A DNA stretch of 64,000 nucleotides, taken from contig JAMWBK010000008.1 in assembly GCA_029953675.1 (NCBI GenBank), positions 1,240,001-1,304,000 on the forward strand, in the 5' to 3' direction. This document shows, one piece after another, positions 1 through 64,000 of the stretch. The DNA comes from Rhodosorus marinus CCMP1338. Its lineage: Eukaryota > Plantae > Rhodophyta. Made by a program: the position numbers and the translations under genes. Numbering within the stretch: position 1 is the stretch's first letter; each line of letters starts with the position of its first letter. Under the pieces are notes generated by a model. That model saw only the letters and a program-made list of their open reading frames with translations, ran no database searches and was not told where the DNA came from.

Positions 1-1494
1 TTCGGACGCTATGATCGTTCTCCATTTCCTCAATTTTGCTGACACACTAAATAACTGACTTGAGAAAAGACTATGCGCTTAAAATCGCACCGTCAGCTGC
101 TGGCCGGTATTCAAGCTTTTCTCTAGTAAGGACCCAGACTGCAACCCCTGACTCCTCTATCTTCAATGGTTTGCCCTCATCCATTCTGAGCCGAACTAAT
201 TCCAGGAAGCCTGCTGCAGCACCAGACCTCGAGAGAGCATTGCAGAGTTCTACTTGTTCCTAGTTCCGCTTGCATACATTTTATGATAGCCAAAACCCCC
301 AAGCCAGTCCTCTCCCCTCGACCGCGCCTGACTAGCATAGTACATAAATTCGTACCATAAAATCTTACGTGACAACAGGAAAAGCCAAAATTGAAGTCAT
401 CCAGATTTGCATCATCGCTTTCCATGTATCGGGAAGGCTGATTCCTAGTAAAAGTAAGGACGAGCAAAAAGCAACGCAGTCCTTTTTTGGTCTCAGGAGA
501 GACTGTCCCTGCGACAACCCGTCCCATCCGCTAATCTCCAAAAAGCTCCCCTGCACATTTCGGGCTCCTGTCCCAGGTGTCAATAGCGTCTCCGAGAGTT
601 GGAAACAAACGCCAGGGACGTTCAATACTCATCAGCTCCTTCGCATCGTCTATTGTTCGCTAGCTTCGTCAGTTGGCGAGTAGCGCAAAAGTGACAATGC
701 CCAGACGAGCGGCAACACGAGGTTCCAACCCCGGTATAGCTCCTGGGAGGAGGTTCTCGCGTCGGTTGGAAGCCCGGATATCCCAGGCTCTCCTGCTGCG
801 GTGAGTTTGGACATCGGTGAGATGGTTGCTGAGAACGGCATCCGTTTTGCTGAAGTCTACAATATTGTCGACACTGCCGATATGATTGCTGAAGACCCCG
901 AGGCTCCCTGAAAGGCCCAATCGCGGCTTTCACCCGCGAGGGTGCTCCAGGACCGATGTACTACAGAAATTCCTGTCGTAGGACATGCATCGGGACTTTG
1001 AGCTGCGTGTGGGACTGCGCTTATATCTGGGTCTCCCATCCAGCCGCTTCTCCCGTGAGTGCTGCACGGCAACGAAGACTGACATCTTTTCTGTGAGTTG
1101 GTAGAGGTGGATAGCCTTCTCCACCTCGACAAACGATAGGTCCACGCTTGTCCTGCCGTTGTACTTGGACACCGCGTGGACCTTGGTCCTCCAATAGCGG
1201 GGATCCTCGTAATATCACAAGGAAATCTCAGGTTGCTGAAAGTAGAATACGCCTCTGAGCAAAAAGCGCTCGAAGGGACTTCGCTTAATAGTGTCATGGT
1301 CATAATGATTGATTTGTGAAGGCGGAAACTCCGCCTCTTCCAATAAGCCAAGATGGCGATACTATCATTATTGATTGATTTACTCAGTTCCCTCCAGTTA
1401 CAAAGGTAAATAAACGGTTAGCGATTCACTGCCTCCAGGCATTATGTGGAACCCAGGTCCTAGACTTCTCCCGCGCCTCCTCTCTCCCCCCCCC

Positions 1495-1731
1495 CGGCTT
1501 ACCCCGATCATTGAGTGCTTTGGGTTCATGGACTCTGTTGGTTCTCGCTGGCTTCGGGAGTTGTTCCGCGAACGCCCTGACCGTCTTCAATCGTTGTTTA
1601 CCCGCTTAAGTTTCCTGCTGTGGCGCATGAATGCCGCTTTGATGTTGGAGGCGCGAGTACTTCGCCGCGCTTAGTCTTTTTTTCCCCTCGGGGTTTTTTT
1701 TTCAGCCTCCGATTAAACCATTCGTTCGTTT
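1495..1731 (+). mobile_element. 5'-truncated 3' end of lineage C CRE-like non-LTR retrotransposon
   Basis: Encodes IECFGFMDSVGSRWLRELFRERPDRLQSLFTRLSFLLWRMNAALMLEAR (end of endonuclease domain). Followed by a T-rich 3' UTR and a cattcgttcgtt tail. The same terminus recurs at 5870-6200 (-) and 14960-15190 (+). Confidence 0.8.
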
Positions 1732-1746
1732 CGATTAGGCTATCTA

Positions 1747-1912
1747 CTAGAACCAACCAAGAAGTTAATAATTCGACAGCCTTAATTAGGTTTCCCGCGG
1801 TGGCGCATGAGCCCTGCTTAATAATCAATCATTTCATTTTCTATAATTTACTAGAAAACTGGTTGTTGGTTTTTTCTGGCAGATCAGCAGATTGCTTTAC
1901 AACTAATCCGCA
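1747..1912 (+). repeat. Dispersed diverged repeat, copy 1 (partner at 2653-2810)
   Basis: cagcctt(a/c)attaggtttc...aatcaatcatttc...actagaaaactgg...tttacaactaatc is present twice. Part of it resembles a degenerate lineage C 3' end. Confidence 0.7.
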
Positions 1913-2652
1913 GGGTAAGAATAGCCCAGGCGGCGATGGTAGGCCTCGGCAAGCGTGCTACTAGAGTATCGCCAAGGAGCGACTCTGAAAAGGCGTAGGA
2001 GCTCCAAATACTCTACAGGATAGTCAGGTAAGCATTTACGCAGCCACTCCAATCCCGACTTGTCCGGTGGCCAAAGGTTGCTTGTATGAAAGGCTGGGAG
2101 CTGTAAGGACCCTCAGTACAGTGGAGACTGACATTCTCTCAGAATACGGGCGTTCCTTCACTCGACGAAGAACCAAGGGGACTGCCCGCCGGCGGAGGGC
2201 CATTCTTCTTACTAGCCTTGGCCGAAGCGCCACGCAAACTATGAATGATTGATTTGATCGGACTCTGAAAGAAAAACTCCGAGGGAAAATCAAGACTAAG
2301 CGCAGCCCCCAATGATAGCAGAAGACCAGTACAAAATTCGCTCAAGGAGGTGGTGGAATACGAATCAGTCCTGGCACACAGCCAAAAAGAATTGTGCAAA
2401 GAGTTGCTGTGCGTGTGGAGTGCAGCAGAACCAGCGTCCTATTTCGAATCTTCAATTGAGCGCCATCTGTTACGAGAAATCCCCCTTATGCTTAAAAATG
2501 CTCATGGCGCGTAAGGTACTAGGGAATGTGTATCGACCGAAACGTTTCTCAACTCAATCGATTTCATATCAAGTTCTCATTCCTTAGTCAACACGCAGCA
2601 GAGCGATCCTATTTCATATCTGCGGAGCTTATCTGCAACGTTTTTATTGCTG

Positions 2653-2810
2653 CTAGAACCTATTACAAAATCCGCAGCCTTCATTAGGTTTCTTGCTGTC
2701 GCGCCTGAACGCTGCTTATTAATCAATCATTTCGTTTTCTATAAATTACTAGAAAACTGGTTTTTGCTTTTTTTTAGCAGATTAGCTGATTTCTTTACAA
2801 CTAATCTGCG
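2653..2810 (+). repeat. Dispersed diverged repeat, copy 2
   Basis: Aligns by eye with 1747-1912. Confidence 0.7.
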
Positions 2811-3492
2811 CCTACCCCATGCACATCCCGGAGATTTCTTCAGAGTTCAATCCCAAAGTCAACACATAGCGGATGACAGGATCCGTTTCGAGTATCTGTG
2901 TACCTCCCAAAGTCAACACACATTGGAGCAGATGTCACGCAACATCCGCAGCCGACGGCAAAACTCGTCCTTGCAAACGGACGAATTTTTTTGGATCGGC
3001 ATGAGATTAAGTCTACAGATAGCCCAATCATTCAACTCGCTTTCGGCGATCAAAAACCAGCATGTCCACAGCTCGCTCGCAAGAAGGGAACCCGGGCCCC
3101 CCCCTTTCTGTGTTATCTATTAATCGTTTACAGTCGGTGTTGCATACTATATTGGCATCGTAGACTCTATACCACCCCAGAAACGTACAGAAAGTCGCTG
3201 ATAGGTGCATATGTTTTTGTGCGTGGATATCGGCATATTCGATTCCTTAGCACTCCAGAAACTTACAGGTTGAGCAGAACGGAACTTCTGGGTAAGCATA
3301 CAGTTATGTCACGGAACCGGTCGCGGAACTGGTATAAAAGACATGGACAGGAAGTGGTGCATAGCGGCAGTCTAGTTCTGTTCTGGGCAACTCGTTGAGT
3401 GACGTAGATAGAAATTCTCTGATTAAAGAAAAAAAAGCAAAAGTAGTCAAGGGTTAGGGCAGAGATCCCTCGTGGGAAGCCGTCTTTGAGCT

Positions 3493-5612
3493 ATGAGGAG
3501 CCGGATCGTTCTAGTGGTCGTGCTAGTTTTTCTTTTCGCGTCTGATTCTGAGGCGAAAATTGGCGGCACCTTGGGCGATATAATTGAAAAAGGCCGTGAT
3601 TTTGCCCGTGACGAGGCGAAAGAGCTGCAGAAAGGCTTAGACAAGGCCAAGGAAGTATTCGATGATATCATTAAGGATATCGAAGATGGAGTAGTCGACA
3701 ACTTGGAGGATTTTGCGGAGGATCTGAAGCGGAAATTCACTGACTTTGACGTCGACGACCTCCTTGGCGGCGTAGTAGAAAAGATCATTGACACAGAATG
3801 CGATCCCGCTGATCTGAGCCCGTTCAGGGATCATCAGGTTGTACTCACCTATGACATAACATCAGACCACTACGAGCAGATCCTAGCGGGAATTTTGGTT
3901 GATATTTTTGGAGGCTCTGGGGCCGGTACTACCACAGTGCTGAACTTGATCTTGACGGACATGCTCGTTCACTTGGGAGGCCAGATTCAAAATGAAGAGA
4001 GGGATGACCTGCTGAGGGTGGTTGAGAGGGCAATCTCAGGTGTTCTCAAGGACGGTACAATTGAATCGGAGCACTTCATACTACTCACCAGGTTCATTAC
4101 CAGAAAGTGTAGAATAGTTCTTGAGCAGTGCGTACCAGAGATCGATCTCGACTTTTTCAAAACTCCCTCCAATTTATGCTTCAGGGGAACGCAAGGTTAC
4201 AACGAGCACACGTTCGTAATCGTTATTGATTACAAGCGTACATCATCCAGTATACCGAAACTGCCTCCACCACCAGGAATGACCAGGCACCAGATTTGTA
4301 TCCAGGAATGCAAGGCTTCGGTCACAGAGTTGGAACGGACATGCAGAGTCAGACGTGGTCCACACAACTGCGACTGCTTGACAAGCTCTGACACAAGCGA
4401 TCGAGAGCTGATCGACAGGGAGAGACATGCAAGACTCACCTGCCAGCACGGATGCAGCGTAGGCTCCCTCTACCATGGCACACCTGGTGGATACATCCGT
4501 GAGCACGAGAACGAGTGGTGGCGTATTGCAAGAGATCCTTCCGTCTATCCACACGAAGGCAAGTTTTGTGGAAACATTTGTAACTACGTGTGCCGACACG
4601 GAAAAATCCCGGAACTTGAGCACTTCTGCAGGAGACCAGCCCAAGGACCAGGCCACAACTGTGACTGTCTCACGGACGATGTACCGATTAGTCGCTGAAG
4701 GACAGGGAGAGACATGCAAGACTCACCTGCCAGCACGGATGCACTATCGATAACAAATATGTTCCGGAGGAGCGCAACGAATGGTGGTTAAAGGCGCGAG
4801 ATCCTGTTGTGTACCCACATGAAGGCAAGTTTTGCGGGAACGTATGCAACCACGAGTGCAAGAATTTTATCCCAGGTCTAGAAAATAGTTGCAAGATCAA
4901 GAGCGGTCCACATCAGTGCGATTGTAGTTCGGATACCAGCGATGTCTTAGCCCATTTGAGAGAGGCGAGGGCCTTGGTTCAGTGCACACAGGGATGCAAC
5001 ATCGCAGGTGAATACGTGGAGAGGGAAGACAACGATGTGTACAATCTCTACGTCAACACAGGCAAGTACCCTGCGAGAGGAGCTAACTGTGGTACAAACC
5101 CTTGCGTCAACGAGTGCAAATCGTCGATTTTTCAGCTTGAACAGCACTGCAAGATAAGACGAGGAAAGAACAACTGCAACTGTCTTGAGGATATCGCAGA
5201 TAAACGGCTGCAGGAGAAGGAACTCAAGGCTAGGAATCTCTGTGATCGTGGATGTAACGTTAATAGAGAGTACATTAAGAAGGCTGATAATGAATGGTGG
5301 AATAGAATGCGTAGGTCGGACAAATACCCTGCGACAGGAGCTAACTGTGGTACAAACCCTTGCGTCAACGAGTTCAAATCGTCGATTTTTCAGCTTGAAC
5401 AGCACTGCAAGATAAGACGAGGAAAGAACAACTGCAACTGTCTTGAGGATATCGCAGATAAACGGCTGCAGGAGAAGGAACTCAAGGCTAGGAATCTCTG
5501 TGATCGTGGATGTAACGTTAATAGAGAGTACATTAAGAAGGCTAATAATGAATGGTGGAATAGAATGCGTAGGTCGGACAAATATCCTGCGAGGGGCAAG
5601 AACTGCAGATAA
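3493..5612 (+). CDS. Secreted cysteine-rich tandem-repeat protein, with one frameshift near 4690
   Basis: Signal peptide MRSRIVLVVVLVFLFASDSEA, an acidic amphipathic segment, then about five 86-90 aa repeats (C-x3-C...NCDCL...C-x2-GC...EWW...YP...C). ORFs 3493-4698 and 4809-5612 join by one frame change (LIDRERHARLTCQHG vs LKDRERHARLTCQHG). Confidence 0.75.
5079..5594 (+). repeat. 258-bp (86-codon) near-identical tandem duplication inside the Cys-rich gene
   Basis: ggagctaactgtggtacaaaccc starts at both 5079 and 5337; the copies differ by only a few substitutions. Confidence 0.9.
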
Positions 5613-5869
5613 AGTGACTGAGGTGAACGATGAAGGTGTTTAACGGTTGCGTGTTGATCTTGCTTAAAATCCAGTCAGTCAATTTTGTAAATGATTGACC
5701 TCCTCAATCAACTCTTTTTTCTCGTCGATTTTTTTAGCCACCAATAAACACATTCAGTCAATCAATATCAATGTTTTTGTGGTATATCCGAGAAATACAT
5801 TCATTCAATCAACATGTGCCGCGGAAATTGTCGGAATTCTGTCCTGTCATTGAATGAATCTTTGAATAC

Positions 5870-6420
5870 GAAAAACGAATTGCTTAGTTGGAGCTACAAT
5901 AAGAAAACCGCGAGGGGAAAAAAGACTAAGCGCCACGAAGGTCGAGTGCCTCCAAGATCAACGTAGCGTTCATACGGCACAACAAGAAACTCAATCGGGT
6001 AAATGAATGAATGTTAAGTTGGAGACTAAAAGTATAAAAAAAACCGCGAGGGGAAAAAAGACTAAGCGCCATGAAGGTCGCGCGCCTCCAGGATCAACGC
6101 AGCGTTCATACGCCACAACAAGAAACTCAATCGGGTAAACAAGGAATGAAGATGGTCCGGGCGTTCGGGGAAGACCTCTCGAGCACGTCGGTTGCAACGA
6201 TACAACTGAATGAATGGGGCGTGGAAGGTGTTACAAGAGCTTTTCGGAGCTGGGCAATCACGTGCATCTGCACGCTTCGCCAGCCACCGCCAACAGTGAT
6301 TCGGTAGCGAGCGGAACCAATAGGTGAGCCGTTGACCGCAGCAATATCGATAGAGCAAAAGGGAGCACTGGAGAACACCTCGAGGCAGCCGATTCAGCTC
6401 CGACACGAGCTGACGGTGCT
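5870..6420 (-). mobile_element. Lineage C fragments: internally deleted copy plus a tandem second 3' end
   Basis: LVSELNRLPRGVLQCSLLLYRYCCGQRLTYWFRSLP (post-RT region) is joined close to RERPDHLHSLFTRLSFLLWRMNAA. The terminal ~120 bp occurs twice head-to-tail. Confidence 0.75.
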
Positions 6421-6429
6421 ACTCAGAAA

Positions 6430-9400
6430 CTGTAGTCAGAGCTTACGTTGATATGTGAACCGGTTATTTGTTAGCTGGGTTGGGCGCGATTGAGTTTGTT
6501 CGCGATCTTCGTGTGGGCAGCCATCTTTCTGCGGCTGTTCCTCGCCTTTCCCGGCGTTTCCGGGTCGTCCGCGAAGGGGTTTTTGGGTTGTTCTGGTCTG
6601 GGAAGGTGGTTCCGGTACGGGATTGGTCTCATCTTGGCGTTGCTGTTTTACTCGGCGATATTTCGGTCATCGGCGGTGCTTGTGGGGTACAACTGCGCCA
6701 CTCTTCCCCCAGCGTCCCTCTGAATTTCCGCTTCAGATGGTTTCGTCAACTGCCTCTCCGCAGGCAGTGGAGCTACGACTCGGGAGATTCGGCACACTCG
6801 CCCAGCTGCCAGGTTGCACCAAGGCTACTGCGGAAGCCTTTGTTGTCCGAATTGCTCGCGCTGTTGCTGCTGCTGCTGAAGCCAACCGCCTCGCGGAGCT
6901 GGCTTCCACCCTGACTGCTTTTGCCGATGCCCAGTGCCCCGGCGCCACGACGGCGGCCGCTGATGTCCCACTTGCGCGTGTCCCATCAGGGACAAGCGCG
7001 GTTGCGACAGGTGTCCATGAGACAGCTGTCCTCCCGAATCGATCTCTTCTGGCCGACTCTCTGTGTCTGGTCCCGTGCCCCCTGCCGCCGCTACCCGCCC
7101 GGTGCGGCCTTCCTACTCCCAAGTGCTCCGCCGTGGGTCCGTCGAGGTCCGCGCGGAGGCCCTGGTACGTACGTTACCTGCTGAGCCTGCCGTTGACTCT
7201 GTTCAACGGATCATATCTCCTCCCCGCTGGGTCTTGATGGCCAACGTGCGACCCCAGCGCTCCTCGCGCTCCGGGGCCCGCATTCCTGTTCGCGATTTCG
7301 TGACACGATGGCCTCGTGTCTCGGCGCGTCGCCCCGCGATTTTCTCTACGTTGATTTTTCGGGACCCCAGCTTGCTTCTTGGTGACAGATACGGCGCACC
7401 AAATCCTATCTACTTCGTTGAAAACGCCTCCTGCGCAGAGACCTGTTTTAGCGAATAAGGTTTTGACACGCGCCCGTGTTTCTTTAATGTTCGATTTTGA
7501 TCGTTTCGCCGCGGAATCCCTCGCCCCTTCGGATCTCCTTGGCGCTAGCGCAGCATTCATTCAGCGCAGAGGACATTCTGACCTTGCCGGTCTCGGCCCA
7601 TTTTGAACGGCTTTCAAGGGTTCAGAAAAACCTGCTAGATCGGCTCCCAAATAGGGGTTTCTTCCATGCTGCGGTCCAAGATTTCCTTGCCTCGGAGACT
7701 TCGCTTTTGGAGAATCATCCTGACTTTGCTCCCGCTGGGCGAATTTCTGTCGGTGCGGAGCCTTGTGACGACGTGGGGGAGCTACCTTCTATGGATGTAA
7801 ATGTCGATCCAGAGGTGGACCCGCTCGCCATTGAGCCGAGCACCCCTTCGCCCTTTGGCGTCCGGGGGAGGGTCTCCGGCTCCTTAGGGGCTATCTATGC
7901 ATCCCTCTCCTCTTTGCGTGCCCCTCCGCTCAAGCGCCCTTTCTTGGCGCCAGTTGCGGGGGGAAATTCTTCTGATTCCGTTGCGGATTCGCATCCCATA
8001 AACGCTTCCTCCGTGGTGAGGGAGCAGGATGTCTGAGTCTTTTAGGGAACATTGCGAGCTTCCTGCTTTCTTTCCGAGCCCAGGTGGCTTTGAGGACTGG
8101 CGTTCTCGCCTTTTCTCTTGGTTCGAAGGTTTTGTTGGGCGTTTTCCTTCTGCGTATATCCCTCTTTGCCCTCGTTCGCCCCCAGTCTCTCTCCCTCATC
8201 GTTGGTGAGGGTTTCTTTTCTTTTGGATTTCCTGCTTATGGAGGTGGCCGACCATCCTCAAGCAGCACTTGCTTGGAAGCTTTTGTTTGTTTTTCCTCGG
8301 CTAGCGCTCACGGTCTCCCAGGGGCGCGATGCATGTCCAATTAGACGCAAAGTTCAGTCTTTTCTGGCGGGGGACTTTGCTTTCTTAGAATCTTTATACC
8401 TCGCTAGTGTCTCTTCTTCCTCTTCGTTCGGGACTTCACCTTCTTCCCGTTCCCGTAGGCAGGTATGGGCAAAGGCAGCAGTGGCACAGGGGGATATTCG
8501 GCGTGGGGCGGCCATCCTCCAGCAAGGCGCTTCAGTCGAGCCGTATCGAACTGACCTGGCTGATCCAGTCGCCGCGTTGTTCCCCGCGCGCGACGTGAGT
8601 TGGAACTCTGAGTTCCAGCGTGTCTTAGATCCTTTTGTCGATTCCTCACGCGGTAGGGGTCGGTTGCTTGTCCGGCCGGATGAGGTTCTGGCTCTGCTTA
8701 GGTCCGCCCCGAAAGGTCGTGCACCTGGTCCCTCAGGACTCCGGGTCGAACTTTTTCACTGGTTGGGTGAAGAAGGGCTGGACGTCTTTGCGCGGGTACT
8801 GGAGGGTCTTTTCAATGGGGACGATTTTTGCGCAGAGGCCTGGGCACTATTGTCGCGCTCCCAACTGGTCCTCTTGCCCAAGCCTGGACATTCAGGCCAG
8901 ACACCTTCCCTTCGGCCAATCGGGATGTGCGAAGCATTGCGGAAGCTGGCGAGCCGCTTTCTATCGCGTCAGCTCACTAGGGAGGCCACGGGTTTTTTGG
9001 GTTGACCCGGGTCGGTGTCGGCTATTCAACTGGTGACGCGTATCCTGCAGCTACGGTCTCCTTGATGAGCCCTTGGGCACGCTTTCTGTGGATTTCGCCA
9101 ACGCGTTTAACAGTGTGTCTCGAGCACACGCGCTTGAGGTAGTTCGTCAGCTTTTCCCCTCTGGCTTCCCGTTCTTACGCCGCGTATATGGTGAAGCGCC
9201 GAACGGGTCCCGATTTGCCACCTTGGGTGCCGAGAGCCACACCTTTGCGGCTCATACGGGTGTGCAGCAGGGCGATCCCTTAGGGCCGTTCCTGCACGCC
9301 TGTGGATTGCAACTGGTGCTGTTGCGGCCGAAACATCAGTTCCCGCGGGTCCGTGCAGTCGCCTTCCATGACGATGTAACGCTTCTTGGCACTCCCGACG

Positions 9401-9742
9401 ATCTGGTGCCGGCCTACGATTTTCTCGGCGAGGTGGCTTCCTTGGTGGGGCAGCGCATTAACCATGCCAAGTGCGATTTCTGGGGGGGTCTCACTGCACC
9501 TTGGACGCGGTTCCATCCAGGTTCAGAGATATTTGGCGAGCTGAGGGCTTCCTTCTGTTCGGTGTCCCCATAGGCACCCCGATATTTGTTGAACGCAGCC
9601 TCTCCGCGCTCCTGAGTCATCACGATGAGCTCCTGACTGAGCTGTGCAGTCTCCCAGAAGGGTACCTCCAGACCGCTCTGCTCATCTTCCGGTTCAGCGC
9701 GTGCCAGAGGCTGACCTATTTTTTGCGGCAGCTACCCTAGGT
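6430..9742 (+). mobile_element. Lineage C CRE-like non-LTR retrotransposon, 5' region and RT, frameshifted, 3'-truncated
   Basis: RT motifs GRAPGPSGLR, LRPIGMCEALRKL, VDFANAFNSVSR, GVQQGDPLGP, AFHDDVTLLG across ORFs 8118-9005, 9073-9573 and 9471-9740. The 5' boundary is approximate. Confidence 0.85.
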
Positions 9743-10542
9743 ACCTGGCTGCCAGACTTGCCAACGAAACACAGACGCGGCCTGAGTAGCGGGGAACTGA
9801 ACCTGAGCCTGCGACAACTGATGGGATTGACGCTCCCGGGTGTACGAACACTACGTCTACGATCTGTTCACAGTAACATGACGCTGCAGGCATTCAATGC
9901 CTCCACAACTGCACCAGCTCTACAGGGAGCTGGACACTTCGGCACAACATGGTCAGGGACGCACTGGCGACACAACTGGGACAATGGCGACTAGAAGTGA
10001 CAGTAGAACCGACTGGACACTACTAATGCAGTCGACTCCGCCCTGACATCCTAGCTCGACACCCACGGACAGGCAAGCTCCCCGTCATCGATGTGAAGGT
10101 GACCTCGCCGTTGCAAAGAACACACATACACAAAGCGTCTTGGGAGACCGGGTATGCGGCGCACAAAGTGGAAAAGCTTAAAGAGTCCAAATACCGTGAC
10201 AGTATCGGAGAACACAATGACAACATCTTCGTGCCCTTCTGTCTGGAAACCTTTGGGCAGATGGGAAAATAAGCGGGTGAATTCCTCAAGGAAGTGACTG
10301 TACACCTGGATAAGAGGGAAACGCAAGCAAGTGAGGCTCGGGCGATTTTGAACCGCACTCTGAGGAAAGGAAACGCCTTGCTCGCCACCCAGGCTCGTCG
10401 TGTCGACGAAGCAGACTACGAAATCGTCCCTTTCTCATACTGTAGCCACACAACCCATTAGGGGTTTCTTTGCTGACCAATAGAATCCTTATTCCTTCTT
10501 AATGAGCTCCAATAGGGAGGAGCTCTTCAGTAAAGTGTACAC
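9743..10542 (+). mobile_element. Lineage B CRE-like element, 3' part (RLE domain and 3' UTR)
   Basis: GTWLPDLP..ELNLSLRQLMGL, LRHNMVRD, LRPDILARHP..IDVKVTSP, FVPFCLETFG. The 3' UTR ends agtaaagtgtacac directly before the 16-bp repeat. Confidence 0.85.
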
Positions 10543-10562
10543 GGTTACGTTAGTCTGGGGTT
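10543..10562 (+). repeat. Telomere-like repeat (G-rich on +)
   Basis: ggttacgttagtctggggtt. Confidence 0.85.
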
Positions 10563-10566
10563 GAAT

Positions 10567-10638
10567 TCCTTCGTAGTCTAGTGGCTAGGATAGCGGTCTC
10601 TCACACCGTTGGCCCGGGTTCGATTCCCGGCGGGGGAA
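10567..10638 (+). tRNA. tRNA-Glu (anticodon CTC)
   Basis: Folds as a cloverleaf: TCCTTCG/CGGGGGA acceptor stem, D-loop AGTGGCT, GCGGT-CTCTCAC-ACCGT anticodon arm, CCGGG-TTCGATT-CCCGG T-arm. No encoded CCA; TTTT lies 4 nt downstream. Confidence 0.92.
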
Positions 10639-10646
10639 TAAGTTTT

Positions 10647-11571
10647 AAGACCCTCTCGAGAGAGGCACACCACACTGCTTTCACCCGGCTGGTCACTTAT
10701 CCCCTAGTCGACCCCGAACACAGAGCTCGAATCCGCTCCGCAGCAGGAGCCGGTTCAGGCATCTGGCTCAGGGATTTGCCTCAATTTGACCCCCCTGAAA
10801 ATTGAGTGGTAAGGGCATGCACCTGAACATACGAGAGTTGTCTGGGCTCCCGATTCCGGGATCGCCGAGCACGGAAAAGTGTACTACGTGCAATAGTACG
10901 CGCCGTACAAACAGCGTACAAAGATTCCTCATTGTCAGACTTCGACTGGGCTGTGGCAATGGCGACATGATAAGATCTGCACTGAGCTGGCGCGCTGGCT
11001 TAACAGATGGCACTTCAGAGACGTTCAGCAAGAACCTACAGATTACTTCACAAACTCGAATCTGAGACCGGATCTGGTGACTGTCCACCCTCGAACATGG
11101 CAAAGATTTGCGATCGATGTGCAGTGGTGTCACCCCTACAGGCAAGATACCTACCCAAGAGCAAAGACAATAATGGATACTCAGCGAAACAGGCGGAGCG
11201 CTGGAAACTTGCGCACTAGAAGAAGGCTATGGCGACAGAGCATCCAGATGACAAACTGATTCCGATTGCTATTGAAACCTTCGGGAGGACTGGTCAGATT
11301 ACACAGGATTTCCTACGGGAGGCTGCGGCCACATGCTCACCAAGCAGTACGAGTTGAGCAATGTGAGGGCTCAACTACACAGGACATTTTGGTCAGGGAA
11401 AGCAGAGCTTGCTTTAGGGGCTTTGCGTGTGGATCAGTCGGACCAACCACTGATTTTTCTTTTTATCGTAGCTAGCGACCCCGGGTTGCTGGGGATAAAC
11501 CCAACAATCTTCCCTAGATAGTGATAGAACTAGTCTTGCGCTGCATTAGGCAGTTGCCCAGTAAAGTCTAC
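10647..11571 (+). mobile_element. Lineage A 5'-truncated element (zinc knuckle, RLE, 3' UTR), decayed
   Basis: KTLSREAHHTAF..HRARIRSAAGAGSGIWLR, RPDLV, IPIAIETFG. The terminus gcattaggcagttgcccagtaaagtctac matches the lineage A 3' end. Confidence 0.85.
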
Positions 11572-11904
11572 AGTTACACATGTATTACGACATTCAGGTC
11601 CGATATTTGCACACCCAATCGGACAACTTTTTATCGGATTGAAATGGCAACCATAGCTTAGCCAATGCCATGTGTGGGCTGTGAGGTTCTTGCTTAGGAC
11701 AACAGTCTCATCTCTAAACAAGTCTCTATTTGGATGCTTTCATGTAGCAATCGGGGTCCTTTGAACACACTCATATCTTCTTGTGCATATGGAAGTCACT
11801 TTACTGGCTCCTGCGGGTGAAGAATATATTCCACAGCTTTCTTGATCTACGTACGAAACGTACTGCATTGTTTCGGAGTGTTTGCATACGTAGAACGTAA
11901 AGTT

Positions 11905-11961
11905 TTACGCTAGTCGTAAACGCTAGTCTGCAGTAGGCAGCTGCCAAGTGAAGTTTACGGT
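11905..11961 (+). mobile_element. Degenerate 16-bp repeats plus a ~30-nt lineage A 3' terminus
   Basis: ttacgctagtc...acgctagtctg followed by cagtaggcagctgccaagtgaagtttac and ggt. Confidence 0.6.
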
Positions 11962-12391
11962 CGCGGGACGCATTCGCAAAATCCATTGTTCTCGCTATTG
12001 GCGATTGCAACCTAAGGCAGAGGGATATAGGAAGAAAAAGGGCCGAGTCCGTCATAGTCGAAGGGTTGAAGAAAAGTGAGTCCACAACGAGAGCAAAATA
12101 GTGAGCAGGAGTGTCATAAGGTCGGAGGGGAAAGTTCATCACGTACCTCAGATGCGCTTGAGCAAGGAAATTCGCTATGGAGGCCACACAGGTTAGTCTG
12201 TTCGTCAATGCACGAGGTACTCGAATTGCAGCAACCGCATATTATATCGTCCACATCTCTTGACAGAAAGCCCGAAAATCCACTCTAGACGAGGTTAGTA
12301 GACGCACAGATGCCCGCGAGGTCCAAGTAGAAACGGATGCACACTTCTGTCAGACTTGTTCTGCAAACGCAGCTTGAGCATTTCCTTGGAC

Positions 12392-13215
12392 TTACGCTGT
12401 TGTTGCAGGTTCCTCCAATGGGGAAGCACCTAAAGTCCACGACAAAGCAGAACCCCAACGGGCACTGGATCTCGCAAGAGCATGTTCCGTCATCAGCTCT
12501 GACGGGACTCTACCATGGAGAACGCATTTATAAGAGGTACAGCCAGGACGAAGTAAGCCAGCAGCAAATGGTTTACAATCTTCGTTCGCAGCATTTCCCA
12601 TCAGAGGTTTAACGGAACTCACCTCTTCGGCAATAGAACAATTGAAGTCTGCAGTGTTAATACAGTCGGTAGAGCCCTCCGAAACGCATGTATCCGTAGC
12701 CGTGCATGCGCAAGCACAGAAACCATTTTCGTCTCTGAAAGTCTCAGCCGCGCGTTGCAATTGAAATTCGAATAATTGACGCACTGGTTATTTGTCTCCA
12801 AAACGCATGTACCCTCAGCCTTGCACGCGCAGGCGCATTCCCCGTCTTGATCAATCAGCACCTGGCGTTGTTAGAACCGGGGACGGTCTCGTCTCAGTTT
12901 GTTTGCATTGTCCCAGGGAAGGAGTGGGTGATTCAGAAGGTGGACTAGTACTTACCGAAAAGCGCGGGCAAAGAGGTTCATCAAGTCCACGGCACGTGAA
13001 GCCATCCCAGCACGAATCCCCTCCACAACATGCGCAGAATTCATCACCTTCTGGAAGGTATGGTACCTATCACGTCAGAGAGGTTGGTGCAACTTGTCAG
13101 CCGTTTGCAACACGTTCACTATCCCCCAGATTGTAAAGCATGGAATAACCCCAAGCGCGTTTTCTGAAGCAAACCAGTCCTGATGGACTCAAGGCCTTCG
13201 TGATTCGTTAAAGGT
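12392..13215 (-). pseudogene. Frameshifted Cys-rich, Ser/Pro/Thr-linker continuation of the 13216-13896 gene
   Basis: Fragments EFCACCGGDSCWDGFTC, STSPPSESPTPS, GECACACKAEGTCV..CVNYSNFNC and GFCACACTATDTCV..CINTADFNC lie in different frames. Confidence 0.55.
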
Positions 13216-13896
13216 TTAGCGCATTATGGAACGACATACCCTTGGAGCGGGGCAGAGAAAGTCGCCAATCGCCGAACAAACACCCCCTAACCCTCGGCAC
13301 TGATCCGCTGCGCAAGCCTCACACTGAATCTCAACGGTACAGGAGGTCGTGTTGTCTGCCTCTCGTGTCGTACATAGGTCGTCCGTATCTTCGTTGGCAC
13401 CAAGAAAAGCACGGATTTCCTCACCATCGGGGATTGAACTGACTATGGCGTAAGCGACTGCATTGACAGTTCCTCCGCAGCACTCAGACATTCCGGCTAA
13501 TTCGTCCGGACAGATGAGAATCCTGGCTACTGTAACCGGGTCTACTATCCCATTTCCTGACTTCCAACTATCGATGTCCTGGTAGGACGTAAATCTATCC
13601 TGCTTCTCAGGAGGCTCACCAAAGTGCCCCCCTCCTCGCAGCTTATTGAGTTGATATCCTTCATCAGCTCTGAACTTGAGTCTCATACAGCTCGGGGGGA
13701 ACTCGGCCACAATTTTGTCGTTTAACCTCGTGTCCGCACACACTTCACCATATCGGACACCATTCCTGTCACGGAGTGGTCTACAAAACTGTGAATATTC
13801 AAACGCTCCGCTGCGTGGATCACTGGAGCAGCCCTGACATTGAACGACAGCAAGGACCGCGGCCAGTACGAGTGCTACAAGTGGGCTAGACCCCAT
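13216..13896 (-). CDS. Putative secreted Cys-rich protein (N-terminal part), unknown family
   Basis: Signal peptide MGSSPLVALVLAAVLAVVQC; 226-aa ORF with many Cys residues. Confidence 0.65.
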   Translation of the reverse strand: MGSSPLVALVLAAVLAVVQCQGCSSDPRSGAFEYSQFCRPLRDRNGVRYGEVCADTRLNDKIVAEFPPSCMRLKFRADEGYQLNKLRGGGHFGEPPEKQDRFTSYQDIDSWKSGNGIVDPVTVARILICPDELAGMSECCGGTVNAVAYAIVSSIPDGEEIRAFLGANEDTDDLCTTREADNTTSCTVEIQCEACAADQCRGLGGVCSAIGDFLCPAPRVCRSIMR

Positions 13897-14468
13897 ATCT
13901 CCTCAACCCCTCTCTGCGTGTCCAGCTTCTTTCTCCTACGAACCCCCAAAACTACCAAGACTCCTCTCTCGACTTCACTGAGCATCAACAGAGGCGTACT
14001 TCGTCTCTTGAGTAGAGCTGTGCAATTATGTACGAGCAAGGGTGGATTTGCCGGTGGGCACGAGGGCTGTTCGAAATTTGCCCACTTTCTATGTCCCAAG
14101 GTCCATTTCCCGCCTTTGTGCATTTCTTCACTGTTTGGGCCTTCGCGTTGCTTCGCTTCAACCAGTGCGGGGCTAGAGATTCCGCAACACAAATCCCAGA
14201 TTATGCAGAGTCCAAGGACAGGGGATCCGATTCTTTCTAAAGCTTAAAAAAATCAGCAAAGCTTAATGTGCCAGGGAAAATATTGTCAGGACATATAGTA
14301 CGTGCGTGAACGATCCCGTGATTTGAAGGTTGCGAATCCTTCAGTAAACAAAAGTTCCAATTCCTCATGGCGAGGTGGGATCTGATTTATTTCAGTAGTG
14401 ATCTCGTCCCAAGGAAGACGCGGATGTGCGAAAGGGTTTGCAGTAAATTCTTCATGCATCAGAGTGTG

Positions 14469-14487
14469 ATATATATATATATATATA
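14469..14487. repeat. (AT)n microsatellite
   Basis: About 9 AT units, immediately 5' of a truncated lineage C-type element. Confidence 0.9.
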
Positions 14488-14489
14488 AA

Positions 14490-15190
14490 ATCATTTTTAT
14501 GACCGAACAGCCCGCTCTTCCGTGGCCCTCCGAAAGGGGCTCGCCATGCCCTCTATGCCTTCAGCACGAAGCTCCCGCGGATTTTTGGAGCTCACTTGCT
14601 CGCTAGCTGCCCGACTGTGAAAGCAGTTCGCACCCGCCGACATACACGGATCCTGAACCTGCTGTATCGCGAGCTGCGCCCCATCGTACGGCAATTTGGT
14701 CTTGAAATCGAACGTGAGAAGCATCTGCCTGTTGCTGACTACCAAAATGACGAGTGCCGAGTTGCCGACCTCGTGGTTACCTGTGACGATAGCCGCCGAA
14801 CTACGTACGTTGATCTTGCCGTTCCTAATCCTCAGGCCAGCCGTTATCTGCCTGCTGCGGGAGAGCGCCGTGGATTCGCGCTGCCACTATGAGACGTAGC
14901 AAGGAAGTGAAAGATACGAGGGCTTTGTCTTCTCCGGGAATTCGAGCTTGGGCCTTAGCTCATCGCCTGGTCCATTTGATAATTGATTGTTTCGGATTTA
15001 TGGATTCCGTGGGTTCTTATTGGCTTCGGGAGTCCGAGAACGCCCTGACCGCCTTTCCTGGTTGCTTACCCGACTAAGCGTTCTTCTGTGGAGTATGAAC
15101 GCTGCTTTGATGTTGGAGGCGCGCGATTTTCGCCAATCGCTTTTTTTCCACCTCGGGGTTTTCTGCAGTCCCCGATTAAACACATTCATT
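14490..15190 (+). mobile_element. 5'-truncated lineage C-type element: zinc knuckle, RLE and tail
   Basis: CPLC...HLLASCP, RTRRHTRI, RVADLVV..TYVDLAVPNP, IIDCFGFMDSVG, WSMNAALMLEAR; ends cacattcatt. Confidence 0.85.
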
Positions 15191-15460
15191 CTGCTGGGGC
15201 CTGCTAGAGGATCTGTTTTTTTTCCTACGACAACGCTGGATTCCATACTGACGCGCTTCCTTTCCCCTACTATAGATTTTGGGAATGTATAGCCGGATAT
15301 CAGGGGATAGCTTGAGTCACGGTTGAAAAAAAGGGGGAATCGCAATACCATAGATCCAGATCACTCGTCCCCAGTAGCTTACTCCACGGGCGTCAGCCCC
15401 ATCAATCTCGCCCCCCCCCAAAAACCAGTTGAAAACTCAAAGAACAAACAACTGCACGTC

Positions 15461-16535
15461 GTGCTCTGTGTAGTCACTGTCGGGCAAACCATACGAAAAA
15501 TAGGTTTGGTATCTAAAAAATGATTTGCTGGGAAATTGTACTGAAATTTTTCTTCCGCAAAATGTAGCAGGCTGAAGCAGAGTCCTTACGTATCAGTTTC
15601 AGTTTCAAAGAGAGCAGTGAGTTGAGTGCAGCCAGCGGCAGTTTGGATCCGAAACTTTGCAAAGCTTAAAAGCATAATTAATTCTTCTAAACTGAGGTTT
15701 CCTGAAGACGATTGGATAACAGAATATTTCGGAAAAAAGGAGATTAGAACCGGTGTCCAAATAATTTTAATGATACAAACGTTGCTTTTGTTTAATGATA
15801 TTAAGGTTGAGAATCGTTGTGGACTACTTTGCTGTTGGAACATGCACATATTATCATCATCTCTCGATCTGAAGTACGTGCATTGTCAGCAACACGCAAT
15901 GTAATACACAACGATTCTCAACTTTAATATCATTAAACAAAAATCGTATACAACCACCGATATTAGCTCACTATTCACGAAAAGGGTAGTATGATTGAAT
16001 GATTTATATTCTCGACAAGAGAGTTGTGGTGTGTAGTCTCTGTGGGGCAAACCACACGAAAAATAGGTTTGCTGATCTAAAAAATGATTTGAGGGGAAAT
16101 TATTCTGAAAGTTTTCTTCCGCAAAATGTAGCAGGCTGAAACAGAGTCCTTATGGTACAGTTTCTGTATAAACGAGCCCGCTGAGTTGAGGGACAGTGGC
16201 AGTTTGGATCCGACATGGTCCAAAGTTCAAAATCAGAAAAGCATAATTAATTAAACCAATTTATTCTTCTTTGCTGAGGTTTCCTGAAGACGATTGGATA
16301 ACAAAATATTTCGGAGAAAACGGGGATTAGGACTGCTGCCCAAATAATTTTAATGATACAAACGTTGTTTTTGTTTATTGACATTCAATGTTGAGAATCG
16401 TTGTGGATTGCTTCGTTGTTGGACATGCACATATTTCCATCCTCCTAAGGGCATACAAACTACCGAAATTAGATCACTATTCAAGAAAAAGGCGATATGA
16501 TTGAATGATTTAGATTCTCGAGAAAAGAGTTTGTT
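15461..16535. repeat. AT-rich diverged tandem duplication, period about 563 bp
   Basis: tgtgtagtc..gggcaaacca.acgaaaaataggtttg starts at about 15467 and 16030, with collinear similarity through both units. Confidence 0.85.
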
Positions 16536-16605
16536 GGATCAATGTGTCCAACGAAAAGTAAGGATGGGACTTTTTTAAGCCAGGGGGGGATTTCTATCCT
16601 CCCGA

Positions 16606-16666
16606 TGTGTACCACTGCACCAGCTCTACAGGGAGCTGAAACCTGCGCCACAACATGGCCCGGGAC
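16606..16666 (+). mobile_element. Short internal fragment of lineage B
   Basis: cactgcaccagctctacagggagctg...gcgccacaacatggcccgggac matches about 9905-9960 and 43490-43540. Confidence 0.75.
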
Positions 16667-16718
16667 GGGTTACGTTAGTCTGGGGTTGCCTTAGTCTGGG
16701 GTTACGTTAGTCTGGGGT
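16667..16718 (+). repeat. Three tandem telomere-like 16-bp units (G-rich on +)
   Basis: GGG TTACGTTAGTCTGGGG TTGCCTTAGTCTGGGG TTACGTTAGTCTGGGG T. Confidence 0.9.
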
Positions 16719-19700
16719 CGCGAGTGTCCACTGATGGCACAGGCCAGGATACCGAGACGACTCCGGCAGCCGTAGAGGCTCCACAGGGCAACACTGCACC
16801 CCAGGCCGACCACACTGCCACCCATCACGCGATGGACACACAGGACAGGCAGGAAACACCTACGCAATAATGTCCAGCCGACAAAGGGGAATCAAGCGAA
16901 GACGCGACGAGCCTCTATTCCCCTCGGATCGTCAAGCCTGGGTTAAACGGTGGACAGACTTCGTTGACCAAGTTACGACGGGAGGCAGGCATTGGACGCG
17001 CCTTACTTGGCTCGGGGACTGACCCAGATCGAAGCAATCGCACGTGGAGTAGGTCTAACCGTGGAACCCGAAAAATGCCGTTTTCTCGGCCCGCGTGAAG
17101 TTTCGAGGGGCTCCCTGCCACCTAGTCTCCGGGCCCTTGGTGAACATGCGGGGCTCGAGCACCATGGCGTCGGTTTTGGGAGTGACAACTTTGTCCATGA
17201 CTCTTGCGACGAGTTTTAGCGCGCCATAAGCAGCTCACCGACGCCATTGAGCGCCTACCGGATAGCATGCTCCAATCGGCCTGCCTGCTCTCCCGCTTTT
17301 GTGCCGGCCCCCGACTGAATTACTGGCTGTGAAGCCTTCCACCGCACTGGGGCTCGTGGACGGCAGCCAAGGCGGACGAGGCGACGCTGAAGCACTGGGG
17401 AACGCTCCTGGATGAACCCCTGGATGTGGAAGCGGCTCCTGACAGGGACCTAATTCGTGGCCAGATTGCCCTACCTTTACGATTAGGCGGATTTGGAGTG
17501 GCCGACCGTGGCCTAGTATGCGCGGCAGCGGCGGCGGTCGCCTCCTGGGCTACTGCGCTTCGCACCTTGGTGAGTTTTCGGATGCGAAGTGCTTGCCTTT
17601 TGGCTAGAGCACTGACTAGCGAAGACCCCGTGACCCTTCCGCCGCCGCTTTTGAGTATCTATGATGCTCTGCAACAGGCGTTCAGCAAGTGCAACGCCGT
17701 GCCGGACCAGAGCCGATCCAGATTTCGATCCTGGAAGGAGCTGTTATGGGGACGAACTGAGGCGCTCGAGGACTCTCCCATCGACAGAGTACTCGCCGAC
17801 GAGGGGGAAGCTAGCCCCGGGTCACCGGTTGCCGATTACCCGGGTCTGAGCCGATTGTGGAGCTCGCGCACTGATGTGATACAACATAGCCTCACCTGGG
17901 GCCAACGCAGTGCCGCTCACGCAATCTTGCTCAACTCTCCACTCACACCGCCTACCACCGCCGCTCGCCTCCGCGGCACGGGAGGCCATCTTTCACATTT
18001 GTGGCTAACGACCCTGCCGTCATCACTGGGTCACCGTCTGGATGCCTTCCAGTTTCGCTCTGCCACACGGATTTACCTGGGCGGGGAGGACAATCCTCAC
18101 GCGGAACTCCCTTGTAACCCTCCGGAGCCACCTCAAAAGAAGCGCCAGCGAGTAACCGCTGCTGGCCTCGGACCAGATACTGAGATGACTCCCGCCACAC
18201 TCGAGTCCCCGCAGCGGGTCAACACTCTGAATACTGCATCGGACACACCTACGATGGACACACAGGACTGACAAGAAGAAGACCTATCATAATGCCGACA
18301 CGACGCCGCGGGATCAAACGCCCACGAGAAGAGCCTCGGTTCTTCTCTGATCGTTAGGCCTGGATCAGCCGTTGGAATGCCTTCGTCGACGAGATTACGG
18401 AGGGGGGCATGCAATGCACTCGCATCACCCAATGCCCGGTACCCACCAGGCGCTTCGTACCCCGAGCACACGTTTCTACATCGAGCCGGCTTCTTCGTGC
18501 TGCACTCGAGCTTTCGATGGACCATACTGCACCGCCGCAAGCCAGCCTGCTTCTTGTAGGACTCCCTGGTTTGGTATTTGGACAATCGACACTTGCCATC
18601 GGCGTGCAGGTCGCCGATGTGCTAGACGGAGACTTCCACCAGGTCTGGACCGACCTCGAGGGGAAGGCCGCATCGCTGACGCCGTCTAGCGCACCACAGG
18701 GAGCCGAAGCCGTTCGTCGCCGAGTCACTGGGCGCCGAAAACAAGCGCTGAAACTCGCACGTCTTGGTCGCCTCTCGGATGCTGCAAGAAGACTACAGGC
18801 TAAGGAAATGGCTCCTTTCACAGAAGCTACCTGGCGGCAACTGCAACAACTCTTCCCGAGCCCTGCTGACGTGGATTGCCCTGCCGAAATCTCGGATGCC
18901 CTAGAAAGCCTACTCAAGGCGGACGACGACACTCTGAAACAGCGGTGGGGTTCAAGAAAGGCAGCTGACGAGGGCCTCCTATCAATTGTAGCACGTCTTC
19001 CTCAAGGGAAGAGCCCCGGCCCCAGCGGCCTGCGTGCGGAACACCTGCAAGGCGCGAACCAGCATACTCAGGTCGCACTGATCCGGGTCTTGTGCCAACT
19101 CGCGACTACTCCGGAGAGATTCTCACCCCTTCTGACACGCGCCTTGCGCAGCAGTAGGCTCCTGCCGTTCGCTAAGCCAGCACAGGGGACTGACTCCCAG
19201 GTAAATCCAGGCCTCCGTCCAATCGGCGTGCCGGAGGTTTTGTGAAAGGTGGCCACTCAGTGGACACTGCGAGCGGTGATGAACCGGGTTAGAGAGCTTT
19301 TGGTGCCCCTACAACTGGGGATTGGGGTCAGCGGTGGGTGCGAGCGGTCACTTCACGCCATCCAGGCCCACCTATCATGTGAACCTGACTCGGTAGTACT
19401 CCGCCTGGACCTCGCGAACGCGTTCAACCGAATAGATCGGCGTATCGCCAAAAAACTGGTGGATCAGAACTTCCCGGAGCTCGCCGCGGTTTCTGCGCTC
19501 GACGCAGAAACCGGAGTTCAACAGGGAGATCCATTAGGGCCGGTGCTACACGCGCTCTCCCTCGCCCCCTTCCTTAAGGCACAACCATCGTCGCCATCCA
19601 CGACGTTATCACTCTGGTTGGAGCGCTGCCTAGACTCAAGGAGGCACTACTCTGGGGACAAAGCTTGCTACCTTGCCTCGGGGCCCGCTTTCAACGCAGC

Positions 19701-20345
19701 AAATGTAGCCTCTACGGACCATCGCTAACGACAACGAGCTTAGTCAACCGTGCGATTCCTGGCGTGAAAGTGACCAGGGAAGGCCTCTCGATTCATTCTA
19801 TCCCGATAGGGACCCGACACTACATCGAAGACGAGTGCCGGCGGCTACAGAACCAGCACGAGGCGCTGTTCAAAGAGATCTCGAGGCTACCAACAGAGGA
19901 ACTGCCCATACAGCTCGCCCTGTTCCGGTACTGTGCTGAAACGCGTTTGGACTACACTCTAGGATGCCTTGCCTACGCATTTGGACGAGCTCTGGCCCGA
20001 GAGGCGGACAACATGACGTGATGTCACCTGGAGGTCTTGTTCGGCGGCCTCTCTACCACGGCCTTCGCCGAGGACGAGTTAGTACACCCGGTCAACGAGC
20101 GGATGTCGCTACCCTGCCGATGGGGCGGATTGCGGCTCGCGACACGTACGCGGATACAGCCGACTGCGTTCTTCTCAGCATGGGCGCAGACCTTGGGAGA
20201 CCATCAAGGCCAGTGGCCTTATACAACGGAGATACAGCGGCAGGTTGGGCAAGCGGGCGCGGTACACACAGGTCGCCTAGGCCGCATCCAGGTGTCAACA
20301 GAGCAGATTGGAGAGCAACTACGAGCGTCTGCTCGTGCCATTAGG
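16719..20345 (+). mobile_element. Mosaic of CRE-like fragments: lineage A (16719-~16980), C-like post-RT segment (~16985-18080), lineage A RT region (~18082-20345)
   Basis: C-like part: QIALPLRLGGFG, SRTDVIQHSLTW. Lineage A part: GKSPGPSGLRAEHL, RPIGVPEVL, LDLANAFNRIDR, GVQQGDPLGP, LPCRWGGL. Cut off at about 20345. Confidence 0.8.
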
Positions 20346-22876
20346 TGGCGCCAAAAAGTTGCCGTGAAGACTGGATCGCGATCTGTGACAAAACTCCGTG
20401 GAAATCCGAACCAGGCGACGATATGTTGCAGGATAAGTGTTGCCACTCCTTCCGCGGTTTCCATTTTCGTCGTCGGGATAAATACGGCGTACTTCGTGAG
20501 TCGATCGACCACAACTAGTATAGCGTCATTACCCGCGATACTGGGAAAGCCTGTTATGAAGTCCATAGTCCAGTCGACCGCGCGATTCTCCGGAATTGCG
20601 AGCGGTTGCAGCTCGCCCTGGTTGCGCCGAAGTGGTTGTTCACGGGCGCATATCTCGCATTGTTGTACGCGCGTGAAAATGTCTTTCCTCATGCTAGGCC
20701 AGTAATAGCGTCGTCGCACAACACGGTAAGTAGCTTGTGCGCCGAAATGGCCTGCCGTTAGAGACTGGTGGTGCCCATCGATGACCTGATTAACACGGCG
20801 TTCGGGTACGCAAAGTCGTGCATGGAGGAATAATAGACCCTTTTTTCGTTGGAAACCCTCAAACTGGTCCGGGCTTCGAAATTGCGTGCAAAATTCTGGA
20901 TCGGCTTGGTACTCTGGAGTCCAATCGGCTTCCATCGTTACGCGGGTGGCTCGTAGTGCGTCGCGACTCAGTGCATCCGTGACGTTTATCTTGCCGCGTA
21001 CGTATTGAACCTCAAAGGAGTAGGGTAGTAATATATTCACGTACCGCGCCTGCCGACGAGTTAATGTCGTCTGTGTTTGCAAGAAGCGTAGCGGGTTATG
21101 GTCCGTACGCACAGTGAACTGTTGCCCATCAAGATACACGGACCACCTGCGGATGGCCAGGACGATGGCGTAGAGTTCTTTCTCGTACGTACTGTAGCGT
21201 TTCTCGGTACTATTGAAGGATCGGGACATGTACGCCACGGGCACCTCCTGATCCTGGCGGGTCTGGAATAGGATAGCACCCACCCCGGTGTCGCTCGCGT
21301 CAGTTTGCACGATGAAGGGGAGGATCGGATCAACCATGTACAGCATGGTGGTTGCTGATATGGCGGATTTTAACCCATCAAAGGCTTGTTGTTCGTCCGC
21401 GTGCCAACCCCACTTCTGGTCCTTCTTCGTTAGCCTGTGGAGGGGCGCCGCCACTTGGGCGAAGTGTGGTACAAAGGGGCGCAAGAAGTTCGCGAAACCC
21501 ATGAAGGCCCGTAGCTCCTTAACCGTCATTGGCGTCCTCCAATTCTGAATTGCTTTGACCTTCTCCGGATCGGGACGTCGAGTGCCTCCCGCCAAGATTT
21601 GGCCTAGGTAGCAAACTTGGCGTAATCCAAAACCGCACTTCGAGTATTTGACGATCAACTGATGCTGCTCAAGGCGTCGTAGCACCTTTCGAACATCGTC
21701 CTGGTGTTGTATGTCATCTGGGGAATATACCAGAATGTCGTCAACGTATAACACCACGCACTGGTTGAGAAGATCATATAATACGTCCGTCAGGTAGCGG
21801 ATGAATGCCGAGCGCGCATTCTTCAACCCAAACGGCATGACATTCCATTGGTACTGTCCGAAGCACGTGACAAAGGCCGTCTTCTCGCGTGATGCCTGTT
21901 CAATTGGCAACTGCCAATATCCCGAGCGAAGGTCTAACGTTGTGAAAACCCGAGCGCTGCTCAGGGTATCCAATAGCTCCTCCACTCTAGGCGGGGTCGT
22001 TCTTTCTCGCACGGTGATCTGGTTCAAACGGCGATAGTCGATGCAGAGGCGTCGCCCACCGTCTTTTTTGTCCACGTACAACACAGGTGCAGCATACGGA
22101 CTTCTGCTCCGTGAGATAAATCCTTGCTCTTCCAAGTCGTGCAATTCTCCTTGTAGCCGCTCTCGGTCGACCCGTGACATCGAATATGCGCGTTGAGCTG
22201 GTGTACTCGCCCCTGGTTGCAATTCGATTTTGAGTGCATATCGTTGCCGGTTCTTCGGTGGCAACGGCAATATATCTTGGAAAACTTGGGGAAACTCTTT
22301 CCGGATGACCGCACCAAGCCTCTTTCCTGGGTCGGCAACCTGGTCCTTTCCGCCTTTCTCTAGGCCTTCCTCTTTCCGGATGACCGCGTCAGACCTCTCC
22401 CCTATTTCTTCCTCAGTTTCCATACTTGTTATCCCACGCATGCTGGTGTCTTCCGCTCCCAATACCATCTGTAGGGGCTCCGCACTACAATCGATAGTTA
22501 TTCGATGTTGCCTCAAGAAGTCGAGACCTAAGTATACATCATGGCTTAGATGCTTGAATATTCGCAGCTTCGTCTTGAATTGTCGTCCCTGGAGTGTGAT
22601 CGTTGTCTTCGTCACTCCGGGGCTGATCACGGTCTACTCACCGACAGCCAACCCGTATGTCCGTGGCTCGTCGTACCTCGGTAGGTTGGCGGCTTTCGCA
22701 AAGTCCTCTCTAATTGTCGTCACCGCACCGGTGTCGATGAGACATTCCACCGGTTCCGCTGCCACCACGCCTATTGCAGTTAGGCTTGCATTACCCCGTT
22801 GCTGCAACCCAACGGTTGGGATGCTGGTCGCTGGACTCTCGGACGGCATCCCTCGTCCGGAGTCCGTCCGTTTTCC
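20346..22876 (-). pseudogene. pol: Gypsy pol (protease, RT, RNase H, partial integrase) with an in-frame TAG at 22634-22636
   Basis: LIDTGA, RLCIDYRRLN, LDLRSGYWQL, MPFGLKNA, YVDDIL, VQTDASD, TDHNPL, H..GHFG..CEIC, VDWTMDFITG, SFVTDRD. Confidence 0.93.
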
Positions 22877-23598
22877 TCCTGCAGGCTCGACAAGCGTGCC
22901 ACCTCCGCCTGCAAATATGCCAGTCGTTGGGGGCAGTCTCGTTTAACATGTCCTATCTCTCGACACAGGTAGCAGGTTGGCGGCGCTCCCATGCTTCGAG
23001 TGTGTGGTCGACGCGGTGACGTTGTGCGGGGTTTGCTTCTTGGTGGATCCGAGGATCCCTTCGTCGCTTCCTTCGGCATCTCGTGGGCACCCGCCAGGCT
23101 TAATGCGATGACTTTCGCTTCTTCATAGGTCTTGGGTCGACCATAGTAGACGAAGTCTCGCTCACGACCAGTCAAGCCCGCCTTAAAACGCTCAAGCTTT
23201 TCAGAGTCGCTGATGAACTCGCCCAACTGCATGAAAAGTTCATCGAGATAGTCGACATAACGGGTGACATCAGGGCCGCGTTGTCGAGCGCTACGCAGTT
23301 TGGCCCGGACTCGCTCGATATGGTCGTGAGGTTCGAACTGTCCTCGCAGGGCCTGTTCGAAATCTTCGATAGACTCCAGTGCCTCCGAGAGGCCATCCGC
23401 CGCCTGCCGAAGACCCTGGTACCAGACCTGGGCCTGGGCCTTCAGAAACAGTCCCGCGTACTGGACTGACTGGCGGCCGGACTCTGCTACCTGATGGAAG
23501 TTCAGGTAGCCACGCAGTGAGGCCACGAACGTCTGAATCCTGACGAAATCCCGCTTGCCGTCGTAAGCCTCGGGCGGGGGTATAGTAAACGTAGTCAT
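22780..23598 (-). CDS. gag: Gypsy gag with CCHC zinc knuckle
   Basis: YDGKRD.., FLKAQAQVWY, CYLCREIGHVKRDC. Confidence 0.9.
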   Translation of the reverse strand: MTTFTIPPPEAYDGKRDFVRIQTFVASLRGYLNFHQVAESGRQSVQYAGLFLKAQAQVWYQGLRQAADGLSEALESIEDFEQALRGQFEPHDHIERVRAKLRSARQRGPDVTRYVDYLDELFMQLGEFISDSEKLERFKAGLTGRERDFVYYGRPKTYEEAKVIALSLAGAHEMPKEATKGSSDPPRSKPRTTSPRRPHTRSMGAPPTCYLCREIGHVKRDCPQRLAYLQAEVARLSSLQEENGRTPDEGCRPRVQRPASQPLGCSNGVMQA

Positions 23599-23676
23599 TT
23601 GAAGTTGGCTACTCGAGTCCTCCTGCTTCCGCTAGATCGCCCCTCCCTCCGTTCGTATCCTCTTAAACCTTTGAGC

Positions 23677-23686
23677 GATGAGACCA
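23677..23686 (-). other. Primer-binding site TGGTCTCATC
   Basis: Begins with TGG, 1 nt inside the 5' LTR. Confidence 0.75.
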
Positions 23687-23687
23687 C

Positions 23688-23894
23688 TGTTAGAACTCTT
23701 CTAACCAACTTGTCTTTACTTAATTCTAGGTCTCAAGATCTAGCAAAGCTAGGTCTTATATAGTCTTGGTTACTGTAAACTAAGACGTACCTGACAGTAA
23801 AGTAGAAACTGTTGGATACTAGCACACGAGCGTCTTACACCAAAGTAGGGAGTGTCTTACACAGATTACACAGCTCTTAGGGCAAGTTCTAACA
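23688..23894 (-). repeat. 207-bp LTR
   Basis: TG...CA ends with a 9-bp terminal inverted repeat TGTTAGAAC/GTTCTAACA; TATATAAG on the sense strand at 23762-23755. Confidence 0.9.
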
Positions 23895-26238
23895 GGGACG
23901 ATCGCTGCGGGGACAGCTGTCCTTGCCCCAGCGGTCAACTCGACCCGAGCTCCTGGGGCCGATTCCTCGGTATCTGGCCCTGTGCCCCATGTTGCTCCTT
24001 CTCGCCCCGCGCGTCCTTCCTATTCCCAAGTCCTCCGGCGTGGGACTGTTGAGGCCCGAGCGGAGGCCTTGGTAAGTGCTTTCCCGCCTGAGCCTGCAGT
24101 TGATTCTGTTCAGCCCACACTCTCTCCTCTGCGTTGGGTCTTAATGACCAATGTGCAACCCCAGCGCTCCTCGCGCTCCGGGGCCCGCATTCCTGTTCGC
24201 GATTTTCGAGACACCATGGCCTAGTGCCTGGGCACGTCCCCTCGCGATTTTCTCTACGTTGATTTTTCGGGCCCTCACACTCGCTTCCTGGTCTCCGATA
24301 CCGCTTATCAAATCCTCTCTACGCTGTTGAAAACGCCTCCCTCACAACGGCCGGTTTTAGCGAATAAGATTCTGACTCGCGCCCACGTGTCCCTCGTGCT
24401 TGATTTTGACCGTTTTTCCTCTGACTCGCTTGCGCCTGCGGATCTCCTTGGCGCGCCCGAGGACCTTCTGCGATCCGCGATTTCGGCGCATTTTGAGCTT
24501 TCCCGCGTTCAGAAGAACCTTCTCGACCGGCTTCCAACTCGGGGCCTTCTCCACTCCGCTGTCCATGAATTCCTTGTCTCTGAAACTTCGCTTTTGGAGA
24601 ACCATCCTGATTTTGCTGAGGTGTTCCCAGTGGGGGGTCTCTCTGCGTGCGTAGAGCCTCTGGCTGTGGTTGAGCCTTCTGCCATGGATTTTGCTGGCGG
24701 GGATTCGGAGGTGTATCCGCTCGCCCTCGAACCTAGTATCCCCTCGCCATTTGGCGTTCGGGGTCGTGTTTCCGCGGTTCTGGAGGACGCGTAAGCGTCC
24801 TTGACTTCTTTGCGTGGTCCTCCGCCCAAGCGTCCTCATTTGACGCAAGTGGCGGGGGCGCCTTCCTCAGCTTCCCCTACGGATTCACATCCAGTCCACG
24901 TTTCCTCAGAGGTGAGGGAGCAGGATGCCTGAGTCCTTCCGGGATCACTGCGAGCTCCCTGCTTTTTTTCCCAGCTCCAGTAGCTTTGAGGCCTGGCGTT
25001 CTCGCCTTTTCTCTTGGTTCTCGGGGTTTGTTGCTGGTTTTCCCTCTGGGGAAATCCCCCTTTGCTCTCAATCTCCTCCGGCTTGCCTTGCTCATCGGCT
25101 GCGCCGGCGCGTGTCTTTTCTCTTGGACTTTTTACTGATGGAGGTGGCCGACCACCCTCAGGATGCACTTGCTTGGCAACTCCTGTTTCTTTTTCCTCGG
25201 CTAGTGCTCAGTGTCTCCCAGGGGCGCCAATCCTGTCCCATTAGACGTGAAGTCCAGTCTTTCCTCGCAGGGGACTTTGCTTTCCTGGAATCTTTGTACC
25301 TTGCTAGTGTGTCTACTTCCTCTTTGTGTTCGACTTCGCCTCCTCGTTCTCGTCGACAGGCTAGGGCAAAGGCAGCAGTGGCACAGGGGGATATTTGGCG
25401 GGGGGCGGCCATTCTCCAGCAACGCGTTTCAGTCTAGCGGTGTCGAACTGAACTTGGCTGACACAGTTGCCGCATTGTTTCCTGCGCACGACGTGAGTTG
25501 GAACCCTGTTTTCCAGCGTGTCTTAGATCCTCATGTCGCCTCCACGACTGACGCGGGCAGGTTGCTGGTTCGGCCTGAAGAGGTTTTGGCTCTTCTTGGG
25601 TCCGCCCCGAAGGGTCGTGAACCGGGTCCCCCAGGTCTCCGGGTTGAGCTTTTGCACTGGTTGGGCGAGGAGGGCCTCGACGCCCTTGCGCGAGTGGTGG
25701 AGGCTCTTGTAAATGGGGACGATTTTTGCGACGATGCATGAACCTTACTTTTGCGGTCGCACCTGGTGCTAGTGCCTAAGCCTGGGCATTCGCGCCAGAC
25801 GCCCTCCACGCCCCATCGGGATGTGCGAGACCCTGCGCAAGTTGGCGAGCCGTTTTCTGTCTCGCAGGCTCACTAATGAGGCACGGGGTTTCTTCGGCCT
25901 GACCCAGGTGGGTGTGGGCTATTCGGGCGGCTGTGAACTGGTGACTCGCATCATGCAGTTGGACAGCCTCGGGGAGGAGCCTTTCGGTACACTTTCGGTC
26001 GATTTTGCGAACGCCTTTAACAGCGTGTCGCGTGTTCACGGGCTCGAGGTGGTTCGTCAGCTCTTCCCGTCGGGTTTCCGTTTCTTGCGCCGGGTTCTAG
26101 AAGGGCCAACTTGCCCTCTCCTTGTCACCTTGGGTGCAGACAGCCAGAGCTTTGTGTCACAGACGGGTGTTCAGCAGGGAGACCCCTTAGGGCCTCTTCT
26201 GCACGCATGTGGATTGCAGTTGGCGCTGTTGCGCGTGC
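23895..26238 (+). mobile_element. Lineage C copy 2, 5' region and RT (interrupted at about 26239)
   Basis: Collinear with about 7020-9330: RPSYSQVLRRG, LSRVQKNLLDRLP, VDFANAFNSVSR, GVQQGDPLGP. Confidence 0.88.
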
Positions 26239-26239
26239 C

Positions 26240-26741
26240 ATGATGTTTGTATAAAATGTCCTGCTTTCTACGAAATCCCTGCTCCCCGTATTTTACTGCT
26301 TCCGGGTATACTGCTGCGAAATCAGGATCTTGTAGATATGCTCCGGTCCAATCTTCTTGGGGTAATATACCGGAGACCGCCAGCTGGTTGATCGCTCCTC
26401 GGCTGAGAGGGTCTACGATATTTTCTGCTCCCTTCTTGTATTCGATATCAAAAGTAAACGGCAGGAGTCTATTGACATATCTTGCCTGTATATCTTGCCT
26501 GTATGTCAATAGACTCCTGCCGTTTACTTTGGATATCGAATACAAGAAGGGAGCAGAAAATATCGTAGACCCTCTCAGCCGAGGAGCGATCAACCAGCTG
26601 GCGGTCTCCGGTATATTACCCCAAGAAGATTGGACCGGAGCATATCTGCAAGATCCTGATTTCGCAGCAGTCTACCCAGAAGCAGTAAAATACGCGGAGC
26701 AGGGATTTCGTAGAAAGCGGGACATTTTATACAAACATCAT
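26240..26741. repeat. Fold-back inverted duplication: 240-bp arms, 22-nt spacer
   Basis: 26240-26479 is the reverse complement of 26502-26741 with at least 6 mismatches. The spacer contains a short tandem duplication (tcttgcctg twice). Confidence 0.92.
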
Positions 26742-28429
26742 CGTGTTTGTGTGCCGCGGAAATTCGTACCGCACTTACTGCGAAAACACCATGATGAACC
26801 AACCGGAGGACATCTTGGGCTTCATAAAACGGTGAACCTGTTGAAGCGGCGATATTATTGGCGGACCTTACGAGATGACGTCCAGTCCCTGATACAGAAA
26901 TGTGAGACATGTCAGCGTCAGAAACCATTAAGGGCGGCTCAGGGGCTTTTACAACCTCTGCCAGTACCAGAATCAAAGCTACAGGATATCTCGATGGACT
27001 TTATTGTCAGTCTCCCGATGACGGAATCCGGACATGACGCAATCTTGGTAATCGTGGACCGATTCTCGAAGTACGCGAAGTTTATCGCGACCAGAACGGA
27101 TGCAGACGCCCGTATGACGGCAGAACTGTTTTTCGAACACTGGGTGCGTTTTGCAGGCTTACCGCGAACATTTGTCTCCGATCGCGATACGAAGTTTACC
27201 AGCCTATTCTGGAAACAATTAATGGGTAAGCTTAAGGTCAAGACTCACCTAAGTACGGCCTATCACCCGCAGACGGACGGACAAACAGAGCGGGTCAACC
27301 AAACCTTGGAGACTTACCTCCGGTGTAACAGTAGCCAAGCGTCATGGGACTCTGATCTTCCCAAGGCGGAGTTGGTCTACAACACGCAGATTTCGGAGTC
27401 TACTAAGTATTCGCCCTTCGAACTTCTGTACGGACGAAACCCTGAGCTACCGGGATCCTTAATAGTACCACGTGCAGAAGAAGCTACCCCTACGCCTTTA
27501 CCTGATGCAGCGGAAGTTCTTCTACAACATCAACACGACCAATACCTGGAGGCGCGGAACAACATGCTTTACGCTAAGCAAATCCAGAAGATGCGGTATG
27601 ATGCGAGGCGGCGAAACCCTGACTTTACCCCCGACGAGCTGGTATTATTATCGATCAGAAACCTGCCGTTGCAAGACTCTAAACCGTTTCGACCGCGTAC
27701 ATCGGCCCTTTTCGACCGCGGTACATCGGCCCTTTTCGCATCAAACGGAAGATAAATGATGCCGCCTATACGTTAACGTTGCCAGCAGGGATGAAGATAC
27801 ATCCAACGTTCCACGTTTCCCTGCCGAAGAAATTTAGGGGAAACCGCAACAACGTTCAACTGAACATACCCGATTTTGCAGCTGAAGTAACGGGAGGCGA
27901 AATCAAATCCGTACTTGGTCATCAGATGAAACCAGAGGGAACCAGCGAATATATGGTATACTTCGAGGGGGAAACAGTAGCTGATGCTCGATGGATTGCA
28001 GCTCACCAGTTGCCACAAACCTCTGCTACAAAAAGGCAAATTCGCTACTACATGAACTTTCATCGTGCTGCTGAATCTGCCCGACCCCGCGCTTCTTCTT
28101 CGGTGGGAGGGATGTGACGTCTCCACCTTCCAGCTATGTCCGGCTATGCAAAATTATGCTCGGGCTGTGCCAAAAACTCTGGAGGTGCAACACCCTTTTG
28201 AGCTTAATAGTTATTGCACATCCCGATGGAGCAAGAGTATAAGTACGATGGGCAAACTCGATATTTCCCAGGTTAGCTGGAGAGAAGAGAGACAAGATAG
28301 AGAAGAACAAGATAGAATTGGGATATATTTCCTAATTTGGGAGTAATTAGGGGGGAATAAAACTCGAAATATGGAATAATTTGAGTAATACCCAGCTGGC
28401 AGTTTGAGACGTAAAATCTGGTCCCATCG
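26502..28429 (+). mobile_element. Chromovirus (Ty3/gypsy) 3' fragment: RH end, integrase, GPY/F motif, chromodomain, PPT, LTR, PBS-like motif
   Basis: HHDEPTGGHLG..CETC, ISMDFIV, VSDRDTKF, GQTERVN, RYIGPF..IHPTFHVS, chromodomain-like EIKSVLGH..EYMVYFEG..ARWI. PPT ggtgggaggga at 28102-28112; LTR about 28113-28416. Confidence 0.9.
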
Positions 28430-29762
28430 CAGCATCAGTTCCCGCGGGTCCGCGTCGTCGCCTTCCATGACGACGTGACCCTTCTCGGTGCTCCTGATGA
28501 TCTGGTGCAGGCGTACTCCCTTCTGGGCGAGGGGGCGTCCTTGATAGGCTTACGCACGGCAAGCGTGACTTTTGGGGTGGCCCTCAGTGCGCTGCGGCCC
28601 AGGTTCCCTCTCTGTTCCGGGACATTTGGCGTCCCGAGGGCTTCATTCTATTCGGTGTCCCTGTGGGCACTGAGAGTTTCGTGGAGCGCAACCTTCGAGC
28701 GCTGGTGAGCCGCCACGCTGAGCTCTTGAATGAGCTGTGCCGCCTACCGGAGGGGTACCTCCAGACTGCTCTGCTCCTCCTTCAGGTTCAGTGCGTATCA
28801 ACGCCTGAACTATTTCCTGCGGCAGCTCCCTTCGACGTGGGGGGCTTGGCTAGCCCTTCGCGCTGATCAGCGTGCGAGGGACGTTTTGAGCGCACTGGTG
28901 GACGCAGACCTCTCTACTCTAGGGGAGAACGAACAGGCTGTCCTTCACCGCCAGCTGGCCTTGCCTGTGCGCATGGGCGGACTAGCCGCGGGGAATTAGG
29001 CAATAATCCAACCGGCGGCCGTGGTGAGCTCTTGGGCAAATGCTTTAACTACTTGGTCTAGGGAGAGCAATCCCGCCGTGCGTGGTTTGTTACGAGGTCT
29101 CCGCGAGGGGAATTTGGACGTGACTCTCAGGTCGAGGCTCGGAGGCGTTTTTGACGAGCTGGAGGGTGCGTTTCAGAAATGTAATGCCCTGCCAAGCCGT
29201 ACACAACCCCGCTACGGGTCGTGGCGGGCAGCTTTTGACTCTTTTGGCGGATCTCGTTTCGGAAGCCCTGCGGCCGAACCGTGTCTTGACAATGGAGCTC
29301 GGATGGGGACTGGCGTTAGCGCTGGAGACGATGCTGACATGGATGGTGTCGATGCTGAAACGGACGCTGTTGCCGTGCCGTCGAGGCCGCCTGAGGAGTC
29401 TGTTACCCGGTCGGGCCCGGCCCCTTCGAGAACTGATGTAGTACAAAAAACCCTTTCCTGGGACATACATCGCGACTCGTAAGCCACCCTTCCAGGTTCA
29501 GCTTCCTCTCCGCCTTCGACCTTGGCTCGCCTTCGTGCTTTGGGGGGTAGCCTCAGCTCTCGCTTCTTTACGGTCATTCCTGCCTACCTGCGGCTAATGA
29601 TGACAGACTTCGAGATGCGCACGAACTTACGTTTGTACCTTGGCTTGCCCCAACCGCCATGGCCCGCGGCTGGGGCCTCGAGTTGTAACCTGTGCGGTAG
29701 CCACGTGCCGTGCGGCGAATTCGGTGGACACCTGTTGGCGCTGCGGGGTGAGCTTCCGCGAG
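28429..29762 (+). mobile_element. Lineage C copy 2, continuation after the chromovirus insertion
   Basis: Resumes QHQFPRVRVVAFHDDVTLLG, then QLALPVRMGGL, SRTDVVQKTLSW, CNLCGSH; cut at about 29762. Confidence 0.85.
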
Positions 29763-32451
29763 GTGTATGGCATGTTCGCAGCCACCGCTGACCGAGATGC
29801 CGAGTTGTTCCGGGAGCAGAAAGTCGCGGAGAGGCGTGGCGACAGCGCGAAGTGTCCACTGGGTGACAGCCTTCCGTAGTACCTCAGGAATCCCTAGCGG
29901 GCGTAGACGAAGAGGGCGCCCTTGTCTAGCTTCGGCAGACGTTCGCTTGTCTTTCGCGAGGAGTCGGTTGCTGCGCATGGCTTCGAGAAACACGTCAGGG
30001 AAGCTCTCCAGAGTGGTGGCAAGCTTGCGAAGGAAGCGCACAAGTACCGGTTGCGTTGTCATGGTGAGATTTCGCAGATGTTCGGCTTTGAGCGCACTCG
30101 GCCCGGGGGCTGTGGCGTACGGTAGGTGTTCCAGCGTTGACAGGAGGCTCTCGTCAGAGGCCAAAGTCGGGTCCCATATCTTGCGTTCCGGTCCGTTCAG
30201 CTTTGCCTGTAGGGCGTCTTCAAGCTCCGAGGAGAATGTTGCGGCCTCGTATTCAGGGAAGAGCGTAGTCAGAACGCGCCAGGTGGCAGGAGTCTTCGAG
30301 GCGAGATCGGTGGCCAGTAGGAGTTGGCTAGACTGGGACAGACGTTGAGCTTTGGCGAGTTGTAGGGCTCGTTTCTGTCGGTGGCGTATCTGAGGCGGCG
30401 GAGGTGCGATACAGTTGGTGTCAAGGGTTTTTCTGTGAGCAGTAAGATGTTCCCACACCGTGGAGAACCTTCCGTTCATAACGGCGAGCATCTGCGCAGA
30501 AGGGGCCAGGTCGCCTGTGTGTCCAAGTGCGAGACTGGGGAGAGCAAAGATGAACAGGCGTGACAGGTTCGGCGCTGACGTATTAAGGGCAAGTTCCAGG
30601 GCTTTCGACATGAGATGGTTCCAGTGCGTTTTCAGGTTATCGGGGACGAATTGGCGAGTAGGCGTCGGAGCCTGAGTCAGCTGCCACCAGCGGTTGCCAT
30701 TGTCGGTTAAGTTGAGAGCGAAGTCGTGCAAAGACGAGAGCCAGGCGTTCGAGTCGGTCTCGAAGAGTGACTGCGTCGAGGTGGTAGGTCGTTGTCGACG
30801 AGCACGAGCACGGCGTGATGAGCGAGAGCGGTTCGGAGTATATCGTCTGAGGAGCTGCTCATGATTGAGTCGTCGAGAGGGAGTCAGGCGTGACGTCGTC
30901 GTCCTCGTTGGAAGGCTTAGGGCGCTTAGTGGGTTGAGCCACTTGTCCCTGGTATTGGGCCGTCGAAAGTCCTTGCATCGGCTCCGCAGGGGTCACTGGT
31001 TGATCGCTAGTGGTAGAGGGGTCAGGCTCCGAGTCTAGTCGATCACGGGCTGTCGCGGCAGGCGTCTCAGGCGTGTTGTCCTCCCGAGCGGCTGGGACTT
31101 GGGCAGAATCAGCGCTATGCGTAGTCTCTGCGAGGGGTTCCGCACTCTCCCTCTCCAGTGCCGGTGGTTGAGGATCAGCTACCGGGCGCGCTCCAGAGAG
31201 CGTGGTTCTCTTCGATCGGTTGTTGTCGAGTACTGTGGCAGGAGAAGGGCACGCGCAGGCAATTGTCGGGTGCTCGTTGAGCTTGTGCGTGGAGGCTGGC
31301 CAGAGTGCGATCGAGCTCGGCCCTGACGTGGCCCAGGAGTGCCTCCCTGTTGTTGGGTGGGAGACTCCTGCGATTTGTAACAATCCGCTGGATCCGTCGG
31401 TAGCGGAGCAGGTTGTGAATCAGTGCAACGCGGGGATAGTCTGCCGGTTGGTGACGGAGCTTTTCCCGCATGCTCAGGTATTCGTGTGAAGTTGGAGAGA
31501 GCTTGACAGCTTGGATACGTTGATCAGGAGGCAGGTGTCCTCCTGGTGGGTTCGAAGGCCCCAGCGTTGGTAGCGTCGCGGAGCAGTTGGAAGGCGGTAT
31601 GATGAGCGATGACGTGAACATGATGATCAAAGTAGTCCAGCTGGAGCAGGGAATTTTTCTGAAGGCCGGCAAGGCGCTCGATATCCCAAGCGCGATGGGC
31701 CTTGCTTCTGGTGGAGTCCCGAGGTCGAGCATTGAGTAGCACAAATGCGTCAACGTCCTTCTGGCTCTGGTACTGCAGTCCGTGAATGCTCGCGAAACAC
31801 GAGCGATTGGCGGCTGCCGGGGTCTGGTTGGCGCGGACACGTGTCGTCCAGCTCATTGGCTGAGGTTGAGCTCGAGTCCTCGTCCGTGCTTGCTCATTGG
31901 CCGTTGCTAGATCTGGGAATGCATTTGAATCGAGATCACGTGTGTCGGGAGATCGCGGGCGGGCTGCTGCAGTGGCGTAGTTTGCTGGTTCGTAGACAGG
32001 GAGGGGGCGCTGTGCCCTCGGGGCAGCTGGTTGTGGCGTCGTAGTCAGATTGTGAAGGAGTTGAGCCTCCGTGCCATTGGCGTGTGCCTGGGCTACGAGA
32101 CCCATAAACCGCAGCATAAGCCCATTGTAAAGCGGGGTCTTGAATGGGCGCGTCGAGATGTAGCTTCAGCGCTCCGCAGCTCAGGTCAATTGCCAAGGGA
32201 GTAGGTACGTCGTTGCCAACTGCAGATGCAGTTGTAGGCTCAGAAACAGGGACTGGCAGAGGCTCAGGTCCGTCTGCCCCCAGACTAACGGCCGGAAGGT
32301 CTTCCATTGTTGCGTCTGTGGAAAAGCCCCCCCCATCCGGAGGCACGGGCTCTAGGGTAGTCATATTACTCGAAAAGCGTTCGCGAAAAGAATCAAAGTG
32401 CAACTTTATCACCACGATAAACTCCAAAGTCCAAAAAGAGAAAAACCCCGG
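29763..32451 (-). mobile_element. Lineage A element E0: 5' end through RT start, 3'-truncated
   Basis: The 5' end abuts the repeat tract; TAPGPSALKAEHL, RPLGIPEVLRK, QLGISVSGGCEH. Confidence 0.85.
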
Positions 32452-32484
32452 AACCCCAGACTAGAACCCCAGACTAACGTAACC
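32452..32484 (-). repeat. Telomere-like repeat tract (C-rich on +)
   Basis: aaccccagactag aaccccagactaacgtaacc. Confidence 0.9.
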
Positions 32485-35400
32485 GTAAACTTTACTGGGC
32501 AGCTGCCTACTGCAGCGTATCACTAGTGCTACTACTATCTAGGGAAAAGCTTACGCTATCCCCGCTACCGGGGTCTCATGCTACGTTCGAAAGAAAAAAC
32601 AGGGACCAGTGGATTCGCCAACTGGTCCACTCGGAGAGCGCCTATCGCGATCTCCGCGTTCCCCTGCCATAATTTCCTGTTGATTTGAGCCCGAACATCG
32701 CTCAGGTTCTAGGCACCGGTGCAGCAAATGTTTGCAGCTATCTCGTAGAAATTCTTGGGCCATTTGTCCTGTACGCCCAAAGCTCTCGATCGCAATGGGA
32801 ATGAACATGTCTTCTGGCTTCTCCACTGACATAGCCTCTTTGTAATGCGCGAGTTTCCACCTCTTCGCTCTTTTCGCTGCATAGCCGTTCTCTGACCCAC
32901 TCCGGTTCACGTATTTCTCCTGCAGTGGCGATGTAACGGTCACATCCAGTGCATACCTTTAGAACGTCCTGGGATGAGTGGCAATATATCCGGTCTTAGT
33001 CGGTAGTTCTCGAAGTGCCCCTCCGGTTCTTGCTTAATGTCGATGAAATTCCATCGATTCAGCCATCGCGCCAGCTGTGTACAGATTTCGTCCTGCCTTC
33101 GCTGCCGTAGTCCCGTCGACGTTGGGCAGTGGTGAAACCTTTGTACACCGTTAGTACCATGACTACTACCACAACTAGTACACTTTCCCGACGTCTGTAT
33201 TCCCGGTATCGGCAAGCCCAACAGCTGTCGTACATTCACTTGCAGTTCTGCTGTGCTCAGTTTTTTCGGCGCGAGCGTCGGCATTTCCCGTAGCCACACT
33301 CCTGATCCAGCTCCGGCTGCGCACCTAATTCTGGCCCGATCTTCAGCCGAGATTTGCCCGTGGGATTTACCAGTCCTTGGAAAGCTGCGGGGTGTGCCTC
33401 TCTGGAAAGGGTTTGTTGAATGGAACCATGCTTCCATGCTGGGGGGTCGGCTTGTTCTGCTCCTGGGGCGGTTTCGGTTCTCGGCTTCAGAGTGGCCAAG
33501 CTCTTGATTCGCTCTGGGGTCTCTGGGCGCAGTCTGCGTTGTGTTGCTGCTGCTGCAGGCGCGCGGATTTGGTCAGCAAGCTGTGCTGTCGACCTTTGGA
33601 TTCTCCTCAGTGTGTGGTTGTCTGCAGGTGCCTCTGAAGATGATTGCTCTTGTACCTCGGTGAGATATGGCCATTCCCCGTTATTACCTTTGAAAGTTTC
33701 GCACCAGGCCGAGTAGAAGGCGATGGGCTGGATCCGTTGTCTCGTAGCGAATCCCAGTCCTCCCCATCGACAGGGGAGTGCGATCTGGGCTAGTGTAGAG
33801 TTTTGGTGGTCAGGGTCCTCGGTGTCCGCAGTAGTGAGGCCTCCAAATAGCGTATCGAGGTGATCACGCGTCAGGGCGTCCGCTTCCCGTGCAAGTGTTC
33901 TTCCAAAGGGGTAGGCGAGGCAGCGTAGAAAGTAGTCTAGGCGGGGTTCAGAACAATACCGGAAGAGTGCCAGTTTCGTATTCAGTTCCTCAGGGGGCAG
34001 GTGAATTATATCCTTGAATAGTTTCTCGTGGCTGTTTTGTATCTTCCGGCACTCGCTTTGGATGTAAGCGCGTGTTCCAATCGGGATGGAATGGATGGTA
34101 ACTCCGTCTCGCGTCGCCGTGACGCCAGGGATGTCATGGCTGAGCAGTCGTGCCGTACAAGGTGCACTTGGCAAGCTGCAGTCGGGCTCCGAGTGAGGGA
34201 AGTAGTGCCTGACCCCAGTGTAGTGAATCTTTCAGTAGTTGCAGCGGCCCTACGATGGTGATATCGTCGTGGATCGCCACAATGGTTAAATTAGGGGCTT
34301 TGTTGTGCAATGCTTCCAAGAAAGGCGTCAGGGAGAGCGCATGTAGGATTGGCCCTAGGGGATCTCCCTGTTGAACTCCCGTCGTGGCCCGAAGCGTCAA
34401 GCGATGGGTGTCGTCTTGGTCCGGCCGACGAGTGTAGGAGCGTCCGTGCTGTCATTTCCGTAGCCAAGCCGGTACACGGCTTCCAGCTCGGGGAAATGGT
34501 GGTCCAGGATTTGCTTTGCGATGCGGCGGTCGATGCGGTTGAACGCATTCTCCAGGTCGAGCCGTAAGACCACGGCGTCAGGTTCACACGAGATATGGGC
34601 CTGGATCGCGTGTAGTGATCGTTCACATCCACCGCTAACTCCGATGCCTAGTTGTAGAGGTGTGAGCAGTTCGCTAACGCGGTCGGTAACCGATCGAAGG
34701 ATCCACTGTGTGGCCACCTTTCGAGGACTTCGGGGACTCCAATCGGCCGGATGCCAGGTCCCGTTGGAGCGGTTGTGTTGCTCGTGGGTTTTTCGAACGG
34801 CAGTAATCTGCTGCTGCGCATTGCCCAGGTCATCGGGGGGTGCAAACTTTTCTGGTGCGTAGCTAGTTGCCGGAGAACGCGGATTAGAGCCACTTGGACG
34901 TCCTGAGTGGCCCCCTGCAGGTGTTCTGCTCGGAGTCCACTAGGTCCGGGGCTGGTACCTTGGGGAAACCGGGCTATTATCGCGAGAATACCTTCATCTG
35001 CTGCTTGTCGAGCATTCCATCTTCTCCTGAGATTATCGGTGTCCTTGGATAGCAGGAGTTGTAGGGCTTGGTCGACCTCCTCCGGTAGGGAACACTCCGT
35101 CGGGTCCGGAAAGAGTTCCTCCAATTGGTGCCACGTAGCGTTGGTAAATGGAGCCAGTTCGGTGGCCTGTAATCGTCGGGCCGCGTGTGAAAGGCGTCCG
35201 AGATGTGCCAATTTCAGGGCCTGTTCTCGGCGCTTTTGCGCCGTTTCTGAGCTATCTCAGGTCCGCTTAGTGCCGTGCGAGGTGTCTGGTTGGAGGCATA
35301 TTCCTCCAGAGCAGTCCAGACTGTGTGAAACTCGCCTTCGAGTACGTGCGTGACCTGCGTGCCGATTTGAAGAGCAGTATACCCTAGGACCAATCCTGGG

Positions 35401-37232
35401 AGCCCGGAGAGGAAGAGGCTGGCATTCACTGGTGCGCTGCGGTCCATTGAGAGCTCCAGGGCGACCCGAAGGAGGCTGCTCCAGGCGTTGACGTGTGCAC
35501 GACGCACGAAGCTCCGAGTAGGGGCGGGGCAGTGTGCGAGACGAGTCCACAACCTACCTCTGTCCGTGATATCTTTGACGAAGACATTCCAGCGCTCAAT
35601 CCAGTCCTGTCGCTTGGAGAAGAAAAGAGGCTCTTCCTGTCTCGTTTGATTCCCCTACGTCGGCTCGTTATTATTTTCGGTTGTCTTCCTGACTGGTCTG
35701 GATATCCATCGCATTATCGTGGGCTTCGGAGGGGGTCTGGGCATCGTTATCGCGCTGAGGTGCTTCTGGGGCTGCGAGAGTCAATCTCGGTGTCATGGCA
35801 TGTGCCTGCTGCTGTCACGCGTGTGCGCTTCTGTTGGGGAGGCTCCGGAAGGTTGTGCGGGAGCTCGGCGTGTGGATTTTCCTCTTCGGCATCCATCTGT
35901 GGTAGTTGAGACGTGGCGCTGGAGTCACCCGAAGCGTCAACGGTCCCGCGGGCTGCCTGTGCGGCTCCGTGAGGAGCCGAGGCTTCTGGGGCTGCGTGTG
36001 TAGCTGCTGCAGTCTCAAGGGGTTCCACACTCTCCCCGGCGACCGCTGGTGGATGTTGTAGGCCTTGTAACGCTCGTAGACGCTCTTCCAGCGTTTCATG
36101 GACGGATGCGAGAGTAGAGAACGACAAAGAGCAAAGGATGGCCCCTGAGGATATCCCGTTGTAGCCCAACAGGTTGTCAGCCTCCAGTCCCTGTCCTGTT
36201 TGGAGGATCACTTGCCGTTCAGGATGTCTCAGTGTGAACGATCCAAAGATCCCTGTTCTGAAAACGCCTCGAGCGATAGCGCTCTGCACAATCGGGATTG
36301 CATCCGGATGTCAGAGCAAACTTGCGTGTGATGATGAAGTCCACATGCGCGATGTGAGAGGCTGGGATTCCCAGCGCGCGGCAGAGGACGGTGGTGAAGT
36401 CCGAAGGTGCCACATCATCCTGCCTTGGAGGGCGGACGTTTCGGAGGGTGGCAAGGATCGGTTTGGTCTCTGGTCCTCAGGTTGCTCCCTCCACCGTAGC
36501 GTGCAGCTGTCTCAGGGTAGCTTGCTGGGTCTGCGGCCCTGGGCGTCCTACTGTGCGGGTTTGTGCTGCTTCTCCGCGCACTGAGGCTTTCTGAGCCGTG
36601 CGCTCATCGTAGGTAGGTTGTGCACTGCCATTCCCGATGACTGGGAAGGCCTCTGCGTAGTCCACTGGGACCGTGACACCTGTCCTCAGCGGAAGTTGAT
36701 TGAGACGCGTTCCGGCTGCATGTTGATTGATGGCCGCCGCCGGCGGGTGCTGTTGCAGGATTTTGGAAGGGTCTGGCGCTGCGGCTCCACCGTGGCACAT
36801 ATAAGGTTTTGCTGAAAACTCGGAGAGACGTGCGGTAATTCCTTCGAGTTCAATGGTGCTGTTAATCCGTGAGTACAGTTTGAATACAGCCTGGTAGAAG
36901 TCCGCGACAACTGCTTCACCAATTCCCAAGTCCTGATAGCATCGGTCGGAGGCGCGAAGTTGGTGCAAAATGGCTGTCGCAGGTCCAGTTGCCTCTTGAG
37001 TCTCCATCCTGTAAGCCTCCTGTGTGTTCGCTGCTTCGAAATCCTGTGTGCTTGTTGTCCTGCCGCTCGGTTCTGGCCTCCGACTCCCATTCGGTGTCGC
37101 CATCCCCTCTTCGCCTGGGCCAGGGCCGTTGGTGCCCGGGTGGCGGAGAGGTGCTGGGTCCTGTCCCAGCGTCTCCTTCTCGATCATAAAGCTTTCCTTA
37201 ATAAAACCTCACCGTATATTTGTGCTTGTTCT
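32485..37232 (-). mobile_element. Lineage A element E1: apparently full length (~4.75 kb), multiply frameshifted
   Basis: ATG at 37187 after a ~45-nt 5' UTR. RT motifs LDLENAFNRIDR, TGVQQGDPLGP, AIHDDITIV; knuckle CTSC..FHHCP; RLE motifs LRPDI..DVTVTSP..FIPIAIESFG. Flanked on both sides by the 16-bp repeat. Confidence 0.92.
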
Positions 37233-37295
37233 CAGACTAACGTAACCACCCCCCAGACTAACGTAACCCCAGACTAACCCCAGACTAACGTAACC
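37233..37295 (-). repeat. Telomere-like repeat tract, about 4 units with variants
   Basis: cagactaacgtaa ccacccccc agactaacgtaa cccc agactaa cccc agactaacgtaa cc. Confidence 0.92.
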
Positions 37296-38807
37296 GTAAA
37301 CTTTACTGGGCAGCTGCCTACTGCAGCGCAACACTACGTCTAACCTATCTAGGGAGAAACTTACTGGAACCCCGCTACCGGAGTCTCATGCTACGTTCAA
37401 AAGAAAAAACAGGCACCAGCGGATTCTCCAACTGGTCCACGCGCAAAGCGCCTAGTGCTATCTCTGCATTACCTCGCCATAGTTGCCGGTTCATCTGCGA
37501 TCTCACATCTCTCAGCTCCTCACTCCTGTGCAGTAAGTGTTTGCAGCTGCGCGGAGGAACTCTTGCGCCATTTGCCCCGTACGCCCAAACGTCTCTATCG
37601 CTATCGGGATGAACTTGTCATCCGGTCTCTCGATCACCATCGCTTCCTTGTAGTGAGCGATTTTCACTTCTCCGCAGCTCTCGCCGCGTATCCGCCGCAA
37701 ATATTTTCCCTGTAATGGTGACACCACAGTCACATCCAGCGGATACCTTTGTTTGGTCCTGGGATGCCTAGCCACGATATCAGGTCGCAGTCCGTAGTTC
37801 TCGAAGTACCCCTCAGGTTCTTGCTCTACGTCCATGAAGTTCCATCGCCTCAGCTACCGTGCCAACTCTCTGCAGATTTCGTCGTGCCTACGTGCCATAG
37901 TCCAGTTGATGTTGGGCAGTGATGAAACCGTTGTACCCCAGTCCTTCCGTGTTTACTCCGGCAACTAGTGCACTTCTCGGTGGTCCGCAATCCCGGAATT
38001 GGCAGCCCCAGCAGTTGTCGAACGTTTACCTGCATCTCAACCGCACTCAATTTTTTCGGTGTCATCGTTGGTATTTGACGCAGCCAGACTCCCGATCCGG
38101 ATCCCGCGGCGGACCGTATTCGAGCTCGGTTTTCAGGGGAGATTCGTGGGTTGGTGACCAAGCTTTGGAATGCAAAGTGGTGTGCCTCTCTCGAAGGTTT
38201 GTTGTATTGAACCATTATTCCAAGCTGCAGTCTCGCCCGGTGCGCTTCGAAGAGATGTTTCTCGCGGTTGTTGCAGGGTAGTCAGTGCCAAGATCCGGGG
38301 CGGGGTTTCTGGTCCGAGCTTCCGTTGTATTGCTCGCGACGATGCACAGATCTGGTCCGCCAGCTGTGCAGTCGACCATCGTTGCTCCGTCGGCTCGTAT
38401 GTATCTGGTGAGCGTTCTGCCGAAACCTCCCGCTCTAGTTCAGTCAGGTATGGCCATTCATCTTCATTGTTCCGGAAGATGTTTCTCCATGACGAGTAAA
38501 ACGCGATGGGTTGGACGCGCTTTCGAGTAGCGAAACCCAACCCCCAGCGGCAGGGCAGAGCGATTTGGTCCGAGATCAGCCTGCGTACTCGTCGTCCTCT
38601 ACAGCTGTCGTAGCGAGGCCTCCGAATAGAATTTCCAGATGATATCGGGTCATCATATCGGCCTCGCGCGCCAGAGTTCTTCCAAACTCGTATGCGAGGC
38701 ATATTAGAACATAGTCTAGAGTTCTTCCAAACTCGTACGCGAGGCATCGTAGAACATAGTCTAGAGTTCTTCCAAACTCGTACGCGAGGCATCGTAGAAC
38801 ATAGTCT
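37296..38807 (-). mobile_element. Lineage A element E2: 5'-truncated (~1.5 kb)
   Basis: Starts at LDYVLRCLAYEFGRT; contains CTSC..FHHCP, LRPDIVARHP, FIPIAIETFG and the conserved 3' UTR. Confidence 0.9.
38673..38807 (-). repeat. 45-bp unit triplicated at the 5' junction of E2
   Basis: Units at 38673-38717, 38718-38762 and 38763-38807, each encoding LDYVL(R/I)CLAYEFGRT. Confidence 0.92.
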
Positions 38808-38827
38808 AACCCCAGACTAACGTAACC
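38806..38827 (-). repeat. Telomere-like repeat
   Basis: ctaaccccagactaacgtaacc. Confidence 0.9.
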
Positions 38828-41800
38828 GTAAGCTTTACTGGGCAGCTGCCTACTGCAGCGTAACACTACTTCTATCGCTATCTAGGGGAATACTTACTCG
38901 AACCCCGCTACCGGGGTCTCATGCTACGTTCTAAAGAAAAAACAGGCACCAGTGGATTCTCCAACTGGTCCACGCGGAAAGCGCCTAGCGCTATCTCCGC
39001 ATTACCTCGCCAAAGTTGCCGGTTTATCTGCGATCTTAGATCGCTCAGTTCTAGGCTCCGGTGCAACAAATGCTTGCAGCTGTCCCGCAGAAACTCCTGT
39101 GCCATCGGTCCAGTCCGCCCAAACGTTTCTATTGCAATTGGGATGAACTTGTCATCCGGGTGTTCTATCGTCATCGCCTCCTTGTAGTGTGCTTTCTTCC
39201 ACCTCTCTGCACATCTTGCTGCATATCCACTCTCCGCTTCACTACGCCTCAGATACTTCCCTGCAACGGAGACACAACCGTCACGTCCAGGGCATACCGT
39301 TGAAATGTCCTCGGATGCGTAGCAATGATGTCTGGCCGTAGCCCGTAATTTTCAAAGTAATTATCTGGCTCCTGCTCGATGTCCACAAAGTTCCACCTGT
39401 TCAGCCACCTTGCGATCTCCATGCATATCTCGTCATGCCTACGTTGCCACAGGCCAGTCGACGTGGGGCAATGATGAAAGCGTTGTACTCCGTTTGCACC
39501 GTGTTTACCACGGCATCGAGTACACTTTTCCGTAGTCCGCCCCGGAATCGGTAGCCCCAGTAGTTGTCGGAGATTCACCTGTATTTCGATCGAGCTCAGC
39601 TTTTTCGGCTCCAACGTCGGCAGTTCGCGCAGCCAGACTCCCGATCCGGAGCCCGCCGCGGACCTGATTCGAGCGCGATGTTCGCCCGGAGATGCGCGGA
39701 TTGTTAACCAGGCGTTGGAATGCTGAATGGTGTGCCTCCCGAGAGAGAGTTTGTTGTGTAGAACCATTATTCCAATCGCCACAGTCTTCTGGGGCGTCTC
39801 CTGGGGGGTTTTCCCTCGTCTGCTGCAGGGTGGCCAGTCTTCTGATCCGCGGCGGAGTTTCGGGGCGCAGCCTGCGTTGTATCGCTCGAGCAGATGATTT
39901 TTTCTGGTCTGCAAGGTGTTCTGTGGACCATTGTAGTCGTGTCACGGTGTTAGTAGCCAGAGTTCTGTCTGTATAGCCTGCCTCTGCCTCTCAGCGATGT
40001 AAGGCCAGTCGCCGGTATTGCTTCGAAAGGTATTTGTCCAAGCCGAGTAGTAAGCGATAGGTTGGATACGCTGTCGAGTAGCGAACCCCAATCCCCCCCA
40101 CCGGCAAGGCGGCGCAATCTGTTCCCAGATGTGTCCCAGGTGCTCATCGTCCTCCATGCCAGAGGTAGCGAGGCCTCCGGGCAAGGTTTCCAGATTATAT
40201 CTCGGCATGGCATCCGCCTCCCGTGCCAGACTGCGGCCGAACGGGTAGGCTAGGCATCGTAGCAGGTAATCTAGGCGCGTTTCAGCGCAGTACCTGAACA
40301 ATGCGACCTGTGCGCTAAGTTCATGTTGCGGTAGCTGTGCAACATGAACGTGCACTTGGCCTCCAGGAACGGGCGATCGGTGATTTGGTGCTCAGTTTCG
40401 TTGCAGCTCGCAACGGCAAACTGCAGGGGCGCACTTTCCTCTGATTCCTCATACGCGAGGATGAGTATTGGCATCAGCTCCGGGAAGCAGGCTTCAGCTA
40501 CCAGTGCCGCCACTCTCCTGTCGATCCGGTTGAACGCGTTCTCCAAGTCGAGTTTCAGCATCGCGTGTTGAGGTTCGTAGTATAAGTGGGCTTGAACGGC
40601 GTGTAGGGCTTGTTCACATCCGCTACGAACAGATATTCCCAGTTGCTATGGAGTAAGAAACGTGCTCAGTCTGTTGGAAACCCCGCGAAGCACCCCCCAC
40701 TGGGCTGCCAACTTTCGTAAAACTTCTGGAACCGCGATCGGGCGAACACGAACTCGTCGAGAGACTTCGATTTCAGAGGCGTCTTCCTTGTCGGGCTTCA
40801 TGAAGGGCAGCAGTCGGCTGCTACTCAGGGCTTGCCGCAGTGTACGTGGAAATATTTCAGGGTTCTTCACGAGACGGCGCAGGAACCGTACCAGCAGAGG
40901 CCTATTCGTTGGAGTCACTGCCTGTAGATGCTCGGCGCGAAGGGCACTTGGCCCAGAACCCGTTTTTGACGGGTGTTTATTGATCAGTGTGAGGAGTGAT
41001 TCGTCGCTCGCGTCAGACGGGTTCCTTTTGCGGGGAGGGTGCTCCCTAGCTTCGTCGAGAATTCGATTCATTTCTTTCGCAACATCCGGATGTAACGGTT
41101 CCATCGAGGCCTCTGGAAATAGCTCACGCAGAGCATTCCACGTGGACGACGTCTGCGGTGCGAGCTCCGTGGCCTCCATGCGCTGTGCAGCTGCAGAGAG
41201 CCGTCCAGAATGGGCCAGCTTCACAACCTGTCTGTTTTTCCACGTTTCTCTCTGGTTATCAGCTCTCCTCTCACGAGGAGAGGGCTGACTGGTGGCCGGC
41301 ACATTTAACGCCTTCCATACAAGTGAGAATTCACCCTCCAACAGATGCCCCATTTGTTCCCCGATCTGAAGATCACAGATCCCTAGCGCCAGGTCAGGTA
41401 GTGCCATGATGAAGAGGCGTAAAAGCGGAGCAGCTGCAGTGTTCAATGCGAGACCTAGAGCACGGTTGAGTAGTAGGTTCCAATGCTTGACCTGGGCATT
41501 AGGTACGTGTTCACGGGTCCGTACAGGGCTATGTGTGACCATCCACCAGCGGCGGCCGTCGTCCGTCTGTGCAACTAGGAACATGTGAAGCCTTTGTTCC
41601 CAAGCCTCCGGATCCGTGGTGATCAGCGCGGTGTCTCGCAGCCGCTTTCTCGAGCCTGGGACGCTCATGATTGGGCGTTTTCGGGTGCAGATGGGGTATC
41701 CCCCTGTCTCGGCTTCTTCAGAGATCGTGTTTCGTCGGTGGTGGGGGTATCTTCGTCACTTCCATACTGCTCGGCTGGACCTCTGAGCTGCCGGTACCCA

Positions 41801-43233
41801 AAGTTTCAGAGGGCACAATATCTGGCGGTATTTCGCTTTGTGCATTGTTCGGTGTGACTTCAGGAATCGGTGCACTTTCGTTATCGGGTCCTGTCTGCAG
41901 CGGGATCTCAATCTCTCCTACCGTAATAGCGGAGGCCATGCGGTGGGCTTCGGGTTCCTGCGACTCAAGGCGCGAGCGCAGATACTCTATACGAGCATCC
42001 AGGTGTGCATGGATGGAAGCCGAGGTAGTGAACGGCATCGACCGCAGGGAAACCAGGCGCTTAACTCTCTGCATCTGTTCAATGGCTCGTTCAAGTGTGC
42101 GTTGGCTAACTTCATGTGCCTGCAGTGTGAGCCTCTCATTGTACGCAATCAGGTTCCGCGCTTCTCGCTCGACTCCGGTGTGAATGTTTACCTGGTGATC
42201 TTGCAGGCGTCTCGCGAAGGATCCAAACACACCTGAGCGGAACACACCCCTCGCAATGGCGCTGGTGATCAACGGTATCGCGCTGGGTGGCATACCAGCA
42301 GTGCGTGGGTGGCGACAAAGTCGATATGTGCAATCAGGTGTACCGGGACACCCAACTCTGTGCACAGGACTTGTTTGTAATCCCAGAGCGCCACCAATTC
42401 GTTGCGCGGCGGGCGTACGTTGCGCAACGTCGCGAGCACCGGGTGTGTATCGGGGCCCCATCTACTTCCTCCAACCGTGGCATGCAGTTGTCTGAGGGCT
42501 GTCTGCTGACGCATCCCGGCGGCTTTGGCCGCACGCTGTGCGTACGTGCCACTGTGAGGGGTATGTCCCAAGGCGGGGAATGCTAGATCCTGCTGTCCCA
42601 CCCCAGACTGTCCCACCCCAGACTGTCCCACCCCAGACTGTCCCAAACTCCGCTGTCCCAGTTGCTGTTGTCCCATGGCGTGCAACTCTCGGTGTCCCAC
42701 CCCACATTCCTCTGTTGACTGATCCGTGGATTGAGCCCAAGTTGATAGGGCATCTTCTGGTTCTGTCCACGGCGGGGGTGAGCTCCTTGCGGCACTTTCG
42801 AGGGGTTCCACACTGTGGGGTTTGCACCCAAACGCTCCAGATGATCATTAATCCCCTTCAGGTCAGCCGTTGTGCCTGCTCTGGTGTACAACCGGTCGAG
42901 ATAACGAAAAAACGCTGCATCTCTGCGACTGCCACCCCAACATCTTCGTAAAGGCGGTGTACTTCGAGAACTTCTGCATGAAGTCCTGTAGAAAGTTCTC
43001 GTCTGAAACCGTTGACGCAGTGTCCATTGTATCCGCTGGAGTATCACCATTGGTAACCTGATGTACATACTGCACCGGGTTTTCTTCGATTTCACCCTCC
43101 TCAAGCTGATCAGCGCGACAGGCTTTGTCTCCCCGAGGGGCCCTCTCATCACTCAAGATTCCCTCCCCAGCCGGGAGGGGTTCTCCCACGTTGGTCATCA
43201 CTCTCAAATAACCACTTCTTGTGTGACCAGATA
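38828..43233 (-). mobile_element. Lineage A element E3: both ends present, RT core internally deleted (~4.4 kb)
   Basis: ATG near 43197; GSGPSALRAEHL, RPIAVPEVLRK, LDLENAFNRIDR. No QGDP/HDD segment is visible before QLPQHELSAQVALFRYC. RLE and 3' UTR are present. Confidence 0.88.
42593..42675 (-). repeat. 15-bp in-frame tandem repeat (GQSGV) inside E3
   Basis: ccccagactgtccca x3 plus degenerate copies. Confidence 0.85.
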
Positions 43234-43255
43234 CCCCAGACTAACGTAACCCCAG
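43234..43255 (-). repeat. Telomere-like repeat
   Basis: ccccagactaacgtaaccccag. Confidence 0.9.
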
Positions 43256-44094
43256 GCACTTTCAGGCGTTTGAGGAATTGGTGGAGAACCCGGGGATTAG
43301 TGAGACGGTACATGCGCATCTCCGTTCCTGCACCGGACCAGGAGGGGGCACCTGGCTGCGAGAATTCCACTCGAGACACCCGCGCGGTCTGAACACTGAC
43401 GAATTGAACTGCTGGGATTGCCGCGGCCGAGAGTACTTACTTAGTACATGAACTATATGCTGGCACGCCATGACCCTGCAGGCCTCGCCTCTGCACCAGC
43501 TCTACAGGGAGCTCGACCTGCGACACAACATGGTTCGGGATGCTCTTGCTGCACAACTCAGATAATGGACACTGGATGTGACGCTGGAGCCTAATGGACA
43601 CTAACCATGCACCCAGCTTCGACCGGACATTTCACCACGCCATCCTCCGACCGGGAGGCTGTACGTGATCGACGTAAAATTGAACTCGCGGCTGCAAAGA
43701 CCTACCTACACAAAGCGTCCATACAGGCCGAGAAGTTTAAGGAGTCCAAATACCGGGATGCGATCGGAGCTCAGAATGACGACACTTTCGTGCCCTTCTG
43801 CGTGGAGACGTTCGGTGGGATGGATAAGCAAGCTGATGAATTCTTGAAAGAGGTGACTCTGCACTTGCAGCACCCATCGACACAAGTCAGCGAAGCACGG
43901 GCGACACTCAACCAGTGTTTATGGAACGGGAATGCACTACGGCGAGGCGCGCAGAATTGACGAAGGGAACTATGAGATCATCCCTGTAGTAGAACGTAGC
44001 CACACAACCTGTTAGGGGTTTTTAAACGCATAGATAGACTCCTTATTTCCTCTTGACGGGCTCCAACAAGGAGTCCTTTAGTAAAACGTTGACA
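43256..44094 (+). mobile_element. Lineage B 5'-truncated element, inverted relative to the array
   Basis: AFEELVENPGISETVHAHLRS..GGTWLREF, LRHNMVRD, FVPFCVETFG. The 3' UTR matches 10440-10542 and is followed by gttacg. Confidence 0.85.
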
Positions 44095-44100
44095 GTTACG

Positions 44101-44600
44101 GATTCGAGCTCTGTGTTCGGGGTCGTCTAGGCGATCCGTGACCAGCCGGGTGAAAGCAGTTTGGTAAGCCTCTCAGAGAGGGTTTCTTGGATTGAACCAT
44201 GCTTCACCACGGGCTGGTCAGGGGTGTGTTGTTTGGCAGGGGCGGTTGTCAGGTGTGTAGGGCATCCGAGTCTGTGGATGCGGGGGGAAGTTTCCGGGGT
44301 CATTCTCCTCTCCTCTTGATCGCAGCACTCGAGGCTGTAATTTGTTTTTGTGAGTAGCCGGTAGAGCGTTGAAGGTCCGAGGAACGGTTGGTGGGGTACG
44401 TAGCAAGCCCAGGCGGCGATGGCGCGATTCGGCGAGCATGATGCTATGCTATCGCCAGAGAGCGACTGTCTCAGACTCAGGTTCACTTCGTCCGTGTTGG
44501 TATCTCGATGAGAAGTCTCGCACCCAATTGCCGCCTCCAGACCCGGGTCATGAACGGAGACGCGCTCGTACCGTCTCACTAATCGCCGGGTTCTCCACCA
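44101..44600 (-). mobile_element. Rearranged fragment: B-like segment followed by A-like segment
   Basis: Begins ggtggagaacccggcgattagtgagacggtac (inverted copy of about 43281) and ends in KHGSIQETLS..DPEHRARI, similar to 10647-10737. Confidence 0.75.
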
Positions 44601-44620
44601 CCCCGGACTAACGTAACCCC
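44601..44620 (-). repeat. Telomere-like repeat marking the right boundary of the retroelement field
   Basis: ccccggactaacgtaacccc (one mismatch to consensus). Confidence 0.85.
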
Positions 44621-45325
44621 TGAGGTTGTGCCGCCTGCTTGCTTGACGCGGACCGGGCTATGCAGGGTTCCGAGAGGCCTCTTCAATGCAGGAGCGAGTC
44701 GCAGAACTTGTCCAGCCATAGGAGTGATTAGCTGTTTTTGTCGTGGGCTAAATTTTGTTCGTCTGCTTGACAAGCTGCGCAAAGCGTCGTCCAGACGCGG
44801 TCATACGGACTAACTGAAATTGTAGAGTTCAGTTTATTGAGCGGTTGTGGGTAGGAGAATGAGGGCTTACTCTTGGTGTTCGTGTAACCGGTGGAGCATG
44901 TAACTTGACGGCTACCTGTTGGAGCGCAATACTGGTTATATCACTATCTATGGCGAAAGGTCAGGCTTACCCGCTACGGAGGTCATGGTACGGTCAAAAG
45001 GAGAAGGAGTACTCCATATCAAGAGCATATCACGTTGATTCTTCAACCTGTTGGCGTAATAGCAAATCATTTGCTTACAGGGAACGTGCCTTGAACAAAT
45101 ATCATAGTCCGATATGAAGCATCATATTCTACATTTCCCCGAACTCGTCAATTACGACGATTGCTGGTCTCGAATGCGAGCCTGGCCCTCTAGAGAATGG
45201 ACGCTTTTCTGTTCGTCTTTGATGGACGTTGGGGTCAGGAGGGCCCGGACAGCTAATCTGCGTGATGGGCAATAAAACGCACCAGGGCTGTGCTTGCCGC
45301 ATACTGATGATTGCGCACGATAAAT

Positions 45326-46795
45326 TTATTTTAACTGTACTTCCTGCGTCTGTCTCAAGAAAAGTTTGACTATCCACATTAGTAGGAAAATGGCCAGTAC
45401 CCCTCCGATAACAATTCCAACCACAGTACCAGCACTTAGAGGTGGTTTGTCCCTAGCGCTTTCCTCGTTTCCTACTTCGTTTCCGAGCTCAGGAACTTGT
45501 ACATCCGAAACACTGGCGTTGTAGTAAACAACTGGGATAGATACAAGAGGGGACTCCAGCGTTCGGTATAGGACCACAGCGTGTGAAGAATACATGTCAA
45601 CCGCGTTACAGAAAACGCGAACGTCAGTAACCTCCCGGGCGGGGGGACGGAAAGCCGTTTTGCCCTCCCATGTGCCGTCAGGTAAACGGACAAGCGTCCC
45701 GGCACTAGCAAACGGCAGAATCTGCTCGCAGAACGTAACCCTTCCGTCGCTAATCTGAATCAGTTGGTGATTCTTTTCGCGGTCTCTGATCTTTGCAGGA
45801 ATGGAATAGTAAAATTCCTTTGTACCCAAGACAAAGCTCTCTTCAGCCCACGCGCTTGAGCCACGCTCGTCAGTTTCCCAAACGAAAAGCGAAGCCGAGA
45901 GTCGATTGTCACAGTTCTTGCACGCCACGAGTACTTGACTTCTGATTTCATCAAATGACACAATGGGTTTCTCAACAACGGTTGTCGACCACTGAGCCCT
46001 ATCATAACCATGGTGAACGAAAACCCGGTTGACAGCCCACATGCCCTCCTCACTTAATCTCAACAAAAACGCTCGTGAGCATCCCTCGCCTTCGAGCGCA
46101 AGGACAGCTGTTCTTTCGCCAAGTTGAACATCTCCAAAACTCTTTCCGCGTGCAGAGTAGTCCGGCGACACTGTATACGTCCGCTTGCTATCTTCGCAAG
46201 GTAGAACCCTTAATCTCCTGCTGGTGACATCGAATTGCTGGAAGTCCAGCCAGGTATCTTCGGAGAGCTTGAAAATGAAAACTGATTTCGTCGATGAAAT
46301 CATCACGAATTCCCCGTGAATCGAAACAGACTTACCGAAGTCTTCACTAGTCCGCGAAAAAACCCCATGTAGATTCCATAATCCATTTTGGCGCTTGAAA
46401 AGAGAGACTCGACCGCACGTGCGACAATTGCAATCTACAGACGATATTGTCATCCATCCACTCGTGTTATCGGCGCTTATTGCTTTGCCGAAGCTGCAGT
46501 CTTTGCCTTTTATGGTTTGAACGAGCTCCCAGTTCTCAGATCCCTTCGAAGGCTCCCCTCGGTACGAGAAAACTTTCCCATCGACTTTCGTGTCTGGAAC
46601 TCCCAGAAACAAGGACTGGACTATCAGATCACCATCGAAATGAACTTTTGATGTGAACTCAACTTGCGAATGGATGTCCAGCGGAAGTATGATCCCGTGC
46701 TCTCGCCATTCTACGCTATTTCCAGTCCAGTTATCTACGCCACGTGCTCCATAAACACGTGCGTAGAGCGCAAGCAGCAGCAGTACACAAACCAT
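45326..46795 (-). CDS. Type I membrane protein with FG-GAP-like beta-propeller repeats
   Basis: Signal peptide; FGKAISAD, FGKSVSIHG and FGDVQLG motifs preceded by G.V..(F/Y) strands; TM helix GTVVGIVIGGVLAIFLLMWIV; short cytosolic tail. Confidence 0.75.
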   Translation of the reverse strand: MVCVLLLLALYARVYGARGVDNWTGNSVEWREHGIILPLDIHSQVEFTSKVHFDGDLIVQSLFLGVPDTKVDGKVFSYRGEPSKGSENWELVQTIKGKDCSFGKAISADNTSGWMTISSVDCNCRTCGRVSLFKRQNGLWNLHGVFSRTSEDFGKSVSIHGEFVMISSTKSVFIFKLSEDTWLDFQQFDVTSRRLRVLPCEDSKRTYTVSPDYSARGKSFGDVQLGERTAVLALEGEGCSRAFLLRLSEEGMWAVNRVFVHHGYDRAQWSTTVVEKPIVSFDEIRSQVLVACKNCDNRLSASLFVWETDERGSSAWAEESFVLGTKEFYYSIPAKIRDREKNHQLIQISDGRVTFCEQILPFASAGTLVRLPDGTWEGKTAFRPPAREVTDVRVFCNAVDMYSSHAVVLYRTLESPLVSIPVVYYNASVSDVQVPELGNEVGNEESARDKPPLSAGTVVGIVIGGVLAIFLLMWIVKLFLRQTQEVQLK

Positions 46796-48055
46796 TCCGC
46801 AGGATTCAATGTCAGACTGATTTTCCTAGTTCATCACACCTACCTGCATAATTACATCTCAGACTTCTCGAAAATCTCTTCTAAAATGCGTGGAGCCTGC
46901 CAAAAGCTCGTCCGACCTACATGCAATCGAGGAGGGGCTCGAGTTGGCGGTCGAGTTGGCGGCAGGTACAGAGTGCGTATTAAATACAAGCACATCTGAC
47001 CGTCAAAGAATCAGCGGCCTGAAAAACCACGTTGCGAAAAGCTCCTTCGTATCATCGCCGGTGATCTTTGGTATGTCAATCCCCATTGCAAGCACATAAG
47101 CAAGCCTCGAAACGTAATTGGTCAAAATATCGAGGTGGGCAGGAATTTGGTGTTGAACGACCCTGAATTTAATTAACTATTTCTTCGTTTTGCCTTGCAG
47201 ACGAAAAAAGTAAAAAGTTCATAAACAAATTGTCACGGATTGTTTTTCAAAGATTCTCGGTTAAAGCCTTTCTCTTCGTTCTGTGCAGCAGCAGCGAGAA
47301 ATAGCTCTTGATTGGATGGATGGATTTAGTAGTCGTGCTTTGAAACTGCTAAAGCGCAAACACCCGGTCCCATCTTCCATAACTCGAAACCATTGTGCCC
47401 CACCACTGGCGTCGTGGTCCGGGAATCATCATCTCGGTGGTAATTCAGTTTTAACAAAGCGGGTCATCATCTTATGAACAGGTAAATCTCTACAGCTCAT
47501 GCTCTCCGCGACTGTCGAAGGGTATGTGGGCAAAAGAGGAGCCACTTCAGCTTCTTGTTGTGCGTGTGAGAATTTTATTCTTTTGATACTTAAAACTTGC
47601 TTTTGCTCTGATAGGCTTTTTTTATGCTTCTCTATACATACATCTTTATAACTTTTAATTCCTTTTATTTGTACTCAGTGGGATGGGGTCCCGCAACTGA
47701 CTGGCGACACAGGTTCCATCTAGCGATTGCGAATTTGCGTTGAACTGCAAATTCGCAGCTGCCCCGAAAGGGTCACGGCTACGAGGCTGGCTTGTATCAT
47801 GAGCTAAGTTTTGGGCACAACCGTTTCCTGTCATATTCAAACACCATACAGGACAGGTGGACATTGAGAGAGAACCCCACTACAGGTCTACGCAGGGTTA
47901 ATAGGAACAACCATACGACCTGGCATAAGTTACTCCCTGTTGCTGTTTATTGCGTACTAGTGTTTTATTAAAATCTCACAGCGCTCAACCGGGCCCTATC
48001 ATCAGACTGAAGGCAAAAGTTAACCATATACAAGTTGGGCCCACAGAGACAAATG

Positions 48056-49174
48056 CTAAACTTGAGCTCTACTTCGCAAAATGGCTGACAGAATTTCTTG
48101 TCGTTCTATGTACAATTGATTGATCTCTAGCTCAATCAAACGAACCGTTGCATCCCGTGTCGCAGACTCAGTGGAAAGCAATGATCTGCTGAGGTCATTT
48201 CGCCTTTCTAATAACTTTCGTTCCACCGGGAGTAGTTTCCGGTATGGCCACACCCTTATTCCATTTTTTCTACACAGTTTCTTGAGGAGCGTGACGCAGA
48301 TTCCAAGTTGCTTCGCTAACGAGTCTCTCGGAATGCTGAACAGAGGGATCAGATCGTTGATGTCCAGTACATGAAGGATTTTCCTTTTAGATTTGCCCTC
48401 GATTTTCGCCAGAACCCGCGCAATATGATGCGCGGGGTCTGCGTTGAATATTTCCTGGCTGATGAGCTTATGTTTGAAGGACAGGTTAATGTCGCCTGAC
48501 CCCGTTTGTCCCTTCACAATGCTTCTTTTTTCCACTCTAGTATCGATTATCTCTGAGCTTTGTGTACTCATTTTCCAGTTTTTATAATTTGCGTCGCGCG
48601 CCCCTTGATCGGCAGCCCGAAGCGCGGTTAGGAAAGTTTCATTGCCGTTCTCACCCATTTGCTGTTGTACCAATGTAGGGAACATTCCAGTCACTGCTCC
48701 AGAACGCGCCTCCTGTGAGTCATGGATTCCATCTCTGTTCACCCTGCAAAGGCTGATAAATCCTTTCATACTCCAAGACCATACCCCGACTCGTTTCTGA
48801 GCAAGAACGGAGTCATCCTCGACAAAGACGATCAGAAAATTCAGCCGCTCTCCTCCTCGATGAACCCAGGACCCAACGAAAAGATGAAGGTCATCAAACG
48901 TCTCTTCCGTAGCTCCAATATCAAATACCGCTTCAACAGTCATGTCAGACAATGAAAACTCGCTCAAGCATACATCTCTTTGTGAAGGAACATGCATCAG
49001 GCAACTCTCTGACAACAAGAAGAAAGACCCTGTCGAAGCCCTACATTTTACACCTGCTTCGCTCAGCACGAGAATAGATACCCCCCCAAAGGTCATGGCT
49101 TCCACTGTAACAGGTAAAAAACTCTGGGTCCTCAGTCTCCACCACGACTCATTTCTGAATCCAGCAGCTGTCAT
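48056..49174 (-). CDS. RWP-RK domain transcription factor
   Basis: LIPLFSIPRDSLAKQLGICVTLLKKLCRKNGIRVWPYRKL followed by a coiled-coil-like segment. Confidence 0.9.
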   Translation of the reverse strand: MTAAGFRNESWWRLRTQSFLPVTVEAMTFGGVSILVLSEAGVKCRASTGSFFLLSESCLMHVPSQRDVCLSEFSLSDMTVEAVFDIGATEETFDDLHLFVGSWVHRGGERLNFLIVFVEDDSVLAQKRVGVWSWSMKGFISLCRVNRDGIHDSQEARSGAVTGMFPTLVQQQMGENGNETFLTALRAADQGARDANYKNWKMSTQSSEIIDTRVEKRSIVKGQTGSGDINLSFKHKLISQEIFNADPAHHIARVLAKIEGKSKRKILHVLDINDLIPLFSIPRDSLAKQLGICVTLLKKLCRKNGIRVWPYRKLLPVERKLLERRNDLSRSLLSTESATRDATVRLIELEINQLYIERQEILSAILRSRAQV

Positions 49175-49415
49175 CAGTTAAGTAGTACGGCCTTAGCGTA
49201 CTCTGAAATCGCATCTGGACCGTTCGAGCACAAATTTGGATTTGATCTCCAAAATAACAAATTTGCAAGAATTCTGAACGTGTTTGTTTTCCAAGTGGGA
49301 AGGGCTAGTAGCTGACTATGATTTTCTGATCGTCGGAAGCAGAAATAGTTTTTATTTGAAATAATGTATTTGGGCTTGGGAAATATCCCCCATGGCCAAC
49401 TGGATTGCGGACCAT

Positions 49416-49428
49416 TTAGTCTGGGGTT
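49416..49428 (+). repeat. Partial telomere-like motif upstream of the RWP-RK gene
   Basis: ttagtctggggtt (13-nt exact match to the repeat). Confidence 0.5.
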
Positions 49429-49855
49429 GTCTGCTGAATTCGCCTTATGAGCTGGTTGGGACGCAATTACTTGCCAAATTGCTTGATTGTGCCTCTAATC
49501 TGTAGAGGAACAGCTCACGAGCATATTCCGGGGCACCGATCAATCGTACTCCCCGTTCGTGTGCTAACCGATGCCCGGGTAAGATGTCGGGCTTCGGCAG
49601 TCTGTGTTCTCGTTCTCTGAGAATTGCTTAATCCAGGGGTCATGGCTACTGCCGTTCATTGCACAAACAGATAATCTAAGTTCAGAGCGTTCAGAGCGTT
49701 GCTAGGGAAGCGATCATTGCATATTTTTACCCATCTAGTCTGTGGCCGCTTTAGCGCTTCGCGTCCTTGGAGAGGGGGGGGGGCTTTACTAAGGAGAGGA
49801 GCGAAAGCGTGAGCAGCTAAGGCTGCCCGACTCTGCCCCGTGATCCGCAGTCAGC

Positions 49856-49890
49856 GCTCAACTAAGCTCAACTAACCTCAACTAAGCTCA
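49856..49890. repeat. 10-bp tandem repeat (ctcaactaag, about 3.5 copies)
   Basis: gctcaactaagctcaactaacctcaactaagctca. Confidence 0.8.
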
Positions 49891-50458
49891 GGAAAGGATT
49901 CATTATTCCCTAATCAAAACAGACTTGAAACGGAAAGGACTGGAAGTGGAACTCTCCCCGAGGGACAAGCCCGTGACCAGCAGAGCTTTAGCTCTATTTC
50001 GCACGCCCATGAACTAGAAAACATGATTTTGTCCAAAAAACTGCCCGAGTTTATAGTATCGCTTTAACTAAAATCGAAATGAAAAGGGAACGAGAATTCT
50101 GAGCAAGAATGCAAGTGAGGGTAGTGGGCTCGTCCCAGTCTCGCTGCTAGCGTTCAAATTACAGGCGTACTAGCAGCTACTTCAGCCAGATTTTTTTGCT
50201 GACCGGGATAAGTCGGACGTCGACGATAGGTTCACCGAATTATTTGATTCCTGGACGTCCGGTTGGATGCAATGCGCACGTCGGGGGTTCGCAGTTCTAT
50301 AGGGAAACGTTGTATTGGTATGAGCGTTTGCTAGCTTCAGTGAGGAGGGGCTCCGAAGAACACTAGGGCACTGCTCGTTGTTATGAGTGACTTTAGGACT
50401 CCTCGTGAAGGTTAGCTAAGTCCTCACGCCTTTCTCTCTCTTAGCTCTACGAAAAGTA

Positions 50459-51095
50459 ATGTGTTCTCGGTCTGAGTTGGGGTTTTCCTACTGTTTAACA
50501 GCGCTAAAAGCTTCTCTGGAGAGTATTTTCAAGAAATGGACAGCTCTGCAACTCGCTGTTGAGCAGCAGTTTGGAGGTGATTCATCAGAAGACATTGCCC
50601 GCGAAATGTTTGAGGTCAGTCTTGGCCTTCTCACAAGCGGAACTGCACCACCTTCCCAAGCCACGCTCGAGAACCTCTTTTATGATGGATTTGAGTATCT
50701 CAATACGGATATAGAGGATGGGAGCCCAGAAGAGGTGGCCGGGTTGCTGCTTCGAGTCAGAGAACTTTGTCTAGCTCACGTACGTAGTTGCACACTTTCC
50801 TGCCATACGCCGCATTCCCTTGCACCCGCTTTTTTTGCTAATCGCCAAATTCATCCAGGACTTTTCCCTCGCCCGAAGCCTCGTCCAATCCAGTCAAACG
50901 AATGCAAACGCCGCCAGTAGAAGTGTTTACGGAGGCGCATCAGAAGAAACTTACGGCGAGCCTGAACACGGACAACCGCAGGCGCTGGCAGAGGAGGATC
51001 GACAAGAGCGGAATGCGCCAGACGTAGATGAGGACGGATGGCAAACAGTCAAGCCAAGGCGGAAGGCGGCTGACCATCCTCATAGTAGCTCTTGA
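50459..51095 (+). CDS. TSR2: Pre-rRNA-processing protein TSR2; intron at 50780-50858; start uncertain
   Basis: FKKWTALQLAVEQQFGGDS...LNTDIEDGSPEEVA; acidic tail ending DEDGWQTVKPRRK; GT-AG intron with gctaat branch point keeps the frame. Confidence 0.85.
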
Positions 51096-51400
51096 GCGGG
51101 ACGTACGGGGCTGGGAGGATAACTGATTTCGATCGCTTTAACCTCAATTCCGATTTAGTTTTAGTCCTCGATTGAAGCCAGTTACGGTTGCTGTTCGTTT
51201 GGTTTCGGCCCTTCCGGCTTGGGCTAGTTCCTTTTGTCAAAAGGGACTATGCACAAACTGAATCGTTAGCGTTGAGCTTTTATCATAGATAGTCTAACGA
51301 AGCCGACAAGTTCAAAAACAAATGCAAGAGTTAAAAATAATACAATAGGAATGGGTTCAATGTTGGATTCGCACGTGAACCATGAGCACTGGACGCCGGT

Positions 51401-53273
51401 TTAAAGTCGGGTCGACCATCGTGGCCACCACTTCTTCACTGCAGTAGACTCCTCTTCGTTGCTATAGCCCTGCGACAATCGAACCGCTAGTTCTCGGAAG
51501 TGCTCACCGTTGTTAAGAACATATTGCCTGGCCGATTTTTGTACATCTTCAAGGACGTTCTTCCTTGTCTCGTCCGAGCCTATTTGGGAACATGCATATG
51601 GTTGAGACGCTCAATACGCATGCTGGTTGTATAAGCAAATGCCGAGCCTTGCCTTTGCGAAATAACCTGAAGCTCGAAGCTACAACTGTTGCGGTTGTGA
51701 GCTCTAGGGTGAACTCACCGATATCAATTGGGATGACAGGATTGAAGCGATAGTACACCCCCTCAGGTGCAAGATCTTCGAGTGCGTGATGGACAGCCTC
51801 GGTATCAGTAGCCGAGTTAATTAGTGCCTTCGCTACGTCGTAGAGATTCTCACTTCCCGCTTTTGTGCTTATATCAGGTCTCCCAGTGCCCACACTCACA
51901 ATGCACTCTAGTGGCGCATTTGGCCAGAGCAATCGTGCCTCATGAACGGCAATGGCTGCTGGATTGTTGACAAGAATAGCCCCGTCACAAAACACTTCTT
52001 CACCGCTCCTAAATGCGTCAAAATAGGATGGCACTGCCGTACTCGCGCGCGCTGCCTCCCACAAGGTGTGGTGGCATCCGTGTCGATAGCGATGCTCCCC
52101 GCTTCCTGGAGGGCGCGGTGGAGGTCGATAATTAGCATGGAGATAAGGAACTGCTGTAGGTGCGCTCATCATGGTCGATACGACAAATACTCGCGGGCCA
52201 TTCGGCATGTCAAGACGAGTCTCGACTAGCACAGAAGTGCCCAGTGCCTCCTGGAGAACGCTTTCAAGGGCCTTGGTGTTATATTGGCCTTTGTTTAGCA
52301 GCAGCAGACGGCCCGCAGAAATCACACGCGTCGCTCGAGAGAAAATACGCGAAGCCATAGCTTTGTAAACATCTTCGCAGTCCGTCACCGAGCTTTGCCG
52401 CAACCCCAAAGCGAGGGCTAGCACTCCGCCGCTAGAGGTACCGCCGATAAGATCAAAACTTTCACATATTGGGCGCTGAGTTTGCCTTTCAATCTCTCGC
52501 ACAACTTCTAGAGAGGCAAGAGCTCGAGTTCCGCCCCCGTCTAAAGAGAGTATCCTCACGCCTCGCTTCCCCCCCCGAGGCCGTCTAGGGACATCCAGAC
52601 CTGAAGCAATCAAAGCTCTTTTGACCGCACGCTCGAGGGTTTTAAGCTTCTTGGGAGAGTCGAGCTGGGTATTGCTTTCAACGAGGGAAGCTGGGACATC
52701 GCTCTGCGTTTCCTGCCTTTCGCTATTGGTCACCCGCATCGCCATCAATTCCCGCTCGTTGCGGACTGTTATCGCTTTCGCTGAGCGGAGGACGCTGTCG
52801 AGAAGCCCAAGCTCAACGCCCCGAAGAGCATTGTAGTCGCAGGCGGATGCTAAAGTGCCGACCACGTCCGCAGCCGCGGTTACAACACCTATTCTGGGGT
52901 GCTGCGCTTCCCCGCACGCAATAGTGAGCGCATCAACAAGCGGAGACTCCACCGCCATCCTCAAGACCTGCTTATGGCACTTGCGCAGCAAGAGAGAACA
53001 TGTATGAAGAAGAGCATGAACTTCATCCTCATACCCCTCTCCATTGACCAGTAGGTGCGTTGCTGGCCAATTCCTCCCATTGGAAGCGGTAACCGCCGCT
53101 GCGATAGCGCCGAGACCGCCCGCCCTGGCAAACGCTTCTGCGCTCAGACCCTTATCGTCAACGCTGGAGCAAAACATTGCGAGCTCGGACAGCTCTGCGC
53201 CGCAACTGCCAGTCGGGGCCAGAGCCACGAGCTTGGATACCTCGCGAGTGATCCGGCGAGACATGGTATCCAA
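51401..53273 (-). CDS. Patatin-like phospholipase (iPLA2-gamma/PNPLA8-like), one intron near the 3' end
   Basis: LSLDGGGTRA, GGTSSGG (GxSxG), ARASTAVPSYF, FCDGAILVNNP, SVGTG; last exon reads DETRKNVLED...RL*. Confidence 0.9.
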
Positions 53274-54863
53274 AGGTCATCTACACTGTCCCCCTACACG
53301 TCAGAGAACCACTGGAATCCTCGATCACTCAACGTGAAGAGAATATATTTAGGTAAGAAACCTTTTACGCTGGAGCCGCAGCGCGCAGAAGCGTTCTACC
53401 GAACCGGTCGGGCGAGCTCTGGCCTCTCGATCTGGTACATCAAATGCAACTTCCAAAACTCACACAACCACAATTGCTGATTCATTCTGCTGCCTTCAAA
53501 CGCTTAGCTCAAGCAGCTCCCCCCAACTGATCCAGAAGATACAGAAATGCGTTGATACCACATCCCTTAAACCGAGATAACAACTTGATAAGCCGTGTGT
53601 CGAATGCTTTCTTAGCGCAAATCCGAACCCAAAATCTGATGATATTGCCGGCATGTGAGCAACGTTGGGCGAGGGGTGAAGGGAAACTAGAGCAACTACA
53701 CACGCATCTGCCAAACAGCGGCTTTCGATCGGATCGGTTTATTCGTTATAGCTCTATTTGGTGAAAACGTCCTGAAGTATCCTGTGATCGGGCTAAGTTG
53801 TCACTTACTGTTTGAAACGGTCACGGTTTCAAGGCTTACGTTCGTCTCGGGTTCGACTGGACACATGGATGCATTCAGAAGCAGGTGCCCGTTCTGCTCT
53901 TTGTGGTTCTAGAAAGGCGTACTAGAATGCCCCGCAGTTGTAAGCGCAGCCAGACGGAAACGGAGCGCGACGATAAGCTGGAAACTGCACCCAGAATCAA
54001 ACGACGATCAAACTGGAAGGACCGCGATGAACAGGAGTTGAGCTCTAGCTTGCACTGAATTTCCATCCTGGATTTAGCTTCAGAGTAATACATCTTGATC
54101 TCCAGTCGTGGTTCAGAGCGAGGTTTCAAACAAACACGGCTTCGGATGAACACGCTGTGTCAATCCAACAAGAACAGGATTGCCTGAATCGCCATTTGAC
54201 GAAAAGCCCATGCTATCCGCAGTAATGCGCCAGCATGAGGTCCAGCAGGTCCACCGAAAAGAACAGGGACGTATGGAAAGGCCTGCTCGATTTCGGACAG
54301 GCATAGGATTCAGTAAGCAGCTACCCGGCAAGTTTCATGGACAAAGTTGTTTTCGAGAGAGACGACCTGCATGACGCCTAAGGTGAAAGCCTTGATGCTT
54401 CGCTTCTAATTTGCTGAAAAGGCATTCTAACCTGAGCACAGCCGATCTTGCCGAGGATTAATTATTTCCAGATCAATCGTAGTGAGTCCCTCGACCCGCC
54501 CGGTCCATCATCGTAGTCGATACGGCTTGGGTCCAGGCACGGAAACGTTGCTAAACTTCGTATCGCACTCATTCGTACCACGAGAAGGTTACTATCATCG
54601 GGCTCAACAGGGTCCTCGTGAATGCTAATCCCCGCTGACACCGACACCAACCCACCCTACGAGAACTCATTCAATCAACCCGTTTGGATAAAATTCACAT
54701 TTTAATGCACCCTGTTCACTGGACGAACTTTGCCTTCCGCGGAAGAGCAAGTAAACCCCAGCTGGAGTTCTGGGATTCGTTTCTTCGAGTTCCATGTACG
54801 CGTGCATACATCAACGGGGCTGAACAAGGCGGAACTATTCCAAGCCGTTCAGCTTAGAGCAGT

Positions 54864-56664
54864 TTAAGGGTTCGCCCGCTCTTGATCGTCTTCGGCCGAT
54901 GCATCATCCTCGCTCTCCATGTTCACATCACCGCGGATATCTCTTTCCGAAGCCCCTCGATCGTCGTCATCCTGCTCGTCTGATTCAGAATTGGGCAGGC
55001 TATCACCCTGTGTACCTGGGTCCCTGCTAGTTGCATCTCCGTTGCTGTCCTCGCCATCCGCGCTCATTCCCGAGCTTCCCGAATGGCCTTTCTGGTCATC
55101 CTCGCTGTCCACGTCCTTCTGTTCGTCTACGTCTCTGTCATCGCCTTCCTCCCCGTCCGTATCCATCTCAGTATCGCCTTCTGTAGTTCCGGCCTTGTCA
55201 ATTTCCATGTCATCCACGTCGTCGTTGTTGACGGGATCTTCGACGTCGTCCTCAGCCTCGTCGTCATCAGCATCTCCAACTTCGTGCTCATCGTCTGAAG
55301 TCTTCGCGTCCTTTTGCTCGATCTCCTTTCCAATGTTTTCAGCTTCTTCTTCTTCCTCGTCCTCCTCATCCCCGTCGGCTTCGCCATGGGCGTCCCCGTC
55401 TTTGCCGAGTTCGTGTTCGGCGTCTTCTTCGTCATTGGCTTGATCTTCCTCCATGCCCTCGTCTTCCTTTGCTCGTGAAGAATTGTTGGTCTTAGCGCCG
55501 AGAACTCCCGGATACGAATCGTCGGGGACATCATCAGGATTGTCATCGACGTCTCCAACGGCGCTATGATCCTCTTCGGCATCTGCTCCCTCGTCATCCG
55601 CATCTTCCGACTTGACTGCGTTGTTACTGTTATCGACATGAGCTGTCCCTTTCGTATCCTGGGCATCCTGGCGCCTTACGAAACACACATTGTTCAAAAG
55701 CAGAGACAGGCTTCGAACCACAAGTCCACCGGTTGACCACTTCAGTTCCTCCCACTTGAGATCGCCATAAACTTCAATTGCATCGTTCAGGCCCAGTGGA
55801 AACTCGACGTCGGATTCAAATATAAGCTGAACAGTAGGATCAACTACTTTCTTCAGCTTATAGAGGTAATCGTGATTTGGCAGATCCTATTCAGGAAACG
55901 AGTTTGCGAGTTTGAAGAGATAAGAATGAGAGCCGGAATTCTCAATTGCTCATTTCGATAAGACGGTCCGGATATACCTGCTTTTCGCTCAAGTCTCGGG
56001 ACAGCTCAAACCTCTCTGCACCGCACTCCACGACAATCACATGGGAAAAGAGCCGCGAAAACAGCCACTGGGATGTATCTGGGGAAGTGTCCGCGACGTG
56101 CGTGATGCTGTACGGAACCACGGTCTCTCCAGAAAGACTGAACACAAATGGTCGACCAGAAAAAGGGTCAACAGGTCCGGCTTCGAGAATGCCAGGTGGT
56201 TTCTTCGGTACTTTTCTCACGAACGATGGCCACAACTGCTGCCTGCTGAAATTGCCGTCCCGTGATAGGGTCCAGGCGTCGACAATGGAAACCCGACGAC
56301 CGCTGTAGTTGCTCTCCCGGGAACGGGACCTCAGATTGTTCCTCTCCGTCCCCCGAAAGTTAGATGAATCATTCGGGAGCAGTTCCAGGAGTACGATTAA
56401 CTCTTCGAGTCCCAACGGCACCGGCTCTATTGGTCGAACGTAGCCACAGTGCTGCAGCATTGCGATCAAGTCTGAGTCCTCTGTATACACATCTGTTCCC
56501 CACAGTCGTCGATGTTCGATACCATCATTCTTTGAGGTGAAGAATTCCACAGGCACACGAACCTCGAGGTTTGAGGACGGTGCCGTGTCCGCGGGTAGCG
56601 AGAAAAGCGGTCGATAGATGAATTTTCGAACAGAAGGAAGGATTTCGAAACGTGTATTCGACAT
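54864..56664 (-). CDS. RXT3-like histone deacetylase complex protein with a long acidic tail (spliced)
   Basis: RRLWGTDVYTEDSDLIAMLQHCGY, RSRS, DLKWEELKWSTGGL, then a D/E-rich low-complexity region (55721-54864). Confidence 0.75.
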
Positions 56665-57464
56665 AACTACTTTTCACATGCATCGATTAACGAAAGAAAT
56701 TCTATGCGAACACAACCAAAGCCCTGCAATTTTCACGCGACCGGGAAATCCACATCAGAGGTCCCCCTGTGGTGCTCTTGGAAAATCACAGCATTCCCCA
56801 TACGCCTTCCCCCGATTGTCCACACTCCAGACCACCAGCCCCTTATTCAGAACTCCGAGTCCAATATCGACACAGAGGAATTGCCATAGTTCAGTCCTCG
56901 CACTCGATGCCATGCCCAGAACCCCGTGACCAACCTTTCTCAGCTGGAGATCGGGTCATCGCCCAGAAAATTCCTTGGGTCAATGAATGGACAAGGCAAA
57001 AGCCAATGGCGGGTGGATGAAAAAACCTGTGGGCGGGAAAATGGGCTTGCCAGACTAAGCTCGTCCAAGACTTCGTTGTTTACTAGGACAAGCGGAGTCT
57101 TTGCTTCTAGAAGGAGGAGACAGAAGCAAGGCTTGAGCGGAGCGTGATGGTACTAAGGTCATGAGCCTTAATCGAATAGCTTGGTTCATTTCCTTTCGAA
57201 ACGCTGGGTAAATGGAAAGCAGCCGCGTTGGAGGGAGGAACGTTTGTCTGGGGTTGTCCCTGGTCCCGCCCCTCTTTCGTTTGGGGCCTTTTCTTTTATC
57301 GAATGGACACCGCCTGGAAGAACAACTATCTAACCGGTTACTTGCCATTTGCGCAGAAGTCTTCTGCAAGCGCAGCGCCGCACTCAGTAGCAACTTTGTT
57401 TATACCGGCTGATCCAGGATCATTTCATCTACAGAATAATGATAATATTAGTGAGATAATCTAC

Positions 57465-59405
57465 CTACTTCGCGCGGCTGAACTCTGCCATCACTGCAAC
57501 GTGATCTGAACTACGTCGCTTGTTAGGCATACCCCGCGCAGAATCCGCTAGAATGTCTTTCTCGTCCGGTACTTCAAGGACTGCAACGCAGACCAAGTTG
57601 GCGTGTGAGTACCAGACGTAGTCCAGTGTTCCTACAAAGTTGGCTGTGTAGTTCGTATATGCTGGCTCGCTCCCAATACATGTGTAGGAAGATCTCAGCG
57701 ACAAACCATGTGACAGCCTGCATGAGTCGAGAACTGAGTAGGTATCTTGGTCAATTTCGCCGTGAATGCCTCGGGTCAGCGCTCCCGTAGACACGAGTTC
57801 ATACACTGCGGAATCCGGCGGAGAATTGAGATCACCTGCGAACACGACTGAGGTCTGCTCCCCGAGACGATTAACAAGGCTTTCGATCTCCTCCAGAAAG
57901 GTATCAACCTGGAAAACCTTCACCTCAGACTTGTCTGGATCCCAATAAATATGAGTGTTTGCTATCACGGTGCATCCCGATCCGTCCAACTCGTCCAAGA
58001 CCACAAGCTGGCCTATATTTCCCTTGATAAGAACCTTCAGCGCTCTCGAATCCTTCAACTGCCGTGTATAGGCCGCATTGTTGAATTCTACGTCATGATG
58101 CTCTCGAACCGAGAACCTATGCTTCAGCCAAAAGGTTGCACAGCCATCGATCTTCCCCTTCATTCCCATTTCTTCCCGAGTCTTACTCTTGAAAACTCCT
58201 TGATACCCGAGACTACCCAGAACAGGCACGAAGTGCTCTTCAAAGTGATCAGCTTGGACCTCCTGCAGGCAGATTACGTCCGCACAGTACCCCTGGAGCT
58301 CACGAGTGAGGTTCTGGCGGCGATAGGTCCATGCAAGAGCCCACGTAGGACACCATGGGAAATGTTGAGGAGTGGTGTAAATTTCGGCGAGGCAATTATA
58401 CGAAATCACTCTGAACGTTCCAGAGGCACTGCTCCAACGCGCGAGCGCGGGGTAAAGCTCCCTCGTGAAAACGTTCACCATCAATCTTTCAGGGGGAGGT
58501 GGAGGAGCAGCTATTACTGAACGGCTCTCAGCTACTAACGGTGGGCCAATCTTGACTTCTCCCCTTGGGAGCCGATGTTCATACCTGATCCACAGCAACA
58601 AAAGCTGAGTTCCGGAAACGCGGAAAAAAAATCCCTTCCCAAAAAATCACAACAAATTGGAAAAGAACTCGATTCTTACCTGCAGACGAGATGCAGAACC
58701 TGTCCTATTTGGTCTTTGCTAGGAGTGTAGGACCGGCTCCAGCCAACCTCCTTCTTCTGAATGGGATTTATCTCGGGATCCTGCACCGCTTTGTTGAAAC
58801 CGATAGCTACCGTCCGAAGCAAATCATCTAGGTCAGCTACGAGGGCCTTGTCGCACCGGCCTTCTCCTTCCGCGACAGACTCTCCACCATTCTGCGCATT
58901 CTCTCGCGCTTGAATCCAACGCAACCTTGCCCATGACTCTTCGAAACACTTTCTTGAGCAGAAAAAGGTTTCAGGTAATACCTTGGCAGGCATGCTCTTG
59001 TCCTCGGCTATCAATCTGTATGGTACTGAAAACTGAAGTTTGGCCGGAAGTCGGCAATTGCGATTGGAACATGCGTACAGCTCGCTACAGGAAAACCAGC
59101 GGTATTGCAACCCCAGCGGACCTCTTTCAGATATGCAACCGAAGCGAACGGAGCGAGGTATCAACTTAGCGGATTATGCGCAATGCTCGACTCAATCATG
59201 GGAGTTACGTTAGTCTGGGGTTCAAAACGATTACCGCTTACCCGGGAGAGTTTTCTAGCGTATCTGAGGATTTGACATCTCCGTTGGGCATACGCATGAC
59301 TACATATGGCAGAATATCACAGCCTTCGACAGGTGTAGACGTATTTTTAAACTCAATCCGAAGCAGTTCCGGTTCCGTTTGGCCATTACCGGCCTCACCC
59401 CCCAT
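57465..59405 (-). CDS. CCR4: CCR4-type deadenylase (EEP family) with plant-like N-terminal domain; intron 59124-59241 and a second intron near 58600-58675
   Basis: ISYNCLA, DVICLQEVQ, ANTHIYWDP, GDLNS, GTLDYVWY, SSDH. N-terminus PVEGCDILPYV..LQYRWF..FCSRKCF..VGWSRSYTPS. Confidence 0.9.
59204..59222 (+). repeat. Exact 19-nt copy of the telomere-like repeat in CCR4 intron 1
   Basis: gttacgttagtctggggtt. Confidence 0.8.
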
Positions 59406-60522
59406 CGCGCGCAACCCCTTCCAGCCCCCAAGGATCCAGGTCGAGACGTTCCCGTGTCCGAGGGCAACGCACTTTCACGATCTAATGAACCCTCTACCGA
59501 ACTGAACAAGTGCTACTATCAGCATTGCGTTTCATTCCCCGAACTCCATGCTACAGCACTTTCGAACAAATTCCATCTCTGTTGCGTCAACTCATGACAT
59601 CTCTTATGGGGGAGATCCCAGATTGAGACCATTCCAAACCATGTTCGGACTAGGCAGGATCGGGAGCCTTCGGAATCGCCTTTGACCGAGAGACGCTGAG
59701 AACAAGTTGAGGAATTTTTCGGCCTCCAAGGGCTTTGCCACTTCTATACCCCACAAAATGGAAAAAGAGTGACGTCCTGTACGCTCGGCGGGTTCATCCC
59801 TGTCCATGTGTTACCACCATCTAGCCAGGACGTTAGGGTTGATGGTTCGCAACCGTTTCCAGGGTTTCTGCTTTACGAGTGTGACTGAATTTCGATCAAA
59901 GTGATCCGGTTTCAAAGATCTTGACGGAAGATTGATCAGACGCGTTCTTGAAAGAGGCGGTAGTTGGCGCTCCCGGAGTTCCTACGAAGTGCTTCGCCTT
60001 CGAAAACCGTCGTTTCCTCTATATGCAAGGTAAAACAACTGTGGACACTAAATCCAAACGTCTCTAGGCGGTGAACGCGCACGAGACGTCCATTATTTAC
60101 AGCAGACCAACTCTATTGGCAATCGCGTGTGAAATCTCATGCCCTCGTTGTTGGTCGCTTCACAGAATGCCAGGGTTGTTCATATCTAGCGAGACCTAAA
60201 CGTTGTTCTGATATTCGGATTTTGCTTTGATAACACACTCCAAGGCGCGTCCTTATGGTTTTCCTCAAAACCTCACGACTAATCGCATTGAAGAACTATC
60301 ACCCACGAGGATAAGTTGAAGCAACTCAGGAAAGGCGAGGAAAGAAAGATAATCGGCTTTTTGGTACACACAAAACCATCAAAAACCACGCTAACAGCAG
60401 AAAAAAGCCAGGTGGAACACATTCTAGCATGCTTTGTTAGTGCCGTCGGTGACCAAGGCATCGCAGTCTGGGTTTGTTGGGAGGACTGGTGACTTGGAAG
60501 GATGAAGTAAGGAACACGCATT

Positions 60523-61024
60523 ATGATGAACGGGGACAAAGTTCCACTAGCTGTTTGCTGCGGTGCAATTGTGTCGTTGACCATTCTCATTGGAACAAAG
60601 GCTCTTTGGCCAGTCGTAGGATTCGTTGCCGCGTTGATTCCTTGCCTGCGCACGCTGAAGGCACTTCGGGAAAAGAACGAGGATCACACTAGGTCCTGGA
60701 TTTCCTACTGGATTTTGTTTTCCTTTTGCTGCACTATTATTGACAAGCTTCTTCGGAACAAGTTTAGGTAAGAATTGGACCAACAGAAAAAGTTTCAGGC
60801 TCAGCTTGGGTTCCTTATTTGTATGCTTCTACATTGGAAATACCAGGAGCAAAGTTTGGTATTCGACGATGATCCTCATCTTTGCCTTGGCTCTATCTAG
60901 CAGTAATGCGGCCTTGAGCGGCCGCATGTTGGCTTTTCTATCTCACCAGCGCTACAATCAGTGGCTTATGAATGTCAGCTCAAGTAGCTCTAGCGGAGAT
61001 CCCGCCAGTGCACAAGCGAAATGA
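60523..61024 (+). CDS. TB2/DP1/HVA22 (REEP/Yop1-like) membrane protein, spliced
   Basis: LIPCLRTLKAL...DHTRSWISYWILFS resembles the family signature; a hydrophobic second exon follows gtaag. Confidence 0.55.
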
Positions 61025-61494
61025 GAAAGTTCCTGGTTATTACGTTGCTGTCGTTGTATAAAAGAAACAAGATTCGCGATCGCTGACCAACGGCCTTCAG
61101 AGTCGTAGGTATCTGGACCTATGACCTACGGCTGACAAATTAAATTTAGGAACTAGGAATCCCGGCAGCTAACTGCACTCGACGTGCAGATAAAAACACT
61201 CTCGAGAAAGGATTCTCTTCATGTTCCAATGGAAAACTATGCAACCCGGGGTGGTTGGCCTAGGGCCCAGAAAATGAAGACGCGTGCTGGGCACCCCGCC
61301 GTAGTATCTCAGAAGCTTAAGCACCACTGTCGCCTGTTCGTTTAAAACCCAAGGCCACAATCCAGATCCAGAAGCTTAATGTTTTTATTCACAGCCGCAC
61401 CTTTTTTACCCCCTAGTATAGATCCTCTATATGATGTTGTAATCAACATTGAGCGCGTGGTTACCCAGAACGTTGGTTCTTAATTGTCTCAACC

Positions 61495-64000
61495 CTAAGA
61501 CATGTCGCTCGAGTGCGAGTACAGTCGAAGCCGACTAAGCAGTCCAGCAATGGTTTTGGACGCAGACTCATGCGTAGATGTCGAGCCTACAGAATGCAAA
61601 GTCCTCTGCAATCGACTTTCAAACTCCTTACGCTGCTCATCATCCATTTGCGCAAGCGCGGTCTCAAGTCCCGCGATGACACCGGAAGAGCTTGTTTTCA
61701 CCATATCCGCCGTTCTCGTTGCTACCGCGCCTTCTCTCACGGTGTCCACGCGCATGTTGATCTGCTCCTCAGAATCCTCGAGCCATTGGAACACGGTTTG
61801 ATCGTCTTCATCGTACATTGAACCTAGAAAGCACAAGCAAATCCATTGAGTCAGGGAGCTAGCCAGTAACGGAGACAGAAGCCTCGATCACCAGCATATT
61901 CAAACAGGGAACACTATTTTTTGGCAAGATCGAACTGATCAGGGAGTGGCAAACCAACCTTCGAACACCCCCGATTGGTCCGCCCATCGTCTCAAGAGAG
62001 AATCAATTTCTCTTCCAGTCAGACTAGGTTCTGAGTCCCCAATCTGCTTTTTGATCCGCTGTTCCGCCAATCTCCTCTGTAGGCGCCAGTAGAAAAAGCT
62101 CCTCGCCTCCGTGCACGCGACGATCTTTTTCACAGCCTTCTTCGCCACCATTCTGCCGGGCGTGTCATGGAGATCAACAAACTTAATCGCGATCTATACA
62201 AAAGAGGAAAATTTTGAAGATGGTGAATCCTTAGCTTCGACTGTTTTGCCTCTGTCCAATTCTTTCCACAAACTCATGAAAAAGGAAGAGCCTTCCCAAC
62301 TACGAAAGGGGAAACCGATGGTACCTGTTTGTAGACCGGCAAGAGCTCAGCCTCTCTCGCGGCAATAGCGTCTCGTATTGACTGCCTCAGATTCTCATTT
62401 GGCACTGAGTATGAAGATGATTCCTTGCCGTCGTTCTCACTCCCCAAGCGGGCATGAAGCTCCTTCAATTTGGGATCCAGTCGTTGCATCGTCTTGAACA
62501 AATCACGACGGCGGTATTTAACTTCGACCGTTCCCTCTGGCTCTAATACCCCCCCTCGCGATGAACCGTCCGCATACATCTCGATCATTTCCGGGTTGAT
62601 GTTGGTGTCAACTACGACCCAAGCTCCTCCCCGTAACTCGCCTCCCGGAGGAATGTACACGAAGACCGGTTGCTTGTACTCGCTCAAGGCATCAACTATC
62701 AGCGAGCCGAACTTGAGCACTTCATCAAACATATCCCTCATACCCCCGGAGAATCCGCGCCAGTTGGCTACGACGAACAACGGAAGGCCCTCACGATTCA
62801 TATCCAGGATCGCCTGGGCTGTCTTGTGTGAAGAATCGGGGAACCAGACTTGTCCAGCCTGTTGCTCAACTCGCTCACGTGTTTCCGGGGAAGCGGGATC
62901 CGCCGGTGAGGTTTTCTCTACCGTTCGAGCCTCTACGGCGATGATGCCCAACGGTATCCCGCCCAGCCGTGCTCGACCAGTAACCACGGTTTTTGCCCAT
63001 CCCGAAACTGTTTCGATCCATGACCCTTTGTCGAAAATTCCTGTTTCCACGCCATTCCCGCAGATCAACAGCCGCGGGTCATACGGCATACCTCTTGACG
63101 GAGAATAAGTCACCCCCCTGTCTATTGGATCCAGTGGCTCGACAATAGGTAGGCGTCCATTTTTGCTTGACGGGACAAAGCTCAACCAGTCCAAAATCGA
63201 ACGCACACCCTCAACGTCGTCTTTTACAACTTGGTGCGTTACACCGTTTGGACTCATAATCTTCACTCCACCGAGCTGTTCATTACTGGCGTATACACTC
63301 CTTCCCAAGACCTTGTTGAGCGCGTTGAAGCCAGTGAGAATTATCGGGGCGTTCGATTCTCGCTGAATCACTCGCTGACCAAGTCTCACGAGATACGCAC
63401 CGATGCCAACGCTCCTTGCGGTGACGTAAGTCAGCGTGAAAGTTTCATTGTAAGCAATCGACGTTTCCCTTGCGATCAAAGCCGAACCCATGAGGTTCTC
63501 GACGCACAAGCCCTCACTGGCCCCGATCACGTCTGTGAGGTTTCCGTTCTCGTCAAACCGAGCCGTTTCCGCAAACTTGGAGAGGTCGTCCTTGTCCAGA
63601 TACAGATCCGTGAATCCCTTTGTAGGGTCCTCCTCGTTCACCCAGCGCACGTTGAATTCTTTCCGAATCTCATCCGCTATTCCAATTCTTGCTCCCGAAT
63701 TTGCCGCAATGTAGATTCTCGGAATTCCCTCTTCACGTGCAAGTCTGCTCGCCCGTTCAAACGCTGCATCCTCCTTCGGCCCGAAAGACCCAGACATGAA
63801 CGTGATATCGTTCGCGATAATGATAACATCTCGTCCACCAGGGAATTCAGGCGTGTACAACGTATACCTCCACACAACTATGCCGTGGTCATTAAGACCC
63901 GTCGGACGCTCCATGGGCTTCAGCACCCCCTCCTCGTCCAGAACGAGTTCGACCACTTTCAGGTGCTTAGCTGGAACCTTGTCTCTACGAAATCCACCTC
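61495..64000 (-). CDS. ACC1: Homomeric acetyl-CoA carboxylase, C-terminal carboxyltransferase part (runs off the window); introns 62194-62324 and 61824-61958
   Basis: ANDITFMSGSFGP, NSGARIG, ENLMGS, VGIGAYLVRLGQR, QQAGQVWFPDS, ANWRGFSGG, GELRGGAWVV, LEPEG, DLHDTPGRM, FFYWRL. Confidence 0.97.

Follow-up and report, generated by a model that had tools for sequence, protein, structure and literature searches.

Positions 10563-11577 of a stretch of the nuclear genome of the red alga Rhodosorus marinus CCMP1338 are probably a single retro-inserted chimaeric cDNA, a one-off product made from a primary pre-tRNA-Glu transcript and a truncated LINE RNA. The tRNA lies in sense (plus strand) directly 5' of a plus-strand LINE fragment that runs to its natural terminus. 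To within 0-4 nt, the tRNA meets the canonical junction of an element array at one end and the truncation point of the LINE at the other.

The whole stretch of DNA that we analysed, referred to here as the window, is 64,000 nt long and corresponds to approximately positions 1,240,001-1,304,000 of contig JAMWBK010000008.1. It is internal to this 2,117,290-bp contig and contains no chromosome end. The assembly (GCA_029953675.1) is the R. marinus CCMP1338 nuclear assembly of Lee et al. 2023; it is Nanopore-based and Pilon-polished, and single-base indels within repeats are therefore treated with caution (PMC10250338). A telomeric locus was ruled out by the position, about 1.25 Mb within a 2.1-Mb contig, so that the label 'telomeric element', which a sequence-only reading of this DNA had applied, is unsupported as it was worded. 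Two intronless open reading frames on the minus strand, at 48059-49174 (an RWP-RK protein) and 45329-46795, exactly match NCBI proteins on this contig. The neighbourhood is strongly rearranged, with inverted arrays and LTR insertions; one B-like copy is cut at its 3' end, with repeats next to it at 16668, and a composite piece of lineages B and A lies at 44099-44598. To the right of the chimaera, 11578-14500 is non-element DNA with an ordinary-looking open reading frame at 13216-13896.

The locus and the related copies in the window are made up as follows.

6987..10542, plus strand: lineage B element, the upstream neighbour, with a decayed RT/endonuclease ORF; its terminus ...CAGTAAAGTGTACAC ends at 10542 (B2 terminus alignment, tblastn)
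10543..10562, plus strand: 20-nt spacer GGTTACGTTAGTCTGGGGTT, one 16-nt repeat unit extended by a duplicated GGTT (4 nt), which separates the B terminus from the chimaera's 5' end
10563..10566, plus strand: GAAT, read from the sequence; putative pre-tRNA 5' leader
10567..10638, plus strand: tRNA-Glu(CUC), 72 nt, no encoded CCA (ARAGORN 10566-10639; Rfam RF00005 10567-10638)
10639..10646, plus strand: 3' trailer TAAGTTTT, with a T4 run at 10643-10646; read from the sequence
10647..10649, plus strand: AAG junction bases, ambiguous between first element-derived bases and non-templated additions
10650..11571, plus strand: 5'-truncated lineage A element (CRE/R2-type LINE), 922 nt (alignments to A copies, protein pieces, terminus)
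11572..11577, plus strand: AGTTAC, the first six bases of the repeat unit (A variant), with unrelated DNA beyond
32485-~37248, 37296-38719 and 38828-43231, minus strand: lineage A copies, the last of about 4.4 kb from repeat to repeat
6987-10542, 23893-28830 and 43252-44093: lineage B copies

The order of items across 10543-11577 given by the sequence-only reading was borne out, each item being present at its place. According to both ARAGORN and Rfam, the tRNA is the sole tRNA in the 64-kb window, and it is also the only Rfam match there. The match to RF00005 spans the full model (1-71) and scores 59.6 bits (gathering score 29; E 2.2e-10). With the anticodon CTC, the sequence forms a canonical cloverleaf in which all invariant positions are present and three pairs are G-U (4:69, 5:68 and 27:43). 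It has consensus A and B boxes (TAGTCTAGTGG and GGTTCGATTCC), and the discriminator A is followed directly by the trailer. The T4 run that closes this trailer is the only run of at least four Ts from the tRNA up to 11387. Such a run is a Pol III terminator and marks the natural 3' end of a transcript. The short leader with its purine start, the absence of CCA and the trailer ending in TTTT are features of a primary Pol III transcript and not of a processed, mature tRNA. We read GAAT as the pre-tRNA leader or as partly non-templated bases; in the fold, its AAU is able to pair with the AU 3' of the discriminator. A counterpoint to the retrocopy reading is that 4 nt is short for a leader.

On the far side of the trailer, the fusion runs tRNA, trailer, AAGACCCTC. 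Lineage A homology is unambiguous only from ACCCTCTC at 10650, in alignments to the A copies and to a transcript contig (L001), which places the Pol III U-tract 0-3 nt from the LINE homology. The DNA around the tRNA that lacks an element or repeat identity of its own amounts to 4 nt upstream and 8 nt downstream. In a metagenome scan, the tRNA 3' end with its trailer (TTCGATTCCCGGCGGGGGAATAAGTTTT) had 0 matches, and a 74-aa open reading frame across the junction was not on record in an exact look-up. Using Rfam at permissive thresholds, we found no further small-RNA chimaera in 11578-11958 or in the filler of three 45-nt copies at 38673-38808.

The LINE part holds the whole C-terminal zinc-knuckle/restriction-like endonuclease region and the 3' UTR, with about 700 of its 922 nt being decayed coding sequence. 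Its frame is dead, with three frameshifts and one in-frame stop (11217-11219), while the protein pieces align to P0121 and P0122 across the whole domain. DNA identity to the A copies is 66-68% (32479-33244, 37290-38194 and 38822-39750); it reaches 89.5% over 86 nt with 44099-44183, and otherwise there is no relative above 73%. The upstream lineage B neighbour is 75.7% identical at the DNA level to 23893-26233 and 28433-28830, and its open reading frame at 9073-9573 has an RVT_1 match. At the other end, the tail reaches the conserved family terminus (...GGCAGTTGCCCAGTAAAGTCTAC / ...CAGTAAAGTCTAC) in alignment with A1-A3. The element was thus rightly said to end at its usual terminus; the true end is 11571 rather than about 11574, and an outer limit of 11580 takes in 3 nt of unrelated flank. 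Both RNA 3' ends, the U-tract of the Pol III transcript and the terminus of the LINE, are present in the unit.

The description of the unit as lying inside the target repeat holds for the upstream side, where a full 20-nt unit is found, and not for the downstream side, where just the 6 nt AGTTAC precede non-repeat DNA. The same six bases follow the B2 terminus at 44094-44099, where they also adjoin unrelated DNA. AGTTAC can be a remnant or duplication of the target (AGTT vs GGTT), a sequence carried on the element RNA, or a microhomology used in priming. As a counterpoint to the retrocopy reading, the 5' flank ends at GGGGTT and the 3' flank is AGTTAC only, which may be RNA-borne. Any target-site duplication around the whole unit is at most 4 nt (GGTT vs AGTT).

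The position of the chimaera within its flanks can be compared with those of the other inserts. The 20-mer GGTTACGTTAGTCTGGGGTT has 12 matches in the window at up to 3 mismatches, compared with 0.01 expected, and the 16-nt repeat, written (GGGGTTACGTTAGTCT)n, forms a tandem array at 16667-16718. As an exact spacer between adjacent inserts, the 20-mer occurs at 10543-10562 and at 38808-38827, and a near-identical version (CGTTACGTTAGTCTGGGGTT) separates consecutive inserts in a transcript contig (L003, 2199-2218). Every complete 3' junction consists of a terminus (...AGTAAAGTTTAC in lineage A, ...AGTAAAGTGTACAC in lineage B) followed by (G/A)GTTAC, and every 5' junction that lies 3' of a repeat comes directly after GGGGT(N), in the window as well as in L003. 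The elements insert at one defined position of the repeated target, with their termini abutting GGTTACG..., and since one 16-nt unit and a duplicated GGTT account for the 20 nt of the spacer, the pattern fits insertion at one position per unit. GAAT starts right after the 20-nt spacer, as other inserts do, and the tRNA leader therefore sits at the position of an insert 5' end. Taking out 10563-10646 would leave an ordinary junction of a 5'-truncated insert. Searches of the literature for the 16-nt repeat in both orientations returned chance primer matches only.

A further transcript contig, L004, ends in ...AATAAAGCTTAC-AGTTACGTT-poly(A), that is, ...GCTTAC AGTTACGTT poly(A), which indicates that ~9 nt from the start of the downstream repeat unit are part of the element mRNA. 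The poly(A) signal is probably the AATAAA/AGTAAA within the terminus. Genomic element copies are without an A-run, so reverse transcription must begin upstream of the poly(A). Presumably, it starts where the nicked target pairs with ...GUUAC of the element RNA. Energy-based folding of the element 3' ends gave no significant structure.

We distinguished at least two element lineages in the window by self-comparison and tblastn, and all copies are frame-broken. Their C-terminal domain has the motifs CX2C...HX4C (a knuckle), RHD, E, RPD, DV.V and E.FG, which are conserved in alignment A2. The nuclease region matched no family in Pfam and gave only noise against PDB sequences. An AlphaFold2 model, built from a shallow alignment, predicted a core (residues 185-250) at pLDDT 77-89 within a whole model at 54, with the elements in the order alpha-beta-beta-beta-alpha-beta. 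The top five PDB matches of this model in Foldseek are R2 proteins (including 9dou, 8gh6 and 8iby; E 5e-3 to 0.2), and other PD-(D/E)xK nucleases come next. These predictions lend moderate support to a C-terminal CCHC knuckle with a PD-(D/E)xK nuclease in the family. Near-full-length relatives from transcriptomes have an RVT_1 domain of a LINE-type reverse transcriptase, as found in P0171, and match the L1 ORF2p reverse transcriptase weakly (PDB, E ~1e-5 for P0171). Just 49 relatives of the nuclease region were found among 1.84 billion representatives, including proteins from Closterium and Diplonema, and the closest named relative is a UniRef protein from R. marinus itself. The NCBI annotation of the R. 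marinus genome is without the element ORFs, and protein searches gave transcript-derived relatives only. Among metagenome contigs (alignment A4), 140 stretches matched the pattern and 0 were confirmed.

RepeatModeler assigned the LINEs of this genome to CRE, and the published RepeatMasker table lists 4,036 copies of LINE CRE/SLACS covering 2.82 Mb, or 9.04% (PMC10250338). Together with this label, the motifs, the R2-like structure matches and the reverse transcriptase domain assign the family to the restriction-like-endonuclease LINEs (R2/CRE group). Transcripts of the family exist, among them some from defective copies and some that read through arrays (L001, L003, L004), and the frame of L001 is broken as well. 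As defective copies are transcribed, the chimaera may have taken its tail from an element whose frame was already dead. This tail looks old, or derived from such a dead copy, and the chimaera is probably a single, old insertion.

This anatomy is what would be expected if reverse transcription started at the LINE 3' end and then switched template, or if two RNAs had been ligated beforehand. R2-type reverse transcriptases jump between templates in vitro. In the sequence of events that we propose, a lineage A LINE would use a nicked repeat unit for target-primed reverse transcription, with priming through the ...GUUAC that its mRNA carries just past the AGUAAA-type terminus. About 0.92 kb on, at position 10650, the reverse transcriptase would run out of template, the RNA being broken or degraded, and would continue on a nearby pre-tRNA-Glu(CUC), a primary Pol III transcript, from its 3' end, entering at the U-tract. 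It would then copy the trailer, the tRNA and the 4-nt leader, and the cDNA would be attached to the target's upstream half directly after ...GGGGTT. The same DNA would result if ligation had first attached the pre-tRNA to the 5' end of a LINE RNA fragment and this joined RNA had then been reverse-transcribed. The sequences themselves show the anatomy, the orientation, two outer junctions at canonical positions, the natural 3' ends of both RNA parts, and the endonuclease type and site preference of the family; the template jump, the order of events and an RNA source are inferred from them. We rejected a model with the tRNA as the primer: the tRNA is joined in sense to the sense strand of the element, and the U-tract has no complementary run at the junction.

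The sequence-only reading had left three options side by side, namely a template jump onto (or ligation to) a pre-tRNA, a SINE-like partner of the element and a resident tRNA gene next to an insertion. The first is favoured by the transcript-like ends, the canonical 20-nt spacer and the natural 3' terminus, with the counterpoint that the chimaera is known from one instance; the judgement draws on the anatomy of this locus and on the regular pattern of the neighbouring inserts. The other two are disfavoured, the SINE-like option by internal terminators, a decayed 0.9-kb tail and an empty list of SINEs, and the resident gene by the two coincidences that it needs.

We consider it unlikely that the tRNA is a resident tRNA-Glu gene bracketed by two independent insertions, with the B element and repeat 4 nt upstream and the truncated A element 8 nt downstream. 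Such a gene would account well for the canonical cloverleaf, the A and B boxes and the gene's own downstream T-tract as a terminator. The tRNA is also better preserved than the adjoining tail, as selection would give, and a perfect cloverleaf beside a decayed tail would also suit a selected gene. To the right, the non-element DNA at 11578-14500 with its ordinary-looking open reading frame (13216-13896) would agree with a resident locus. However, two coincidences would be required, an exact 20-nt spacer with 4 nt of native flank on one side and a 5' junction falling 0-3 nt past the T-tract on the other, and no native flank is left on either side. Because insertion is site-specific within the repeat unit, a resident gene would also need a pre-existing repeat 4 nt upstream.

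A tRNA-headed, LINE-tailed non-autonomous family, transcribed by Pol III and mobilised by lineage A proteins through the common 3' end, is very unlikely. The A and B boxes of the head are intact, the tail has the complete 3' UTR and terminus, which the LINE machinery should recognise, and SINEs are classically built from a tRNA head and a LINE tail (PMC11838501). Yet TTTT lies between head and tail (10643-10646), and TTTT at 11387 and T5 runs at 11454 and 11460 follow before the terminus, so a Pol III transcript should stop short of the 3' end. Nor is the tail short, consisting of 922 nt of frameshifted coding sequence and UTR, and the head, rather than being a tRNA-related remnant, is an unmodified tRNA that has kept a leader and trailer of its own. 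A second copy is absent from the window and from loci L001-L004, and the RepeatMasker table for R. marinus lists 0 SINEs and 0 small-RNA repeats, although low-copy families may have escaped it (PMC10250338). A join at the DNA level between a tRNA gene fragment and a resident truncated element, by deletion, end joining or ectopic recombination, is highly improbable: the heavily rearranged surroundings (the 3'-cut B-like copy at 16668, the composite at 44099-44598, the inverted arrays and the LTR insertions) would allow it, but random breakage is unlikely to give transcript-like ends at both the leader start and the U-tract, and the canonical spacer placement is not expected from it.

The proposed chimaeric retrocopy resembles several known systems. 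Chimaeras of Pol III transcripts and LINEs with the same layout are established for U6 and L1 (PMC4476161, PMC11838501). The mammalian U6/L1 cases share with ours a full-length sense Pol III transcript that ends in its U-tract and lies 5' of a truncated LINE with a natural 3' end; in those cases the chimaera is inserted as one unit at the LINE target, as is proposed here. In contrast, L1 is an APE-type element inserting at TTTT/A, whereas a restriction-like endonuclease and one position of a 16-nt repeat are involved here; the LINE is joined to a pre-tRNA that includes its leader and trailer, no poly(A) was copied, there is one case, and any duplication is 4 nt or less. Human tRNA/L1 chimaeras are mostly antisense half-tRNAs attributed to twin priming (PMC11838501), which counts against the retrocopy reading, since a full-length tRNA in sense is not the usual product there. 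In them a single insertion unites a tRNA with the 3' part of a LINE, as is proposed here, but the R. marinus tRNA is complete, in sense and with unprocessed ends, which makes it nearer to U6/L1 than to the known tRNA cases.

Among the LINEs with a restriction-like endonuclease, CRE/SLACS/CZAR, NeSL and R2 have the same plan, in which a CCHC knuckle and a PD-(D/E)xK domain come after a single RT ORF, and they use one position in a repeated target, with downstream target sequence on the RNA. The R. marinus elements differ in having an irregular, G/T-rich 16-nt tandem repeat as their target rather than a spliced-leader or rRNA gene, and they share very little sequence identity with any described family. 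SART1/TRAS1 of Bombyx and other telomere-repeat LINEs also form head-to-tail arrays with spacers of one to a few short G/T-rich repeats, have a fixed orientation relative to the repeat and pair their RNA 3' end with the target, as is presumed here. They are, however, APE-type elements of TTAGG telomeres, while the present arrays lie 1.25 Mb inside a 2.1-Mb contig. Finally, tRNA-derived SINEs with LINE tails share the tRNA head with A and B boxes and the 3' end of the partner LINE, but SINEs are without an internal terminator, have short tails and form families, in contrast to the TTTT, the 0.9-kb tail and the one copy found here.

Taken as a retrocopy of a pre-tRNA and a LINE RNA, the locus most likely records an already known type of event, here in an element class (the R2/CRE group) and an organism (a red alga) that are new for it. 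Pol III-transcript/LINE chimaeras preserve a trace of template switching, or of RNA ligation, in the course of target-primed reverse transcription, and they are the presumed raw material of SINEs. To our knowledge, almost all of the documented cases involve APE-type L1 elements in mammals. Judging from the internal tRNA promoters and the co-copied T4 run, the retrocopy may still be transcribed. There is some small chance that it is a working, retro-duplicated tRNA gene, made by a LINE with a restriction-like endonuclease from an unprocessed pre-tRNA, and possibly a first step towards a SINE by read-through of the T4 run. If so, site-specific LINE arrays could seed new Pol III genes, and with read-through of a weak T4 terminator the unit would be the first step to a tRNA-headed SINE in a lineage without a known SINE. 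The chimaeric origin, if true, would add the R2/CRE group in vivo and the Rhodophyta to the known range of such chimaeras, would mean that unprocessed, U-tailed pre-tRNAs are accessible to the reverse transcriptase of these elements, and would offer a concrete candidate for the dispersal of tRNA genes through retroposition.

Transcript contigs of the repeat-specific CRE/R2-type LINE family reveal how its mRNAs end and that arrayed copies are transcribed together. In transcript contig L004 (2100-2141), the element mRNA continues for about 9 nt of the downstream repeat unit before its poly(A) tail, reading ...AATAAAGCTTAC AGTTACGTT followed by poly(A), and the AGTAAA/AATAAA of the motif at the conserved element 3' terminus is probably the poly(A) signal. 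A second contig, L003, shows that arrays are co-transcribed: it crosses the 20-nt spacer and enters the following copy, which is 5'-truncated (2150-2260).

Both in the window and in L003, the repeat is often present as an isolated block that is exactly 20 nt long and reads GGTTACGTTAGTCTGGGGTT.

Positions of 20-nt repeat blocks
10543-10562, window
38808-38827, window
43232-43251, window
44599-44618, window
59203-59222, window
2199-2218, transcript contig L003

This length fits one 16-nt target unit to which a GGTT duplication of 4 nt has been added between neighbouring inserts. The block at 59203 (AGTTACG...) is solitary, with unrelated sequence on either side and without an adjoining element terminus; a single-unit target that is empty and a tail-only insertion are both conceivable.

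One copy joins segments of the two LINE lineages, A and B.

44099-44620, minus strand, composite B/A copy

Here, a repeat unit is followed by a 5'-truncated B-type segment, which reads VENPAISETVRARLRS... and shares 81% identity with 43279-43380, and then by an A-type segment. To the start of the LINE tail in the tRNA-Glu(CUC) chimaera (10563-11577), this A-type segment is the closest relative (89.5%). A plus-strand B copy, with its 3' end and AGTTAC, cuts the segment off at 44099. The composite copy may reflect a further template switch from one element RNA to another, or a recombinant lineage.

For two further stretches, an Rfam search returned no match. At 38673-38808, a 45-nt sequence repeated three times in tandem separates the 20-nt spacer from an A copy that is 5'-truncated, and is filler at the 5' junction. 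Directly 3' of the chimaera, about 380 nt of unassigned sequence (11578-11958) close with 45 nt that copy the A-type terminus (...CTGCAGTAGGCAGCTGCCAAGTGAAGTTTAC) and then GGTCGCGGG; this stretch is an insert of which truncation has left very little, or else a short non-autonomous element that has only the 3' end in common.

At 16600-16720, a B-like element is broken off within its coding region, ending ...CATGGCCCGGGACG, and abuts 3.2 irregular repeat units, after which an A-type copy starts with its 5' end. Irregular unit variants read GGGGTTACGTTAGTCT, GGGGTTGCCTTAGTCT and GGGGTTAGTCT at 37249-37295. Some telomerase products likewise have irregular units; the repeat motif was absent from the searchable literature. 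The junction looks like a deletion at a 5' junction, or like repeats added onto a broken end by telomerase-like healing.

The LINE copies form two arrays that face each other, with plus-strand copies at 6000-20250 and minus-strand copies at 32465-44620, and Ty3/gypsy-type LTR retrotransposon sequence both lies between the arrays and interrupts them.

Ty3/gypsy-type features
20219-22630, minus strand, Ty3/gypsy-type pol
26247-27755, Ty3/gypsy-type integrase
26240-26741, 240-nt inverted repeat, part of the LTR retrotransposon sequence

Elsewhere in the window, a cysteine-rich ORF (4809-5612) contains a 258-bp unit in tandem duplicate with 98% identity (5063-5592). The LINE cluster, 1.25 Mb into a contig of 2.1 Mb, has ordinary genes on its flanks (patatin, RWP-RK and acetyl-CoA carboxylase CT domain). 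Possible readings of the cluster are a centromere-like TE island, a fusion point or what was once a chromosome end.

Follow-up and report, generated by a model that had tools for sequence, protein, structure and literature searches.

A G-rich repeat at LINE junctions in the red alga Rhodosorus marinus as a probable target and tail of site-specific retrotransposons

Telomere-associated LINEs and irregular telomere repeats

LINEs specific for telomere repeats are exemplified by SART1 and TRAS1 of Bombyx mori, members of the R1 clade, and the microsatellite-specific or stringent-type LINEs include Dong/R4 with (TAA)n, Waldo, and UnaL2 and CR1 with a 3′ stem-loop and terminal repeats. Telomere units themselves can be irregular or long, as in fission yeast (GGTTAC(A)(C)G1-8) and in Candida and Kluyveromyces (23–25 nt), and the telomere repeats of red algae include AATGGGGGG and TTATT(T)AGGG. 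We know of no Dong/R4, Waldo, UnaL2 or CR1 tail with a T2A..G4 unit of 16-nt period and are not aware of a published telomere sequence from Rhodosorus or any other alga of the Stylonematophyceae. Red-algal telomeres are atypical and poorly documented (PMC7046594); the R. marinus genome paper reports telomeres on 12 contigs, at roughly 18 ends of the 17-contig assembly GCA_029953675.1, with no sequence given in the paper or its supplements (PMC10250338), and our literature search found no telomere sequence for this species. MoTeR and FoTeR, LINEs with a restriction-like endonuclease (RLE), have telomere repeats as their targets, and ‘relics’ of them are found at internal positions (PMC7367193, PMC12857005).

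Here, we describe a G-rich repeat and the LINEs associated with it in a 64-kb stretch of R. marinus DNA (the window; positions 1,240,001–1,304,000 of the 2,117,290-bp contig JAMWBK010000008.1), which is internal, 0.8–1.3 Mb from either contig end. Of the three LINE clusters considered, one is subterminal (L035, on contig 7) and two are internal (the window and L036, on contig 13). In their RT combined with a C-terminal CCHC/RHD/E/(R/K)PD/D endonuclease, in the head-to-tail arrangement of full-length and 5′-truncated copies with very short G-rich repeat tracts between them, in the presence of the repeat at both element ends, with internalised relics keeping the 3′ repeat, and in the breaks and healing at interstitial tracts, these LINEs resemble MoTeR1/2 of Magnaporthe oryzae, the FoTeRs of Fusarium oxysporum and Cnl1 of Cryptococcus (PMC7367193, PMC12857005). 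Unlike MoTeR and FoTeR, whose 5′ end faces the chromosome end and whose sense strand is the C strand, the R. marinus LINEs have the G strand as sense, and at L035 it is their 3′ ends that face the contig end, none of the copies there showing the fungal orientation. They differ from the fungal elements also in their host, a red alga, and in their repeat, an irregular and putatively telomeric unit of 11–16 nt as opposed to TTAGGG.

Like SART1 and TRAS1, the R. marinus elements appear to insert sequence-specifically, with a fixed orientation, into short tandem repeats, the 3′ end of SART1 likewise joining the G-strand repeat; the Bombyx elements, however, have an N-terminal AP-type endonuclease, poly(A) tails and a proven (TTAGG)n telomere target. 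Variable tandem units at the 3′ end, matching the target or priming site, are found in Dong/R4, Waldo, UnaL2 and CR1 too, and stringent-type LINEs have a comparable conserved hairpin just upstream of the tail, with slippage accounting for changes in unit number, although their units are regular and 2–8 nt long, and UnaL2 and CR1 carry an AP-endonuclease and are not site-specific. As in irregular telomeres, the unit is strand-asymmetric and terminated by a G run, and its heterogeneity is explicable by alternative template registers: with two TTA per unit, skipping CGTTA converts the 16-mer to an 11-mer. Unlike in such telomeres, all copies of the motif seen in R. marinus are interstitial, in tracts of at most 3.5 units.

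The repeat and its copies in the window

The G-rich 16-mer TTACGTTAGTCTGGGG is present in nine exact copies in the window, compared with none in 100 dinucleotide-preserving shuffles. Four of them are on the + strand, starting at 10545, 16670, 16702 and 59205, and five on the − strand, at 32467–32482, 37251–37266, 37278–37293, 38810–38825 and 43234–43249. A one-mismatch copy, TAGTCCGGGG, at 44601–44616 (− strand) and a solo 11-mer, TTAGTCTGGGG, at 49416–49426 (+ strand) bring the total to 11 sites. An initial annotation of the window had listed nine sites of what it took to be a non-canonical 16-nt telomere repeat; all nine proved genuine, their coordinates being off by 0–18 nt. The 16-mer is likewise real, but the constant core is the 11-mer TTAGTCTGGGG, to which TTACG is an optional spacer, and the unit is hence written (TTACG)TTAGTCTGGGG. 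The strand asymmetry and the G4 run described in that annotation are borne out, since the 16-mer, TTACG TTAG TCT GGGG, comprises 6 T, 6 G, 2 A and 2 C and is a TxAyGz-like unit, with GGGG closing every copy. The variant units listed there are also all present (TTGCCTTAGTCTGGGG; TTAGTCTGGGG and GGGGGG+TGG in array W8; TTCTAGTCTGGGG and TTCCGGGG in array W9). Short tandem tracts do exist, as claimed (TRF on 16667–16718 gives a period of 16, 3.2 copies and 88% matches), but they are distributed over both strands and have about 3.5 units at most, and no long oriented array was found in the window. A further TTAGTCTGGGG at 32278–32288 (− strand), which is located inside an ORF and lacks the other features of the motif, is possibly a chance match.

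Dimers of (TTAGGG)n, (TTTAGGG)n, AATGGGGGG and ten other canonical repeats were absent from the window, L035 and L002. The 16-mer was not found in the two R. marinus transcript contigs examined (L002 and L037), an Rfam scan of the window detected tRNA alone, and in the literature the motif was encountered only as chance primer matches. Scanning JGI metagenome contigs for the exact 16-mer returned 32 single matches in unrelated samples and no arrays, which is the number and pattern expected of a 16-mer by chance and makes the scan uninformative.

LINE copies and their junctions

Judged by their coding sequence, the elements are non-LTR retrotransposons with an RT and a C-terminal restriction-like endonuclease (CCHC...RHD...E...RPD...D). 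The RT domain of copy A matches RVT_1 (E 1.4e-9), and the best PDB sequence matches are LINE-1 ORF2p and the R2 RT. With the R2 RLE region of 9nl2_A, copy A aligns at E 4.6e-5 in the full-length search and 0.019 alone, the alignment pairing CX2C..HxC, R-H/Q-D, E, RPD and DVTV. Copy GC fits the REL consensus of PMC12857005, with a spacing between the CCHC halves longer than in the consensus. No AP-endonuclease or Exo_endo_phos domain was found in the ORFs of the LINEs, N-terminal parts included, and 5′-truncated copies are present. A Helitron reading, prompted by the hairpin at the 3′ end, was ruled out by the RT and RLE coding regions and the 5′ truncations. Homologues are annotated as RT-domain proteins and are mostly unnamed metagenome proteins; the annotated R. 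marinus proteins recovered by the homologue searches number three, at two loci (L035 and L036).

On the + strand, the LINEs form a loose head-to-tail run. Family 2 copy 1 (about 6987–10544), whose RT and RLE (coding regions at 8562–10308) are 30–36% identical to those of copy A, has the 3′ end ...CTTCAGTAAAGTGTACACGG, at which array W1 (10543–10562) consists of one unit, GG TTACGTTAGTCTGGGG TT. The downstream flank of W1 is unique DNA with a tRNA-Glu gene 5 nt away; a tRNA-derived SINE or retro-copied tRNA was considered for this stretch (10566–10639) and rejected, because CCA is not encoded and a T-run terminator comes after the tRNA. LINE D (10650–11578), a 5′-truncated member of family 1, ends in ...AGTAAAGTCTACAG|TTACA, without TTAGTCTGGGG. 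Array W2 (16667–16717), the site singled out by the initial annotation (16667–16718), reads GGG TTACGTTAGTCTGGGG TTGCCTTAGTCTGGGG TTACGTTAGTCTGGGG, with the variant unit at 16686–16701. Upstream of it is a 3′-truncated relic of LINE endonuclease-coding sequence (about 16560–16667) that breaks at ...GGGACG|GGTTACG, where intact copies have GGGACGCAC, and downstream it is abutted by the 5′-truncated LINE F (16718–17003); the sequence from 16716 to 17003 is 94% identical to L035 9622–9909, which is internal LINE sequence. LINE E (18100–20354; family 1, 5′-truncated, 56–65% amino acid identity to A) is cut off at a Gypsy-type element. Family 2 copy 2 (23893–29740, with an interruption at 26233–28433) is 3′-truncated within its CCHC motif at ~29740. 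There, at ~29738–29740, it abuts tail to tail a third-family LINE on the − strand (29738–32445), which is itself 3′-truncated, in the RT at ~29738, and is 95% identical to L035 21449–21870 over 29738–30159. A 5′ boundary seemingly shared by three family 2 copies was an artefact, the DNA similarity beginning at conserved HHC(T/P)S(S/T)TG codons.

The head-to-tail run on the − strand spans 15 kb. The third-family LINE has its 5′ end directly after array W9 (32446–32482; TTACGTTAGTCTGGGG TTCTAGTCTGGGG TTCCGGGG), which is located at the 3′ end, GCTGCAGTAGGCAGCTGCCCAGTAAAGTTTACGG, of LINE A (32483–37232). This full-length copy of about 4.75 kb carries five or more frameshifts and has ORF1 at 36480–37187, the RT motifs RPIGVPE, LDLENAFNRIDR, GVQQGDPLGP and AIHDDITIVG, and a C-terminal CCHC and RPD..D endonuclease domain. 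Array W8 (37233–37293), with ~3.5 units (16-mer, 11-mer, 16-mer, GGTGG, TTACGTTAGTCTG), separates the 5′ end of A from the 3′ end of LINE B (37294–38808), a 5′-truncated copy of 1.5 kb at whose 5′ end a 45-bp internal segment is triplicated (38673–38808; junction GGGG|TTAGACTATG). The single unit of W7 (38810–38825) joins this 5′ end to the 3′ end of LINE GC (38826–43233), which is close to full length, having lost about 0.3 kb internally around 40350, and has an intact endonuclease motif (CTRC-X12-HHC-X9-RRHD..EQEPD..RPDI-X14-DVTV). W6 (43234–43251), again one unit, abuts the 5′ end of GC and has no LINE 3′ end before it. Next to it is a rearranged LINE relic (43252–44600) composed of two mutually inverted fragments of the endonuclease region, with arms at 43279–43387 and 44492–44600 that are 80% complementary (an inverted repeat) and a fragment end at 44100 that reads ...GACAGTTACG without TTAGTCTGGGG; W5 (44601–44618; GG TTACGTTAGTCCGGGG, one mismatch) abuts its upstream side. 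A TIR transposon at 43252–44600, whose 18-bp target duplication the motif would have been, was also considered and rejected, since the supposed ‘TIRs’ consist of LINE endonuclease-coding sequence present in inverted copies. Two solo units on the + strand stand in unique DNA with no adjoining LINE sequence: W3 (59205–59222; TTACGTTAGTCTGGGG TT), ~40 nt beyond the N-terminal ORF start of an Exo_endo_phos gene on the − strand, and W4 (49416–49428; TTAGTCTGGGG TT), ~240 nt upstream of the start of an RWP-RK gene (49174, − strand).

Altogether, 9 of the 11 motif copies in the window are at LINE junctions. The LINE 3′ ends have the form ...AGTAAAG-N5-AC(G/A)G (also written ...AGTAAAGTTTACGG), and ~15 nt before them lies a 5-bp hairpin that is kept in eight copies from at least three families, with one compensatory pair as weak support from covariation. 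TTAC comes after seven of the eight 3′ ends, and 1–4 sense-strand units of (TTACG)TTAGTCTGGGG follow five of the eight, unit number ranging from 0 to 4; a conserved 3′ stem-loop with short terminal repeats in variable number is the tail structure of stringent-type LINEs. At the other side of the repeat, 10 of the 12 arrays in the window and L035 terminate after ...GGGG(T/TT), and the next LINE, whether full-length or 5′-truncated, usually begins directly after ...GGGG(T). Three elements (A, GC and L035-Z, the last itself cut off in ORF1) retain a 5′ UTR and the start of ORF1, and every one of them has the motif directly upstream; so do four of the six 5′-truncated LINEs (B, F, L035-8740 and L035-W), which makes 7 of about 11 LINE copies overall, a pattern not expected from random insertion. 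Having the same repeat on both sides, in a fixed register despite 5′ truncation, is characteristic of site-specific LINEs that target a tandem repeat; exceptions are D, E and family 2 copy 2, with no motif upstream, and D, a fragment with its end at 11960 and the copy that stops at 44100, with no TTAGTCTGGGG downstream. The exact 16-mer is common to LINE families that are only 30–75% identical, with no drift along with the element bodies.

No LINE 3′ end precedes five of the 12 arrays (W2, W5, W6, L035 20869 and L035 21416), and at least three arrays begin on 3′-truncated sequences with microhomology, one such break being ...tacCTGG|GGTTACG, as against ...tacctggaggcc in the intact paralogue. 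No target-site duplication could be defined, and aligning the 5′ UTRs of A, GC and L035-Z could not reveal element-encoded variant repeats at the 5′ end, as these sequences have diverged too far.

On contig 7 (JAMWBK010000007.1), the sequence of the L035 locus extends to within 1,917 bp of the contig end. Its four arrays (at 8720, 20869 and 21416, plus variants) are situated 1.9–13.8 kb from the contig end, those on this contig including ones 3.5–3.6 kb and about 1.9 kb from it. The G strand of all four arrays and the 3′ ends of the five LINE copies point towards the contig end, an orientation seen at one end only, for which chance is 1 in 2, and at a contig end that may not be a chromosome end. 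At 8657–8739, an 83-bp LINE 3′ end with one unit is placed directly before a 5′-truncated LINE. The internal LINE cluster of L036 contains only degenerate solo motifs.

Origin of the repeat

These observations suggest that the motif is probably the junction repeat of a site-specific group of RLE-type LINEs in R. marinus, and the best reading is that it serves as their insertion target and also as their 3′ tail. The putative endonuclease would cut at or next to GGGG^TTACG (a specificity judged from the junction phases only), and the 3′-OH of the C-rich strand would prime reverse transcription of an element RNA whose 3′ end has G-strand sense (...GGUUACG, with or without more units), i.e. target-primed reverse transcription oriented as in Bombyx SART1. 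Each insertion would split one array and add new units, which would lead to a pile-up in one orientation with 1–4 units at every junction, and slippage or different initiation registers may produce the variable unit numbers and the variant units. Because W1 is followed by unique DNA and the solo units are surrounded by it, at least some units must derive from element RNA or pre-existing solo sites and not from a split array. The copies in the window would then be interstitial relics of the insertion process and not a working telomere.

The repeat might instead be a purely element-encoded 3′ tail of the LINE RNA, multiplied by RT slippage at initiation, with nothing telomeric about it, the upstream copies arising either from a template jump, the RT finishing one RNA at its 5′ end and continuing on the 3′ tail of a second, or from a preference for nicked DNA matching the tail. 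The (TGTAA)n tail of eel UnaL2, the 8-nt repeats of CR1 and the template jumping of R2 are analogues. Such a tail would account for the conserved 3′ hairpin followed by a short repeat of variable number; a fixed RNA 3′ end would be expected to give the fixed end phase, ...GGGG and T/TT, that persists even before unique DNA (W1, W3 and W4), and the arrangement at L035 8657–8739 is the product expected of a template jump. It would leave unexplained, however, the 5 of 12 arrays without a preceding LINE 3′ end and the different start registers on broken sequences, as well as the identity of the motif across families with bodies 30–75% identical, and would reduce both the T2A..G4 make-up and the outward orientation by the contig end to coincidence. 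We consider this explanation possible but rather unlikely.

The initial annotation, taken literally, would have telomerase making the arrays in situ, at healed breaks or fused telomeres, with stutter generating the variants and the elements being incidental. Healing-like junctions with microhomology, the 3′-to-3′ convergence of the LINE runs at ~29,740, as in fused chromosome ends, and the solo units W3 and W4 without a neighbouring LINE would be in line with this view. Yet LINE junctions hold 9 of the 11 copies, every array has ~3.5 units or fewer, the region is 0.8–1.3 Mb from either contig end, and five of the eight LINE 3′ ends run into the repeat in one register, with two more running into TTAC, which is not expected from healing at random breaks; in situ synthesis appears improbable. 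Considering the LINE junctions and the internal contig position, it is unlikely that telomerase made the window copies on the spot at a chromosome end, and the fallback offered by the same annotation, an element-associated terminal or target sequence, agrees with the 9 of 11 copies found at junctions of RLE-type LINEs. Slippage by the LINE reverse transcriptase explains the variant units as well as telomerase stutter does. It is scarcely credible that the motif is a common dispersed minisatellite, arose by chance, or is a piece of some multicopy host gene (rRNA, snRNA or tRNA) that the LINE targets: RLE LINEs do often target multicopy RNA genes, and the 5′ part of tRNA-Glu, CGTAGTCTAGTGG, loosely resembles CGTTAGTCTGGGG, but the shuffles gave no match, Rfam shows only tRNA in the window, and the units are tandem and variable in number with no constant gene flank, their downstream flanks sharing TT alone.

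If LINEs do use the repeat as both target and tail, the arrays that they target may, with about even probability, be the telomerase-made repeat of the host or a close variant of it. The outward G strand near the end of contig 7 and the arrays on broken sequences with microhomology, the latter being what de novo telomere addition would yield, are compatible with a telomeric origin, and the orientation at this one contig end, together with the analogy to known systems, leaves the case that the motif is the R. marinus telomere repeat evenly balanced. The fuller proposal of a telomerase-made telomere with an irregular 11–16-nt (TTACG)TTAGTCTGGGG unit, invaded by RLE-type LINEs in a SART1-like sense, is tentative and falls slightly short of an even chance; if true, this unit would exceed all other telomere units known from Archaeplastida in both length and heterogeneity. 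Under this proposal, the tail-to-tail meeting of the two LINE runs at ~29,740 would mark the place where two chromosomes long ago fused end to end, a part that by itself seems doubtful. A terminal repeat would provide a telomere motif for validating Stylonematophyceae assemblies and a 16-nt template for finding the telomerase RNA, and would represent an independent, non-fungal colonisation of telomeres by RLE LINEs in the opposite orientation, bearing on how often such targeting evolved. If the repeat is merely an element tail, it would be an ordinary, tidy case of a site-preferring LINE family.

Almost none of these LINEs is annotated in the R. marinus genome, and even as an element tail the motif would be useful for repeat annotation. 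As a probe, the repeat takes the form (CCCCAGACTAACGTAA)n, and CCCCAGACTAACGTAACCCCAGA is an example of a C-strand stretch of ~1.3–1.5 units.

The 16-nt motif at LINE junctions

The 16-mer TTACGTTAGTCTGGGG has nine exact matches in the 64-kb window, compared with 0 in 100 dinucleotide-preserving shuffles. Four are on the + strand (starting at 10545, 16670, 16702 and 59205) and five on the − strand (32467-82, 37251-66, 37278-93, 38810-25 and 43234-49), joined by a one-mismatch copy (44601-16, −) and a solo 11-mer, TTAGTCTGGGG (49416-26, +). Tracts occur on both strands and do not exceed ~3.5 units; the one at 16667-16718 has a 16-nt period and 3.2 copies (TRF). The 11-mer TTAGTCTGGGG is the invariant core, TTACG (or TTGCC, TTC) serves as an optional spacer, and all variant units named in the initial annotation are indeed present in the window. 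The motif is identical in LINE families whose bodies are just 30-75% identical.

LINE 3′ ends read ...GCTGCAGTAGGCAGCTGCCCAGTAAAGTTTACGG and carry a 5-bp hairpin that eight copies from three families share, with one compensatory pair. TTAC follows in 7/8, and in five of those seven the full unit follows in the same register. The core TTAGTCTGGGG is missing from three 3′ ends, namely LINE D (ACAG, then TTACA), the copy at 44100 (ACAG, then TTACG) and a fragment extending to 11960 (ACGG). At the other side, the array ends in ...GGGG(T/TT) in 10 of 12 cases, irrespective of the sequence that follows. The motif lies immediately upstream of all three elements retaining the 5′ UTR and ORF1 start (LINEs A, GC and L035-Z, the last itself cut off inside ORF1) and of 4/6 5′-truncated elements, and some LINE copies lack it upstream or downstream. 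Five of the 12 arrays have no LINE 3′ end before them and start on broken sequence.

The − strand run (44618 to 29738) spans 15 kb, its elements arranged head to tail and separated by 1-3.5 units at each junction, in the order motif site W5, inverted LINE relic, W6, LINE GC, W7, LINE B, W8, LINE A, W9 and a family-3 LINE. The + strand run (~6987-29740), which includes sites W1 and W2, is looser; W2 (16667) follows a 3′-truncated piece of endonuclease-coding sequence and directly precedes a 5′-truncated LINE that matches the interior of a contig 7 LINE at 94% identity. Sites W1, W3 and W4 have unique DNA downstream, W3 and W4 being the only copies without adjoining LINE sequence. Both solo copies are just upstream of genes and antisense to them: 49416-49428 is ~240 nt upstream of an RWP-RK gene, and 59205-59222 lies ~40 nt past the first ORF of a CCR4-like (Exo_endo_phos) gene. 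Such placement near gene starts is reminiscent of the 'telo-box' elements of plant promoters, but it may be without significance in this compact genome. A tRNA-Glu(CTC) gene at 10566-10639 (59.6 bits, Rfam; no encoded CCA; T-run terminator 7 nt downstream) has a LINE 3′ end with the motif 5 nt upstream and a 5′-truncated LINE beginning ~10 nt downstream; its 5′ part, CGTAGTCTAGTGG, bears a loose likeness to the motif.

Domain content and class of the elements

Self-comparison and protein mapping identify window positions 7-44.6 kb as a non-LTR retrotransposon island of at least four related families, with one Gypsy-type element. The best-preserved copy, LINE A (32483-37232, −; ~4.75 kb, at least five frameshifts), contains ORF1 and a reverse transcriptase (RT) that matches RVT_1 (E 1.4e-9) and includes the motifs RPIGVPE, LDLENAFNRIDR, GVQQGDPLGP and AIHDDITIVG. 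In a full-length search, its C-terminal domain aligns to the endonuclease region of the solved R2 protein 9nl2_A (E 4.6e-5). LINE GC displays the complete pattern CX2C...HHC-X9-RRHD...E...RPD-X14-D, the restriction-like endonuclease (RLE) signature quoted for SLACS, CRE, MoTeR and FoTeR (PMC12857005). Domain searches found no AP endonuclease domain in the elements. Because the RT and a C-terminal R2-like/RLE signature are present and the AP endonuclease domain is absent, the elements are, by predicted domain content, RLE-type LINEs. Such LINEs are almost always site-specific, and to our knowledge none of this kind has been described so far in red algae. Assignment to the MoTeR/FoTeR type was rejected, as the elements do not follow the orientation rule of that group.

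Several other features were recorded. The RT active site reads (I/Y)HDD (AIHDDITIVG, YHDDVTLLG) instead of Y/F-x-DD, the usual form, at 34270-34300 of the window, at 14530-14545 of L035, a locus near the end of contig 7, and in P0063, a transcribed open copy of 840 aa (MMETSP transcriptome). In the ORF1 region of LINE GC (42593-42660, −), a 15-nt tandem repeat (GGGACAGTCTGGGGT, 3.5 copies) encodes a WDSLG peptide repeat and has AGTCTGGGG in common with the motif, which may reflect kinship to the junction repeat or coincidence. Copy 2 of the second family, fam2, carries an insertion (26233-28433) whose 240-nt perfect-hairpin inverted repeat (26240-26741; arms 26240-26479 and 26502-26741, 98% complementary, 22 nt apart) overlaps the start of an ORF (26247-27755) with integrase zinc-finger and rve domains. 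A 258-bp tandem duplication at 5063-5592 (2.1 copies, 98% identity), within ORF 4809-5612 and flanked by inverted repeats (1554-1727 and 5865-6182), appears unrelated to the motif.

A subterminal locus and the mode of insertion

The only LINE-protein relatives annotated in R. marinus, NDN08_004843 and NDN08_004844, are on contig 7, JAMWBK010000007.1, where L035 (2,188,318-2,210,882 of 2,212,799 bp) stops 1,917 bp short of the contig end. From 8657 onward it is largely LINE sequence, with 5/5 copies directed toward the contig end, and the motif recurs at junctions, its G strand outward every time. One unit (8720) lies behind an 83-bp LINE 3′ end; the array at 20869-20935 (CTGGGG, two 16-mers, TTAGTTTGTCTGGGG and TTATCTGGGG) precedes the 5′ end of L035-Z; and that at 21412-21450 (TTAGTCTGGGGTTACGTTAGTCTGGGG, then inverted TAACCCCAGACT) precedes a 5′-truncated LINE. 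The array at 20869 begins at the break of a duplicated segment (...tacCTGG, then GGTTACG), whose intact paralogue, located 8 kb upstream, has ...tacctggaggcc; this microhomology junction is of the kind expected of de novo telomere addition and also of 5′ end-joining of LINE cDNA. Judged by length comparison with LINE A, the last LINE of the locus should end ~0.5 kb before the contig end. On contig 13, the internal locus L036 is a LINE island of mixed orientations with only degenerate solo motifs.

The register is fixed on either side whatever the 5′ truncation point, which is the hallmark of a sequence-specific endonuclease that acts on the repeat. Target-primed reverse transcription is the most economical model for the observed anatomy; within it, the sites of cleavage, the 3′ end of the RNA and the priming are inferred. 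The RLE would nick the C-rich strand at GGGG^TTACG or next to it; the 3′-OH of this strand would pair with a G-strand-sense RNA 3′ end (...GGUUACG, alone or followed by more units) and prime cDNA, and a second-strand cut at about the same place would leave ...GGGG upstream. Every insertion would internalise part of the array and bring extra units, hence providing fresh targets at each 3′ end and stacking elements in one orientation. Since some copies lack the motif and W1, W3 and W4 precede unique DNA, at least some units must be carried by the RNA or have been there beforehand as solo sites. The R. marinus system works like telomere- or microsatellite-specific LINEs.

Two features suggest microhomology-guided joining and snap-back synthesis at 5′ junctions: the LINE B junction, which reads GGGG followed by TTAGACTATG and has a 45-bp segment in triplicate, and a perfect 10-bp snap-back in L035. 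The LINE B segment (38673-38808), internal coding sequence in three tandem copies (LDYVLRCLAYEFGRT repeated), starts at microhomology to the motif (TTAG/AG). The snap-back (21428-21448) reads AGTCTGGGGT-A-ACCCCAGACT, a G-strand unit and then its own reverse complement, where a 3′-truncated LINE ORF1 meets a 5′-truncated LINE.

The motif as a candidate telomere repeat

The sole real surprise, if true, would be the telomere identity of this irregular 16-nt unit, proposed in the initial annotation, to which we assign even chances. For the red alga R. marinus CCMP1338, the published nuclear genome (GCA_029953675.1) comes without the telomere repeat sequence in either text or supplements (PMC10250338), so that the motif is neither supported nor contradicted as the telomere by what has been published. 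The make-up of the unit is telomere-like, and its heterogeneity is as would arise from alternative registers on one template: the unit holds two TTA, so a skip of CGTTA gives the 11-mer. The variants, put down in the initial annotation to telomerase stutter or misalignment, may equally well come from the LINE enzyme. Identity of the motif among divergent LINE families and the five arrays starting on broken sequence also favour a telomere repeat. In contrast, a fixed array end beside unique DNA suits an RNA-encoded tail, and UnaL2, CR1 and Dong have short-repeat LINE tails without a telomere link. The outward G strand of the contig 7 cluster counts for the telomere reading, but orientation at a single contig end is a coin toss, and no terminal array was seen in the sequence covered, L035 stopping before the contig end and the window (1,240,001-1,304,000 of the 2,117,290-bp JAMWBK010000008.1) being, by its coordinates, internal. 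The window was placed through an RWP-RK protein that it encodes and that has a single match in public data. Among known systems the nearest are MoTeR and FoTeR, also RLE LINEs, which target telomere repeats for insertion, give rise to short interstitial tracts and leave relics behind at internal sites, but the R. marinus elements are oriented opposite to them.

The + and − runs meet tail to tail at ~29740 (29700-29780), with no motif between them and both terminal elements 3′-truncated, fam2 copy 2 in its CCHC motif and the family-3 LINE in its RT. Given that LINEs near the contig 7 end point 3′-outward, this junction looks like two eroded chromosome ends joined, although it may instead reflect an inversion or nested insertion. 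Within the last 11 kb before the contig 7 end, L035 also contains segmental duplications of 97-99% identity (11550-12636 with 19786-20872, and 15663-16918 with 19069-19743), which involve both the 5′ and the 3′ portions of a fourth LINE family; this family has its own, distinct tail repeat, (AGTAAAGYC)n (16906-16994).

Follow-up and report, generated by a model that had tools for sequence, protein, structure and literature searches.

A nest of decayed R2/CRE-like retrotransposons, probably site-specific, at a 16-bp repeat in the red alga Rhodosorus marinus

At about 1.27 Mb of the 2.117-Mb contig JAMWBK010000008.1 of Rhodosorus marinus CCMP1338 (assembly GCA_029953675.1), retrotransposon copies lie head to tail with a short G-rich repeat between them, which raises the question of whether this repeat is a part of the elements, a by-product of duplication or the site that the elements enter, and in the last case what kind of site it is. 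We addressed this in a stretch of 64,000 nucleotides that includes the array (the window; coordinates below are positions within it), and all of the junction evidence comes from this one window of one genome. The contig ends are 1.27 and 0.83 Mb away, and the array is therefore not at a chromosome end. Our reading is that the region probably consists of nested, dead copies of non-LTR retrotransposons that are site-specific and of the R2/CRE-like type, with a restriction-like endonuclease (RLE). A preliminary description of this DNA had supposed an algal host, and R. marinus is indeed a red alga.

The array and the repeat between its members

From its right-hand end, the array (29763-44620) is made up of the following features:

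44601-44616, minus strand: boundary unit TTACGTTAGTCCGGGG (1 mismatch), with GGGG and host-like DNA in front of it and no element 3' end there
43250-44600, mixed strands: composite rearranged segment of three pieces, these being an element 5' region beginning at 44600 (minus), an inverted E-type piece (44099-44183) and an F-lineage endonuclease (EN)/3'UTR fragment (43257-44095, plus) with TTACGG, a broken plus-strand unit, after its 3' end
43234-43255, minus strand: block of a full unit (43234-43249) and a preceding partial unit, CTGGGG
38826-43233, minus strand: E-type element of 4.4 kb with N-terminal region, reverse transcriptase (RT), knuckle and RLE, decayed
38810-38825, minus strand: perfect single unit
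37294-38809, minus strand: 5'-truncated E-type copy of 1.5 kb, running from thumb through EN to 3'UTR
37230-37293, minus strand: unit block of 16 nt, 11 nt (TTAGTCTGGGG), 16 nt, a GGTGG spacer and 16 nt (TTACGTTAGTCTGAGA)
32483-37229, minus strand: E-type element of 4.75 kb, with RT core at ~34137-35127 and knuckle plus RLE at ~32722-33374
32440-32482, minus strand: block of a perfect unit (32467-32482), then degenerate 13- and 8-nt units (TTCTAGTCTGGGG, TTCCGGGG)
29763-32466, minus strand: 3'-truncated element of 2.7 kb, with N-terminal region and first RT motifs

Four same-strand elements and a terminal fragment had been described here; the elements stand, but the fragment (43250-44600) includes the plus-strand EN/3'UTR piece and carries ~100-bp inverted repeats at its ends (43279-43380 and 44499-44600). 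Tandem repeats occur within two of the copies, a 15-bp repeat of 3.5 units (CAGTCTGGGGTGGGA, 42593-42645) inside the 4.4-kb element and a 45-bp repeat of three units in the 5' end of the 1.5-kb copy (38673-38808). All copies in the window are decayed, and an RT-EN reading of the 4.75-kb copy needs at least five frame changes.

Further element sequence and further units were found in the rest of the window:

6987-11960, plus strand: F-lineage copy 1 up to 10544, a unit (10545-10560), tRNA-Glu (10566-10639) and a 5'-truncated E-type copy (10647-11960) with an intact 3' end and no unit after it
16611-20354, plus strand: 3'-truncated F-lineage EN fragment (16611-16667), three units (16670-16717) and element sequence (16718-20354) interrupted by a Ty3/gypsy pol gene
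23893-29760, plus strand: F-lineage copy 2, interrupted by integrase sequence of an LTR retrotransposon (26247-27755) and 3'-truncated at the knuckle
49417, 53836 and 57238, plus strand: weaker lone units
59205-59222, plus strand: perfect lone unit followed by TT, intergenic, without an element

Near 29.7 kb the 3'-truncated element of the array (29763-32466) adjoins the plus-strand F-lineage copy 3' to 3' with no unit between them; the plus- and minus-strand blocks thus converge 3' to 3', and both inner copies are truncated.

The motif TTACGTTAGTCTGGGG has 13 matches in the window at two or fewer mismatches, against 0.01 expected by chance; none of 100 shuffles had as many as 13, and the 12-nt core of the motif occurs 28 times (4 expected). 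The 16-bp repeat that had been said to bound the elements is therefore real and brackets head-to-tail, same-strand copies, and the mapped blocks agree with the earlier count of one to four repeat copies between neighbours. Units of 16, 13, 11 and 8 nt occur, all with the G run in the same phase, and the longest run of consecutive units in the window is about four. The lone units are in ordinary intergenic DNA, upstream of ordinary genes, and the absence of tRNA features at these lone sites led us to reject a derivation of the motif from a tRNA (variable loop plus T arm). No match to it was found in the scanned metagenomes, prokaryotic genomes and viral sequences, and no mention of it, as rotations and on both strands, was found in the literature.

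Host-like genes are interspersed between the element sites. Host-like ORFs for secreted proteins were seen at 3493-5612 and 13216-13896 and weaken a reading of the left half of the window as a single gene desert or fusion scar. For two host-like ORFs on the left side of the window no matching record was found. An ORF at 57465-58601, considered as a second, opposite-strand element with an APE-type endonuclease, was rejected as such since it resembles CCR4/nocturnin and is read as a host gene.

Encoded proteins and class of the elements

A Pfam search with the ten longest ORFs of the array returned nothing, and the RT became visible only after frame stitching, when the stitched translation scored 31.5 bits against RVT_1 (cut-off 29.6). 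The best matches among solved structures (PDB) were R2 and LINE-1 ORF2, and the R2 alignment, which is weak (E = 7.6e-7), covers both the RT core and the CCHC/PD..D region (R2 residues 940-1035). Downstream of the Cys/His knuckle we recognized the endonuclease motifs RPD...D-V-x-V...K, and an alignment with nine homologs showed that CxxC..HxxxC, RHN, E, RPD, DVxV and K are all kept. The RT, the Cys/His knuckle and the PD..D endonuclease of the preliminary description are borne out by these comparisons. The N-terminal regions gave no detectable homologs, and no zinc-finger or Myb domain was detected in them. The copies have no LTRs, and the 5'-truncated copies of 1.5 and 1.3 kb end at the same 3' end as those of 4.4-4.75 kb. 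Judged by these sequence features, the elements are non-LTR retrotransposons with a restriction-like endonuclease, of the R2/CRE/NeSL/R4 grade.

A supplementary RepeatMasker table of the genome paper lists 24 LINE/CRE families making up 9.04% of the Rhodosorus genome; the CRE label is automatic RepeatClassifier output in the source data of that paper and is the sole support for placement in the CRE clade. The LINE/CRE copies number roughly 4,000 and include young families of about 1% divergence (rnd-1_family-0 and family-1). The preliminary description knew of no account of the system, which holds for the target and the array structure, neither of which appears in the text of the genome paper, but not for the class label and the abundance, both already published. 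The rDNA-specific R2 (28S) resembles the Rhodosorus elements in its restriction-like endonuclease, site specificity, target-primed reverse transcription and 5' truncation, but differs in its target, in the weak protein match given above and in its N-terminal domains. CRE1, CRE2, SLACS and CZAR likewise combine a restriction-like endonuclease with strict site specificity, and the automatic label of the Rhodosorus families is LINE/CRE, but they enter the spliced-leader RNA gene whereas the Rhodosorus target is a 16-bp repeat; neither a spliced-leader RNA nor any other Rfam family was found at the junctions.

At least two lineages (E-type and F) are present, with 30-38% amino-acid identity and a common 3' junction. 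The family is transcribed, as there is an MMETSP transcript 63% identical to it. One annotated Rhodosorus homolog is on record, and a search with the F lineage matched no Rhodosorus protein.

The motif as a probable target

In both lineages the common 3' junction reads ...TAC(AC)GG|TTACGTTAGTCTGGGG, and the motif (TTACG...) follows five of the six intact 3' ends in the window, always in one register. The element sense strand is on the G-rich strand in all seven junction blocks, as had been proposed, and the claim that several deeply diverged lineages have one target is upheld by the identity and precision of their 3' junction. A copy truncated within the endonuclease domain is still capped by three units. 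The 3' ends also have a conserved hairpin, with one compensatory pair, and a relative from a JGI sample (46% identical) has a homologous 3' end followed by different downstream sequence. On this window-scale evidence, insertion of the elements is sequence-specific.

Two other explanations of the array were weighed against insertion into a target. The 16-mer could belong to the element as a short tandem tail at its 3' end, which every insertion would copy, so that the arrays would owe nothing to target choice; CR1-type elements carry 8-bp tails, the units number only one to four and always follow the 3' end in the same register, and lone units could be extremely 5'-truncated insertions consisting of the tail only. 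We nevertheless consider a tail unlikely: an element 3' end is missing upstream of the outermost unit (44601) and of the lone units, the three units at 16670 follow a copy that has lost its 3' end, the intact 3' end at 11960 has no unit, and the JGI-sample relative has the homologous 3' end without such a tail. Units after a 3'-truncated copy and lone units without an element indicate that the motif is the target and not a tail, and the head-to-tail stacking would in any case still require insertion into the tail, which is itself target specificity. Tandem duplication or unequal recombination of a single insertion would likewise give head-to-tail copies with short identical spacers, but it is contradicted by the divergence of the neighbors, which come from different sub-lineages, are only 70-74% identical across their common 1.5 kb and are of unequal length (4.4, 1.5, 4.75 and 2.7 kb); the copies are therefore separate insertions, and an origin of the array by duplication is extremely improbable.

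For insertion into the motif we propose the following course. The element protein would bind its own RNA at the conserved 3' end (a 5-bp hairpin, then CAGTAAAGTNTAC(AC)GG), recognize the 16-bp motif and nick its C-rich strand at the unit boundary, probably between the G run and TTACG, and target-primed reverse transcription would start from this nick; priming from a C-strand nick would align the sense strand with the G-rich strand and leave a complete unit downstream of the 3' end. The RNA ends in UUACGG, which mimics the unit start UUACGU and could base-pair with the nicked DNA strand. Each insertion would leave copies of the motif on either side, and later insertions, of the same or other lineages, could enter these flanking copies, the presumed order of events; repeated entry would give head-to-tail arrays with one to four units between neighbors, 5'-truncated members and nested LTR elements. 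In so repetitive a target no target-site duplication can be read, and because the copies in the window are all decayed, activity and cleavage specificity are deduced from the junctions alone; no pair of empty and filled sites was seen in the window.

Site-specific RLE retrotransposons are under study as a means of inserting DNA at chosen sites, which makes every further pair of target and enzyme useful. Here several deeply diverged lineages have settled on one 16-bp motif, in a small algal genome of which LINE/CRE elements make up ~9%.

A candidate telomere repeat

The motif may further be the repeat that telomerase of R. marinus adds to chromosome ends, and the elements may be specific for this telomere repeat, with the internal arrays as relics of former ends or as insertions into interstitial units; we give this reading, which refines the target-specific explanation and does not exclude it, slightly less than an even chance. 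One strand of the motif is G-rich, with GGGG at the end of every unit and a TTAG core, and its 16-, 13-, 11- and 8-nt units keep the phase of the G run. The 11-nt unit TTAGTCTGGGG resembles known derived telomere units. The three units capping a 3'-truncated copy look like the healing of an end, the plus- and minus-strand blocks converge 3' to 3' on two truncated inner copies, and red-algal telomere motifs are diverse. Against this, 0.83-1.27 Mb separates the array from the contig ends, runs of units stop at about four, lone units lie upstream of ordinary genes, host-like genes separate the element sites, and no source that we found, including any paper, gives the telomere sequence of the species. 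The authors of the assembly, which has 17 contigs, did mark ends as telomeres. The motif being the telomere repeat at all is close to a balanced call, leaning a little to the negative.

The known telomere-associated elements bear on both sides. MoTeR1 (Magnaporthe), FoTeR (Fusarium) and Cnl1 (Cryptococcus), of the CRE/SLACS/CZAR clade, resemble the Rhodosorus elements in having an RT with a C-terminal restriction-like endonuclease, a fixed orientation with respect to a short repeat, head-to-tail arrays with truncated members and few repeat units between copies, and tandem repeats in their 5' ends; internal relics, as of MoTeR, keep a short telomere tract. Their orientation is opposite, as the fungal elements have the C-rich strand after the 3' end and the 5' end toward the chromosome end, whereas in Rhodosorus the G-rich strand follows the 3' end; the Rhodosorus target is moreover a 16-nt unit whose telomeric status is that of a candidate, the host is a red alga and the array is internal. 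SART1 of Bombyx mori, which is telomere-repeat-specific, matches in orientation (its sense strand is the one with the G-rich TTAGG repeats), inserts inside repeat tracts and not at the very end, and has telomere-like bases in its 3' UTR that were proposed to pair with the nicked strand, much as we suggest above; it differs in its APE-type endonuclease, poly(A) tail, two ORFs and clade.

It is possible, and we put it forward tentatively, that TTACGTTAGTCTGGGG, at 16 nt an unusually long unit, is the telomere repeat, that the CRE-like families occupying 9% of the genome are RLE-based telomere-specific elements with a SART-like orientation, and that the internal arrays are fossil ends. To our knowledge, a restriction-like endonuclease combined with a SART-like G-strand orientation at telomere repeats has never been described. 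The 3'-to-3' convergence near 29.7 kb could also mark an old end-to-end fusion, which we regard as quite improbable. If the motif is telomeric, it would add a new, long unit to the telomere repeats of red algae, its elements would be the first telomere-targeting ones in that group, and a CRE-like machinery reversed relative to its fungal relatives would bear on how telomere targeting evolved; if it is not, a dispersed 16-bp motif that lies upstream of genes and attracts retrotransposons itself calls for an explanation. Three relatives inspected for this had no telomere-like flanks of note, and a relative in Pyropia forms near-identical tandem units of 7.1-8.1 kb at 17-41 kb from a contig end.

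The 16-nt unit and the copies around it

Over the whole window, the G-rich unit TTACGTTAGTCTGGGG gave 13 matches at ≤2 mismatches, against 0.01 in shuffled sequence, and this number was reached in 0 of 100 shuffles of the window. The longest run in the window is ~4 units, and every unit inside the interval 29763–44620 lies on the minus strand.

Units and other features of the minus-strand array
29763 (approximate)–32466, minus strand: fourth copy, 3'-truncated
32467, minus strand: unit, then degenerate units of 13 and 8 nt
37230–37293, minus strand: unit block of 16 + 11 + 16 nt, GGTGG, and a last unit of 16 nt that carries two changes
38810, minus strand: unit
43234, minus strand: unit
43250–44600: rearranged composite containing a plus-strand fragment
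44601, minus strand: unit, outermost of the interval

A self-comparison showed that the 1.5 kb upstream (in minus-strand reading) of three unit blocks are mutually homologous (70–74% identity), these stretches being the common 3' parts of separate copies of 4.4, 1.5 and 4.75 kb. Neighbouring copies are not duplications, because they differ too much in both sequence and length. The units and minus-strand copies of the preliminary description were thereby recovered; what it took for a terminal fragment, however, is the rearranged composite. Two short tandem repeats lie within copies: a 45-bp x3 repeat (38673–38808) at the 5' end of the truncated 1.5-kb copy, which codes for LDYVLRCLAYEFGRT three times and so triplicates a piece of the RT thumb region, and a 15-bp x3.5 repeat (42593–42645) inside the 4.4-kb element, CAGTCTGGGGTGGGA on the element strand, which has 10 bases in common with the target unit and is reminiscent of the variant, telomere-like repeats found at the 5' ends of MoTeR.

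Beyond the interval, plus-strand copies were mapped at the protein level, and these include a second lineage, F, with 30–38% identity to the E copies. Both lineages end at the unit, in agreement with the earlier proposal that diverged lineages share one target.

Features elsewhere in the window
3493–5612, plus strand: host-like ORF, secreted Cys-rich protein with signal peptide
Ending at 10544, plus strand: F-lineage copy, perfect unit directly after its end
10566–10639, plus strand: tRNA-Glu(CTC) gene, followed by a run of TTTT
10647–11960, plus strand: 5'-truncated E copy, intact 3' end without a unit
13216–13896: host-like ORF, secreted Cys-rich protein
16611–16667, plus strand: F fragment cut within the endonuclease domain, three units directly after
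16718–20354, plus strand: further element sequence after the three units
20219–23598, minus strand: open Ty3/gypsy pol ORF, 803 aa (protease, RT, RNase H, integrase)
23893–29760, plus strand: second F copy, interrupted by an LTR-element integrase
26247–27755, plus strand: separate Ty3/gypsy integrase piece, the one splitting the second F copy
45326–46795: intact host ORF
49417–49428, plus strand: lone unit, weaker
53836–53853, plus strand: lone unit, weaker
57238–57255, plus strand: lone unit, weaker
59205–59222, plus strand: lone unit, perfect

The plus- and minus-strand blocks converge 3' to 3' near 29.7 kb (~29480–29760), where the inner copies are both truncated with no intervening unit; this would fit an inversion, but equally two eroded arrays that became joined. 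The Ty3/gypsy sequences are nested within the element-rich region, and nowhere in the window was a pair of LTRs detected. Because of the host-like ORFs at 3493–5612 and 13216–13896, the left half cannot be called a continuous element desert; the first of these ORFs carries a 258-bp x2.1 tandem repeat (5063–5592, 98% identical), with no Pfam match and no annotated gene on record. The tRNA gene starts 5 bp past a unit and ends 7 bp ahead of the truncated E copy.

Encoded domains and published annotation

Frame shifts in the copies explain why Pfam searches with the longest ORFs gave no match; once six pieces of the 4.75-kb copy had been stitched into one translation, it passed the RVT_1 cut-off. 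The best relatives of solved structure were R2 proteins, with one match covering the RT core and another the CCHC knuckle plus PD..D region. Aligned with nine homologues, the encoded protein shows the knuckle as well as the motifs RHN, E, RPD, D-V-x-V, K and F-P-x-x-E-x-G, and each feature tested for membership of the restriction-like-endonuclease grade of non-LTR retrotransposons was found, bearing out the RT, knuckle and endonuclease first read from the sequence. Assignment to the CRE clade is solely that of a published automatic label. Judged by eye, a short ORF at 14596–14892 (plus strand) has a CP..RRH..E..ADL..VDLAV pattern and looks like a further, very diverged endonuclease fragment.

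The source data of the genome paper (PMC10250338) list 4,036 LINE/CRE-SLACS copies from 24 families, which make up 2.82 Mb or 9.04% of the genome; two of the families stand at about 1% divergence. The text of the paper never discusses retrotransposons. The preliminary description knew of no account of the system; the existence and abundance of the family are in public supplementary data, but no description covers its target, the structure of its junctions or the diversity of its lineages.

The unit as probable insertion target

At the 3' end, E and F copies carry a conserved hairpin of 5 bp, GCTGC...GCAGC in the former and GCTCC...GGAGC in the latter, including one compensatory pair; it is followed by CAGTAAAGTNTAC(AC)GG and then the unit. 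The TTACG... motif adjoins five of the six intact 3' ends in the window, one of these five being a broken junction (~44095); the exception is that at 11960. Four observations speak for a target that was present beforehand and against a tail of the element: the outermost unit (44601) has host-like DNA before it, units stand alone at 59205 (perfect) and at 49417, 53836 and 57238 (weaker), three units cap the copy truncated in its coding region at 16611–16667, and in a relative from a JGI sample (46% identical) a homologous 3' end is followed by unrelated sequence. The lone units are intergenic, with flanks lacking similarity, and have only (TTACG)TTAGTCTGGGGTT in common (core TAGTCTGGGGTT); they precede the start codons of host genes on the minus strand (RWP-RK, patatin, Rxt3, CCR4-like) by ~240–600 bp, themselves lying on the opposite strand, and could be promoter or telo-box-like elements or unoccupied target sites.

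Target-primed reverse transcription by an element with a restriction-like endonuclease fits both domains and junctions. A nick in the C-rich strand at the unit boundary would prime reverse transcription, so that element sense and the G-rich strand would coincide, as first described and as all seven blocks show. The element closes with TTACGG, which resembles the unit start, TTACGT, and its 3' end may pair with the target, recalling the telomere-like bases proposed for annealing in SART1, whose strand choice is also alike. Units would remain on both sides of each insertion as targets of the next, which would account for the head-to-tail stacking of different lineages.

Telomere repeats and related elements

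Whether the unit is also the telomere repeat of R. marinus is, in our judgement, close to an even call, tilting slightly towards no. On one strand GGGG closes every unit, a TTAG core is present, phase is kept while unit length varies, and the truncated copy capped by three units resembles end healing; telomere motifs are diverse among red algae, and the CRE-clade elements MoTeR, FoTeR and Cnl1 offer a precedent that extends to internal relics carrying short telomere tracts. Against this, runs never exceed about four units, lone units are found in ordinary intergenic sequence 240–600 bp upstream of gene starts and on the strand opposite to the adjacent genes, and the array is chromosome-internal, at distances of 1.27 and 0.83 Mb from the two ends of JAMWBK010000008.1 (2,117,290 bp), so that this array does not have the location of a telomere-specific element. 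Its place on that contig follows from the host ORF at 45326–46795, which has a single occurrence in the public collection, in R. marinus CCMP1338 (GCA_029953675.1), and sets window position x at 1,240,000 + x of the record. The genome paper reports 13 large contigs with at least one telomere on 12 and does not state the telomere sequence (PMC10250338); our literature search found no paper giving one for this species. The Rhodosorus elements are like MoTeR, FoTeR and Cnl1 in the type of enzyme, in forming arrays and in the short tracts that separate copies, but their orientation is the reverse of that of MoTeR and FoTeR, a further point against the telomere reading.

Outside Rhodosorus, the closest full-length relative is P0004, a 1209-aa protein with N-terminal C2H2-like motifs encoded on a Logan contig of SRR29932441 (L003); ahead of it, at the contig start (1–30), is a (TTTTCAC)n run that may be a different, microsatellite-type target. 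A relative of 31–34% identity in Pyropia vietnamensis (BAAFKR010000030.1, 386766–411162) forms near-identical head-to-tail units of 7.1–8.1 kb, 17–41 kb from a contig end, one of which units lacks about 0.9 kb including the endonuclease region.
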